In this document: positions 1-39,772 of the stretch, piece by piece
How positions within the stretch are numbered: the first letter of the stretch is position 1
Layout: each line of letters begins with the position of its first letter
Assembly (NCBI GenBank): GCA_017610245.1
Contig: JAFCCK010000001.1
Span: 1-39,772, forward strand
Length of the DNA stretch: 39,772 bases
From: Candidatus Iainarchaeum sp.
GTDB lineage: Archaea > Iainarchaeota > Iainarchaeia > Iainarchaeales > GCA-2688035
Direction: 5' to 3'
Notes under the pieces: model-generated
Databases searched by the model: none
The model's input: only the letters and a program-made list of their open reading frames with translations
Told to the model about the DNA's origin: nothing
Made by a program: the position numbers and the translations under genes

Positions 1-114
1 CCTGAGATATGCCTTTGCGCAATATCTGAGAAAGAGCAATATACCTATAGAAATCAGGAAGCACCTTATGAGGCACCGGTCTCTGAGCTCCCTGCAGATT
101 TATGAAGCTCCACA
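1..114. repeat. Terminal direct repeat, identical to 39659-39772. Most likely assembly overlap of a circular genome.
   Basis: The first 114 nt (cctgagatatgcctttgcgc...gaagctccaca) recur exactly as the last 114 nt of the window. Confidence 0.85.
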
Positions 115-187
115 GAAAGATGAGATAGATGCGCACCTAGGTAAGGTGTTTGAAATGAGATCGGCGATGTTAACTGAAAGAAAATAA
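2..187 (+). CDS. int: C-terminal end of the tyrosine integrase (continues from 39033..39772 across the circular junction)
   Basis: The frame is open from base 2 and in phase with the ORF that leaves the right end. It encodes LRYAFAQYLRKSNIPIEIRKHLMRHRSLSSLQIYEAP..., which carries the HxxR, second-His and catalytic-Tyr motifs of tyrosine recombinases. Stop TAA is at 185-187. Confidence 0.7.
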   Translation: MRYAFAQYLRKSNIPIEIRKHLMRHRSLSSLQIYEAPQKDEIDAHLGKVFEMRSAMLTERK

Positions 188-232
188 TTTAAAGGAGTTT
201 TATGCTTCAAATACTAAAAAGGAGGTGGGAAT

Positions 233-739
233 TTGAAGAAAGAATTATTAATCCTAGGAATTTTGGCAATCCTGGTTTTCAGCGGCTGCACAAGCAAATC
301 AACAACTCAGCCTACTGAACAATTAGAGGCACCCAGCGATACAACTATCAAGCAAACATTATCCAATGACGAAAAATATCCCAATTTAATCAAGAGTCTT
401 TTAGCCAGTGAGAAAGGACTCGACATTACAACACAGGTAGCAGATGGTAGAAGCAATGGGGGCGTAAAGGCCCTAATTCTAGGCTATGAATCGAGTGCTT
501 TAACAGAAACACAACTAGCAGATGAAACAGGCGCCATCCTTGGTTCCTTCATTGGAGCTGTGAAAAATGGTTGGGACATAGACGAGCTTATGGTCGTTGT
601 CGCAGATACTCAAGGAAACGCTGTTGGAACATGGCATTGTTCAAAAGAGTGGATAAACGACTATCTAGCAGGAAAAGTAACAATGGACTGGCTTGTCTTA
701 AAAGCGGTTGGTTCAATGACAATATTCGGAGAGTCCTAA
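233..739 (+). CDS. Secreted lipoprotein; signal peptide plus lipobox FSGC (moron-like)
   Basis: TTG start preceded by AAAGGAGGTGGG. N-terminus MKKELLILGILAILVFSGC TSKS is a classic signal peptide with a lipobox Cys. One of only two clear plus-strand genes. Confidence 0.6.
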   Translation: MKKELLILGILAILVFSGCTSKSTTQPTEQLEAPSDTTIKQTLSNDEKYPNLIKSLLASEKGLDITTQVADGRSNGGVKALILGYESSALTETQLADETGAILGSFIGAVKNGWDIDELMVVVADTQGNAVGTWHCSKEWINDYLAGKVTMDWLVLKAVGSMTIFGES

Positions 740-774
740 TCCTATTTTGGGCTCTTTCTTTATTTCTTTTTCTG

Positions 775-914
775 TAAATCAGTTACTATCTTCTGGACTA
801 AATCCCTTTTCTATGTCTTCTTTCCTCTATTGTCTGTAAATGACTTACGATAGAGAAAAAAGCTTACTATACTACTACTGCGAAACCAATGTATCGTAAC
901 TGACTTACAGACAT
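775..914. repeat. Cluster of direct and inverted repeats in the convergent intergenic region
   Basis: tctgtaaatcagttac (776-) and tgtctgtaaatgacttacgata (828-849) are direct copies. tatcgtaactgacttacagaca (891-912) is the inverted partner (17 of 22 complementary; the 9-bp and 8-bp arms are perfect). Confidence 0.5.
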
Positions 915-1096
915 GTTCAAAGCAATCCTATTGCCATCAAGATTAAGGCCAGCCCAAACAATATCAAAATCAGCTGATTGGAGGATATCTTAGCCCCCAA
1001 CCTATTCGCAAGCTTCCAAAACAAAAGAGTAGCCACCATAAAAAAAATAATGGCGGCTACGTCAAGAATGGCTTCAATCATGTTTACAAAATCCCT

Positions 1097-1402
1097 CTAG
1101 TTTTCTAGGAATCTACTTATTTTTCCTAGCAACCTGAGCCCTGTTTTAATTACTTCCTCAACTGCAACAACCGCACCGAAGTACAGCAGCTCGTTTCCGA
1201 AAGCTATCTCGACAGAGATTCCTGAGTATGCAGCAACGCCTCCGACCACGGCACCAATGAGCAAGGTCTTTACAAACTTCTTTTTGCTAAAAGTAAGCTT
1301 GTCTTCCCTTCCTTCCTCGACTGCCTTTGCTTTCTTATTGTAGAATTTTATTAGGCCGTATGCAGCTCCTGCAACAATTCCTCCTACTATTATTTCAAGC
1401 AT
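1097..1402 (-). CDS. Small two-transmembrane protein, holin-like
   Basis: 101 aa with two hydrophobic helices (IIVGGIVAGAAYGLI and LLIGAVVGGVAAYSGI). It lies directly after an XhlA-like gene at the end of the tail module. Confidence 0.45.
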   Translation of the reverse strand: MLEIIVGGIVAGAAYGLIKFYNKKAKAVEEGREDKLTFSKKKFVKTLLIGAVVGGVAAYSGISVEIAFGNELLYFGAVVAVEEVIKTGLRLLGKISRFLEN

Positions 1403-1414
1403 AGTTTCACCTCC

Positions 1415-1735
1415 TCATGGTTTAATTCCAAAAAACATACTCCAAACTGCTATAGCTCCCCCGAGTATTCCACCAACAAAGCCAGCAATTCCTCCATACT
1501 TTCCACTAGATGCTTTATTATCTTCTTTCAAATTTTTGATGTTAGTTTTAACAGTGGCAAGTTCTGAAGAAAAAACTCCCCTAGTTTGGGAACAGGTACT
1601 ATTCTGACCGTCTATTTTCTTAAATATCAAATCGATTTTTTTATCCAGATTATTCTCAAAGCGATCCATTCGCTCATGCAGGGCCCTGAATGTTGCTTTT
1701 GTTTCCCCTTTGAATTCTCCATTACCACCATTCAA
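1415..1735 (-). CDS. XhlA-like membrane protein (soluble or coiled N-terminus, single C-terminal TM)
   Basis: 106 aa. The N-terminus is charged and helical. The C-terminus GGIAGFVGGILGGAIAVWSMFFGI is a transmembrane segment. This architecture matches phage XhlA-type lysis-associated proteins. Confidence 0.4.
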   Translation of the reverse strand: MNGGNGEFKGETKATFRALHERMDRFENNLDKKIDLIFKKIDGQNSTCSQTRGVFSSELATVKTNIKNLKEDNKASSGKYGGIAGFVGGILGGAIAVWSMFFGIKP

Positions 1736-1748
1736 ATTATCCTCCCCT

Positions 1749-4652
1749 CTAGTAGTCCAGTTTTAAGTACGCCCCTAATGTGTACACTTTGCTGCTTGCA
1801 ATGTTTTCAGCATAGTCCAAGGCATAACCGTAAGTAAGAGTTGAGAGACTTTCCTCCCGAGCCCCCGTATCTTTACGAATTACTGTAGTAAAGCTTGTGT
1901 TCTCAATGAACCAGATGTAAGTTCCGTCTGTTGCACATCCGAATGGGTACCAGGCTTCAGCTAGTGCTCCGTACGAAGAAGCATTGGCAAGCTTGTACCA
2001 ACAGCCGTTTGTTATAGCTGAAGGATAGTGCCAGGTAAGGTGAAAGTTTGTTCCGTCCCAAGCCAGGCCTCTTCCTATCGGGCCATCATAACTAAGCTGG
2101 CCCTCTGGAAACCAACCCATTTGAATTTCTGTGGAGATTGTTGTAGGCGTTGCATTGAATTTGTAAAGCACCTTGTCCCTGTTTGTTTCGCCCTTTGTTG
2201 TATAAGTAGCGTAAAGGTTTGAGCCATCCCACTCGCAATCTGCCCAGAGGTTTCCTGTTGATTCTGTCCCGGTAATTGTGTGTGTCTCATCAAGCGAGCC
2301 GTCTGCGTCATCTATTTTGTACCAGGTGCCATACGTTCCCAAGTCTGAAAGAATCCACAAGTCGCTTCCGTCAAAACAAATTCCCACAAAGGTTCCATAC
2401 GTGCTTACTGAAAAATCGTAAGTTGCTGCAGCTGCTATTCCATAGTCCCCTGCCACATGCTTTGCTATCCTGTTTGTTGTTCCGTCAGTATTTGTACTCC
2501 AAAGAGTTGTCCCGTCGCCACAGCAGCTCTGTGGATCATAGCCTGATGCTCCGCAAACTGTTTCCATATTCAGAGCCGCACTTATTGAAATCAAGTCTGC
2601 ATTGAATTGCATTAAGAACCTTGTACCGTCCCTCACTGCGAAGAACCTTGAGATTGCAGAACAATAACCAGCGCCAGTTTTAGCATACGTTCCGCTCCCT
2701 CCATAATAAAGCTCGTCCGGAAGCCTTTGCGTAGCAGAACAATATACCCAAATACTATTAATTGCTGAAGAAGAACCGTCCGGTTTTACTCCAACAACAA
2801 AGTTGGCTCCATCGTACGCCAGGCCCCAAAGCGCTGTTCCTGCTCCTGCCGGCAGTGAAAAATTAGAATCCTCTACGGTCAAATCAGAAGCATTCCTTTG
2901 GCTTATTCTTCCGTTTGTAGCATCAACCACCCACAGGTTTGTTCCGTCATGCGCACAGTCCCTGATGTCTATTCCAAGCGTTGCAACAAGTTCCGAAGCA
3001 GAACCAGTAATCGAATCCATAGTATAAATTTCGCTGTCAGAATTTGTTGTATAAAAAACATTTCCGTCTTTGTAGAATGTTACGCCATAGGCATTTCCTC
3101 CCCAGGGAGTGCCGAAACGCCAGTATTCCTTGAATGTCAAATAATCGCCGAACCATACCTCTACAAAAGTCCAAGGCCTGTAAACAACTATCTCCGCTTT
3201 TTTTGTTGCAAACACTAGAGCATCAAACTCATCCATTGTAACCTTGAATTTTAAATCGTTCTTGTCGCCTGTGCTGCTTGCGAATGTGTGTTCTATTGCA
3301 GCATCATCCTCTGCTCCGTATGGGTCAAGCTCTTCCCAAGTGGCTCCTTTGTCATTTGAAACATAGTATTTGTTTCCATCATTTCCAGAATATTCCTCGC
3401 GCACAAAAGGCAAGCACTTTGTGTAATTCGCATCACCCACTATGGAGTCTGTGATTTCTGCTGTTGCTGACGAGCTTGGGTTTCCAATCTGCAAAGAGGA
3501 ATCCGTTGTATAGGTATTGGTAAAAGTCCAGAAGTCGTCCTGGTCTTTTGTGAATTTGTAAACATAACTCTCCTCATAGTTGCCGGAGTTAGCAAACTCA
3601 ATGCTATCCTTTGTTTTTTCGTACAGCTCTTTATAGAACGCTGAAGTGTCCTGCTCATCCTGCACTAGCATTACGGTTGTTTTGAAGCCAGAGCTTTTTG
3701 GCTCATAGCTGTGGTTGACATGTCGCACTCTGTAAGAGGTTCCGCTCTCTCCGATTTCGGAAACATTCAGCGTAATTGTTTTCCCGGGAACAACTCTCTC
3801 ATCCCCGTAAATTACTGCCAAGCCTCCCCACTCGCTTTCCTTGTCCTCGAGCAAAGCAGCATCGCTAATTGATTGCACCAGGCTTGCAGTGTCCATTCCT
3901 GCATTCTTTATTATTTTCATTACCTTGCCGTACTTTGCAATGCTATCCTCATCCTGTTCTGTTTTGAACAGCTGCACTTCCTCAACCATCTTGCCATAGG
4001 TTCGGATATAATTTCGCACTGTTTTCCAATCAATGCCCAGGCTAATGTCCTCAACATTTCCCCCATCCCCGGAATCAATACTCACCTCATTAGCCCCGGG
4101 GCTGCCTGTAAAATGCAGCACATCATCAAAGTTAACCCATGAAAAATACTGTGCCTTCACGCAATAGTTTGCAATCAGTTGGTTTAGAAAAACATGGTCT
4201 AAGAATTCTGTACCAGGCACAATTCCTGCAGTAACAACTCCGCCCGTGTTGATTGACGGAACACGCGCATTGACCTCCGCTATAATAATATTTCCAAGGT
4301 CGGTATTTGTATAAGAATTAATTGTAAAATTTTCCATCAACAAAACCCAGGTTCCCCTGCCACTGATTGTAACAGTGGCTCCTGCTGATTTGTTGTAACC
4401 TTTCTTTACTTTCTCAACTCGCCCATGGAATGTTCCAACTACTCCCTCGCTCACATATCCCAGGTAAATCTTTACATCGTCATGGTAGGCAAAAAAATCA
4501 TTGAAAGTGCCTGCTCCATTTTCAAGCTTTACAGTGAAAGAACTAGCCTGAGAATTAACAGGCAGGGACACAGAGAGTTTTTCAACTACGTTATCTGCCT
4601 TTATGCTAACATCATTTATTTTTAAATCGTAATCCGGTTCTATCCTAGTCAT
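1749..4652 (-). CDS. Large tail or baseplate-associated protein with C-terminal beta-propeller-like repeats (putative receptor-binding protein)
   Basis: 967 aa, immediately downstream of tape measure protein (TMP) and a Dit-like gene. The C-terminal half holds about 6 repeats of DG(T/S)xLW... (DGTNLWVVDATNG, DGTTLWSTNTDG, DGSDLWILSDLG, DGSNLYATYTT, DGTNFHLTWHY, DGTYIWFIENT), which is typical of propeller blades. Confidence 0.55.
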   Translation of the reverse strand: MTRIEPDYDLKINDVSIKADNVVEKLSVSLPVNSQASSFTVKLENGAGTFNDFFAYHDDVKIYLGYVSEGVVGTFHGRVEKVKKGYNKSAGATVTISGRGTWVLLMENFTINSYTNTDLGNIIIAEVNARVPSINTGGVVTAGIVPGTEFLDHVFLNQLIANYCVKAQYFSWVNFDDVLHFTGSPGANEVSIDSGDGGNVEDISLGIDWKTVRNYIRTYGKMVEEVQLFKTEQDEDSIAKYGKVMKIIKNAGMDTASLVQSISDAALLEDKESEWGGLAVIYGDERVVPGKTITLNVSEIGESGTSYRVRHVNHSYEPKSSGFKTTVMLVQDEQDTSAFYKELYEKTKDSIEFANSGNYEESYVYKFTKDQDDFWTFTNTYTTDSSLQIGNPSSSATAEITDSIVGDANYTKCLPFVREEYSGNDGNKYYVSNDKGATWEELDPYGAEDDAAIEHTFASSTGDKNDLKFKVTMDEFDALVFATKKAEIVVYRPWTFVEVWFGDYLTFKEYWRFGTPWGGNAYGVTFYKDGNVFYTTNSDSEIYTMDSITGSASELVATLGIDIRDCAHDGTNLWVVDATNGRISQRNASDLTVEDSNFSLPAGAGTALWGLAYDGANFVVGVKPDGSSSAINSIWVYCSATQRLPDELYYGGSGTYAKTGAGYCSAISRFFAVRDGTRFLMQFNADLISISAALNMETVCGASGYDPQSCCGDGTTLWSTNTDGTTNRIAKHVAGDYGIAAAATYDFSVSTYGTFVGICFDGSDLWILSDLGTYGTWYKIDDADGSLDETHTITGTESTGNLWADCEWDGSNLYATYTTKGETNRDKVLYKFNATPTTISTEIQMGWFPEGQLSYDGPIGRGLAWDGTNFHLTWHYPSAITNGCWYKLANASSYGALAEAWYPFGCATDGTYIWFIENTSFTTVIRKDTGAREESLSTLTYGYALDYAENIASSKVYTLGAYLKLDY

Positions 4653-5086
4653 GGAAGTCCCGTTTCCTCAATTTTTATTTTATACTCCCAATGTGCGGTC
4701 AACTCAACCTCCTTCAGTTCAAGGATTCTAACTTGAACTGCAAGGTCAGTGTAGCCCTGGAAAGCCAGCACATCATGGTCCTGGTAATAAGCTCGCATTA
4801 TTGCCATGTTCGCATCCCTAGTTGCACCTTCAAAAATTCCCTTGACTTCGTAAACTGTCGAATCGCTGCCAAGATACTGGCGCTTGGAGTTTTTTGAGCC
4901 CAAGATTGAATGCTTTGCAGTCCGCTTGTAATACTTCGGCTTTATGCCGTCAAAATCTACAATAAGCGTAAGGGCTTCGAGAGTTATTTCTCCAGCTAGC
5001 TGCAGGATAGCATCAGCTGCAAAGGTCTTCGTTCTTCCGTCCTGAACTAGGACAGCATCCATTGAAAATGTTTTAGTCAGCGCCAT
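4649..5086 (-). CDS. Distal tail protein-like (by position). N-terminus carries two copies of the TKTFxADAxL repeat.
   Basis: 145 aa, directly after TMP with a 4-nt overlap into the next gene. Begins MALTKTFSMDAVLVQDGRTKTFAADAILQ, the same repeat unit as the 909- and 309-aa proteins. Confidence 0.45.
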   Translation of the reverse strand: MALTKTFSMDAVLVQDGRTKTFAADAILQLAGEITLEALTLIVDFDGIKPKYYKRTAKHSILGSKNSKRQYLGSDSTVYEVKGIFEGATRDANMAIMRAYYQDHDVLAFQGYTDLAVQVRILELKEVELTAHWEYKIKIEETGLP

Positions 5087-5091
5087 TCAAA

Positions 5092-7635
5092 TCACTTGTT
5101 TTGTTTATTTGCCCATGCATCTTTCTCATCCTCCGCAAGGTCTCTTTTAAAATCATCAAAAGTGTAATCAGCAGAAAGGTTCACGTTCTCGATGTAGTAC
5201 GTTACTGTGCCTCCACCGCCTCCGCCTACTGCAACACCTTCCACTAAACCTGCGAGGTCTTTAACTCCAATAAGATTGTCAAGGCTGCTGAATTTCTTAA
5301 TGCCCTGGCCAGCTCTGTAAATGAAGTCACCAGCTTCTCCATCACCATTGTTATTTCCATTGCCTCCGCCTCCTCCGCCCCAATTAAACATCCCTAGCAC
5401 GGCATTAGTAATATCAGTCATTGAAGGAATGAATCCTAAAATTGTATTTGCGATTTTCCAGCCTATTGATTTCAGGCCTCTTATCAGTCCCCAAATTATA
5501 TTCCGTCCTGCAGTGTACATCCAGTTTCCAATATTGCGAATGCCTGTAACAATCTTATTCCATAGATCTGTGACAAAGTTCCTGGCTGCGTTTATTATTC
5601 CTGTGAACGTGTTGTAAAAGAATGTCTTCCATCTTCCGAGAATATTCTGCAATGGCCCCAAGTCGCCTTCCAAAGCAGAAAGCAAAGCATCAAAGGTGTC
5701 AATTACCAGGCCCACGTATTCCATTATCCATTCAAACACTGGCTTGAAAACTGTTTCCCAAGCTAGGAAAAGGACATCACTTACAAAGCCGAAAATTTCC
5801 TCAAAAGCAGGCCCGAACACATCAATTAAAATCCCTGCAATACGCCCTAGTAAATTCATTAATTTCTCAAAGATAGGCACAACTGTCTCAAAAACGTCCT
5901 CGGTTATATCTCTAATGCCACCGAAGTTAGTTATCCATGCTGCAGCAAGCAAACCTATAGCCAAAATCACCCATCCAATTGGCCCAGTTAAAGTACCTAC
6001 AACTCCTGCCAAACCAGCAGGTCCTAACAATCCAACCAATGCGCTAATAGCAGGAAGTACCAAAGCAAAGGCTCCAACAAGCATTCCAATAATAAGCACG
6101 CTAGCCTGTATTACTGGGTCCAGGGATGCGAAGATCTCCACCGCTTTCTCAATAATTGGCACAAGCATTTCAAGAACTGGAACGAGTGCTTCTCCAATTT
6201 TTATTGCCAAATTGTCAACACTTTGCATTACTTCCTTAAATCTATATTCCATTGTTCCAGACATTACCTCTGTTGCATTTGCAGCAGCGCCCTCAGCATC
6301 GGTCATGTCTTCAAGCTTTTCAGCAAAGTTTTCTGCGTTATCTCCTGTCAATCCCAATGCACCTTTCAATCCCCTAATTTGATTAAAGAATTTTGCCATC
6401 TTTGTTGTTGAACCTTCTGCTTTTTCTCCAAGCAGCTTCAGTACTGTTGCAAAATCTAAGGTCTTAAGCAAATTTTCTCCTGTTGTTTTTGAAACTTCTT
6501 TCAGCACTTCGCCTGAAGCCTTAAAGACATCCTTCTGTGCTTCCATTGAATTTTTTTGTTCTTCTTGCGTTTCCTGCAAATCGTCCTGCTTTATTCTCAG
6601 CTTGTTGTAAGAAAGGCTCAGCTCCTCATTGGCTAGTTTAATTCTATCAATATCTGCCTCTTCGCCTTCAGTTAATTCCCTGCCTTGCTTCCTAGCCGTC
6701 AATCTAATTTCCTGAATCTTAACTCTGTTCACGGCCATGGCATCGCCCATGTCATCAAGCTCTGCAGACATGCCAGCAACGGCCTCAGTTGTTTCAGTAT
6801 AAGCCATAGTCAAAGCATCCAGCTCTGCTTGCTGGGCAATGTAATCATCTGTTGCGTCTTGAACCTCAATTGTAAGCATGCCCTGTTCTGCTGCAATTTG
6901 ATTCAGCGCCAGGCTCATGTCTTCGGAAGGTTTCAAAAAAGCAAGCATCATCATGTTCAAAGCCACAGTTGATTCACTAGCACTTAAACCTTGCTGGGTT
7001 AGTGTTGCAAGGGCTGCGGAAACAGTTTCAAAATTTACTCCAAGAGCCGCAGCTGTTGGCAACACAGTTGACAAAGCACTCCCTAATTCACCGTAAGTAG
7101 TAACACCTTTCGCAACGGTCTGAAACATAATGTCAGAAACGTGGCTAGCTTCATCGGCTTCCATGCCGTAAGCATTCAGCACCTGGGTTAAGCCTGTTAT
7201 TGCAACACTTGCATCGACAGATCCACCGATGGATGCCTTAACTGCTTCCTCTAAAACATTCGCAGCATCAGCAGCATCACCGAATCCTGCTGAAACAACC
7301 TGATACAAGCTTGCTGCAATTCCTGCTTTTCCTCCTGCAACAGCATATTCTTCTCCTAGTCTATGGACAGTATCTCCGTAAACTTCATTTGCATTTGCTC
7401 CTGCTTCCATCAAAGTAGTAACATTAGCCATTTCTTTTTCAAAATCAACATATGCCTTTATTGCCAAACCCATTCCAGCAACTGCTGCAACACCCACTGC
7501 AAGCATTGGGCCACGCATCTTATTCATGGCCCCGGTCAAGCCGCCCAGCTTTCCCTTTACACCATCAACCACGGCGGAGGCTCTGTCAGTTGCCGAAATT
7601 ATAATTTTTACTACATTTCCTCCTAACGTAACCAT
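5092..7635 (-). CDS. Tail tape measure protein
   Basis: 847 aa, Ala/Gly/Leu-rich with long helical segments, internal hydrophobic stretches and Gly runs (GGGGGGNGNNNGDGEAGD). Sits after a chaperone gene that has a frameshift site. SD is AAGGAGAAG. Confidence 0.75.
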   Translation of the reverse strand: MVTLGGNVVKIIISATDRASAVVDGVKGKLGGLTGAMNKMRGPMLAVGVAAVAGMGLAIKAYVDFEKEMANVTTLMEAGANANEVYGDTVHRLGEEYAVAGGKAGIAASLYQVVSAGFGDAADAANVLEEAVKASIGGSVDASVAITGLTQVLNAYGMEADEASHVSDIMFQTVAKGVTTYGELGSALSTVLPTAAALGVNFETVSAALATLTQQGLSASESTVALNMMMLAFLKPSEDMSLALNQIAAEQGMLTIEVQDATDDYIAQQAELDALTMAYTETTEAVAGMSAELDDMGDAMAVNRVKIQEIRLTARKQGRELTEGEEADIDRIKLANEELSLSYNKLRIKQDDLQETQEEQKNSMEAQKDVFKASGEVLKEVSKTTGENLLKTLDFATVLKLLGEKAEGSTTKMAKFFNQIRGLKGALGLTGDNAENFAEKLEDMTDAEGAAANATEVMSGTMEYRFKEVMQSVDNLAIKIGEALVPVLEMLVPIIEKAVEIFASLDPVIQASVLIIGMLVGAFALVLPAISALVGLLGPAGLAGVVGTLTGPIGWVILAIGLLAAAWITNFGGIRDITEDVFETVVPIFEKLMNLLGRIAGILIDVFGPAFEEIFGFVSDVLFLAWETVFKPVFEWIMEYVGLVIDTFDALLSALEGDLGPLQNILGRWKTFFYNTFTGIINAARNFVTDLWNKIVTGIRNIGNWMYTAGRNIIWGLIRGLKSIGWKIANTILGFIPSMTDITNAVLGMFNWGGGGGGNGNNNGDGEAGDFIYRAGQGIKKFSSLDNLIGVKDLAGLVEGVAVGGGGGGTVTYYIENVNLSADYTFDDFKRDLAEDEKDAWANKQNK

Positions 7636-7795
7636 TGTAGATTCTTCTCCTTGTCGCCTTCGGTTTGCACTCTATTATGTGCGTCAACCAGCCGGTTGAT
7701 TTCCTGATAAGTTAGGCCGGGCATTGTAAAGAAAGTGTATCCTCTGTAATGGAGGAACACTTCCAATAGTGCCTCATCAGGATTTATTTTTTTGA
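7623..7795 (-). other. Putative programmed -1 frameshift extension (GT-like product) of the tail chaperone
   Basis: The -1 frame after the AAAAAAA heptamer is open for about 53 codons (INPDEALLEVFLHYRGYTFFTMPGLTYQEINRLVDAHNRVQTEGDKEKNLQWLR*). It ends 12 nt inside the TMP start. Confidence 0.4.
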
Positions 7796-8275
7796 TAAAT
7801 CCTTGTCTAACTTTTCAGCATACTTTTGGATTGCTGCTTTTCCGGCTTCCTGCATGGTCTTCTGGTCTATGCTAAGGGAAATTGCCATTATTGCGGTGGC
7901 AATAGCTCCAGAGTATCTGGGTTTCATGTCCTTTATTTGTGCCTCAGTTACAACTGGTTCTATGAGATGCTCCTTGATTATTTTGCCATCCTGGTCTTCG
8001 GTTGTTTCAAAAATTTCTTTTCCTTCTTCTTTCCGCTTAACTAATCCAGCCGACAAAGCTTTTATTTCCCCTCGAGGCATTGGCGTTATTCTAACTGTTG
8101 GGCCCTGTGTTTTCACTACTTGCTTTTTCTTTCCGTCTTCCTCAACAGTTTCGTACTCCCTTAAAAGTTCCAATTCAACCTCAAGCGGCAAAAGCTTTCC
8201 GTCCGCTCCGCGTTCGTGCAATATGCCTTTTACTTCTAGCATACTCAATCGAACACCTTCTGAACTTTGCCGCAC
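7784..8275 (-). CDS. Tail assembly chaperone (G-like), with a slippery A7 at its stop
   Basis: 163 aa, acidic, positioned between the major tail protein and TMP. Ends ...DLSKK* encoded as TCA AAA AAA TAA. Confidence 0.55.
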   Translation of the reverse strand: MRQSSEGVRLSMLEVKGILHERGADGKLLPLEVELELLREYETVEEDGKKKQVVKTQGPTVRITPMPRGEIKALSAGLVKRKEEGKEIFETTEDQDGKIIKEHLIEPVVTEAQIKDMKPRYSGAIATAIMAISLSIDQKTMQEAGKAAIQKYAEKLDKDLSKK

Positions 8276-8370
8276 TCAACGCATTCCCTTATAGAATGAA
8301 TCCCGTGCTGATTCCCTTTCCGTTTCCAATTGCTCCAATCATGAAGCCCGAAAAAACATCGTAGGCCCAT

Positions 8371-9720
8371 TTAGTAGACCTCCGTTCCTTCGACCATCAT
8401 AACCACGCAGCTTGTTATGTTTATCTCAAGGTCCTGCACAACTAGGTCATCCAATGGTGCGTCATCGTCTGCTTTATCGTATGTGCATTCACTGAAAATA
8501 AATTGAATGCGCTCGTACTCTGGCTTTTTCAGCGTGTGCTTGATTGTGAAGGTTCCGATTGTATCTTGTGGCTCTGTTGCATTTGCTACTCCATATTGCC
8601 TTTCGATTTCTTCCTTATCAAGCAAGTCAATCTTCGCTGTTGATTTGTAGGTTCTCACTCCAGGCACTAATTTCTTGATGTACCTGCCGTCTGTTCCCTT
8701 AGCTTTATAGTTGTTATTTATTGAAAAGCTAAAGTCGTTCAGGTCGTAGTCTGTTCCACCTGCTACTTCAAGCTCAGTGTCCCATTCCAGGTACATTGCC
8801 CCTGTGAAATCTGTGATTGAGGAAGCTGTTGCTCCGCTCACGTTTGTCTGAGGTTTCTTTCCAATCATGTTCGCAATGAATCTGATTGGATCGGTCTGTT
8901 CTCTGGCCACTGAATAGGTCAGCTCGTTTATTTTACAGCCCAGCCAGTATTTGATTATGTCATCTGCTGCTGTTCCTTCTGGGTTAATGTAAGTGTCCTC
9001 AACTGAAAGACCATAGTTTGAGCTACCGTGAATCAGCTTTGTTTCCTTTGCCCAGAAAATTGTTTTTACATCTGTCGTGTAGATTGCTGTTACTGCTGCA
9101 CCAACCCAAACAAGTGCAATTGCAAGCTCATCTGTTGGCACGCTCGCCCAATCTGGCACTGGGTTTGCTGCTGCTGTTCCTGCTGTTACTGTTTCCTCTG
9201 TTGTTGCAGCATTGTCCTTGATTGAAACTACGTCCACTCTGTCCAAAGATGCATGTGCTGCACTGATTGTGATGTCTGTGATTTCGGTCGTTGTATAATT
9301 TGAGGATGCTATGTCATAGCTTCCTGCTGCTGCAAGCGTCAAAGTCATGTTCGGGCTTCCTGCCTCTACAAGGTTGCATGCTGTTACAACTTCGTTTGCA
9401 TCGCTTGCTGCTACTGGCGTAGCTGAACCATCGCCCATTGCACCTTTCTTTAGTTCTCCAAAAACGTACTGCAAAAACAATCCGTTCTGTGGGCTGTACT
9501 CAACAGGCCCAGCGACCTTTACTCTTCCTGCTACTTTCTTCCCGACATTCCTGCCGCTTGATTTACTCCTGTGCTGAATTACGGGAGCAGCAGCTTTTAT
9601 TCCGCAGCTTATTACCTTCCCAAAGGGCAGGTTCACGGCCGCAGATAATGTTCCGTAGGCTGTTTCCTCAACACCATAACTGGTTTGAGAAGACCAACCT
9701 GAATAATCTCTTTGCGTCAT
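8371..9720 (-). CDS. Major tail protein (by position)
   Basis: 449 aa, immediately upstream (in transcription order) of the chaperone and TMP. Rich in T/S/A/G as in tail tube proteins with appended domains. Confidence 0.45.
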   Translation of the reverse strand: MTQRDYSGWSSQTSYGVEETAYGTLSAAVNLPFGKVISCGIKAAAPVIQHRSKSSGRNVGKKVAGRVKVAGPVEYSPQNGLFLQYVFGELKKGAMGDGSATPVAASDANEVVTACNLVEAGSPNMTLTLAAAGSYDIASSNYTTTEITDITISAAHASLDRVDVVSIKDNAATTEETVTAGTAAANPVPDWASVPTDELAIALVWVGAAVTAIYTTDVKTIFWAKETKLIHGSSNYGLSVEDTYINPEGTAADDIIKYWLGCKINELTYSVAREQTDPIRFIANMIGKKPQTNVSGATASSITDFTGAMYLEWDTELEVAGGTDYDLNDFSFSINNNYKAKGTDGRYIKKLVPGVRTYKSTAKIDLLDKEEIERQYGVANATEPQDTIGTFTIKHTLKKPEYERIQFIFSECTYDKADDDAPLDDLVVQDLEINITSCVVMMVEGTEVY

Positions 9721-9986
9721 TACTTAGTCCCCTCCCGGTCTTTTTCCTTTTTCTCTTTCCTGCCAGGCTCTGTTTTCTTTACCACAACATCAGCTGTGAT
9801 TTCTTTTTCCTTTTCTTTTTCTGGAGCAGCTTTCCTGGCACCTGTCGCTGCTTCATAATTGCTGTTTGTGAGGATCGCTTTTCCTACGTCCTCAGGGAAA
9901 TCCCTCTCATCGCTGGCCTTGTGAATCCAATGGACTCCAGGGCCCTGCATATTAAGTTCTCCCCCTATTTTTGCTCGAATCCTCAT
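9720..9986 (-). CDS. Hypothetical Lys/Glu-rich small protein
   Basis: 88 aa. The ORF ends on the same base (9720) where the downstream gene starts. Confidence 0.35.
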   Translation of the reverse strand: MRIRAKIGGELNMQGPGVHWIHKASDERDFPEDVGKAILTNSNYEAATGARKAAPEKEKEKEITADVVVKKTEPGRKEKKEKDREGTK

Positions 9987-10453
9987 CAGATCCCCTCCGT
10001 TACAATTACTATTTTTATTTCGCTTGAATCAAGCACAAATGTCTTGGGCTTAACTAAAGCCTCATATCGTGTTCCGATAAGCATTATGTCAACGTGTCTC
10101 CAGCTGTCATCTTCAGCTCTCAACCCATCTAAGTACCTATTCGTAACCATCAATTTCTTAATTTTTCCAGTCAAAATAAGCAATTTGTCCTGGCGCTTCT
10201 TGTAATCCTTATATTTTTCCAGAACAATAATGCTCATGCTGCTCTTCTGGCCTATTTTGTTCTGGCCCTTGTGTATCTGTTCTGTTTCGTCCTCTGTCCA
10301 GGCTAGCATCACTGCAGGATAATTCGGAATGCTGTTCGGCATTCCCTCATAAACTTTTTCCAAATCAGCAAGACCTGTATCCTTCTCAATAATTTGTTTT
10401 ATCTTATTGCGAATCGCAATCATCATATCCAAGTTACTTGTTTCATAAGCCAT
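9986..10453 (-). CDS. Putative tail completion or terminator protein (by position)
   Basis: 155 aa, between the gp10-like gene and the major tail protein. The end and start share one base. Confidence 0.35.
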   Translation of the reverse strand: MAYETSNLDMMIAIRNKIKQIIEKDTGLADLEKVYEGMPNSIPNYPAVMLAWTEDETEQIHKGQNKIGQKSSMSIIVLEKYKDYKKRQDKLLILTGKIKKLMVTNRYLDGLRAEDDSWRHVDIMLIGTRYEALVKPKTFVLDSSEIKIVIVTEGI

Positions 10454-10890
10454 TACATCGCCCTCGCTACTTCTGATTTAAAAATATCCATAATTTTTCT
10501 ATTGGCCTGGTCAGGTGCCGGTTCAAAGGTTTGCCTTTCAGGTATTCTTCGTGTGCCCTTTTCATGATGAATCAAATAATTAACTCCAGGATAAACTTCG
10601 CCCTCCAGCTTTCTCTTGTTTACACTCTCATGTATTGAGGTTCTCATGTGGCCCTTGTCAATCAGGCCCATTAATGAACGGCCCATCTTAGATTTTCTAG
10701 CAAGAGTCGAGGGAGAAAAGGGAGGCCATCCCAAGCCTTTTGTTTGTCCAGTCTTGATGTTATCCATAACAACTTCCCGAACCAGGGCAGTTGAACGAAC
10801 CAAGGCAACAAAGAGAGAATTTCTAATTTTTCCTTTAGTTCCTTCTAGTCCTGAAATGGCCTCACGCGCTTCAATTCTGTAGTTAAGCAT
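10453..10890 (-). CDS. HK97 gp10-like head-tail joining protein
   Basis: 145 aa containing ...GHMRTSIHESV, which resembles the TGxLRxSIxxE motif of gp10-family proteins. Located between the connector and tail genes. Confidence 0.45.
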   Translation of the reverse strand: MLNYRIEAREAISGLEGTKGKIRNSLFVALVRSTALVREVVMDNIKTGQTKGLGWPPFSPSTLARKSKMGRSLMGLIDKGHMRTSIHESVNKRKLEGEVYPGVNYLIHHEKGTRRIPERQTFEPAPDQANRKIMDIFKSEVARAM

Positions 10891-10894
10891 GTCC

Positions 10895-11254
10895 TCATCC
10901 CGTATCCGTGTCGAAGAAGTCGCTGTTTACTTTCTCCATTCCGGAATCCGGGTCGGCGATGGCTTTGCTATAAGAGTCAAGGTATTCCCTTGCTTGCTTT
11001 TTCAAAATTTTGGAAATATTGCTTTCGTTGGGTTCAGAATCTGTAAAAAAAAAGTCATACACCTTGCCTGCTGCATAGCAGGCCGTTGCGTATTTTATCA
11101 GGTCAGGAATTGTTCCAGAATAAGTTTCGTCTTGAATTCCATTAACCCAAACTTCTGCTTCGGTGATTCGGAGCTCAACATTGTCATCGGACATCTCTCC
11201 GTCATCCATTTTTATTTGTTCCCAAACATCTAGTACTGTGCAATACGTTCCCAT
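10895..11254 (-). CDS. Head-tail connector or adaptor (gp6-like)
   Basis: 119 aa. The N-terminus LDVWEQIKMDDGEMSDDNVELRITEAEVWV fits the DD..L..I.AA...E pattern of gp6-type connectors. Lies just downstream of the capsid genes. Confidence 0.45.
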   Translation of the reverse strand: MGTYCTVLDVWEQIKMDDGEMSDDNVELRITEAEVWVNGIQDETYSGTIPDLIKYATACYAAGKVYDFFFTDSEPNESNISKILKKQAREYLDSYSKAIADPDSGMEKVNSDFFDTDTG

Positions 11255-11348
11255 TACTATTACCTCGCGTTCCCGGTCAAAACCGGTTCAGGCAGCGACT
11301 GCCCCTGCCAGGCTACTCCTGGACTTATTACATTATTACTTTCTTACT

Positions 11349-11573
11349 TTATTTCTTTTTGCCTTTCTTTTCTTCTGGCTCTTCGGGCTCTTCAGGTTTT
11401 TCTTTTACCTTTCCAGCCTCAGTGAGCTTGCCTTCTCCTATTAGCGTCTCAACAGCATCTGCTTTTTCTTCCAGCAGTTTTTCTGAAAGTTCTATTGTTT
11501 CCCCTTTCAGTACCTTTATACCGTCGCCGAAGCTAATATCGGAAGTGCCCGTATTAACATATTTTTTTCCCAT
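11349..11573 (-). CDS. Small acidic protein with a KPEEPEEPEEKKGKKK tail
   Basis: 74 aa ORF following the major capsid protein (MCP) gene. Confidence 0.4.
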   Translation of the reverse strand: MGKKYVNTGTSDISFGDGIKVLKGETIELSEKLLEEKADAVETLIGEGKLTEAGKVKEKPEEPEEPEEKKGKKK

Positions 11574-11640
11574 AAAAAAAACCTCCAGGTCTGTTTTCTA
11601 TTTTCTTTTCTCCTTTAGAAAAAAAATAAAGGAGGGGAAA

Positions 11641-12498
11641 TTATATCCCCGTTATTGAAATCAATGCGTTTGCCTCGTACACTGCTGGCACACTTCTCAG
11701 GAATGTGTTGAAGCTGTAACTCTGATTAGAGAGCACATAGTCCTCTTCCACATCTAAATCCTCTGCAACAATCAGCTCTGCAATGTCTGCACCTGATTGC
11801 ATCAGCAATCCTGTTCCTGTAGCAATGTTCCTGTCAACTCTTACTGTTATTCCGAGCTTTTGAATTTTCTCGAGCTCAGTTAGGTCAGTGTTTGCAGCCC
11901 TTTGGTAGGTCTCCAAATATTGGTCCTTGTGCAACAGTAAATCTGTCGGCTCAAATTCATCGCCCATTGCAAGCATGGCCCCCATTATTGCTAATGGAAT
12001 GTTTGCAACAGTTGCCCATGTAGCTCCCCCGAAGGTTCCACCTACACTAGCATACAGGCCGCTGACTCCTGAGAGCGCGTTCTGGAGAATGATTGTTTCA
12101 TTCTCTTTATTCTGTGTCAGCCTACTTGCTCTCCGAGCCATAACAGTATTCAAAGCTTCGCCGTACTCTCTACTTGAGAGCAGGTCTTCCCTTGCAATAT
12201 TGAAAGACACACCGTGCTTCAATACTGGGATAAGTTCCCTTGCCTTGTCTATTGCCATTCCTGGAAAGTTTGTGGCTTTCGCAACAACGTCTGCAGCTCC
12301 TACGTCTGTCAGAGTATCAAAGCCGAACTCTTGCCTGCCGATTGAAACCTTTCTTACGGGGCACACTTGCCTTCCAGCAAGGTTCACGTATTTAGGCTCA
12401 ATGACAGCCGAGCGTACTTCTCTAAACTCTTCAGTTGAAAGAGATGCATCGTTCAAAATTTGGTTTAATTGTCTCATATGATGAGCACCTTCCCCCAA
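11641..12498 (-). CDS. Major capsid protein (HK97-fold-like)
   Basis: 285 aa, directly after the scaffold and a decoration-like gene. Composition and length are typical of small HK97-type MCPs. SD present. Confidence 0.6.
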   Translation of the reverse strand: MGEGAHHMRQLNQILNDASLSTEEFREVRSAVIEPKYVNLAGRQVCPVRKVSIGRQEFGFDTLTDVGAADVVAKATNFPGMAIDKARELIPVLKHGVSFNIAREDLLSSREYGEALNTVMARRASRLTQNKENETIILQNALSGVSGLYASVGGTFGGATWATVANIPLAIMGAMLAMGDEFEPTDLLLHKDQYLETYQRAANTDLTELEKIQKLGITVRVDRNIATGTGLLMQSGADIAELIVAEDLDVEEDYVLSNQSYSFNTFLRSVPAVYEANALISITGI

Positions 12499-12896
12499 GC
12501 TGTAGATGCAATTATTGTATGTGCAATTCCTACAACCTTGTAGCTTGTTGCTGAACCAACTGTGAGTGGTTCAACTATTCCTGCTGCAGCACAACTTACA
12601 TGTCCGCCTTCTGCGACACCTGTAGTTGAGTACATGGCGTAAATTTTACCAGGCACCAAAGCTGCAACGGTTACAACATCGTTGTCCGCATACTCTGCAG
12701 TTCCAGATTTCGCATAAATTTTCTCGTCCGGTACAGCAATTCCCTGCACGAATGCAGTGTCAGCTGCAGTTAACTTTACATCGTTTGCTGCTGTTCCTTT
12801 TTCCACAAGTTTTCCGAAGCCAATGGCTCCATCAGCTTTCCTTGTGAAGGTCGGTACAACAAATGATGGATTGAAATCATATACTCTATCCGCCAT
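12474..12896 (-). CDS. Small head protein (decoration or DUF2190-like), Ala/Gly/Val-rich
   Basis: 140 aa, between scaffold and MCP. Beta-rich, low-charge composition. Confidence 0.4.
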   Translation of the reverse strand: MADRVYDFNPSFVVPTFTRKADGAIGFGKLVEKGTAANDVKLTAADTAFVQGIAVPDEKIYAKSGTAEYADNDVVTVAALVPGKIYAMYSTTGVAEGGHVSCAAAGIVEPLTVGSATSYKVVGIAHTIIASTAWGKVLII

Positions 12897-13457
12897 TTAC
12901 TTCACCTTCCTTGCATCGGCATATATGTTTTCGCGTGCTTTTTTCAATTCGTCAATCTCACCGTCGCTGTCATGAAAGAGCGTCTTAACCTGCTTTTTCC
13001 CAATAGCGTCTGTTTTTTTACTCAGTTTCTCCATGGAGTCCTCGAGTTTCTTTACTGCGTCGCCTTTCTTTTCAGCCTCTTCCTCAAGCTCTTTATTTTT
13101 TTCTTTGAGCTTTTCGTTTTCAGCTTTCAAGTCAGCATCCTCAGCTTCCTCATCTTCTCCGTTGCCTTCGCCTTCGCCCTCTTTAGGTTTCTCGCCTTCT
13201 TTGGGCTTGGCTTCCTCGCCTTCCTTTGGCTCCTCTCCCTCTTTAGGCTTTTCGCCTTCAGCTGGATCCTCGCCTTCGTCTGCGATTTTCTTTTCAAGGG
13301 CATCAATCTTTTTGTCCTTGTCCGCAACAGAGTCGTTGAGTTCCTTAATCCTTTCTACGGCTAAGGTCTCAAGTCCTTCAGAGGAATCTGCTTCTAAAAC
13401 TTTCTGTAATTCACTCATAATTTTATCCCTCCATAAACATCTGCCTTCATCTATCAC
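12897..13457 (-). CDS. Scaffolding protein
   Basis: 186 aa, highly acidic and coiled-coil, with KPKEGEEPKEGEEAKPKEGEKPKEGEGEGNGEDEE repeats. Immediately precedes the capsid genes. SD is GGAGGGA. Confidence 0.65.
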   Translation of the reverse strand: MIDEGRCLWRDKIMSELQKVLEADSSEGLETLAVERIKELNDSVADKDKKIDALEKKIADEGEDPAEGEKPKEGEEPKEGEEAKPKEGEKPKEGEGEGNGEDEEAEDADLKAENEKLKEKNKELEEEAEKKGDAVKKLEDSMEKLSKKTDAIGKKQVKTLFHDSDGEIDELKKARENIYADARKVK

Positions 13458-13463
13458 AATCTG

Positions 13464-13477
13464 CTTAATATAGTTTT
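13464..13477 (-). promoter_or_regulatory. Conserved promoter-like element, copy 1 of 3 (BRE/TATA-like AAAACTATATTAAG on the minus strand)
   Basis: The plus strand reads cttaatatagtttt(cgg)tttttt. The same roughly 27-35-bp block recurs at 14244-14257 and 25003-25016, each just upstream of a minus-strand structural gene start. Confidence 0.5.
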
Positions 13478-13548
13478 CGGTTTTTTATGGCAAAATCATG
13501 GAAATCAGCTGGATTTAGTCCAATGTATCGTAACAAAGTGACAGAGAA

Positions 13549-14214
13549 TTAGAATGCGTTGAGGCCCACACCGTCTGCAGTGCCTGCGCGGCCTTGCATT
13601 ATCAAGGCTAAGTGGTCAAAGAAGAAATTCTCCTGGCGAATGTCATAATGCTGTCCGTTGAATTCCCCCGGCACGTGCACTTCCTTACATCTGAATCCTG
13701 TGCTCACATCCTCTAAGCGCTTTGCTTTTGTGTCCTTAATTAGCTGTTTGTTTTTTTCATTCTTTTTAATGAACACGTCCCCATAAGAACGCTTTCCTTT
13801 TTTGTCCCACTTAACAGAATCAAAAACAATATGGCCTACTTGCTGGCCCATGCTTGTAACTACTTTCTCCGGAGGATGCACGTATGCTGTTATAGGTTTG
13901 CCCCTTAAAGAATCCAGTGCTTTCTTCAGTTCCTCAGCCGACTTGTAGTGCTTGCCATTGTCGTACGGTAGCACTCCTTCCTTTGTGAAAACAACATCAT
14001 GGAAAGTAACGCCCTTCTCTGATTCAGTCCAGGCGTCGCCTTCAATGGCATCGCCTTTTGTTCCAATAGAATCAGTATGATCTATAAGTTTTTTTCCTGC
14101 GCCTTGCTCTTCAAGTTTTTTAATCAAAGCCTTATCTGCCAGGGCCCTGTCATTCTTTTTTGCCTGAGCTTTCAGTTTGCCAAACAAAGCCAGGTCGCTT
14201 AAAGAATCATTCAT
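13549..14214 (-). CDS. Head morphogenesis protein (possibly a prohead protease; unassigned)
   Basis: 221 aa ORF immediately upstream of the scaffold gene. Preceded by copy 2 of the conserved promoter-like element. Confidence 0.4.
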   Translation of the reverse strand: MNDSLSDLALFGKLKAQAKKNDRALADKALIKKLEEQGAGKKLIDHTDSIGTKGDAIEGDAWTESEKGVTFHDVVFTKEGVLPYDNGKHYKSAEELKKALDSLRGKPITAYVHPPEKVVTSMGQQVGHIVFDSVKWDKKGKRSYGDVFIKKNEKNKQLIKDTKAKRLEDVSTGFRCKEVHVPGEFNGQHYDIRQENFFFDHLALIMQGRAGTADGVGLNAF

Positions 14215-14243
14215 AATAAACCACTCTTACCTTCTGCATTCTC

Positions 14244-14257
14244 CTTAATATAGTTTT
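14244..14257 (-). promoter_or_regulatory. Conserved promoter-like element, copy 2
   Basis: ctccttaatatagttttgccattttt on the plus strand. It lies 30-45 nt upstream of the ATG at 14214. Confidence 0.5.
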
Positions 14258-14383
14258 GCCATTTTTCAGGCAAATTTGTGCGATAAGCTCCTAGGCCCTG
14301 CATTTTCCTAGTCAATCCTTCCCATCCAAGCCCTGCACGTGCTCTTACCTTCCACAAACTCCTTATTATACTTTATTCTTTTT

Positions 14384-17113
14384 TTAAGAAATAAACGCCT
14401 CGAGAGAGTCTTTTCTAGTTTTTACTGTAAGATTATCCTTCCTAGTTGCCACGTCCAGGGAATCCTTTCTCGTTGTAACCTCTACTTGTTCCTTTCGGAG
14501 AAAAACATCCAATTGGTATATGGCAAGCGGCGCATAAAGAATTGCATCCCCAGTAAATGTTTTGTATGCTCTGCCTGTCAGTACAGCATCAATTGAGAAT
14601 GTTTTTGTAACTACTATCCGCAGCATAGCATCGAGTGTAAAGGTCTTTGTTGCCTGCAGCATTATCCAGGCATCAGCAGTGAAAGCCTTTATTGTTGTCA
14701 GCTGCAGTATAGCGTTAATCTCAAAGGTTTTCAGGCTCACCGACCTTAGTACGGCATCCGCGCTGAATGTTTTGGTAACAACTATACTTAGTATAGCGTC
14801 TGCAGTAAAGGCCTTGCTCCCTACCTGCATTAAAATGGCATCAGCCTGGAATGTTTTTGTTTCCTGCTTTCTGAGGAAAGCGTCCGCAGTAAAAGCCTTT
14901 GTGAACACTGCTCGCAAGTATGCGTCTGCCTGGAATGTTTTCGAATATGTCCCTTGCAGTAATGCATTTGCAGTAAATGATTTGGAGTAACTTATTCTGA
15001 GTAATACATCTGCAGTAAAGGCTTTTGTCAGCCTGTCAACAACTACCGCATCTGCTATGAATGTTTTCGTTTCTGTTGCTTGTAACCAGGCATCGGCACT
15101 GAATGTTTTGCTGTACCTATTTACCAAAATACCGTCAGCCAAGAATGTTTTTGTTTGCACGGCTTGCAGCACTGCATCTGCTTCGAATGTTTTCGTGTAC
15201 GTTCCTTTTAGAATTGCGTTGATTGAAAAGTTTTTAGCGTCTGCCGCTTCCAGGATTGCGTCCATGGAAAAACTTTTTGTAAGGCCGCTTGCTTTCAGGA
15301 TTGCATTTGCTTCGAAAGTTTTGGTGAGCCGTTCAACAACTACAGCATCAGCCTCGAATACTTTTGTAAATGTGGCTAGGAGAATTGCGTCCGCTTCAAA
15401 TTCTTTGGTTCCAACTATCTGCAATGTAGCATCTGCACTGAAGGTCTTTGTCAGGTCAGAGGCTTTCAAGAAAGCATCTGCGATGAATGTTTTTGTTGCG
15501 GTCCCGAACAGTATTGCATCAGCTGAAAATGCTTTAGTAAACACCGCTCGCAAGTGAGCATCTACTGTGAATGTTTTCGTGAGCCTATTTATTAAGATAG
15601 CGTCAGCCTCAAAGGTCTTGCTGAATGTGGCCTGCAGCACAGCGTCAACATCAAATGTTTTAGTCAACCTGTCAACAAGTACAGCATCGGCCTCAAAGGT
15701 TTTGGTTGCTGTTGAAACCAGGAATGCGTCCGCTGAAAATGTTTTTGTCAAGCCCTGTGCCTGCAAGTATGCATCCACTATAAAAGTTTTTGTAAGCCGA
15801 TTTATCAGGAGTGCATCGGCTGTGAAGGTCTTGGTTACTACAGGGGATATGAGTATTGCATCTGCTGCAAAGGTTTTAGTCAGGCCAGATTGTTTCAATA
15901 ATGCATCTGCCTCGAATGACTTAGAATAGGTCCCCTTGAGAATTGCATCAGCTGTAAAATATTTAAAATTTGTACCAACCCATGCATCCATTGTGAAAGT
16001 CTTCGTCAGGCCAGAAGCTTTTAGTATAGCATCTGCTGTGAATGTTTTTGCGTATCTTCCTAATTCATCAAATTTAACAGCTATATCTGTCCAAGTGGCA
16101 GAAGAAGACCAATCAGTACCACTATTTGCTGATTCGGTATAAGTACAGGTGGCTCCGCCGTATGTTTCATTAACATATACTGCACTATTTACAGTAGCCA
16201 TGGCCGATACTCTCCAACAATTAGAACTATCTACAGAATTTGGAGATTTAAGGACTATTCTGTACTGACTTCCATTTGCAAAAGTTATAGGAGAACTAAA
16301 AGATGCGTACGTCCAGTGGTAGCTTGTAGATTCAGATGTTCCTGCCGGAGCTATTTCTCCACTATCTATAACATCTTCGGCATCCGGGCCTCTAATTTCA
16401 TATTGTAATGCACCTGCCGGAGTTCCTTGTCTTCTTATAATAATTTCTAATCCTCTAACGGTTTGCGCCCCGGCGATTGTAATTAATTCTCCTTTCCAAT
16501 ATGCTCCATAACAGTTTTCAGTGTAGCCATAAGTGTAAGGCTGGCCTTCATACGTTGCATCATCATACTCAATGATAAATACTCCTGAGCCACTAGTACC
16601 GCCCCAATCAGCACCGCTGTTAGTTGATTGTTTAAATTCTAAACTCGAATCAACATAATTAGAATCATTATCTGCTTGGTTTCTTGGAGTGCCAATAACG
16701 GGTGCGGTGTAAATACCTCTCGATAAGTGTGCATGATTACTTCCGTCTATTGTTCCGCTTTGATACTGAATTCTGATTGCATAAGTAACTCCAGCAGTTA
16801 AATCGACTGTTTCTCCTAAAGTGAAAGTATTCCATGCTCCATCTGCAATTTGTTGGTCTACATATCCGGAGTTAGTTGCCCCAAGCCAGGTGCCATCCGG
16901 CTCATCCGAACCATCAACTGCTTGTAATCCAATTCTATAAGTCGGACTTGTTCCTGTAACTGTGTTTGAATCTATGCGAATAGCTGAAACAGTTTTTGTG
17001 TTTTGAGCCGTGAATATTATGGCTATTTGGTCGGTAGCAGCATCTAATGGAATTGATGCTACAGTATAATTCAATGCAGATTCATGTCCAAAAAGATAAT
17101 TACTTGTTCCCAT
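14384..17113 (-). CDS. Large fibre or adhesin-like protein: N-terminal globular domain plus about 38 tandem 14/15-residue repeats (TKTFxADAxLxxxx)
   Basis: 909 aa. Residues about 345-880 are repeats (TKTFTADAILISPVV, TKTFTADALLINRL, TKTFIVDAYLQAQGL, ...). These are visible at DNA level as a degenerate 42/45-nt periodicity (gcatc.gc....gtgaa.gttttngt) across 14500-16080. The C-terminus has 3 copies of TRKDSLxVxx. Confidence 0.7.
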   Translation of the reverse strand: MGTSNYLFGHESALNYTVASIPLDAATDQIAIIFTAQNTKTVSAIRIDSNTVTGTSPTYRIGLQAVDGSDEPDGTWLGATNSGYVDQQIADGAWNTFTLGETVDLTAGVTYAIRIQYQSGTIDGSNHAHLSRGIYTAPVIGTPRNQADNDSNYVDSSLEFKQSTNSGADWGGTSGSGVFIIEYDDATYEGQPYTYGYTENCYGAYWKGELITIAGAQTVRGLEIIIRRQGTPAGALQYEIRGPDAEDVIDSGEIAPAGTSESTSYHWTYASFSSPITFANGSQYRIVLKSPNSVDSSNCWRVSAMATVNSAVYVNETYGGATCTYTESANSGTDWSSSATWTDIAVKFDELGRYAKTFTADAILKASGLTKTFTMDAWVGTNFKYFTADAILKGTYSKSFEADALLKQSGLTKTFAADAILISPVVTKTFTADALLINRLTKTFIVDAYLQAQGLTKTFSADAFLVSTATKTFEADAVLVDRLTKTFDVDAVLQATFSKTFEADAILINRLTKTFTVDAHLRAVFTKAFSADAILFGTATKTFIADAFLKASDLTKTFSADATLQIVGTKEFEADAILLATFTKVFEADAVVVERLTKTFEANAILKASGLTKSFSMDAILEAADAKNFSINAILKGTYTKTFEADAVLQAVQTKTFLADGILVNRYSKTFSADAWLQATETKTFIADAVVVDRLTKAFTADVLLRISYSKSFTANALLQGTYSKTFQADAYLRAVFTKAFTADAFLRKQETKTFQADAILMQVGSKAFTADAILSIVVTKTFSADAVLRSVSLKTFEINAILQLTTIKAFTADAWIMLQATKTFTLDAMLRIVVTKTFSIDAVLTGRAYKTFTGDAILYAPLAIYQLDVFLRKEQVEVTTRKDSLDVATRKDNLTVKTRKDSLEAFIS

Positions 17114-17115
17114 AA

Positions 17116-17355
17116 TTATACCTCTTTAGAATATGCGTTCCACAATTTCGAATCTTCTGCTTTTGTCATTTGAGATTTCAATTCATCCAATAATGAATCT
17201 ATCCATTTTTCCACATTAGTCTGATTAAAACTCGATGAATCAAAATGGTTAAATTTTGAAAACACATCAAAACTTTCTCCAGCTGAAGGAGCAAATTCAA
17301 CTTCAATATGTATTCCATTTTCATCCCAATTAACTTTTTTTAGTGTTGCTATCAT
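17116..17355 (-). CDS. Hypothetical small protein
   Basis: Best ATG is at 17355 with GGAGG 9 nt upstream. 79 aa. Confidence 0.4.
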   Translation of the reverse strand: MIATLKKVNWDENGIHIEVEFAPSAGESFDVFSKFNHFDSSSFNQTNVEKWIDSLLDELKSQMTKAEDSKLWNAYSKEV

Positions 17356-17443
17356 CCTTCCCAACCTCCTGGTCTGTTTCTTTCTTTGCTAAAATCTTTC
17401 ATTCAAATCCCTCCAGATATTTTTTTATAAATCTTCATACGCA

Positions 17444-18373
17444 TCACGCTCTCCCTCTTAGCTCAGCCTCAATATTTGGATTCCTAAGTTGTACAATCAT
17501 GTGGTACCTTGCCATTGGCACATAGAGAATCGAATCGGCTGAAAATGTTTTTATTAAATTACCTGTCAACACTGCATCCAAAACAAAGGTCTTTGTCCCA
17601 ACTAATCTTAGAACCGCATCCGCTGTAAAGGTTTTTGTTAATACCAGGACAACCCAGGCATCTGCAATAAATGTTTTTGTCTGTGTTGCTTTCAGAATTG
17701 CATTTGCCCCGAAGGTTTTCGTTGCTATTAACCTCAATACAGCGTCCACACTGAATGTTTTTGTTTCAGTTTTCCTAAGCACTGCATCTGCAGTGAACGC
17801 CTTAATATATGTTCCTTTCAGGATTGCGTTCACTGAAAAAGTCTTCGCCGTTACAGCAGTCAATATCGCATCAGCAGAAAATGTTTTTGTAATTCCAGAT
17901 TCCTTCAAATAGGCGTCCGCAGAAAATGTTTTTGTGAGCCTGTTAACTAATACACTATCCGCAATGAATGTTTTGGTATTTACTGCTGAAACCAGTATTG
18001 CATCAATCGCAAAGGTTTTTGTTTCCGTGGCCTTCAGTATTGCATCAACTGAAAAGGTTTTAGTTTGGCCCAAGGCTTGCAGGAAAGCGTCAGCTTCAAA
18101 CGCCTTAGTGAATTCCTTCCTCAAGAAAGCATCCGCTGTGAATGTTTTTGTAAGCCGATTCACTAGGACAGCATCAGCTTCCAGAGCCTTCGTTGATGTT
18201 GCCTTCAGTATGGCGTCAGCTGTAAAAGTTTTTGTTCTCCTGTTTATCAGAATAGCGTCCGCTGTGAATTCATTATAAATTACGCCATAGTACGATTGCC
18301 CGTACCTTCCAGTTCCATACAGTGCTGATTCTGCCATAGCCTCATCCTCTGAGCCTAAGAATCCAGCACACAC
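17444..18373 (-). CDS. Paralogous repeat protein (about 18 TKTFxADAxL repeats)
   Basis: 309 aa with the same repeat unit as the 909-aa protein. The C-terminal motif DSILYVPMARYHMIVQLRN is shared (DAILYAPLAIYQLDVFLRK in the 909-aa protein). Confidence 0.65.
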   Translation of the reverse strand: MCAGFLGSEDEAMAESALYGTGRYGQSYYGVIYNEFTADAILINRRTKTFTADAILKATSTKALEADAVLVNRLTKTFTADAFLRKEFTKAFEADAFLQALGQTKTFSVDAILKATETKTFAIDAILVSAVNTKTFIADSVLVNRLTKTFSADAYLKESGITKTFSADAILTAVTAKTFSVNAILKGTYIKAFTADAVLRKTETKTFSVDAVLRLIATKTFGANAILKATQTKTFIADAWVVLVLTKTFTADAVLRLVGTKTFVLDAVLTGNLIKTFSADSILYVPMARYHMIVQLRNPNIEAELRGRA

Positions 18374-18590
18374 GCAATAGGAATCTTTCAGCTATTAACT
18401 TTCTAAATATTATAACTCTCCCGAGCTTGGGATTTCCTTTGCTTCAACATTGTCCTTTGCCAGATAGCCTTGCTTATCGAGCAAGTGCATAACTATTTCA
18501 GACAATTCTTCAAGAGTCCAAGTTCGCGGTTCTTTTTCCAATGTTGTTTTGAATTTTATATGTATTGCTTCTAACGCCATATTTCTCACC

Positions 18591-19280
18591 TCAGTCGTTG
18601 TAAATAAAAGGCCAGTAACTTCCTCTCGCTATTTTTATGTAATCTAAATGCACTTCTGTTTCAGGGGGGCTTGCCGGATAATTCCAAGGTCCAATTTGCG
18701 TAAGTCCATTATAGATAGTATTTGGGTCTGCAGAATCTCCGGCTCCGTCATAAACCCAATCAGCACCATCGTCTTTTGAAAAAAAGGAAAAGGAATTCTG
18801 CCTAAATAGAATTCTGATGGTCCACCAGCTTACATTGTCGAATGTTTTGTCGAATTGCTTTACATAAGCATTGGTTGAATCGAAGTACCAGACGCTGTCT
18901 TCTGAAATTGCGACCGTATGCCTGTAGGTTCCTTGATATACGGATAAAAGAAAACAGTCCAATGTACCGACTGTTCCATCAAATCCGCCAGCCAGCTTGT
19001 CGAATTTAATTTTAAATTCAACAGTAATGTTAGGACTACGCTGAAATGCTCCTGCAAAATTTTGAAGAACAGCTGCGCTGTTTGTTCCGCCTGAATCTCC
19101 TGCAACCAGATGAGCTTGACCAGCTGGGTCTATTTCTATTGTTGCAGTTCCTAATGGGTTTTGTGTCCATCCGGTTAAATCATCAAAATCATCATCAATG
19201 CTTAAGAATCTCAAATCATCTACCTCGTGCGTAAATCCTAGAGTTTTTCGAACTGCCATAACATCACCTAAATATCCCAA
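18591..19280 (-). CDS. Paralog 3 of a tandem triplicated 220-aa family (putative jelly-roll or lectin-like adhesin)
   Basis: 229 aa. Shares PAGQ.HLVAGD.GGT.S, FKIKFD(K/Q)LAGG, DNVSW(W/Y)TIR(I/L), NYPASP.ETEVH.DY.KIA with its two neighbours. Confidence 0.6.
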   Translation of the reverse strand: MGYLGDVMAVRKTLGFTHEVDDLRFLSIDDDFDDLTGWTQNPLGTATIEIDPAGQAHLVAGDSGGTNSAAVLQNFAGAFQRSPNITVEFKIKFDKLAGGFDGTVGTLDCFLLSVYQGTYRHTVAISEDSVWYFDSTNAYVKQFDKTFDNVSWWTIRILFRQNSFSFFSKDDGADWVYDGAGDSADPNTIYNGLTQIGPWNYPASPPETEVHLDYIKIARGSYWPFIYND

Positions 19281-19936
19281 TCAATCGGATAGTATTCTCC
19301 TGCAGCTATTTTAAAATAATCAATATGCACTTCCGTTTCAGCTGGGCTTGCTGGATAGTTTTGAGCTATCAGCTGAATCAATCCAGGAAATCCTGCATTT
19401 GGATCTCCATCATCGCAAGAGCCCCAATAAGCCCAATCTCCATCATCATCTTTTATAAAAAGGATTATTGATTTCGCAAAATGAATAAGCCTTATTGTGT
19501 ACCACGAAACATTATCCAAAGAAGCAGTAAATTGCTGGACATAACCATTCGTAGAATCATAAAACCACACGCTATCATCAGAAATCAGAACATAATTCAC
19601 ATGGACTCCTGTCAAAATACCTATTAAAAAACAGTCCAATGTAGCGGTAGTTCCATTATAACCTCCAGCTAATTGGTCAAACTTAATTTTAATTTCCGTT
19701 GTAAAAGATGAAAGGTATTGTTGAAAAATATTGCTTCTATATGCTCTTGCGGTGCTGTCAGTTCCGCCTGCATTTCCGGCTTTTAAATGAAGCTGGCCAG
19801 CTGGACTTATCTCTCGCAATGAAGTTCCTATTCCGTCAAGTACCCAGCTTGCAGTATCATCCCAAGGCTCGTCGATGTGCAAATACCGTATATCGTGAAT
19901 GTCCTGCAACCGAGCTAATTCTTTGTACTCACTCAT
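19268..19936 (-). CDS. Paralog 2 of the triplicated family
   Basis: 222 aa, about 40-45% identical to its neighbours. 4-nt start/stop overlap with paralog 1. Confidence 0.6.
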   Translation of the reverse strand: MSEYKELARLQDIHDIRYLHIDEPWDDTASWVLDGIGTSLREISPAGQLHLKAGNAGGTDSTARAYRSNIFQQYLSSFTTEIKIKFDQLAGGYNGTTATLDCFLIGILTGVHVNYVLISDDSVWFYDSTNGYVQQFTASLDNVSWYTIRLIHFAKSIILFIKDDDGDWAYWGSCDDGDPNAGFPGLIQLIAQNYPASPAETEVHIDYFKIAAGEYYPIDWDI

Positions 19937-20592
19937 GGCATAATCATCCCCGGTGCGAACTTCACATAGTCCATGTGAATTTCTGTTTCAGCAGGACTTG
20001 TTGGGTAATTAATTACCCACATTAAAATTCTTCCATTAAGTATGGTATATGGGTCTGCGTTTCTACAACGACCTAAAAAGTTCCAGTCAGCGTCATCATC
20101 TTTAGCAAAAACTAAGGTAAAATTCGAATCAAAAATCAACCTGATGGTGTACCATGAAACATTGTCGAAAGTGGTGTCGAACTGTTTTACATGGACATTT
20201 CCAGCAGTGTAGTACCATACGCTGTCAGAAGTAAAGGTAACCACATGCATATATACTCCTGAATAATGTCTAAATTGGAAGAAATCGTTTGTCGCACCGG
20301 GAGTCCCAGTCCATCCTCCAGCTAACTGGTCGAATTTAATTTTGAATTCTACAGTCATTGTTTGGAGATTTGTCACTAAGCTATCAAGATACTTACCGCC
20401 AGTACTGTCTGTTCCACCTGCATCTCCAGCTACCAGATGCAATTGTCCAGCTGGGCTTTCTTCAACAGTGCGTGTTCCTGTGCCGTAAGTTGTCCAATCA
20501 GTAATATCTTCCCAATCTTCATCCTTTATGAGATTTCGGGTATCTACTATATCAGAATAATGAGCCCTTCCTTTGTACGCAGTCATAATCAT
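19933..20592 (-). CDS. Paralog 1 of the triplicated family
   Basis: 219 aa with the same conserved blocks. 4-nt overlap with the upstream gene. Confidence 0.6.
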   Translation of the reverse strand: MIMTAYKGRAHYSDIVDTRNLIKDEDWEDITDWTTYGTGTRTVEESPAGQLHLVAGDAGGTDSTGGKYLDSLVTNLQTMTVEFKIKFDQLAGGWTGTPGATNDFFQFRHYSGVYMHVVTFTSDSVWYYTAGNVHVKQFDTTFDNVSWYTIRLIFDSNFTLVFAKDDDADWNFLGRCRNADPYTILNGRILMWVINYPTSPAETEIHMDYVKFAPGMIMP

Positions 20593-20915
20593 TCCTCAAC
20601 ACAAACATAGAGCCTTCCTTCATCAACTTGGTACACTACTTTTCCAAGAACAGGAGTAAGCGCATCTCTCGCTGTTGCATCTGCCACATTATGCACCACT
20701 AAATCTTTTGCTTGATTGCCTTGAAATTCAGCATCAGCATTTACTGTTAGAATCTCACAATCAACATTCCTTGAGGAATCAATAACCTCGGTTCCCTGAA
20801 TCTCAAGTGAAAGAGTATTCAGTTTGTGTGTGCCATCGTGAATGTAGTCATTGATATCATTCTGCCGTGCTGCAGTTATTAGGTCCCCATTCGAAACATC
20901 TGCCAAGTCTGCCAT
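20589..20915 (-). CDS. Hypothetical structural-module protein
   Basis: 108 aa, tightly packed (1-4-nt overlaps on both sides). Confidence 0.45.
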   Translation of the reverse strand: MADLADVSNGDLITAARQNDINDYIHDGTHKLNTLSLEIQGTEVIDSSRNVDCEILTVNADAEFQGNQAKDLVVHNVADATARDALTPVLGKVVYQVDEGRLYVCVEE

Positions 20916-21130
20916 TACTTCCCACCTTCCTTATTTTTCCACTTTAAATAATCCGCAAGGTCGCCCCCTCCAATACTAATCTTTCGGATATTGGAAAACC
21001 AAGCAAAAACATCTTCTCTTTTAATTCCAGGCATGTCTTTAAGGAATAATTCTGCCTGCGCACTGAAATAAATTTCTACTTCTCTCCTAGTCACTTTTAT
21101 CACCATCCTTTTTCTTAACCAAAATTGCAT
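20915..21130 (-). CDS. Hypothetical small protein
   Basis: 71 aa ORF that abuts its neighbours. Confidence 0.35.
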   Translation of the reverse strand: MQFWLRKRMVIKVTRREVEIYFSAQAELFLKDMPGIKREDVFAWFSNIRKISIGGGDLADYLKWKNKEGGK

Positions 21131-21644
21131 CAGCAGCTGCTTGAGTATTATCTCTTTTCACAATTACTGCCCCTACAGAAAAATGCTGCTCGTCATAGCA
21201 TTTCGTTTCTGCCGGAATAGGATTCCCAATCGCATTGTAAGGAGCCTCCCTCCATATGCCTGAAAGCTCAACGTGCCCGTCCTCAAAAACGTAAGCTATA
21301 TCCTGCACGCTCCGGCCGCCAATGGTTGCCTGCCATCCAACTAGATAAATAATTGACCTGCCAATAGGCTTAGCTTTAATATCTCTGGCCCCTCCACCAA
21401 ATTTGTATTTCTCCAGGACTCTACGCCTGTAAATTAGTCTTCGACCTGGCTCCAGGTACATTTTGAAAAGAAGCTGATCCGGCACCGCTTTCGGTTGAAT
21501 AATTCCGGCTTTCCTTATTTCAAAAGCAGAAAGCTTACTCCGGTCAATGTCCGGGTACTTGTTTTCTTTTCCATCTTCCTCGTATTGAGATAATTCTTTG
21601 CCGTCATTATAAACAGCCTTCCAGTAAATGCTTGAGTGCATCAT
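21087..21644 (-). CDS. Hypothetical protein. The C-terminus carries a single TQAAADAILVKK motif resembling the TKTFxADAIL repeat.
   Basis: Best start is ATGATG at 21644 (SD GGAGGAG; ATGA overlap with the stop of the homing endonuclease (HE) gene). 185 aa. Confidence 0.45.
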   Translation of the reverse strand: MMHSSIYWKAVYNDGKELSQYEEDGKENKYPDIDRSKLSAFEIRKAGIIQPKAVPDQLLFKMYLEPGRRLIYRRRVLEKYKFGGGARDIKAKPIGRSIIYLVGWQATIGGRSVQDIAYVFEDGHVELSGIWREAPYNAIGNPIPAETKCYDEQHFSVGAVIVKRDNTQAAADAILVKKKDGDKSD

Positions 21645-22021
21645 TCTCTCCTCCGTAATGTTTCCGAGAATTTCTGAGCAGTTTCTTTCTTCAGAACAAG
21701 TTCTGGCAAAATCCATTCAGTAAATCTTAAGCAATCATAGAAAGAACGAAGCGTCCAACAGTACTGTGGACTCCAGTGTTTTTTCCAGCTCTTTTGTCGC
21801 CCTCTTCTCTGCAAAGAGCCGCCTAAATTAGAAACAATATAATCCAGGACGAATTTGTCCCTTTCAACTAAAGCAATCCTGATAAAAGGGCTTACTCTTT
21901 TCCTATCTTCAACATAGAAATTGCCTTCACCATCAATCATTCCGGCAAGCCAGCATTTAAATTTCTCGCTTACTTGGAAATTAAGTCTGCATTCTTTTCT
22001 GTTTGTTTTATTGGAGTCCAT
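21641..22021 (-). CDS. LAGLIDADG homing endonuclease (free-standing)
   Basis: 126 aa containing LAGMIDGEGNF (the LAGLIDADG motif), followed by a typical basic C-terminal region. Confidence 0.7.
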   Translation of the reverse strand: MDSNKTNRKECRLNFQVSEKFKCWLAGMIDGEGNFYVEDRKRVSPFIRIALVERDKFVLDYIVSNLGGSLQRRGRQKSWKKHWSPQYCWTLRSFYDCLRFTEWILPELVLKKETAQKFSETLRRRE

Positions 22022-22051
22022 TGTATTGGTCGCCTCCTCCCTTTTGTTTCT

Positions 22052-22618
22052 TTATATTTCGTCGTACTGGAATGTGATTGTTTCGTCAGCCAAGTTTCCT
22101 GGGCTGGCTGTACTTCCCACAACCATCTGCAGCACAACATAGTCTGTTGTTTCGCCAATCGCATTGATTATTGTTCCTGCTTCCGAAATTGTACATGTCC
22201 TTGGAGCTCCGCTCGTGTAGGAAAACAAATCGGTTACAGCTGCAACATCAGTGTGGTTGGTCATTATTTCGTTTGCGTCAGAAACATCGTAGCCTGTGTC
22301 TGCTCCGCTGTTCTTGACCTGTACTCCATCGCCAACATTTACGGTGATTCCTGTTCCGAAACCTCCGCCGTCAGTGTACAGCTTTACGTTGTCCACCTGA
22401 GTATCTGGCGCTGTTGCACAGTAAAGATAGACTTGCTTCCATCGGCTGTACTCTGAACCTGCTGCCGGAATTGGCATTGGATCAACTGCATCGATTGTTG
22501 CATCGTCTTCTTGCTTGAACCTGATATTAGGGGGCCCAAGCCCGTCCGTGTTCTGCTCCGTTCCTGGAGTGTTGTCTGTTCCTCCAAAATCGAAGTTCAC
22601 ATTAAATACTGCTGCCAT
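22052..22618 (-). CDS. Hypothetical virion protein (Gly/Thr/Asp-rich, beta-rich)
   Basis: 188 aa ORF between the HE gene and an Ig-like gene. Confidence 0.45.
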   Translation of the reverse strand: MAAVFNVNFDFGGTDNTPGTEQNTDGLGPPNIRFKQEDDATIDAVDPMPIPAAGSEYSRWKQVYLYCATAPDTQVDNVKLYTDGGGFGTGITVNVGDGVQVKNSGADTGYDVSDANEIMTNHTDVAAVTDLFSYTSGAPRTCTISEAGTIINAIGETTDYVVLQMVVGSTASPGNLADETITFQYDEI

Positions 22619-22640
22619 TTTTACGCACCTCCTTCCAAGT

Positions 22641-22964
22641 TTATGGCAAATCTTTCACTACGCGGATATCGAATCTCTTAGTAGTGATTATTTTTCCGCC
22701 TGAATATGTTATCTGTAATTCAGCATGATAGAGCCCGATTGTTATGAGCTCGCCGTTCTGCACCGTGTACTTGCAGGTTCCGTCCACTGCGGAAACAACC
22801 GAGCAAGTCACATCCAAATCTAGTACAGTTCCTCCAATAATTGCGCTCCTTAATTTTATTTCTGTAACATTCGTGAGGTTAACTACTACTCTAGCATAGT
22901 CATAGACTGTGAAGTTAATATCGTAAAGCTCATCGTTCTGAACTACTTCAAGAACTTCAACCAT
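22641..22964 (-). CDS. Small Ig-like or beta-sandwich protein
   Basis: 107 aa with a beta-strand-like alternating pattern. Directly follows the portal gene. Confidence 0.4.
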   Translation of the reverse strand: MVEVLEVVQNDELYDINFTVYDYARVVVNLTNVTEIKLRSAIIGGTVLDLDVTCSVVSAVDGTCKYTVQNGELITIGLYHAELQITYSGGKIITTKRFDIRVVKDLP

Positions 22965-24989
22965 TTAGCTCCCTCCGAAATATGCTACAATTGTGCATCT
23001 GCAATTTGGATCTTCCAATTCTGGCGGCGTGTTGTTCAGGTCAAAAATGTGGCCGTTCAAGAACGCATGTGTTGGCCGCACCGCAGTGTCGCCAGCAGAA
23101 AGGTATTTTACTCTTTTCACTTTGCCCGAATCCCTGTAAGATTGTTTAATGGCTTGCGTCATTGCTCTGTGGGATTCCGTTCTCGCGAGAGTATCGGCAT
23201 TATGTTTTGCCCCATCAACAATGAGCTGAATTTTCTTTCGCATTTGTGGAATGCCCTCTCCAGCTAACATGCTTTCCTGGACTGCAAAAAGAGTTCTCTT
23301 TGTAACGTCTGTTCCATAAGAATTTACAAAAACGTAATTCGATTGCCTTAATATTTTCTTAATCTGGCCTGCCTTCTCGCTGGCTATTATGTTTAAGTTC
23401 AAAAGTAATTCAGACCTTTCCCATCCATACTGCCAAGAAGCGTTCACATTCTTATCCACAACATCCTTGATTTTCTTGGCTCTGGCTTTCTCAATGAGTT
23501 CAAGCTCTCTCTCCAAATCCCCAAAGTCATCGGTGAGAATTCCCTCAACCTCGCTAGCCTTTATTACTTTCATTATTTCATTAATTGAAAACAATGCTTT
23601 CAAATCCTGTGCATAGTCCTCGCCTAATTGAATAACCTCTGAGGCTACTAGATTGGTTTCCTCAGAATATTCCCAATCAGGGAACAATGCATCCACTTTA
23701 GCATCTGTTTTGGCCTCTTGCTCTAATTCTTTTTTTATCTCCTCAGGATTCCATACTCCGGATGTAATACGAATCGATTCTGTTTCCGCTGTAAGCTTGT
23801 CAATCTCTGCCTGTTCCTTTGCGTTCATTTCCTGCAACGGGTTCCATTCAACTTTATAGTCGCCATCAGCTACTTGCTTCGTTCCTTGAAGAATTGTAAT
23901 CAGCTGTTCAATGACTGGCGTAAAATCGAGTTCCTGCTTTGCGGAAATATCAGAATAATAATCTTTGAGGTTTGTTTCGCTTCCGGTAACTGCCCCTGCT
24001 GCAACGCCCTCTACAATCTGCATGGGAATATCAAAACTCATGGCCACTGCTTTCAGCGCAACATTCCAATACTGTTCTGGATTCAGTGCGCTTTTTCTCA
24101 CGCCCACGTCTTTTATTTCAGTTGTTTCATCGCTTACCCAGGCTGTCTTGGAATTTGTTTCCGCTGCCTGTGCCTTTATTGCTTTCATTGCAGCAGGCTT
24201 TCCTTTCTTTTTTATATAGTGAATGAAGCCAGCAGCGTTTCTATAGAATGCCTGGCCCGTGCTCCAAATAACATTATCCAAAACAACTAGGTAATTGTAA
24301 GCTGGCCGCATATAGCCAATGCCTTCTGGATCGTTCCCGTACTGGTTAACCGGCATATAAATGAATCTGCTTGCATGCACCTCAATTGCGGGCCCTGTTC
24401 CTAGCTTCACCATTGCGCCAACTATCTCGCCATAGTGTTCAGAGTTGCTATCCTTCTCAATAAGCAGTTTTCTTACATTGGTTCTTGTAATAATGCTCAA
24501 GTAATCCAAGCTCTTCGGATTCTCAATTTCTTCCTCAAGGCCTGCCTCATCGCTGTAACCCAACATGAGCAAGGCATAGCCCTCAACCATTCCAACCTTA
24601 TATGTTTCCTTTAAAATTTTCTTCAAGCCCAGAGCCCGTGTTTCGCCTTCAGTTATCCATTTCTTTTTTGAAGAAAATACTTTGCTTACGTCTTCAATTA
24701 GTGTTTCATTCTCTGATTCAATAGTGAACCAATTATCGAAAGTGTCAGCGGCAATTTTGTTAACAAGCTTTCTGCCAATCCCGTTTCCCCTGTACGCATC
24801 TACAAGCTGCTCGTTTAAAATATTAGTATTCCAAAGCGTACTCTTACTAGCCGCATCTGAAGCCTTGCTTGATTTGGCATCAGGATTATATTCTGGAATA
24901 AGTCTATCTACAAGAATCCGCTTGCCAGTATTGATTGCATCGTTGAACAGGGACATAAAATTTCCTCGCGAGAAACTAACTGCCCTCAT
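22965..24989 (-). CDS. Portal protein fused to a Mu-F / SPP1 gp7-like head morphogenesis domain
   Basis: 674 aa. The C-terminus DTAVRPTHAFLNGHIFDLNNTPPELEDPNCRCTIVAYFGG matches the MuF-family motif (RP.H..L.G......P..NCRC). The N-terminal 450 aa are portal-sized and follow TerL. The true start may be Met12 (24956) if copy 3 of the promoter element is used. Confidence 0.65.
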   Translation of the reverse strand: MRAVSFSRGNFMSLFNDAINTGKRILVDRLIPEYNPDAKSSKASDAASKSTLWNTNILNEQLVDAYRGNGIGRKLVNKIAADTFDNWFTIESENETLIEDVSKVFSSKKKWITEGETRALGLKKILKETYKVGMVEGYALLMLGYSDEAGLEEEIENPKSLDYLSIITRTNVRKLLIEKDSNSEHYGEIVGAMVKLGTGPAIEVHASRFIYMPVNQYGNDPEGIGYMRPAYNYLVVLDNVIWSTGQAFYRNAAGFIHYIKKKGKPAAMKAIKAQAAETNSKTAWVSDETTEIKDVGVRKSALNPEQYWNVALKAVAMSFDIPMQIVEGVAAGAVTGSETNLKDYYSDISAKQELDFTPVIEQLITILQGTKQVADGDYKVEWNPLQEMNAKEQAEIDKLTAETESIRITSGVWNPEEIKKELEQEAKTDAKVDALFPDWEYSEETNLVASEVIQLGEDYAQDLKALFSINEIMKVIKASEVEGILTDDFGDLERELELIEKARAKKIKDVVDKNVNASWQYGWERSELLLNLNIIASEKAGQIKKILRQSNYVFVNSYGTDVTKRTLFAVQESMLAGEGIPQMRKKIQLIVDGAKHNADTLARTESHRAMTQAIKQSYRDSGKVKRVKYLSAGDTAVRPTHAFLNGHIFDLNNTPPELEDPNCRCTIVAYFGGS

Positions 24990-25002
24990 CTATGGCAATC
25001 CC

Positions 25003-25016
25003 CTTAATATAGTTTA
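25003..25016 (-). promoter_or_regulatory. Conserved promoter-like element, copy 3 (upstream of the portal gene)
   Basis: cccttaatatagtttatgctttttttaa on the plus strand, which reads aaaaaaagcataaactatattaagggg on the minus strand. Confidence 0.5.
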
Positions 25017-25057
25017 TGCTTTTTTTAACGTTTTGAGAGCTATTTGGATTGTTTTTA

Positions 25058-26410
25058 CTAAATTGCAACGTCAAAAGTATCTGTTTTCTGGCCTGCAACC
25101 CATAGTGCCATTGCTATGCTCCAGAAAGAATCCCCGTGGCCCTCAGGTGTTTCCAAGGCCTGCAGGTCATTGTCAACTACAAGAATTTGGTCAATCATAC
25201 GCCGGTCATTCAACAGTTCAACTTCTTTGTTTTCAACCATTTTCTCAAAGTTTGTAGCCATGTCATGCTTTAGTGTTGTCTTGAAAATAAACGGATCCAG
25301 GACATTAGGCATCTCACCGCGTTCAACAAAGCTTTCCATTTCTCCCCGAGTAGCATCATAGCCTCCCTCGTCAACCTTGAGCCTTTGTACAAGGCTGTTG
25401 ATGTGATCCAGCTGCTTGTTATATCCCCAGCCATCCAGGAACCTTTGGTAAATCTGTTTCCAATGTCCTGGCGTGTCCTCTTCAAATACAACAACGTGTG
25501 AAGGATGCACTTTCTTTCCAATGTCCCAACCCATCACTACATAATAATCCTCGTTCTGTTGCTTCTTTGGTTCCAGGGCTGAGTTGACCGCACCTTGCAA
25601 AACGTCCCGTGCAAACCATGCCTGCTCCGTCCAGACAGGCTTGCACATAAACTCTTGATTGAAAACTCTCTCCCCTAGTTTTCTTTTTCTAAGCATCAGC
25701 CTTTCCCACGGCCATGCTTCAGGCCATAGACTAATTTTCTTTTCCCAATCCAGAACAGCAGGCGAAACTGTTACAGCCATTCCCTCAGTTACTTGCTTAT
25801 CGAAAAAGAAATCGAATTCGGTTTGGGGCGTGCCAACCACATGCATCTGTCCTTCAGGTTTAAGCATGCTTACAACTTCTGTTTTGAAAATTCGGTTTAT
25901 TTTATTAATCACTGTCGGGTTCAGCTTGTTCTCTGGGTCCCTTAATGGATCGTCCACATAGATTCTCGGTGCATGAATTCCTCTTTTGAATCCAAGCAAT
26001 CCGCAGGGATCAATGGTTGTAATTCTTTCACGGTCCCACGTGTACTTCAGCACTCCCTCTGCTGTTGGCTTCAAATCAATTATTTCATCATAAAAAGAGT
26101 TTCTTGTAATGAACTGCTTAGTCTTTCCCAAGTGGTAGCCGCTCATCGAAGCGTTGTAAGAAAAATAATGCCCTTCTAATCCAGGCCTGTAAAGCAGGTC
26201 CCACATGATATGGGCGTACAAGCTGGCTGATTTGAAGTGTTCTCTTGCGGATACTCTAACTGTTTCCTTGTTGTCCTGCAGCATGCTTGCCGTGGTATCA
26301 ATGTGGGCCCCGTCAATAAACTTGTCGAAGGACAGGGAAAAAATGTTGTTAACAAAATACTTGAAGTCCCTTTCCCCTTTCCGAAAATGTTCCCATTGCT
26401 CTTCATTCAT
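25058..26410 (-). CDS. terL: Terminase large subunit
   Basis: 450 aa. Contains VVGTPQTEFDFF (an ATPase coupling-like motif) and a C-terminal RNaseH-like nuclease signature (DIGKK...GHGDSFWSIAMALWVA). Located between the HTH small-subunit candidate and the portal. Confidence 0.7.
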   Translation of the reverse strand: MNEEQWEHFRKGERDFKYFVNNIFSLSFDKFIDGAHIDTTASMLQDNKETVRVSAREHFKSASLYAHIMWDLLYRPGLEGHYFSYNASMSGYHLGKTKQFITRNSFYDEIIDLKPTAEGVLKYTWDRERITTIDPCGLLGFKRGIHAPRIYVDDPLRDPENKLNPTVINKINRIFKTEVVSMLKPEGQMHVVGTPQTEFDFFFDKQVTEGMAVTVSPAVLDWEKKISLWPEAWPWERLMLRKRKLGERVFNQEFMCKPVWTEQAWFARDVLQGAVNSALEPKKQQNEDYYVVMGWDIGKKVHPSHVVVFEEDTPGHWKQIYQRFLDGWGYNKQLDHINSLVQRLKVDEGGYDATRGEMESFVERGEMPNVLDPFIFKTTLKHDMATNFEKMVENKEVELLNDRRMIDQILVVDNDLQALETPEGHGDSFWSIAMALWVAGQKTDTFDVAI

Positions 26411-26438
26411 TCACCATCACCGACATTTTTAATTAATC

Positions 26439-26876
26439 TTACTTTTTATCTTGCTCCTCTCGCTCTTTTTTAAGAATCTCCTGGGCCTTAACCACAGTCA
26501 ACTCTCCTGAAAGTTCCACTCTTTTAGGTGCCTCTTCAAGAACACCAAGAGACTGAAGAATCCTAATCTTTGCCTCCTCATGTTTTTGCATCAAATTCAA
26601 GGCCCCGATTTTCACATTATCATTACTTGTATCCCTGTACGTCTTCCTAGCATCCCGGTATATACCATCGTACCGCATTAGAAACTCAAACAAAACTTTA
26701 TCAAGCGGCTTTTTCGCCAGCTCACCTATAATTTCTTCCCTTAGCTTTTGCCTGTCCCTCTCAACAGTGCGAACAGGAACTTGTAATGTCCTAGCTATCT
26801 CTTTTGTGTAAAGGCCCTCAAGCACTAATGTCTTTACTTTCTCTCGCCTTTCTTCAATTTTCTTTTTGTTCGACAT
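26439..26876 (-). CDS. Small terminase subunit candidate (sigma-70 region-4-like HTH)
   Basis: 145 aa. LYTKEIARTLQVPVRTVERDRQKL is a helix-turn-helix. Immediately upstream of TerL. Confidence 0.5.
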   Translation of the reverse strand: MSNKKKIEERREKVKTLVLEGLYTKEIARTLQVPVRTVERDRQKLREEIIGELAKKPLDKVLFEFLMRYDGIYRDARKTYRDTSNDNVKIGALNLMQKHEEAKIRILQSLGVLEEAPKRVELSGELTVVKAQEILKKEREEQDKK

Positions 26877-28176
26877 CCCCCTTCACCTCCGCCGCTTTTT
26901 TGGCGGTTTTGCCCGTGTATCTCTCCCACCGATTGATAATAATTTGACAGTATTTTGGATCTAATTCCATCATAAAACACTGGCGACTGAGTTTTTCTGC
27001 AGCAATTAATGTGCTTCCGCTGCCGCCGAACAGGTCTAGCACAATTTCGCTTCTTTCAGTCATGGCCATTATTGCTGGGAAAGCGAGCTTGTAAGGTTTT
27101 TGTGTTGGATGTTCATATTCCGAGGTCTTGTCTCGGTGTTGATACCAGGCATCCAATTGCTCCAGAAAATTCGAGAATTCCAGGTTAATGAGACTTGTCC
27201 TGTTTTTGACGAATTGTTTGTTTAGCTCTGGCTTTTTTCCCTCTTTCAAGCCCAAAATGTAGAATTCAAGCTGCTTGTGGAAAACGCATCCTGGTGCATA
27301 CGTCAGGGAATTTTTTACCCATGCTCCAAGCTGGTTTACTTTCCATTTTTCCAAGATTACGGCCTGAATTGCCGTGTGCAGGTGCTTGTCCCCATTCCAT
27401 AAAACCAGGCCTGCTTTTTCTGTTGTCCAATCAAAACAGTTCTTCATGGCTTTGCGAAGAAATTCCAAGTACTGCTCTTCTGTCATGTTGTCTTGGAAGA
27501 CTTCTTTGTGGCCATACTTGTATTTTCCCTCTGCGTAGCTGTGAAATCCGAAGCTCCTATAGTTTATATTGTACGGAGGATCCGTAAACACCAATTTTGC
27601 CCTATTACCATTCATTAATTTTGCAGTATCCTCTGGAGAAGTAGCATCTCCACAGATTAGCCTATGCTGATCAAGCCTGAAAACGTCTCCCCGTACAATA
27701 TCTGTTTCAATTTTCTTGTACTCTTTCTCTACATCGAATTCCTCTTCCTTATCAATGTTTAAGGCGTCCAAGATTGAATCAAATTCCCTCTCTTTCAAGG
27801 CCAGTAATTCATTAACTTCGCCTAAGCTCATATGTTCACTGAAAAATTGGAATTCCAAGATATCCATTTCCCAGTCATGCGTTCCCCGAAGCTTGTTCAA
27901 AACCTGCCTCAAAATCCTGCGGTCAATATCCTTCAACAGCAATCTAATAACCGGCACCTGTTTCATTCCCAAAACCTTTGCACGCAGCCACTTCTGCTCG
28001 CCATCCGCAATAAGCAAATCCTTGTTTGTAATAATCGGGACAATAAACCCATACTTTTTGATGCTCTCATCCAGCGCGCGCTCTTGGGTTGGTGTCATTT
28101 TGTTAGGGTTCTTTCCATCAATCTTCAAATCATTAATAGGCACCATTTCAACTACGGGGATTTCAATCTCAGCCAT
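26854..28176 (-). CDS. ParB-like nuclease domain fused to a DNA methyltransferase (N6A/N4C, DPPY)
   Basis: 440 aa. The N-terminus has a ParB/Srx-like fold (KMTPTQERALDESIKKYGFIVPIITNKDLLIADGEQKWLRA). The C-terminus has VFTDPPYNINY (motif IV) and LDLFGGSGSTLIAA (motif I). Confidence 0.75.
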   Translation of the reverse strand: MAEIEIPVVEMVPINDLKIDGKNPNKMTPTQERALDESIKKYGFIVPIITNKDLLIADGEQKWLRAKVLGMKQVPVIRLLLKDIDRRILRQVLNKLRGTHDWEMDILEFQFFSEHMSLGEVNELLALKEREFDSILDALNIDKEEEFDVEKEYKKIETDIVRGDVFRLDQHRLICGDATSPEDTAKLMNGNRAKLVFTDPPYNINYRSFGFHSYAEGKYKYGHKEVFQDNMTEEQYLEFLRKAMKNCFDWTTEKAGLVLWNGDKHLHTAIQAVILEKWKVNQLGAWVKNSLTYAPGCVFHKQLEFYILGLKEGKKPELNKQFVKNRTSLINLEFSNFLEQLDAWYQHRDKTSEYEHPTQKPYKLAFPAIMAMTERSEIVLDLFGGSGSTLIAAEKLSRQCFMMELDPKYCQIIINRWERYTGKTAKKAAEVKGDVEQKEN

Positions 28177-28635
28177 CTAATTCCCCCTCTTCCAAGTTTT
28201 AAACCATAATGGTAATTTAGTTTTCCATCCTCTCTCGTCAAGTGTATGTTTTTCTTTTTGTACCTCGATTTTTTCAAGCCGGACTAATAAAGGTTTTTCT
28301 TCTGCTCCTCCATGCCCAACTAAATTTGAATTTGGGGCTAACTCACTACAAAATTCACAAAAAGATTGCTTCTCGCCTTTTTCATTTGTTGCCTGAACAA
28401 CTAAATAAAGTGCAAAAACATTATCCGCATTTGGTTTCACAACCTGCATTATAAAAAAACCTTTACTCACTGGTTGCTTAGCATCTCTAATGTTGAAATT
28501 CATACTTGGATGCTCAAACCGTTCCTTAATTTCCTCAATATAACCTTCGCCTTTCTTAACCAATTCGCAAGTAACAACCTCTTTGCCTTTAACAAGGTCT
28601 TTGAGTTGCTGCTCGTTGAATTTTTGGGTTTTCAA
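28177..28635 (-). CDS. Hypothetical protein
   Basis: 152 aa ORF packed against the ParB-MTase gene. Confidence 0.4.
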   Translation of the reverse strand: MKTQKFNEQQLKDLVKGKEVVTCELVKKGEGYIEEIKERFEHPSMNFNIRDAKQPVSKGFFIMQVVKPNADNVFALYLVVQATNEKGEKQSFCEFCSELAPNSNLVGHGGAEEKPLLVRLEKIEVQKEKHTLDERGWKTKLPLWFKTWKRGN

Positions 28636-28838
28636 TCCAATCCCTCCATGGTCTTTTCAAATTCTTCCGGTGTTTCTTTTATTGTCATTATTTTCGTTTT
28701 GCACTTCTGGCAGTACACTTCATAATGTGCTTCGCCTATAAGCTGTATTCGGAATAGCTTCGCCCCGCACTTGCATCTGATTCTAGTTCCTGGTAACACG
28801 TTTGCCCTCCTGCTTTTCCTGTTGGGATATGAAATCAC
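28632..28838 (-). CDS. Zn-ribbon protein
   Basis: 68 aa with a GTG start. Contains CKCG...CQKC. Confidence 0.35.
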   Translation of the reverse strand: MISYPNRKSRRANVLPGTRIRCKCGAKLFRIQLIGEAHYEVYCQKCKTKIMTIKETPEEFEKTMEGLD

Positions 28839-29016
28839 GCCAAGGCTGTAAACTTATAGGCTGATATGGAAAAGAGAAACGCAGCTGCTCGTGCCTTTTC
28901 TTTAAATAAGAAATTTCTTCCTCAATGGCCTCTAGTCTAATTATCTGCCGTTCTCTAATCTCTTTGAATTTCTTAAGCCTTTTTTGAATGTGTTCAATAT
29001 CGTAATCCTTGTTCAT
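28783..29016 (-). CDS. Hypothetical coiled-coil protein (start revised to ATG at 29016)
   Basis: Internal start MNKDYDIEHIQKRLKK has SD GGAGTG and sits 5 nt after the upstream stop. The longer ORF in the table would overlap by 86 nt. Confidence 0.35.
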   Translation of the reverse strand: MNKDYDIEHIQKRLKKFKEIRERQIIRLEAIEEEISYLKKRHEQLRFSFPYQPISLQPWRDFISQQEKQEGKRVTRN

Positions 29017-29020
29017 TCTC

Positions 29021-29242
29021 TCACACTCCAAAGTCTGTTTCCGGGTCTTCCTCGAGCTTTGTTTTAACGGCTTCCTCCAAAGCCCGGATTCTTCTAAGGG
29101 CCTCAAAGTACTTCTGCTTCAAATTTCTGTTTTCTTCTTTGAGGTTTTTAATATCTGTATAGACAAGCACCAACTGTAGCTTAACTTCACGCTTGACTGC
29201 TGTTTCCACTATTCTCGCTATCTCGCCCATACAGAACCACAT
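29021..29242 (-). CDS. Hypothetical coiled-coil protein
   Basis: 73 aa ORF. Confidence 0.35.
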   Translation of the reverse strand: MWFCMGEIARIVETAVKREVKLQLVLVYTDIKNLKEENRNLKQKYFEALRRIRALEEAVKTKLEEDPETDFGV

Positions 29243-29248
29243 TGCTCA

Positions 29249-29443
29249 CTATCCCAAAATTACTATAGGTGCTCTTCCTGCACATTTCTTTATGGCTGCG
29301 ATTCCCTTCAAGGCATTTCTTTTCCTTGAGTAGCCCTCGCTCTGTGCAATTATTTTGCCGTTGGCTGCTCTCAATCGAAAGTACCATTGTCTATCAACAG
29401 CGTTTCCTATAAACACTTCAAACTTTCCCTGCACTGTTCTCAC
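29249..29443 (-). CDS. YegP / DUF1508-like protein
   Basis: 64 aa. KFEVFIGNAVDRQWYFRLRAANGKIIAQSEGYSRKRNALKGIAAIK matches the YegP repeat consensus. Confidence 0.55.
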   Translation of the reverse strand: MRTVQGKFEVFIGNAVDRQWYFRLRAANGKIIAQSEGYSRKRNALKGIAAIKKCAGRAPIVILG

Positions 29444-29774
29444 CTCCCTTCTTTTTTTCTGCCTCTAGTTTTTCCACTTCCTCTTTAGAGATTTTTTTAA
29501 CCTCTGTCTTTTCCTCTGGCGGCAATGCAGGAGGGAACACGTCAATTATTTTGGCTCCACCTATTAGTCGCTTACCTTGGTCTCGTCTTTCAGTCAGGTT
29601 TGTTATTTGCATTTTCTTTTCTTCGTTGTCAATGCCAAGCTTTTCTACCTCGTTGTCATTGATTTGTATTTCAAACTCAATTTTCTTTATTGAATTTGTC
29701 ATGCGCTTCACTGAGATGCGCTCCTGCTCTCTTTCCTTGCCGTTAAGGCTTCTGTCGTTTGGGTTCTTTTGCAT
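29418..29774 (-). CDS. Hypothetical charged protein
   Basis: 118 aa ORF. Confidence 0.35.
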   Translation of the reverse strand: MQKNPNDRSLNGKEREQERISVKRMTNSIKKIEFEIQINDNEVEKLGIDNEEKKMQITNLTERRDQGKRLIGGAKIIDVFPPALPPEEKTEVKKISKEEVEKLEAEKKKGGENSAGKV

Positions 29775-30174
29775 TTTTTATCCTCTCCTTTTTTCTTTTC
29801 ACTGCTTCTTTGAACAGCTTGCGTGGCAATGGCCAGCGCATTCCTTTTTGAATTTTCAAATAAATTCTTTTGTCCTCGACTGTGGCAAAAAATTTCCAAT
29901 TACAAAAAGCGCAATTCAGGTATTCAACAATGCAGGATTTCTTTCCGTAATGTACTGATAGTTTGCCTCTAATCATTTTGTGGAATCCCTTATTGCAATA
30001 CTTTTTCCTTGCCTGTTCAAAACTAAAGCCCTTCCAACCTAGTGTTAGCATAAACCATTCCCAACGCAACCAGGAAAGGCAGGACGAGAAAAAATTACTC
30101 AATCTGGGTAATTTAAAACTTTGCCTAGCCCCACTCGCGTTCGTCCCTTCTCGCCTTTCTGCTCCCGTTTTCAA
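29743..30174 (-). CDS. Hypothetical Cys/His-rich protein
   Basis: TTG start with SD GGAGGG 7 nt upstream. Contains C..H..H..C..C..C spacing. Confidence 0.35.
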   Translation of the reverse strand: MKTGAERREGTNASGARQSFKLPRLSNFFSSCLSWLRWEWFMLTLGWKGFSFEQARKKYCNKGFHKMIRGKLSVHYGKKSCIVEYLNCAFCNWKFFATVEDKRIYLKIQKGMRWPLPRKLFKEAVKRKKERIKNAKEPKRQKP

Positions 30175-30518
30175 TTCAATCCCTCCGATGCACTTTCATT
30201 CATGCTTGGAATTTTGTGCGGATTGAAAAAGAAATGTACCCAAACCAGTTCCTGTGCTTTGAATTTTCCTCTGTGCAGGCTTTTCCATACAACTTCAAAC
30301 TCTTGCGGATTGCCTGCGCCCTCTGCTTCCCAAAGAAATTCTTTTACAAACCACAAAGGCAGCTCCATTACATGCTGCAGCCTAAACCTTCCGTTTGCTG
30401 TATAGAAATAATCCCCTGGATCTCCGTACCTTTTGTGCCGGCTAGTGCAAACCTTTTGCCCGGCCCTAAGCCTTTCATCGCTCCACTTGTTGAATGGAAT
30501 TTCAATCTGTTTGCTCAT
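30171..30518 (-). CDS. ASCH-like beta-barrel protein (weak)
   Basis: 115 aa. LRAGQKVCTSRHKRYG resembles the GxKxxExR motif of ASCH domains. Confidence 0.3.
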   Translation of the reverse strand: MSKQIEIPFNKWSDERLRAGQKVCTSRHKRYGDPGDYFYTANGRFRLQHVMELPLWFVKEFLWEAEGAGNPQEFEVVWKSLHRGKFKAQELVWVHFFFNPHKIPSMNESASEGLN

Positions 30519-30724
30519 AGCAACGCTTTCTCCAGTGTTTCTTTCTTTACTCTTTTCAATGCGTTCCCGAATTTCTCCAGGGCCGCGCCTGGTGTGCTTC
30601 CCTTACAGCAAATTTCAAGCTTGCTGCATTCAAAGGCATACTCATTCTTTCTTGGATCTGTCGTCCTTAGTGGGTAATATAGCACTTCCAGATTTGTCTT
30701 GCGTATTTCCGGCATTAGATTCAA
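30515..30724 (-). CDS. Hypothetical small protein
   Basis: 69 aa ORF with a 4-nt overlap onto its downstream neighbour. Confidence 0.35.
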   Translation of the reverse strand: MNLMPEIRKTNLEVLYYPLRTTDPRKNEYAFECSKLEICCKGSTPGAALEKFGNALKRVKKETLEKALL

Positions 30725-31046
30725 CCTCCTGTTTTTCTTCTATAATAACCTCAACTTCTTTTCTGAATTTTTCCTGTTTTCCCATTTGCTCTTTGGCCCA
30801 TTGCTTTATTTCGTTGAACTTTCCCAGAGGCAGGAAAATTACTTCCGCTTCCTCTGTTACCATCTCAACAAACTTCTGGCCCATGTGCTCGGTTATTTCT
30901 GGGTTGTCAATGTCAAGCGTTGCAATATCGCTCAACGCAATCTTTGGATCTGAAACCTTTACGAAAACCTTGCTGCCTTTCACTCGGAAGGCTTTTATGC
31001 TCAGAGTCGTTTTTATTCCTTCTTCAATTTCTGGATTTGCTTGCAA
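30642..31046 (-). CDS. Hypothetical acidic protein
   Basis: 134 aa ORF. Confidence 0.35.
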   Translation of the reverse strand: MQANPEIEEGIKTTLSIKAFRVKGSKVFVKVSDPKIALSDIATLDIDNPEITEHMGQKFVEMVTEEAEVIFLPLGKFNEIKQWAKEQMGKQEKFRKEVEVIIEEKQEVESNAGNTQDKSGSAILPTKDDRSKKE

Positions 31047-31304
31047 TTATTTCCCCTCCCTTTTAGTTGGCACAACAACATAGGAATCCCAAGTGCCGCC
31101 ACTGTTTCTTTCATTCTCTAGCACTATTATTTTTGCTTCCTTGACTTCCTTGACTTTTGCAGGAAAGCCCATCATACCTAATCTCACTGTTCCGCCTTTT
31201 TTTAATTTTTCATGGTTGGAAAGGAAAATTTTGTTTTCGTTCCATTTGTCATCATGCAACAAAATGCCTTCCGTTTCCTTTCTTGTTAGTTCAATTTCTG
31301 GCAT
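31047..31304 (-). CDS. Hypothetical protein
   Basis: 85 aa. SD GGAGGAG. Confidence 0.4.
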   Translation of the reverse strand: MPEIELTRKETEGILLHDDKWNENKIFLSNHEKLKKGGTVRLGMMGFPAKVKEVKEAKIIVLENERNSGGTWDSYVVVPTKREGK

Positions 31305-31306
31305 GC

Positions 31307-31534
31307 TTACTCCTCCTGCGGTTTTACTATATCTGCAAAGGCTACTCGCTGCAGTACTTTTGTAATTTCAACCTCGTGCCTTTCGCCTTTCCTTGCGCCT
31401 TGGATTATTACTACAAATCCCTCGACCTTTGCAACGCCGTCGCCGTCCTTACCGATACCGATAATATCAACCTCGATGCGCTCGCCTTGCTGCACTGGCG
31501 GCTGCCTTGCTCCTCTTTCTTCTTTTCCTTCCAA
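31307..31534 (-). CDS. Stand-alone TRAM-domain protein
   Basis: 75 aa with a TTG start and SD AGGAGG. GERIEVDIIGIGKDGDGVAKVEGFVVIIQGARKGERHEVEITKV is a TRAM OB-fold. Free-standing TRAM proteins are characteristic of archaea. Confidence 0.6.
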   Translation of the reverse strand: MEGKEERGARQPPVQQGERIEVDIIGIGKDGDGVAKVEGFVVIIQGARKGERHEVEITKVLQRVAFADIVKPQEE

Positions 31535-31685
31535 ATTAATTCCTCCTTGTGATTTTTATGTTGTCTCCGGCCATAGGTCGGTCTCTTTTCCTGTACTGGA
31601 AAAGCTGTCCTTTCAGCTGCCTAACTTCTTCTTCCAAACTGTTTATTTTCTGCTGCATTTCTCTCATTCTTTTTGCGTTGCTCAT

Positions 31686-31835
31686 TTATTCACTCCATTC
31701 AGATTCTTTATTTCCACACAAAGTACAAACTAACGTACCAACAGTTTCAGGATATATTCCATTAGCTGTTCTTATTTTTATTTTCTTTTTTTCAAGAAAG
31801 AATTTGTTATTTCCGCATTTGCATTTCTTTTTCAT
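31686..31835 (-). CDS. Small Zn-ribbon protein (49 aa; not in the supplied ORF table)
   Basis: MKKKCKCGNNKFFLEKKKIKIRTANGIYPETVGTLVCTLCGNKESEWSE. Its ATG overlaps the upstream stop as ATGA. Confidence 0.35.
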   Translation of the reverse strand: MKKKCKCGNNKFFLEKKKIKIRTANGIYPETVGTLVCTLCGNKESEWSE

Positions 31836-32104
31836 TGCTTCGCCTCTAGTATTTTTTTAGCCAACTCAGGATTTTCTCCAATCCATAAAAAAAAACCTAC
31901 AATTTCACTTTTTTTCCATTCTATGAATTTAATGTTTTTTAAAATTTTTCCCAATTCTTTCAAACTATACCTTGTCGGCCCTTCAAGAACTTTTCCCAAT
32001 ACTTCATCTACTGCATTCATTGGCCCTTGCATTTTAGCATCCAATTGACGATTTATATTTTTCAAGTATTCTTTCATTTCTCTAACTTCTTTTTCTGACA
32101 TCAT
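31832..32104 (-). CDS. Hypothetical protein
   Basis: 90 aa ORF. Confidence 0.4.
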   Translation of the reverse strand: MMSEKEVREMKEYLKNINRQLDAKMQGPMNAVDEVLGKVLEGPTRYSLKELGKILKNIKFIEWKKSEIVGFFLWIGENPELAKKILEAKQ

Positions 32105-33912
32105 TACAAGTCCTCCAAGAAAAGTGTTTTGCTAGCCTTAACCATCTGGCCGTCAACTTCAATCAGCCCGTTCCTTCTTAGCAATCCCAAGTAAGTACCA
32201 AACGATCCTCCGCTTGGTGCAAAGTTTGTTTTCTCTCCAATCTCTTCCCTAGTAATTTCTCCCGGGTAAACTTCTGCAATAGCGCGAAGCATTGCTCCGG
32301 CTCCTGCCCTGAATTTTGAAGCCCACATATCAACTAAAGCTGTAGGCTCTGTCGGAAGGTCAGGGATATCTCCTGCATTTTCCAGGCCCTCAGAGGTAAT
32401 TATTACTTCACCTTTTTTCTCTTCGATCCAGCCAGCTCTTTTTAGTTGGCCCCAATAGGTACCGAAAGAGCCGCCCTTCATAGAAAAGCCTGAAAGAGAT
32501 GCAACCTGCTGCCTACTTATTGGTGTCGGATGGAACATTGCAACAGCCTTAAGCATTTTCATTGCCCCTGATCTGAGCGTTCCATTGTTTCCCTCATCTG
32601 TGGGTATGTGTATATGTGTCTCAGCCTTCATCGATGGCGTTATCGATGAGCTTATAGATGGCTGTGCTTTTTGTCCAATGCCATACTCTCGGTCAAGTTG
32701 TGCAACACTTTTCCTTGCTCCCGGCACATGATTTTCTTTATCATCAAAAATAGAAATTTTATCTACAATCGCAATGACACTTTCAACTTTTTGAGATTTC
32801 TCTTTTATCAAACCAAAATTATATTTTAGAGTGTGGAGATGTTTCCTCATTTTGTTGAACTCAACATCATACCTTTTTTTTGCTTCAGAATATCCTTGTA
32901 TCCTAGCATTGATTATATCATTCTTATTTTTCACCGGTACTTCAGAGTACTTTATAGTACCAACTTTCTTCAGCTGCAAATTCAACTCCCGAATTTTCTT
33001 TTTTAAATCTGATGTTTCCATCTGCTCTTCCTCAGCTTTCTTCGGAAGATCCGCAAGCTTAGATAATATTAATTTAATATTACTTCCTGCAGGTGCTGCT
33101 TTGATGCTTACTCCCATGCCTGCCTCCGGATGAGATGTTTTTACCTTGTCAATTTTTACCTTAGCTATTTGCTTGGCTATTGCAGGACCGAATGCATAAA
33201 ATTCTCCTGCCTCGAGGTCTCTCAAAGAAAGCATTTGTTGTTTTGAAGTAAAGCCTAGCTCTTCGCTTGCCCTTTTCATGTCCACATCTAGGCCTGTTCT
33301 TCCGATTAGTTTGTTGTTGCATTCGGCTGCTGCATCCTTGTGAAGTTTTGAAAGCCTCTGCGTTGCTAGGGCAATACAATATCCTCTCTTCCTTCCTCGG
33401 GTTGCTGCATCAATTACGGAGCCTGCACTTTCTGATTTTGTTTTCTCCGGACAGAAGATATGGGCCTCATCTACTATAAGCAAAACAGGATGCCATAGTT
33501 CCTTTCTGGCGTTCACCATTGCGTCCAGGAATCTCTTTACAAATAGAATCCTCTCATGATGCTTCAGCTCATACAAATCGATTATGGCTGAAATGTTATG
33601 CTCGAGCAGTTTCTTTGCAAGCATCTCTGCTGACCTGATGTCTGTTGGAATGTCGCCGTCTTTTCCGACTAATACATAATCGTACTTTTCCCTTAGCGTT
33701 GCGAACTCTCCCTCCAGGTCAAGGACAATATGCTGTACCTTCCCGTGCGTTTCCTCGAGGAGCTTCCGGATTAAATAAGATTTTCCTCCTCCAGAGTTTG
33801 CCTGAATTAAAAGTCTGGTTCTCATTAGTTTTTCCAGGTCGATTCCCAGGGGCTTGCCGTCTGCCTTTCCGATGATTGCTTTCTTCAATTTAATCCCCCT
33901 TTTTTGTTTCAC
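32104..33912 (-). CDS. HerA/FtsK-like P-loop ATPase with two C-terminal winged-helix repeats
   Basis: 602 aa with a GTG start. Walker A is ANSGGGKSY and Walker B is LLIVDEAH. The C-terminus holds two related modules (GGSFGTYWGQLKRAGWIE and GGSFGTYLGLLRRNGLIE). Confidence 0.6.
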   Translation of the reverse strand: MKQKRGIKLKKAIIGKADGKPLGIDLEKLMRTRLLIQANSGGGKSYLIRKLLEETHGKVQHIVLDLEGEFATLREKYDYVLVGKDGDIPTDIRSAEMLAKKLLEHNISAIIDLYELKHHERILFVKRFLDAMVNARKELWHPVLLIVDEAHIFCPEKTKSESAGSVIDAATRGRKRGYCIALATQRLSKLHKDAAAECNNKLIGRTGLDVDMKRASEELGFTSKQQMLSLRDLEAGEFYAFGPAIAKQIAKVKIDKVKTSHPEAGMGVSIKAAPAGSNIKLILSKLADLPKKAEEEQMETSDLKKKIRELNLQLKKVGTIKYSEVPVKNKNDIINARIQGYSEAKKRYDVEFNKMRKHLHTLKYNFGLIKEKSQKVESVIAIVDKISIFDDKENHVPGARKSVAQLDREYGIGQKAQPSISSSITPSMKAETHIHIPTDEGNNGTLRSGAMKMLKAVAMFHPTPISRQQVASLSGFSMKGGSFGTYWGQLKRAGWIEEKKGEVIITSEGLENAGDIPDLPTEPTALVDMWASKFRAGAGAMLRAIAEVYPGEITREEIGEKTNFAPSGGSFGTYLGLLRRNGLIEVDGQMVKASKTLFLEDL

Positions 33913-34042
33913 ATAATCGTTCCAGTTTTTCTTCTTCTTTCTTCAAACATTTATCGTGGAAAACTCCGCTAATGCCATTTCTCCCTACAAAATTCTGCAA
34001 TTCATTTTCTTTAAAAGTCAAACCGCAACCATCGCATTTCAT
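33890..34042 (-). CDS. Small Zn-ribbon protein (50 aa; not in the ORF table)
   Basis: MKCDGCGLTFKENELQNFVGRNGISGVFHDKCLKKEEEKLERLCETKKGD. Its ATG directly follows the TAG stop of the HAD gene. Confidence 0.35.
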   Translation of the reverse strand: MKCDGCGLTFKENELQNFVGRNGISGVFHDKCLKKEEEKLERLCETKKGD

Positions 34043-34504
34043 CTAATCCTCTTCCCATTGATCTACCTGGTAACAAGTAAGGCCCAGCTCCCGCCACATA
34101 TCCACTACTCGCTGCCTGTCCTCAAATACTCCTATGACTTCAAATTTTTTTTGAATTTGATTTTTGTAAATTTCTTTCTTTATTTTATGGTCTGGCCTTA
34201 TATCTCCATCAAGGCGCATTATCATACTATACTTACGAGATTCTTTTGAACTTGGGAAATGATTCAAAAGCCATCTTATTGTAATTCCTTCAATCAATCT
34301 AGGCCGTCCTGTTAGGAAAATTATGTGGTAATGTTCTGCTAGGAATTTAATTAATTCAATTACTTGTTTTTTTGGTTTGTCTTTGTATGCTGCTGCAAAG
34401 AATCTCTTCCAGTCTTTAACTCCGTGCGGGTTCTTTATCCAATGCAGCCTGTGGGTAAGGTCTGCTATTGTTCCGTCTATGTCTACGATTATTGCTTTCT
34501 TCAA
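34043..34504 (-). CDS. HAD-superfamily phosphatase
   Basis: 153 aa. The N-terminus IIVDIDGTIAD is the DxDGT motif I. The fold resembles nucleotidase or polynucleotide 3'-phosphatase. Confidence 0.6.
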   Translation of the reverse strand: MKKAIIVDIDGTIADLTHRLHWIKNPHGVKDWKRFFAAAYKDKPKKQVIELIKFLAEHYHIIFLTGRPRLIEGITIRWLLNHFPSSKESRKYSMIMRLDGDIRPDHKIKKEIYKNQIQKKFEVIGVFEDRQRVVDMWRELGLTCYQVDQWEED

Positions 34505-34851
34505 TTAATCAGCTCCTCTTTCCATTCCTGGTCAATCCGAATCCCAACTATCCTGCACGGGTAACGTTCCCTTTTGCTGTCAATGCTCTTTTCTTTTTCT
34601 GAATCCATTACCTCGATTGCCACTCTGTCATCCAGCACGAAAATGTCTGCCCGGCTTCCGTTCTTGAAAATTGCCTCAGTGTAAAAGCTTTTGCCCTGTG
34701 CGTTCAGCCAGTAGCATATTTCAAAAATCTTTATTGCATGCTTGAACCTGCCAGGGAAACCACACTTGTTTCTCTTTGCGTTCTGCTTCATTCTGTTGTC
34801 TAGCAAGTTCTTTGATTCTTGGCAAAACTGCTCTCGTACTTTTTGGTTCAT
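34501..34851 (-). CDS. Possible PD-(D/E)xK-type nuclease (Hjc-like pattern ...GSRADIFVLDDRVAIEVM; weak)
   Basis: 116 aa with an E...D(x12)IEV(M) arrangement. Confidence 0.3.
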   Translation of the reverse strand: MNQKVREQFCQESKNLLDNRMKQNAKRNKCGFPGRFKHAIKIFEICYWLNAQGKSFYTEAIFKNGSRADIFVLDDRVAIEVMDSEKEKSIDSKRERYPCRIVGIRIDQEWKEELIN

Positions 34852-35060
34852 AGTTTCCTCATCACCTTCAAGAGTTCCCTGGCGTTCTTAACGTGCTTGC
34901 AGTTGGATTTCTTTCCCCTGCCCTCCTGCATTGTTCCATGTTGACAATCGCAAGACCTTTCCACAGAAGAAAGGCAAACAAGGTATTTCTCTTTTGCAAG
35001 AAACCAGTGCTTGCCTTTCAATCCCTGGCCAAGGTAGCGAATTGCGAATATATAACCCAC
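34848..35060 (-). CDS. SWIM-type Zn-finger protein
   Basis: 70 aa. CDCQHGTMQEGRGKKSNCKH gives CxC...CxH. Confidence 0.4.
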   Translation of the reverse strand: MGYIFAIRYLGQGLKGKHWFLAKEKYLVCLSSVERSCDCQHGTMQEGRGKKSNCKHVKNARELLKVMRKL

Positions 35061-35291
35061 TTATTCCTCCTCATCCTTGTCTTCAACAAGCAAGGTGCTC
35101 TGATGCTTAACCATCTTGATCTCTAGCTCATCCCTGATGTTCAAGACAATCGGCTTGTCTGAGTGCAGGTTTATTCGCTGCCCTGTTTCGCTTCTAAGGA
35201 ACGTAGAGTATGTCCTCTTTGTTTCATCCTCTTTCTCGTTTTCTTTTTTTGTCTTCGATAAGACAACAAAATTCTCTTTATAGTTCGTCAC
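35061..35291 (-). CDS. Hypothetical small protein
   Basis: 76 aa ORF. Confidence 0.35.
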   Translation of the reverse strand: MTNYKENFVVLSKTKKENEKEDETKRTYSTFLRSETGQRINLHSDKPIVLNIRDELEIKMVKHQSTLLVEDKDEEE

Positions 35292-35346
35292 ATCAATCCC
35301 TCCTGTTTTTTATAATGTGATAATTGCCACGATTTTTCCACGTCCA

Positions 35347-35886
35347 TCAAATCCTCTCCGGTTGAATTAATCCTAGCAAAAGATTCGGACTCTTCAAAGC
35401 CATTCTGCTTACCTTGTAAGCCTGCGATCCGTTATGCTCGAATGTTTTAATCTCACTGGAGTGTGGCACGTCTTTTTTCATAATCCAGCCGTAAATCTTC
35501 AGGAAGATTGCTCCCGTGCGGAAGTCCAAAAAATTCAGCTTCTCGAAAAGGTAAGCGTCTACTTTCTTCCTTTGGTACTGCTCCTTGTTGATTAGAAACT
35601 CCTCAGAAGTCTTCACATCAAATTTAAACAGCTGCAGCAGTCCGTTCTCATTTGGCACCGCAAGCTGCGAATCAAATTCATCAACCTCTCTGCCTTTGAG
35701 AACTTTAGGAAATGGCTGCTTGAACGCATAGCAGTGAGCGAACTCTACCTGGAAACCCATGCGGTCAGCCTTGGCTTCATCGCCCTGCAGAAACTTGTCC
35801 TTATTCCCTGTCCTGTTTGCATGGATCTCTTCCGCAGCCTTCCTGGCTTTTTTAATTACTTCATACGGTATCTTTACTTCCAGCAT
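35347..35886 (-). CDS. Hypothetical protein
   Basis: 179 aa ORF. Confidence 0.4.
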   Translation of the reverse strand: MLEVKIPYEVIKKARKAAEEIHANRTGNKDKFLQGDEAKADRMGFQVEFAHCYAFKQPFPKVLKGREVDEFDSQLAVPNENGLLQLFKFDVKTSEEFLINKEQYQRKKVDAYLFEKLNFLDFRTGAIFLKIYGWIMKKDVPHSSEIKTFEHNGSQAYKVSRMALKSPNLLLGLIQPERI

Positions 35887-35989
35887 ACTTTTCTCCCCTG
35901 TAATGAAAATCGAGGTAATGCGCCATCGGGAAATCAGTTATTATTCCGCAAATGGCGCATTGTTCTTTTTCCCTCAATTTTCTCATTAT

Positions 35990-36556
35990 TTATTCCTCGT
36001 CAACAAAGTCCTGGACTAGATTTGAGAAACCTTTATTGTTTCCGAATTCCCAAGGCTTACTTTTGACAAGACACTTCTTGCCTACGATCTCCTTTGCTAT
36101 GTCCCAAGAGCTTTCCAATGGAACGCTAAGGTATGCCTCAAGCAAGCTCTTCAATTGAGCCAAATTGTTTGAAGAACCCATCCAAAGCCGATTAGTGTAT
36201 TCTCTGATACTTCCGAAGGTTTGGTCGAAGCTCCTATTTTCTCCCGTCTCTTTGTCTTTGTACTCGAATGTGCATTGCAGCCAGTGTTTTTTGTAATACT
36301 TGTCTTCCGGCAGCTGTATTTCCTTGCCATCCCTGTTTGTAGTAGTTACCGTTTGACCGTCTGTTTGAAAACTCGCAGCTGTTATAACGCATTCTATTGG
36401 CCTTTTGAATTCTGGTTTATTGCTGCCGAATTTTTTCTCCCTTGTTTCTTTACCAGTGTCAACTATTATCTGGCCTTCTTTTTCGTGCTCGTTTCCTTCT
36501 TCGTGATTTGGGACTTCAATGTCTTTGGTTTCTGGTTTTACTGTGCCTTTACTCAT
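35990..36556 (-). CDS. Hypothetical protein (possible DNA-binding or recombination function)
   Basis: 188 aa, acidic N-terminus. 8-nt overlap with the upstream gene. Confidence 0.4.
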   Translation of the reverse strand: MSKGTVKPETKDIEVPNHEEGNEHEKEGQIIVDTGKETREKKFGSNKPEFKRPIECVITAASFQTDGQTVTTTNRDGKEIQLPEDKYYKKHWLQCTFEYKDKETGENRSFDQTFGSIREYTNRLWMGSSNNLAQLKSLLEAYLSVPLESSWDIAKEIVGKKCLVKSKPWEFGNNKGFSNLVQDFVDEE

Positions 36557-36773
36557 TTAAAGCCGCCTCCTGCTTTTTGAAATCCTCGAGCTCTTTTACC
36601 GCGTGCAACGCAATGTCTTTCATATTTGTAATGCGTTCCTCCGCTTCCTTTTTATTTGAGGCATCGAAATAAACTTTGCCTCCTTTCCTGGTTCCTCCAA
36701 AGTCAAGCTCTAGAGAATCAGGATATTGTTTTTTTTGCAATATCTCTTCCATGAGATTCGCCTCCTTGCCCAC
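36549..36773 (-). CDS. Hypothetical small protein
   Basis: 74 aa. SD AAGGAGG. Confidence 0.45.
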   Translation of the reverse strand: MGKEANLMEEILQKKQYPDSLELDFGGTRKGGKVYFDASNKKEAEERITNMKDIALHAVKELEDFKKQEAALNE

Positions 36774-36784
36774 GCCTTAAAAAG

Positions 36785-36950
36785 GCTATGGCACGCCCAG
36801 GCAAGGAATTGAACCTTGCACCCAATTTCCCGAGGTGGGTTAACACTACTAGAATTCGGGTCCCCCTGGCTGAGCATACCGGCATTATAGCCGGCATTCC
36901 CAATACGCTTTCTTCCAGCGTAGTCTCACTCGGTTGAGTAAGTGTAATTT
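36785..36950 (-). ncRNA. GC-rich structured non-coding element (three stem-loops, one T-arm-like); tRNA-like or unknown RNA
   Basis: A roughly 165-nt GC-rich island in an AT-rich genome with no credible ORF. Hairpins on the plus strand: gcaagg-aattgaa-ccttgc (36801-19), accca-N11-tgggt (36820-40), ccggc-attatag-gccgg (36879-94). On the minus strand the first reads GCAAGG-TTCAATT-CCTTGC, a T-arm-like loop. Confidence 0.3.
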
Positions 36951-37483
36951 TAGCGCACACGTTTAACTCTCCTGCATCCTTTTCTATTCATCGGGATTAC
37001 AATGTGTAGTTCGTTGTGCCTGGCCAAGTGCCCTATTACGCTCTGCAATTCCTGGCCATTCAATTCATAGCGGTGTGCTATTGCGCTCTCCGTAATGGTT
37101 GTACCAATAGGCTTGTCCTGCAGCTCGCGGTAAACTTCTGCGTATGCGTGCATCGCTTTGTTCTCGACTTTAAATTTTGTAATAAAGCTTTCCTGTCCTG
37201 GTTGTCCTTTGAAAAAATGTAGCTCGTGGGCCTTGGATGCTTCCTGCATTAGTTCTCTCAAGTAGTTGCTCGAGCGGATTTTAAACTCGGCTTTCAAAAT
37301 AGAAACCGTAACCTGCTGATTCGTTTCAGCAAGCTCTGCAATCCGCTGCAATTTATGTACCTTGCCCGGAGAATTGGAATAAGCTGCCGCTTCCAGCTGC
37401 TTTATTCTTTTCTGTAAGTCAGTTACGATCTTCTGGTTCTCCAGGACTATTGCACTTAATTCTTTCTGCTCAAGTTCTTGCAT
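36950..37483 (-). CDS. Hypothetical protein (coiled-coil N-terminus)
   Basis: 177 aa. SD GGAGTGGG. Confidence 0.45.
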   Translation of the reverse strand: MQELEQKELSAIVLENQKIVTDLQKRIKQLEAAAYSNSPGKVHKLQRIAELAETNQQVTVSILKAEFKIRSSNYLRELMQEASKAHELHFFKGQPGQESFITKFKVENKAMHAYAEVYRELQDKPIGTTITESAIAHRYELNGQELQSVIGHLARHNELHIVIPMNRKGCRRVKRVR

Positions 37484-37620
37484 TCTTTCCCACTCCGGAA
37501 TCCTAATTTTATATCTGTAAGACCTCTCTGCTCAGGTAAAATTCTCTTAATCTCTGTTGCGCCTTCTCTCTCTGCCCTTTCGGTCATTTCTTTAATGCTG
37601 ATTGTGCTGTCGAATTTCAT
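37456..37620 (-). CDS. Small protein (54 aa; start revised)
   Basis: MKFDSTISIKEMTERAEREG... Its ATG overlaps the stop of the upstream 51-aa ORF (ATGA), and SD GGAGG lies 8 nt upstream. Confidence 0.35.
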   Translation of the reverse strand: MKFDSTISIKEMTERAEREGATEIKRILPEQRGLTDIKLGFRSGKECKNLSRKN

Positions 37621-37772
37621 GATTCTGCCTCCAACAAAACTACTGCAATTTTTTTTCCAGCCCAAGATTTTCTCAAATAAACTCTTGACGCCCTTGGTTC
37701 AGGTGAAGCAGTTTTTTTCACCATCTCATAGCCGGCAATTGAAAAAGTTATTTTTCCACACTCACAACTCAT
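37617..37772 (-). CDS. Small Cys-containing protein (51 aa; not in the ORF table)
   Basis: MSCECGKITFSIAGYEMVKKTASPEPRASRVYLRKSWAGKKIAVVLLEAES. SD is GGAGGGAGCTGA followed by ATG. Confidence 0.35.
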   Translation of the reverse strand: MSCECGKITFSIAGYEMVKKTASPEPRASRVYLRKSWAGKKIAVVLLEAES

Positions 37773-37991
37773 TCAGCTCCCTCCTTTTTCATTCTTATCT
37801 GTAGTTTCTGTTGGCCCTCTTTTCCATTCAATGAAAGCAACTGAGGAGTAGGGAACCTGATACTCCTTATTTAACTCAAGATCTATAATTTCCAAATCAG
37901 TATTTCCATGATCGTCTATTCGAATAGTTACTTCAACATTCTCAAATTTTGTCTCTGCCTTGTCAAGAAGCATTATTGCTTTAGCCAACAT
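37773..37991 (-). CDS. Hypothetical small protein
   Basis: 72 aa. Strong SD GGAGGGAG. Confidence 0.5.
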   Translation of the reverse strand: MLAKAIMLLDKAETKFENVEVTIRIDDHGNTDLEIIDLELNKEYQVPYSSVAFIEWKRGPTETTDKNEKGGS

Positions 37992-37992
37992 C

Positions 37993-38163
37993 TCAACTCC
38001 CTCCTATAGAAACAAATAATTTCGGGGCTTGGTTGTCAGTGAATTTTCTCCTCTCAACCTTAGCAGCCGTTCGATTTGGGTAAGGGCCATGCCAATTTTC
38101 AGCCCCTTGGTTTTCGCGCCAATACCATTCTCCTCTTTGAGGAGACCAATAATAGCCTCTCAT
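37993..38163 (-). CDS. Trp-rich small protein (56 aa; not in the ORF table)
   Basis: MRGYYWSPQRGEWYWRENQGAENWHGPYPNRTAAKVERRKFTDNQAPKLFVSIGGS. Its ATG overlaps the upstream stop (ATGA). Confidence 0.3.
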   Translation of the reverse strand: MRGYYWSPQRGEWYWRENQGAENWHGPYPNRTAAKVERRKFTDNQAPKLFVSIGGS

Positions 38164-38492
38164 GCTCCCACCTCGAGAGAATTAAAATTAACGGCTGCCG
38201 GCATCATCCTCTGGCCCATGTTCAACGGCATGGGCAACCTAACTCCGTCTTGTCCGCCGGTCTTACGCCTAGGTGGAATTGTTAAGAAGGTGTCCCCCAC
38301 CTCCTCAAGTTTCGAGGTGAAACAAGCAGAAATATGCCTAGATAGGCATAGTTTTTCCGTAAAATCCGAACTGGGAGCTCCTATTTTTAGCCCCATATCT
38401 GAGAAATCGCTTAGCCCGGAGGAGAACTGCACTCCTGGGTTCGTTTGGTATATCCCATTCTGCTCAAATCCGAACTTTATCATTTCTTTCAC
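38160..38492 (-). CDS. Hypothetical Gly/Ser/Pro-rich protein (GTG start coupled to the upstream ORF)
   Basis: 110 aa. The GTG overlaps the TGA of the 46-aa ORF (GTGA). GC-rich. Could alternatively be non-coding. Confidence 0.3.
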   Translation of the reverse strand: MKEMIKFGFEQNGIYQTNPGVQFSSGLSDFSDMGLKIGAPSSDFTEKLCLSRHISACFTSKLEEVGDTFLTIPPRRKTGGQDGVRLPMPLNMGQRMMPAAVNFNSLEVGA

Positions 38493-38629
38493 CTATTGCC
38501 TTTAACTAGCCCCAATTCCCTATCTAATGTAGCATAAAGCGGTTCTTGGGGAATTACCTTTTTTCCTTCCAGGTATTTGAAGGCTTTTTCTGAAATCCAT
38601 GTGTTTTTTGTTTTGATTTTTGTTGCCAT
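38489..38629 (-). CDS. First gene of the leftward early operon: 46-aa candidate regulator (Cro/CI-like by position)
   Basis: MATKIKTKNTWISEKAFKYLEGKKVIPQEPLYATLDRELGLVKGNR. It has no SD. A TTTATATA box lies about 30 nt upstream, giving a near-leaderless transcript. Operator-like inverted repeats are adjacent. Confidence 0.4.
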   Translation of the reverse strand: MATKIKTKNTWISEKAFKYLEGKKVIPQEPLYATLDRELGLVKGNR

Positions 38630-38637
38630 TTCGAATC

Positions 38638-38714
38638 AGTTATAATACGTTCTAACTCATATATAAACCTTGCTGTAATTTTGGTTGGTTAATAAGTTAT
38701 AACCTTTTATAACT
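38638..38714. promoter_or_regulatory. Switch region: TATA box plus operator-like half-sites (AGTTATAA, three copies including a 9-bp perfect inverted repeat)
   Basis: Minus-strand TTTATATA at 38659-38666. AAGTTATAA-cctt-TTATAACTT at 38693-38714. A third half-site AGTTATAA at 38638-38645 overlaps the predicted transcription start site (TSS). Confidence 0.5.
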
Positions 38715-38951
38715 TTTTCCACTCAGATACTATGACAGGATGTTCACAAAAAACTTTTCAGGAGAGGCCTCGTTTCTGATGCGAAGTTTTCCCATCAGCA
38801 ATTATTGTAAAGGAAATTCTGGCACCGGAAACCTACTCCCCCCCAGAAGCTTCTTAAAATACTTAGTCTGTTATTCGTTATTGACGTCTGCAGCCGGACG
38901 TGCTAAGTCCCCTTGGGTCTTCTGGCCGGGGCAGATGGCTAATTCTAAGGA

Positions 38952-38982
38952 AATCAACCAATTAGTTGATTTTCAATCAACC
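38952..38982. promoter_or_regulatory. Integrase-proximal repeats AATCAAC-caatta-GTTGATT ... AATCAACC
   Basis: A 7-bp inverted repeat with a 6-bp spacer plus a third direct copy, 50-80 nt upstream of the integrase TTG start. Confidence 0.35.
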
Positions 38983-39032
38983 GAGGATATTTCAAGGTCG
39001 GAGAATAAAATATTATTAAGAGGTGGGTAACA

Positions 39033-39772
39033 TTGAACGAGAACTTAGTTTTAGATACAGTTACTTCTGAGGAATTTCTATACACGCTATCTAGGGAGAA
39101 ACTTAAAAAAATAATGAAAGCCGTCAGGACGGTTAATGAGAGAAAATACACCAGGAGGAAGTTTCCCAAATACCGATATCCGGCCTACAAGGCTATGTCG
39201 CTGGAGAATGTGGACAGGTTTTTTTCCGCATTCTATACCCATGAGTGGCGGTACAAAGTCCTTTTTATGACTCAGGCTTTTTTGGGCTTGCGGATTGGGG
39301 AGGTTGTTAAAATCAACCTCAAAGAGATTGATTTCCAGAATAAGCAGATTAAAATTAAAACTGAAAAGCAGGGCCCTTTTGAGGTCCTGGATTCGATGCA
39401 CCTGCATGAGAAGCTTGATGTTTTACTGGCGGAATATATCCATGAGTACGAAAGGGAGATTATAAAGCATGACGGGTTTATTTTCTTCCCGGAAACTTCC
39501 CGGAGCCACAATCAGTATGTTTCCTCAGACAGGGCCAGGAACATATTCCGCAAAGTGTGTGATCGGATTGGGCTTAATGAATTTTACGGCTACAGGGAAC
39601 CTGCCAGTGATTTGGACAATTGGCAACCAGGGAAATTATACAAGCATACTACCCACTCCCTGAGATATGCCTTTGCGCAATATCTGAGAAAGAGCAATAT
39701 ACCTATAGAAATCAGGAAGCACCTTATGAGGCACCGGTCTCTGAGCTCCCTGCAGATTTATGAAGCTCCACA
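39033..39772 (+). CDS. int: Tyrosine integrase or recombinase (N-terminal 246 codons; continues at bases 2-187)
   Basis: TTG start with SD GAGGTGGG. Contains LGLRIGEV (box I Arg) and the C-terminal HSLRY...LMRH...IYEAP motifs. The ORF is open to the window end and in frame with the start of the window. Confidence 0.7.
   Translation, partial: MNENLVLDTVTSEEFLYTLSREKLKKIMKAVRTVNERKYTRRKFPKYRYPAYKAMSLENVDRFFSAFYTHEWRYKVLFMTQAFLGLRIGEVVKINLKEIDFQNKQIKIKTEKQGPFEVLDSMHLHEKLDVLLAEYIHEYEREIIKHDGFIFFPETSRSHNQYVSSDRARNIFRKVCDRIGLNEFYGYREPASDLDNWQPGKLYKHTTHSLRYAFAQYLRKSNIPIEIRKHLMRHRSLSSLQIYEAP
39659..39772. repeat. Terminal direct repeat (copy 2; identical to 1-114)
   Basis: Exact 114-nt identity with the window start. 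Confidence 0.85.

Follow-up and report, generated by a model that had tools for sequence, protein, structure and literature searches.

What is the function of the short, A/T-centred element that recurs ahead of the head genes in this stretch of DNA, and which domain of life does it point to as the host? The window (the whole stretch of 39,772 nt analysed here) comprises a complete, ~39.66-kb genome of a temperate siphovirus-like virus, and the genes that lie downstream of the element are those of head assembly, namely portal, protease and scaffold. Based on its sequence, we put at roughly 55% the probability that the element, present in four copies, is the late head-morphogenesis promoter of this temperate tailed virus, the host of which would probably be an archaeon. 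Elements of this type are already known, as in the halovirus HF2; in this uncultured virus, the element provides a handle on two questions, the host and the control of late genes.

An exact 13-mer, AAACTATATTAAG, occurs three times on the minus strand (13464-13476, 14244-14256 and 25003-25015), and a degenerate fourth copy, AAAGTATAATAAG, is found at 14362-14374. Each lies within a conserved unit of ~46 bp, which runs from 14 nt upstream of an A/T box to 31 nt past the first base of the box. Copy 1 (13441-13486, minus strand) is situated upstream of the scaffold-cement-capsid genes, with its box, TATATTAA, at 13465-13472, a predicted archaeal-type Y-R start at ~13442 and the scaffold ATG at 13418. 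Copy 2 (14221-14266, minus strand) precedes the gene for the head-maturation protease (DUF2213/Pa193_gp24), its box at 14245-14252 beginning 38 nt from the ATG at 14214. Copy 3 (24980-25025, minus strand) lies between the large terminase and portal genes, with its box at 25004-25011 and a predicted start at ~24981. The degenerate copy 4 (14339-14384, minus strand; box TATAATAA at 14363-14370) directly follows the stop codon of an ORF for a 909-aa repeat protein and is itself followed by a conserved non-coding leader. The first-pass annotation had described a 35-bp element repeated three times; the repetition is real and three of the copies are exact over the 13-mer, but the degenerate copy had been overlooked and the extent underestimated. 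In its layout, an AAAAA run was followed by three free positions; in the common register this spacer is 4 nt, a trivial amendment.

The element is highly specific to these four places. Allowing up to two mismatches to the 13-mer, the window contains six matches against 1.7 expected, and none of 100 shuffled sequences contained at least six. When scored with a position weight matrix built from the copies of other genomes only (leave-one-genome-out), the four copies reached 44-52 bits; no further site in the window exceeded thresholds of 12-15 bits, and shuffled sequence gave no matches. All four copies are intergenic and on the coding strand, with none on the non-coding strand or within genes of the window, so that the frequent intragenic copies which the first-pass annotation had set as a sign against a promoter number zero. 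When IMG/VR was scanned for exact occurrences of AAACTATATTAAGNNGA, only scattered single chance matches were returned.

Comparison with related viruses shows that the arrangement is conserved. We aligned 20 copies from eight related environmental genomes, and these align without gaps over ~45-46 bp, with position, strand and orientation kept. The relatives, whose proteins are 54-86% identical to those of the window, stem from sediment, including Loki's Castle (SDBT01), with further source sites under JGI 3300033141/49/50 and 3300031673. The slot of copy 1 is also filled in L129/L130, L121, L123, L125 and L127/L128, that of copy 2 in L129/L130 and L127/L128, with an identical distance of 38 nt from box to ATG, and that of copy 3 in L134, L135, L123, L229 and L230. 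Throughout, the element is intergenic, on the coding strand and either ahead of portal, protease or scaffold or in the slot of copy 4; it is missing in relatives with a TerL identity of 50% or less. Within the unit, the promoter-proximal block has been homogenised genome by genome: its similarity is 0.64 between copies of the same genome and 0.53 between genomes at the same slot (permutation p = 0.0006). Such concerted evolution suggests a virus-encoded reader, and the genome-specific proximal block, together with the fourth copy and the 46-bp extent, indicates something more than a generic host promoter.

Homogenisation within genomes is also what gene conversion would produce. In one rival reading the element is primarily a DNA site with a role other than transcription initiation, either in recombination at a module boundary, as for the PeSL repeats of T4, or in binding a viral protein with a structural or packaging role. 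The copies do flank a hypervariable cargo of 5-9 kb between portal and protease, and the cassette formed by copy 4 and its leader precedes the gene for the large repeat protein in L121 and L135 and follows it in the window and in contig A. Recombination, however, needs no fixed orientation, all-A/T 8-mer, invariant register or constant distance to the start codon (38 nt in three genomes), and would be better seen as a by-product of repeated promoters, as with the PeSLs; we regard a non-transcriptional site as improbable.

Still less probable is that the element acts as RNA, be it a riboregulator, a short upstream ORF, a processing site or a conserved 5' leader. In favour of this, conservation continues in the direction of the genes, some copies can accommodate a short ORF, such as MKADVYGGIKL in copy 1, and a structured RNA is predicted downstream of copy 4. 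Against this, RNAalifold found no consensus pairs in 16 copies, which also disposes of an RNA hairpin in the element itself, no Rfam family matched in the window, every frame is interrupted in at least some copies, the short ORFs lack conservation, and half of the conserved positions are upstream of any plausible start. A coding remnant (the 'NYIK' frame) was likewise rejected, with stops in 7, 10 and 19 of the 20 copies across the three frames.

Returning to the promoter, the alignment columns reveal a consistent grammar when numbered from the first base of the box as 0. Seven positions (A-3, T0, T2, A7, A20, T23 and R30) are invariant in all 20 copies. The box is an all-A/T 8-mer in every copy, with A3 in 19 and A1 in 18 of them, and takes forms such as TATATTAA, TTTAAATA, TTTATTAA and TATTTATA. 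It is preceded by a BRE-like WWAA at -5 to -2 (A-3 in 20/20, A-2 in 19/20), with an S-S step ahead of it at -8/-7. Further downstream, Y29 is found in 17 copies and R30 in all, placing a Y-R step 26.5 bp from the centre of the box and ~33.5 nt from that of the BRE-like run, with A20 at position -10 relative to a start at that step. Among 1,082 mapped transcription starts of Thermococcus onnurineus, an 8-bp A/T box is centred ~27 nt and an A-rich BRE ~33 nt upstream, accompanied by A at -10, Y at -1 in 87% and R at +1 in 93%, and leaders are short and carry a Shine-Dalgarno (SD) sequence (PMC5316973). At the level of sequence, the element thus has the 8-bp box, BRE, Y/R initiator and A at -10 of an archaeal promoter.

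A bacterial late promoter, in which the A/T box would be a -10-type element without a -35, placing the start of transcription ~12 nt past the first base of the box, is the rival that deserves most attention, although we consider it rather unlikely. It could take two forms: a phage-encoded activator might bind the flanking blocks, or a sigma-type factor like gp55 of T4 might read the box. The late promoters of P2, Mu and phi29 are activator-dependent, through Ogr, C and p4, respectively. TATATT or TATAAT is included in 13 of the 20 boxes, and three of the 20 read exactly TATAAATA; a purine (G11 or A10) stands at the expected start; and, if the leader were long, sites of the copy-2 type would have an AGGAG/AAGGA-like SD 9-10 nt before the protease ATG, making a coherent layout. 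Seven of the 20 boxes, however, have no TAnnnT in or beside them, positions -3 to -1 read AAN and never TGN, so there is no TG extension, and a sigma-70 consensus scan does not call the sites of the element. The first-pass annotation was largely right that a -35 is lacking: some copies do have a TTGCCW, spaced by 15 bp, but its conservation is weak, with 0.15-0.64 bit in each column. Nor does the bacterial reading assign a role to A20 and T23, both invariant, or to the Y29-R30 step, which would fall at +8 to +18, and no virus-encoded sigma factor, gp55/gp33-like protein or known late-activator family was detected in any ORF scanned, many small ORFs having no detectable family. Two other bacterial types were rejected: a Bacteroidetes -33/-7 promoter (TTTG...TAnnTTTG), as the box has no TTTG end, and a two-box arrangement resembling sporulation-sigma promoters (ATATT...CATA), owing to the lack of a conserved CATA at suitable spacing in the gap-free register.

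We therefore favour an archaeal-type late promoter composed of two layers. We infer promoter activity, the position of the start, dependence on TBP and TFB, a viral factor, late timing and an archaeal host from the sequence. The first layer would be a core of host type, with the A-rich BRE-like run serving TFB, the 8-bp A/T box serving TBP, a PPE-like A at -10 and the Y-R initiator, and transcription would begin ~30 nt downstream of the first base of the box. The second layer would be specific to the virus and would have two parts: an A-tract lying 9-14 nt ahead of the box and, in the interval from box to start, a block with G8, G11, G15, A20 and T23. This layer is far more constrained than the same positions in generic archaeal promoters and is most likely the binding site of a late regulator encoded by the virus. 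On this arrangement the protease mRNA would have a leader of ~8 nt without an SD, and those of portal and scaffold leaders of 22-40 nt with a strong SD. A more specific version is tentative, and possible rather than probable: that an undescribed clade of temperate tailed viruses, infecting an uncultured sediment archaeon, uses the element as its class of late promoter, with the genome-specific proximal block read by a co-evolving virus-encoded factor, as a dedicated late-gene switch layered on TBP/TFB.

If these are archaeal-type late promoters, two gene starts require correction, that of the scaffold gene to the ATG at 13418 and that of the portal-MuF fusion gene (22965-24956, minus strand) to Met12 of its longest ORF. 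The portal start had been anticipated by the first-pass annotation, and it is borne out by the relatives, whose portals start at a homologous MS[LVI]..DA and have no counterpart of the 11 upstream codons, the first ATG of the longest ORF falling within copy 3. The portal 5' leader contains an exact palindromic TTCTCGCGAGGAA at 24958-24970. Directly past the major capsid gene lies a hairpin, GGGGATATAATTTCCCC, followed by a run of eight T (11619-11650, minus strand), which is likely the end of the transcription unit of copy 1; in the relatives the stem differs and still pairs. Copy 1 and this hairpin may together delimit a high-output scaffold-cement-capsid cassette. Downstream of copy 4, a conserved non-coding stretch of ~65 nt (14278-14340, minus strand) sets in 2-3 nt past the predicted start and has a predicted three-stem structure, in which 14 pairs include one that is compensatory among only four sequences.

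A separate, divergent control region adjoins the integrase operon at 38660-38715. Read from the sequence, it has TTTATATA on the minus strand (38660-38667), 38 nt ahead of an SD-less gene for a product of 46 aa, and TTTTATAA on the plus strand (38705-38712), 35 nt ahead of an ORF at 38740-39030, with a perfect 9-bp inverted repeat, AAGTTATAA-N4-TTATAACTT, across 38694-38715. Both boxes read as generic TATA-type boxes and are without the flanks specific to the late element.

Megablast and tblastn searches against deposited phages found nothing at the DNA level and nothing for TerL or capsid, and the matches of portal and integrase reached only 22-30%; the capsid search retrieved only the virus clade itself, and there are no public names for the proteins of the window. 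The structural Pfam families that are matched were defined on bacterial phages, and the gene order is the same as in Listeria phage B054, both of which would suit a bacterial promoter. ANMV-1 has portal, protease and TerL in common with the window virus, which counts as a lead toward an archaeal host, and the region upstream of its protease holds nothing comparable to the element. Verdandiviruses (~20 kb, with a short tape measure) and viruses of Bathyarchaeia do not match this clade, and longer contigs with TerL relatives are larger, unrelated phages. No endolysin was detected among the ORFs scanned, and this, like the sediment origin of the relatives, is a further lead on the archaeal side. 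A tRNA call in L229 was not confirmed by Rfam.

Evidence for the host domain from the genes and the composition of the genome is divided, leaning archaeal by the TRAM protein, the integrase and HerA and bacterial by oligo-T runs and the hairpin terminator. A stand-alone TRAM-domain protein of archaeal type by profile matches (75 aa; 31307-31534, minus strand), with a 73-aa homologue in L229, matches archaeal PyTRAM at 3e-17, 1yez of M. mazei at 3e-12 and 1yvc of M. maripaludis, compared with 1e-5 for the TRAM of bacterial RlmD; stand-alone TRAM proteins are typical of archaea (PMC5572242, PMC6705878). The tyrosine integrase (~270 aa; 39033-39772, plus strand, crossing the end of the window and continuing at 115-187) has archaeal XerA as its best family match and its only PDB matches, and an archaeal model is the best match of the HerA-type ATPase. 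All of these archaeal-type matches score under the curated cut-offs of their families, and they lean against a bacterial promoter. In the other direction, oligo-T is not avoided on the sense strand, with runs of T7-T9 inside genes, which one would not expect of operons transcribed by an archaeal polymerase sensitive to oligo-T. A Markov test of T-run depletion has little power, its model being trained on the same sequence, and we therefore rely on run locations and on the ratio of A6+ to T6+ runs, which is 3 against ~8 predicted from composition. The GC-rich hairpin and T8 past the capsid gene also resemble a bacterial intrinsic terminator.

Most TerL relatives (38-50% identity) are in bacterial MAG bins, a further point for a bacterial host; among GTDB genomes, the TerL profile matched bins of CPR/Patescibacteria, Proteobacteria and Desulfobacterales as well as two archaeal bins (a partial Pacearchaeota match at 54% and an 'uncultured archaeon' at 44%). 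These bins were discounted as host evidence, however, since by local tblastn the contigs share only TerL with this virus, in some cases with a methyltransferase. The protease profile matched no provirus or bin among GTDB genomes, and neither a CRISPR link nor a provirus was detected. The proposal in the first-pass annotation of an archaeal BRE/TATA promoter rather than a sigma-70 promoter is retained in part: all sequence-level tests that were run favour the archaeal grammar, but the oligo-T runs and the terminator-like hairpin lean bacterial, and the 46-bp unit with its genome-specific block exceeds a generic host promoter.

Should the archaeal-type reading be correct, the elements would define the late regulon of this virus and provide, from sequence alone, an independent indication of the host domain of a clade that finds no placement in databases. 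The co-variation of the proximal block within genomes would point to a viral late regulator, and the elements, being compact, could be used as parts where a strong promoter is needed for uncultured sediment archaea. The principle known from HF2, of repeated virus-specific promoter cassettes for temporal expression, would also extend to a distant, non-halophilic lineage. If both the undescribed clade and the viral factor are real, this would be the first promoter grammar for such viruses, along with a sequence-based means of assigning their host domain. Were the host bacterial, the element would be an ordinary activator-dependent late promoter.

Several known systems share features with the element. 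Late promoters of T4 have TATAAATA at -10, no -35 and a dependence on gp55, gp33 and gp45; like them, the element would be specific to late genes and has an 8-bp all-A/T box, in some copies the identical one, without a -35. In contrast to T4, no homologue of gp55, gp33 or the clamp was detected here, the genome is 40 kb and temperate, the box varies more, and the conserved flanks are longer than any of T4's late promoters. Promoters of the T7 group co-evolve with the phage's own RNA polymerase, and the PeSL repeats of T4 are substrates for recombination; here too, copies of the putative promoter are more alike within than between genomes and repeats flank variable cassettes, but no single-subunit RNA polymerase is encoded and the element has no stem-loop. 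Generic TBP/TFB promoters resemble it in box length and composition, the A-rich run, A at -10, a Y-R step at 26.5 bp and short leaders with an SD. They are poorly conserved in the interval from box to start and on the upstream side of the BRE, whereas in the element G8, G11, G15, T23 and an A-tract at -44 to -39 from the predicted start hardly vary, and each genome has its own version of the proximal block.

The closest precedent, by analogy, is provided by the intergenic repeat (IR) promoters of halovirus HF2 and other haloferacalesviruses, of 56-58 bp in class I and 29 bp in class II (Russ, Pfeiffer & Dyall-Smith 2021, PMC8707807). For the HF2 repeats, both promoter activity and start sites have been measured, and virus-encoded factors were inferred for their extra motifs by the authors, who also describe a non-IR TATA box with inverted repeats, active both ways, in the integrase module (PMC8707807), which the region at 38660-38715 of the window resembles. 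The two systems differ in virus lineage, GC content and habitat; no sequence similarity is apparent on inspection; and the present virus has a single class, its four copies confined to the head module, known from sequence and with a predicted host domain, where the HF2 promoters were measured. In both, repeated intergenic elements of a tailed virus keep their sequence, position and orientation among relatives and combine BRE, TATA, PPE and INR with extra virus-specific motifs, one class being restricted to the late morphogenesis module. The element therefore has the sequence hallmarks of an HF2-type promoter: a multi-copy intergenic repeat, kept in position and orientation, in which promoter motifs are joined by extra conserved blocks.

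Four copies of a repeat unit of ~46 nt, as delimited by a repeat finder, lie on the minus strand of this viral genome before head-assembly genes, and we infer, as to activity, start site, factor dependence and timing, that they act as late promoters of the head module in which an archaeal TBP/TFB core is combined with virus-specific flanks; we put the probability of this reading at roughly 0.55. The three copies described in the first-pass annotation were all found where it had placed them, before the scaffold gene (copy 1, 13441-13486), before the protease gene (copy 2, 14221-14266) and between the terminase and portal genes (copy 3, 24980-25025), and the repeat finder added a fourth, degenerate copy right behind the stop codon of a 909-aa ORF (copy 4, 14339-14384). 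The 13-mer AAACTATATTAAG occurs exactly three times in the window, and at up to two mismatches gives six matches against 1.7 expected, with six or more in none of 100 shuffles. Motif matrices (PWMs) built from other genomes only scored the four copies at 44-52 bits and, in a search of both strands of the genome, returned nothing else above threshold, as was also the case for shuffled sequence. Separately, an exact 15-mer, GTTACGATACATTGG, occurs twice on the minus strand (886-900 and 13520-13534; 0.01 expected), each time ~15 nt past a stop codon and once 34 nt upstream of copy 1.

Relatives were recovered by protease, terminase and capsid searches, and the loci of eight genomes were taken for comparison. 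They form a narrow clade of environmental contigs, mostly from sediment and in one case from the Loki's Castle metagenome SDBT01, with proteins 52-86% identical; no close relative was found among the deposited phages searched. The alignment with these viruses suggested by the first-pass annotation showed that strand and placement are kept: in all eight genomes the element lies on the coding strand and in the same slots, namely the terminase/portal gap, before the protease gene, before the scaffold gene and, for copy 4, beside a large repeat-protein gene. At large terminase (TerL) identities of 50% or less the element is gone, and gene order is altered there too.

Twenty copies align without any gap from -14 to +31, with position 0 set at the first A/T-box base. 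An A-tract (-14 to -9) is followed by S-S at -8/-7, WWAA at -5 to -2 (A-3 in 20/20, A-2 in 19/20) and an all-A/T 8-mer, T-A-T-A-W-W-W-A, with invariant T0, T2 and A7, whose variants are TATATTAA, TATAATAA, TATAAATA, TTTAAATA, TTTATTAA, TATATAAA and TATTTATA. Past the box, conservation extends to G8 (18/20), G11 (17/20), G15 (19/20), A20 and T23 (both 20/20), a purine-rich stretch at 26-28, Y29 (17/20) and R30 (20/20). In copy-2-type elements alone (window 14253-14274, minus strand, and two relatives, L129 and L128), the upstream part flanks the A-tract with the arms of a short palindrome, TTGCC-N7/8-GGCAA, possibly a hairpin or a site bound by a dimer.

In archaeal promoters that have been measured, the centre of an 8-bp A/T TATA box lies ~27 nt before the start and that of an A-rich BRE ~33 nt before it; they also show a PPE seen as an A at -10, a pyrimidine at -1 in 87% and a purine at +1 in 93%, and short leaders (median 12 nt) with SD motifs (PMC5316973). 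With element position 30 set to +1, all four promoter features would line up, the box being centred at -26.5, WWAA at about -33.5, A20 exactly at -10 and Y29-R30 at -1/+1. The archaeal BRE/TATA reading previously proposed is partly supported, strongly so for the sequence itself (box, BRE, A-10 and Y-R geometry), with the host probable and the start site predicted. The reported poor match to sigma-70 promoters was also upheld: no conserved -35 is present, the only candidate being a weakly conserved TTGCCW at 15-bp spacing, a TG extension is never seen in the 20 copies, and a consensus promoter scan did not call the element sites and found no excess of sigma-70-like sites in the genome. A sigma-70 reading fits poorly. 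A bacterial late promoter dependent on an activator or phage sigma factor, with a -10-type box alone, would have a coherent layout, yet offers no explanation for A20, T23 and Y29R30, and its TAnnnT test is failed by one third of the copies (absent from 7/20 boxes); we regard it as possible but doubtful.

Stop codons fall in the three frames of 7/20, 10/20 and 19/20 copies, and an "NYIK..." coding frame, considered and rejected, is interrupted in several genomes; the element is therefore non-coding. RNAalifold found zero consensus pairs among the copies, indicating no RNA structure, and an Rfam search of the entire window gave no match. An element acting at the RNA level, contradicted by both the missing pairs and the frame stops, is thus very improbable.

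Bases 1-114 are identical to 39659-39772, so the window holds an entire genome of 39,658 bp, either circular or with terminal redundancy. The minus strand carries nearly all genes, and transcription order begins with a sigma4/LuxR-type HTH protein, probably the small terminase, followed by the large terminase (25058-26410) and a portal-MuF fusion (longest ORF 22965-24989). Behind the portal, variable cargo takes up ~8.7 kb and encodes a BppU_N protein, a LAGLIDADG endonuclease, three paralogues in tandem and two 14-aa-repeat proteins; it is followed by a DUF2213 head protease (13549-14214, minus strand, as are the terminase and portal), scaffold, cement protein, HK97-type capsid protein, tail tube, tape measure and YQBQ-like fibre. 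A tyrosine integrase of ~270 aa (39033-39772, continuing at 115-187, plus strand) crosses the terminal-repeat junction and was missing from the ORF table because its gene spans the window end; with this integrase the virus is temperate, and it is siphovirus-like. Within the cargo, the paralogues (18591-20592, minus strand; 229, 222 and 219 aa) have no family match and lie near the endonuclease (21641-22021). The 909-aa protein (14384-17113, minus strand) has an N-terminal domain of ~350 aa and then ~38 tandem 14-residue repeats, TKTFxADAxLxxxx, which recur in ORFs of 309 aa (17444-18373) and 145 aa (4649-5086) on the same strand; family searches of all three gave no significant match, and ORFs of 816-1410 aa occupy the same region in relatives.

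On the promoter reading, copy 3 would drive the portal and cargo genes; copy 4 a structured leader of ~65 nt and, in the relatives L121 and L135, also a large repeat-protein gene; copy 2 the protease through an SD-less leader of ~8 nt; and copy 1 the scaffold, cement and capsid genes, ending at a hairpin/T8, a unit that would form a high-output cassette for proteins required in hundreds of copies. The portal start at Met12 (ATG 24956) suggested previously is confirmed by comparison, as relatives begin at a homologous MS[LVI]..DA, the upstream 11 codons are unconserved and the ATG of the longer ORF lies inside the element; likewise, the scaffold starts at ATG 13418 and not at GTG 13457, which also falls within the element. 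Copy-2 box and protease ATG are 38 nt apart in three genomes. The conserved leader downstream of copy 4 (14278-14340, minus strand; counterparts at L129 ~9870-9940, L121 ~6985-7050 and L135 ~12225-12295) is predicted to form three stems and 14 pairs, with one compensatory change (CUAGG/CCUAG vs CCAGG/CCUGG) among four sequences, and could be a small RNA or regulatory leader. An identical 13-mer in the portal 5′ leader, TTCTCGCGAGGAA (24958-24970, minus strand), is found in all clade genomes (L123, L129, L134, L135, L229, L230) and is absent from the remaining 226 loci compared; it contains an 8-bp palindrome, CTCGCGAG, that overlaps the SD, and may act as an operator in translation or transcription. 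Another conserved non-coding leader (11262-11330, minus strand; L121 13850-13933, L127 6118-6197, L125 12998-13080), upstream of the gene at 10895-11254, reads as three successive hairpins (GTCCAGG..CCTGGC, GGCAG..CTGCC, CCGG..CCGG), and differences there from genome to genome look compensatory. A divergent control region adjoining the integrase operon (38660-38715) contains two putative outward-facing A/T boxes, one 38 nt and the other 35 nt ahead of a start codon that lacks an SD; the former distance equals that from copy-2 box to protease ATG. Between the boxes, and overlapping one of them, is a 9-bp inverted repeat without mismatches, AAGTTATAA-N4-TTATAACTT. The boxes likely mark two further operon starts, and the region resembles a lysogeny switch or an operator.

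The A-tract and G8/G11/G15/T23 are conserved far more tightly than generic archaeal promoters need. Moreover, the +16 to +31 block is 64% identical among same-genome copies vs 53% for same-slot copies across genomes (permutation p = 0.0006), an effect not seen in the box or upstream parts, and this pattern would reflect either gene conversion homogenising the copies or co-evolution with a genome-specific reader. A recombination/boundary site or other protein-binding site would account for homogenised copies and for the flanking of variable cargo, but leaves orientation, register and the constant start-codon distance unexplained; we consider it improbable, and recombination would more plausibly follow from the promoters being repeated. 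As reader of the +16 to +31 block we favour a virus-encoded late regulator; family searches of the window ORFs gave only weak wHTH and HTH matches, and no sigma, activator or other transcription factor.

The host is probably an archaeon. A stand-alone 75-aa TRAM protein (31307-31534, minus strand) best matches an archaeal PyTRAM RNA-chaperone model (3e-17), followed by archaeal aIF2-beta TRAM (3e-13) and the stand-alone TRAMs of Methanosarcina mazei (3e-12) and Methanococcus maripaludis (1.5e-11), against 1e-5 for bacterial RlmD TRAM; TRAM occurs in two clade members, with a 73-aa homologue in the Loki's Castle relative (L229 5418-5639). The integrase best matches an archaeal XerA model, with PDB matches only to Pyrococcus and Thermoplasma XerA, and a HerA-like ATPase best matches an archaeal repair HerA model. 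Also leaning archaeal, no endolysin was found in the window, and the ANME-1 virus ANMV-1 has portal, protease and TerL in common with it, whereas Listeria phage B054 shares portal and protease. Leaning bacterial are sense-strand T7-T9 runs within genes, T-runs whose frequency relative to A-runs is, if anything, above that expected from composition, a GC-rich hairpin and T8 behind the capsid gene whose stem differs yet pairs in relatives, and structural families defined on bacterial phages. TerL relatives at 38-54% identity have been binned with CPR bacteria, Proteobacteria and Desulfobacterales and, in two bins, with archaea, and were discounted both ways because only TerL, sometimes with a methyltransferase, is common with this virus. 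A protease-profile search found no provirus, capsid protein matches were confined to the clade, and the databases give no host for this virus and no source names its proteins. ANMV-1 (KP703175.1) carries at 12057-12650 a gene annotated as a virus-encoded TATA-box binding protein; the TBP family was not detected among the window ORFs scanned. Upstream of the terminase in L229 (9892-9986), ARAGORN calls a 95-nt tRNA-Ile(GAT) whose T-arm and 3′ acceptor strand look good, but Rfam finds no tRNA there; this may be a degenerate tRNA or att-like fragment.

The nearest precedent is halovirus HF2, in which reporter assays and primer extension showed two classes of intergenic repeats, class I of 56-58 bp and class II of 29 bp, to be promoters. 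Besides BRE, TATA, PPE and INR, these repeats hold additional conserved motifs; they keep their position and orientation in related viruses, with class II limited to the late morphogenesis module, and are proposed by their authors to be read by virus-encoded factors (PMC8707807). The element described here shares the sequence-level properties of the HF2 repeats in an unrelated, uncultured lineage, and gives clean, testable access to the host domain and late regulation of an otherwise opaque virus clade. Rather than a new kind of thing, it appears to be an HF2-type repeat promoter in another lineage.

Follow-up and report, generated by a model that had tools for sequence, protein, structure and literature searches.

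A tandem repeat of 14 or 15 residues is carried by three structural proteins, p909, p309 and p145, encoded in the window (the whole stretch of 39,772 nucleotides analysed), which is a tailed-virus structural module with the gene order tape measure protein (TMP), p145 and hub (Table 1). In an uncultivated group of tailed viruses, adhesin fibres at the tail tip probably use the repeat as their stalk, and the C-terminus of the fibre may dock on the units of p145. It is best read as a new family within a known functional kind, the fibre stalk. An initial reading of the sequence alone (hereafter the sequence-only reading) had placed the repeat in several structural proteins, which holds for these three and fails for a fourth, p209.

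Table 1. Coordinates of the fibre genes, partner cassette and tail-tip genes in the window.
Feature	Position	Strand	Remarks
p909	14384..17113	-	909 aa; adhesin-type head, 36-unit array and C-terminal tail
p909 N-terminal head, two-lobed	16052..17113	-	aa 1-354; weak DUF4082 match
p909 array, 36 tandem 14/15-residue units	14525..16051	-	aa 355-863
p909 C-terminal tail, 9-residue mini-repeat	14387..14524	-	LDVFLRKEQ / VEVTTRKDS / LDVATRKDN / LTVKTRKDS
p309, head-less fibre paralog	17444..18373	-	ORF 309 aa
p309 array, 18 tandem units	17513..18277	-	aa 33-287
p309 C-terminal tail, two mini-repeat copies	17447..17512	-	alignment
82-aa ORF separating the two fibre genes	17116..17364	-	not conserved in L003
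p107, stand-alone BppU_N domain, first gene of the cassette	22641..22964	-	PF10651
p188, beta-sandwich protein of high conservation, always preceding the repeat gene	22052..22618	-	
p209, conserved core of ~125 aa, second constant partner	21087..21644	-	ORF open up to 21716
p145, small tail-tip protein between tape measure and hub	4649..5086	-	synteny
p145 N-terminal units (TKTFSMDAVLV, TKTFAADAILQL), proposed docking tag	4997..5077	-	unit scans
hub967, YqbQ-like tail hub	1749..4652	-	PF24032 31.4 bits

Sequence, distribution and predicted fold of the repeat unit

The units of p909 and p309 share the consensus T-K-T-F-x-A-D-A-[IV]-L-x4, with a pattern of hydrophobic even and Thr/Asp odd positions. 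Conservation is highest at K2, F4, D7, A8 and L10 (3.8-4.2 bits each), and the consensus of 495 units from across the family gives K2 at 98%, D7 at 94%, F4 at 91% and T1 at 90%. Neither Gly nor Pro is enriched at any position of the family units, in which K2, F4 and D7 are invariant. Unit spacing in p909 is mostly 14, with some of 15 and one of 13, and the family-wide period is likewise 14 (690 spacings), then 15 (250). The motif K.F..[DN][AGSV].[LVI] was observed 36 times in p909 and 16 times in p309, versus <=1 in 1000 shuffles. Earlier counts of about 38 repeats in the 909-aa protein and about 18 in its 309-aa paralog are borne out for the tandem nature of the first array and for the number in the second, whereas p909 itself has 36 in-register units. 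A sequence super-period of 28 residues (two units) was sought and not found, neighbouring units being merely least alike at positions 11-14.

Within the unit core, amino-acid identity is 0.64. Where units use identical four-fold codons, third-position identity is 0.345 versus 0.318 by chance, and Tandem Repeats Finder did not find the 42/45-nt array at the DNA level. This saturation of synonymous sites between units indicates that the array is old and kept up at the protein level, in agreement with what had been proposed from the divergence of the DNA repeats.

No match to the repeat, including to Adeno_shaft, was found in Pfam-A (E up to 0.1), PHROGs v4 or NCBIfam 20, nor by phmmer against all PDB chains (E up to 1), and p909 and p309 have no profile match among the phage tail-fibre families (T4-type and others) catalogued in Pfam, PHROGs and NCBIfam. 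A tblastn search of 50,697 GenBank phage records with p309 was also negative, as were GenBank phage comparisons of TerL and p188, and the literature searched did not contain the repeat motif strings and returned nothing relevant. Together with the fold comparison below, these results agree with the initial impression that the repeat does not belong to a named family.

Clustered at 50% identity, the proteins that carry the repeat fall into about 1,410 groups, with some members longer than 3,000 aa, and nearly all of the relatives examined are located on viral or unbinned metagenomic contigs. Repeat patterns searched against 185,579 species genomes led to no confirmed relative, the genome scans giving only three MAG contigs, in Patescibacteria and Planctomycetia bins. 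A strict N-terminal DNA pattern search matched only a contig that was already known, and the full-length family alignment proved too gappy for pattern scans. No tRNA genes were found; a close relative encodes a TFIIB-domain gene, which hints at archaea.

The AF2 monomer model of the array, of moderate confidence (pLDDT 65 for the model and about 70 over the array, pTM 0.59), has strands of ~11 residues, one per unit, with turns at unit positions 12-14 and a solenoid-like stack, consistent with the single beta-strand per repeat suggested in the sequence-only reading. In each 14-residue unit, positions 1-11 would make up a beta-strand and 12-14 a short turn, the even positions (F4, hydrophobic 6, small 8, L10) contributing a buried face and the odd positions (T1, T3, T5, D7) a polar one, and the stacked strands would form a rod. 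Foldseek comparison of the model with PDB folds returned sub-threshold hits only (E 0.15-6, TM 0.08-0.35), all to solenoids, the best at E 0.15 with a TM below 0.2. These weak and sole neighbours are beta-solenoids such as curli CsgA, insect or bacterial antifreeze or ice-binding proteins and left-handed beta-helix enzymes; the modelled strand stack, hydrophobic interior and flat Thr-rich face of the array resemble them, however their unit length and motif are different, and the present repeat belongs to viral structural genes rather than to amyloid or antifreeze proteins.

Fibre genes and their partner cassette

The usual architecture in the family is an N-terminal head followed by the array and a short tail, the heads being of LamG_3, DUF2341, DUF4082, beta-helix or sialidase type and the C-terminal tails varying widely. 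This succession of a variable lectin-type head, array and short tail fits the fibre shaft that had been suggested, in which the rod would hold the variable lectin-type or adhesin head, at the N-terminus, away from a C-terminus lying close to the virion. p909, for which 84 word-indexed homologs were retrieved, has a head that matches DUF4082 (PF13313) at 19.7 bits (E 9e-4), below the Pfam gathering cutoff of 28.4, and precomputed PF13313 hits exist for two of its homologs (P0013 and P0060). Residues 202-530 of P0044, encoded in a pilus locus of Patescibacteria, are homologous to this head (32% identity, E 4e-45). The tail type of p909 recurs in P0001, P0003 and the L041 fibre, and the C-terminal motif ILY.P.A.Y...V.LR previously noted as common to p909 and p309 holds in alignment. 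Positional conservation among p309, p909, P0001 and P0003 covers the final ~6 units together with the tail; with homology limited to this region, a derivation of p309 as the C-terminal half of p909 was rejected. The true start of p309 is likely the ATG at 18337, with a GAGG Shine-Dalgarno sequence upstream, giving a protein of 297 aa.

The repeat gene is preceded by p188 in 22/22 loci and by p209 in 19/22, and the reverse linkage, from the partner genes to a repeat gene, was true in 3/3 loci. p107 often joins p188 and p209 ahead of the repeat gene. Neither these three partner genes nor the tail-tip location figured in the sequence-only reading. p107 is assigned to BppU_N by its PF10651 score (28.4 bits; cutoff 23.1), and 7/8 homologs also exceed the cutoff. 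p107 and p188 both have an Ig-like sandwich fold; a confident model of p188 has donor-strand-exchange sandwiches as its closest structures in the PDB, and a search of BFVD returned only uncharacterised proteins (TM <=0.47). No family match was found for p209 across ten homologs. The single ADAIL-type copy once read at the end of this 209-aa protein is a chance resemblance and was rejected, scoring -1.9 bits; the site belongs to a lineage-specific C-terminal extension confined to the window and the two relatives closest to it, where it reads SAGAILV, and the remaining p209 homologs are without it.

The baseplate of the lactococcal phage TP901-1 (Dit/BppU/BppL) offers a partial parallel. The cassette opens with a real BppU_N protein and apparently specifies an adhesion device, set peripherally round the tail-tip hub, whose receptor-binding modules can be exchanged. 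In contrast to TP901-1, BppU_N is here a stand-alone protein of 107 aa, the stalk is a different one, the cassette is encoded apart from the TMP-hub genes, and homologs of BppL or of a classical Dit were not detected.

Repeat units at the tail tip and fusions to the hub

hub967 scores 31.4 bits against PF24032 (cutoff 27) and is encoded after the tape measure, as a hub of the YqbQ/XkdQ type. The two repeats with which the 145-aa post-TMP protein was said to open are true units by score, at 12-13 bits each in a six-frame scan and 19-20 bits in an ORF scan; apart from these two, the window has no strong unit match outside p909 and p309. All nine database homologs of p145 have one or two N-terminal units and further homologs were found beside hubs; where a p145 homolog adjoins an unextended hub, one or two N-terminal units are always present. 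A pairing of one-unit p145 variants with extended hubs was considered and is rejected by L042 and L043. One N-terminal unit is also present on an unrelated hub in L001 and absent from the homolog in L015/L019, the L001 hub having gained it independently. In L015/L019 and L022 a free fibre is present and the hub and nearby proteins are without a unit tag in the DNA examined; a single-sequence hub scan found nothing.

Some relatives encode the tail hub with a lectin head and four or five units fused in frame at its N-terminus. In P0079/L041, from a virus syntenic with the window, LamG and five units precede a hub967 homolog (E 2e-179), the junction falling precisely at residue 2-3 of this homolog, and L041 retains a degenerate unit alongside a free fibre. 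In L055, a single 5.2-kb contig, the gene order is TMP, p145 homolog (E 2e-43), p188 (2e-51), p209 (5e-26) and a fusion of LamG, four units and hub (7e-174), and here the p145 homolog has no units. The view that the short copies are docking modules is strengthened for p145 by the retention of its units in homologs, the L001 hub and the hub fusions, and lapses for p209.

The fibres would belong to a mobile cassette: p107 (the BppU_N adaptor), p188, p209 and the fibre gene or genes would work at the tail tip though they lie beside head genes in the window. The free fibre would dock by its conserved C-terminus on the pair of units at the N-terminus of p145, itself placed on the hub, through homotypic pairing of strands or rungs. 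On the logic of gene fusion and fission, such docking would be a non-covalent rebuilding of the head-units-hub chain that is one protein in some relatives. Donor-strand-exchange subunits (chaperone-usher pilins, TasA, archaeal bundling pili) would be comparable both in the modelled sandwich of p188 and in docking by the pairing of a donated strand. A more tentative extension, less likely than not, would make the unit a new type of beta-stack, with open ends permitting non-covalent, end-to-end rung complementation. Free adhesin fibres would then plug onto the one- or two-unit tags of tail-tip proteins, and p188 and p209 would be new assembly or adaptor factors dedicated to them.

Alternative readings and implications

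It is conceivable, if less probable than docking on p145, that the units of p145 and the L001 hub are short spacers or fusion remnants and that free fibres attach through p107, p188 or p209. BppU_N domains are attachment adaptors, as known from TP901-1, the fibres are universally linked to p188/p209 whereas the tags are not universal, and the degenerate unit of L041 persists despite a free fibre. However, K2, F4 and D7 are intact in the units of essentially all p145 homologs, units are missing in L055, the sole case of a cassette fibre fused to the hub, and the L001 hub, an unrelated protein, gained its unit independently.

Somewhat more doubtful is an obligately homotrimeric shaft, of the triple beta-spiral or triple beta-helix kind, in place of a stack made by one chain. 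Most phage fibres and the adenovirus and reovirus fibres are trimers, and the hub is expected to be trimeric. Constraint acts on nearly every strand position, D7 and hydrophobic 9 of the "polar" face among them, which suggests packing on both faces. The adenovirus fibre shaft and the reovirus sigma1 triple beta-spiral (15-residue pseudo-repeat) resemble the array in their short 14-15-residue repeat with alternating hydrophobics and in linking a virion anchor to a receptor-binding head. Against this, the repeat has no sequence or fold match to the Adeno_shaft, reovirus or T4 fibre families, and the conserved Gly or Pro turn of the adenovirus and reovirus shafts is replaced by invariant K2 and D7. 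Relative to those shafts the polarity is reversed, with the head N-terminal and the anchor C-terminal. The AF2 monomer already makes a compact stack, and in the fusions the stalk starts at the N-terminus of each hub subunit, which may lie off the three-fold axis. The hydrophobic/polar pattern, the monomer model and the placement at the hub N-terminus lean slightly towards a self-contained stack over a trimeric beta-spiral.

Fibres of the head or neck, standing on the capsid or collar and anchored by the cassette partners (compare phi29 gp8.5, T4 Hoc and T4 fibritin), are improbable. Such a location would suit the position of the cassette, which in the window and most relatives lies between portal-MuF and protease/MCP or between head and connector genes, and the Ig-like sandwiches of p107 and p188, a class common in capsid decoration. 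It is at odds with two independent relatives in which head and units are fused to the tail hub, the position of p188 and p209 between TMP and hub in L055, the unit tags on tail-tip proteins and the baseplate nature of BppU_N, and the window has no further fibre genes past the hub. A non-virion role, in which the structural operon would carry a moron-type adhesin that acts at the cell surface or modifies the host, and for which the head domain common to p909 and the cellular pilus-locus protein might speak, is very improbable given that the gene always lies in structural modules and is hub-fused in relatives, and that the repeat patterns gave no confirmed relative in the species genomes.

With the repeat absent from the domain, structure and phage-protein catalogues searched, current pipelines call these genes "hypothetical" and miss the fibres of an entire set of environmental viruses; an HMM of the units would annotate them in viral metagenomes. 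Receptor-binding fibres determine which cells can be infected, and their attachment modules are re-engineered for phage retargeting. The cassette of four genes, the fused and split forms of head, stalk and hub, and the short tags together provide a testable model of modular fibre attachment. If rung complementation is true, tag-bearing hosts would be able to swap fibres without recombination inside the hub genes.

The repeat unit and its arrays

All genes of the window are encoded on the minus strand. The repeat unit of the fibre-type proteins p909 and p309 follows the consensus T-K-T-F-x-A-D-A-[IV]-L and then has four variable positions, with a spacing that is usually 14 residues, now and then 15, and once 13. 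The sequence-only reading had counted about 38 consecutive repeats in p909 and about 18 in p309; the tandem array of p909 stands, with an exact count of 36 in-register units, and p309 does carry 18. The motif K.F..[DN][AGSV].[LVI] occurs 36 times in p909 and 16 times in p309, compared with no more than one in 1000 shuffles of each protein. Positions K2, F4, D7, A8 and L10 each hold 3.8-4.2 bits of information, neighbouring units are least alike at variable positions 11-14, and no strict two-unit sequence period was found in the arrays.

Tandem Repeats Finder detected no 42/45-nt array in the window DNA. Between units, third positions of identical four-fold codons agree at a rate of 0.345, where composition alone predicts 0.318, and yet identity reaches 64% across the ten core residues. 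Either the array is old, then, or its DNA copies are actively prevented from becoming identical, and selection on the protein holds it, bearing out the earlier proposal of heavy synonymous divergence with maintenance at the protein level. The long antisense ORFs spanning both arrays (such as ...NVFV..ASA...) are a reverse-complement reading of the repeats and almost certainly not genes.

A six-frame unit-HMM scan of the whole window gave three matches outside the p909 and p309 genes, two of them strong. These two open p145, encoded directly after the tape measure gene, as had been read from the sequence. The third, ADAILV at the end of the cassette protein p209, scores -1.9 bits. It belongs to a C-terminal extension that the window shares solely with its two closest relatives, in which the stretch reads SAGAILV; other p209 homologs do not have the extension, and this candidate was therefore rejected as a repeat unit. 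The repeat is thus carried by three of the four proteins first proposed.

The p909 protein comprises a 354-aa head, the units, and a 46-aa tail built of a 9-residue mini-repeat (LDVFLRKEQ, VEVTTRKDS, LDVATRKDN, LTVKTRKDS), whereas p309 is nearly head-less and ends in two mini-repeat copies; its start is likely the ATG at 18337, which follows a GAGG Shine-Dalgarno sequence. The mini-repeat conforms to L-[DTE]-V-x-x-R-K-x-x. C-terminal tails vary widely across the family, some members ending in different mini-repeats (period 8-11) and others in a helix-like, K/R-rich stretch. Among p909, p309 and the related proteins P0001 and P0003, only the tail and the ~6 units before it (DAW[IV], VLTG, ILY.P) are positionally homologous, which marks this part as a conserved module at the C-terminal end.

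Features of the window and of related loci L004, L039 and L040
Feature	Position	Strand	Description
p145 units	4997-5077	-	Two strong unit matches; extreme N-terminus of 145-aa protein
Tail tube protein	8371-9720	-	449 aa, unusually long; Phage_tube_2
Antisense ORFs	14339-15929; 17934-18278	+	85-166 aa
p909	14384-17113	-	909-aa ORF
p909 mini-repeat	14387-14524	-	After array
p909 head	16052-17113	-	N-terminal domain
p309	17444-18373	-	309-aa ORF
p309 mini-repeat	17447-17512	-	After array
~220-aa paralogs	18591-20592	-	Three in tandem (229, 222, 219 aa)
p108	20589-20915		108-aa protein
p209	21087-21644	-	209-aa cassette protein
LAGLIDADG ORF	21641-22021	-	Homing endonuclease; PF00961, E 5e-6
p188	22052-22618	-	Cassette protein
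p107	22641-22964	-	Cassette protein
Portal-MuF	22965-24989	-	674-aa fusion, Phage_portal_3 + MuF-like minor head domain
ParB-methyltransferase	26854-28176	-	440 aa, ParB_N + N6/N4 DNA methyltransferase
116-aa ORF	34501-34851		Position matching L040 gene
L004 protein	13599-16505	+	968 aa
L039 protein	5001-6935		Prepilin-type
L040 protein	12703-13053	+	116 aa, TFIIB repeat

Predicted structure and distribution of the family

The repeat has no family in Pfam-A, PHROGs or NCBIfam and no match in a phmmer search of every PDB chain (E up to 1); tblastn of p309 against 50,697 GenBank phage records gave no match, and the strings KTFTADA and KTFSADA did not occur in the literature searched. Modelled as a monomer with AlphaFold2 from 33 homologs, p309 gave a structure of only moderate confidence (mean pLDDT 65, ~70 over the array, pTM 0.59). 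The prediction is beta structure throughout: each unit supplies one strand of ~11 residues, in agreement with the earlier proposal, with the turn falling at its positions 12-14, and several strands run together into unbroken beta stretches of 24-27 residues, as at solenoid arcs. Foldseek against the PDB returned nothing significant for this model (best E 0.15, TM <0.2), all weak matches of the array being beta-solenoid or beta-helix proteins. Together, the database, PDB and Foldseek searches did not link the repeat with confidence to any named family, and the description of the repeat as new holds.

A word-indexed search with p909 identified 84 metagenomic proteins, ~80 of them with units (maximum 46 copies), and exhaustive phmmer with p309 against 1.84 billion cluster representatives identified 1,410 proteins at E up to 1e-3, a number that falls to 722 at 1e-10 and to 208 at 1e-30; some exceed 3,000 aa. 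Relatives are present at 29 viral loci in IMG/VR, and repeat-pattern scans across 185,579 species genomes yielded no confirmed relative. Family-wide spacings are 14 (690 cases), 15 (250), 13 (146) and 16 (78). The consensus of 495 clean units from 132 proteins is T-K-T-F-T-[AIVL]-D-[AGS]-[IVLFY]-L-x4 (K2 98%, D7 94%, F4 91%, T1 90%), the even positions making up a hydrophobic face and the odd positions one rich in Thr and Asp. Outside the repeat, family members carry lectin- or enzyme-type modules (Laminin_G_3, DUF2341, DUF4082, beta-helix and sialidase-type domains), frequently laid out as beads on a string. In a 968-aa protein adjoining the main fibre gene of L004, just two units (aa 190-216) connect an N-terminal domain with a large C-terminal part that resembles an enzyme, showing that the unit also works as a short inter-domain linker.

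Gene neighbourhood and position on the virion

The gene order on the minus strand is small and large terminase, portal-MuF, p107, p188, LAGLIDADG ORF and p209, then small ORFs, the three ~220-aa paralogs, p309, an 82-aa ORF and p909. These are followed by a DUF2213 protease, scaffold-like and cement proteins, an HK97-type capsid protein, neck proteins, the tube protein, tape measure, p145 and a 967-aa YqbQ-like hub (hub967). The portal-MuF fusion recurs in the related loci L003 and L004, and the ParB-methyltransferase corresponds to two separate genes in L003. The Phage_tube_2 match spans residues 17-369 of the tube protein yet covers just ~210 profile positions, suggesting a large insertion or decoration domain.

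Repeat genes travel with p188 and p209. Of the distinct viral loci, 22 extend 2.5 kb or more upstream of the repeat gene; all of them have a p188 homolog upstream and 19 a p209 homolog, often with p107, and the p188/p209 linkage is kept despite differing portal, protease, capsid and tape-measure families. Conversely, all three loci found via p188 with enough downstream DNA encode a repeat protein. The p107 protein is a stand-alone BppU_N domain (28.4 bits, cutoff 23.1; 7 of 8 homologs above cutoff), whereas in TP901-1 this domain is the N-terminal part of the baseplate upper protein. The conserved core of p209 (~125 aa) matched no family. The LAGLIDADG ORF overlaps the annotated p209 start; this insertion also occurs in L003 and is missing from most other cassettes. 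The ~220-aa paralogs, seen in the window only, have no Pfam or NCBIfam family and a weak PHROG match for the 219-aa copy alone; they may be separate head domains for p309. They are preceded by p108, which is also present in L030 and L037.

The fibre cassette sits near the head genes, and gene position alone suggested head fibres; comparison with relatives favours the tail tip instead, on four counts. All nine database homologs of p145 start with one or two units, as does each p145-type protein adjoining an unextended hub in a metagenome scan. The virus of L001 has a tape measure and hub of unrelated type, and its protein in the hub position (931 aa) begins MAV-TKTFTVDSIL; the L015/L019 homolog of this protein has no N-terminal unit, so L001 gained it independently. 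P0079 (loci L040, L041, L049), which comes from a virus syntenic with the window, is an in-frame fusion of Laminin_G_3 and five units to a hub967 homolog (aa 298-899 to hub967 aa 2-627, E 2e-179), the last unit joining the hub's normal N-terminus directly. In L055, the tape measure gene is followed by a p145 homolog without units (aligned to p145 aa 34-143, E 2e-43), p188 and p209 homologs (E 2e-51 and 5e-26), and a single chain of Laminin_G_3 head, four units and hub (E 7e-174); in this one short contig, the entire cassette lies inside the tail-tip module, the fibre is a covalent part of the hub, and p145 has lost its units. No unit tag was found in the retrieved DNA of some viruses with free fibres.

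Host clues and the role of the repeat

A prepilin-type protein encoded in L039, a Patescibacteria type IV pilus locus with T2SSE, T2SSF and pilin-like genes, shares 32% identity (E 4e-45) over its residues 202-530 with the p909 head; a viral fibre and a cellular pilus protein here have an adhesin domain in common. This likeness and a few p188 homologs binned in Patescibacteria MAGs lean toward a Patescibacteria host. L040, from a virus closely related to that of the window, encodes a TFIIB-repeat protein (PF00382, 31.8 bits, cutoff 23.6), which is a hint of an archaeal host; the window ORF at the matching position is unrelated. Together with one repeat-family member labelled Methanosarcinales and weak portal matches to ANMV-1 and haloarchaeal viruses, amid many bacterial phages, the TFIIB-repeat protein leans toward archaea.

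The unit is a conserved beta-strand module that spaces adhesin-type heads away from either the tail hub or a short C-terminal end, and one- or two-unit tags are present on tail-tip proteins. Fusions run from N-terminal head through units to C-terminal hub, a polarity by which the free fibre's C-terminal end would be virion-proximal, which agrees with the conservation of the end module. The p145 tag would take the position of the last units in the fused stalk; in the simplest model, fibre end and tag would join by homotypic strand or rung pairing, the stack continuing non-covalently, with p107, p188 and p209 as putative adaptors or assembly factors. The length of 36 units would be roughly 9 nm with two units to a solenoid rung, about 17 nm in a single meander sheet, or about 47 nm in a beta-spiral. 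The reading first proposed, an undescribed repeat that may form a fibre shaft with docking copies, is largely supported and can be narrowed to a stalk for tail-tip adhesins whose gene cassette is obligate. The repeat family is new, possibly with a new fold, and is of a known kind, that of viral receptor-binding fibres.
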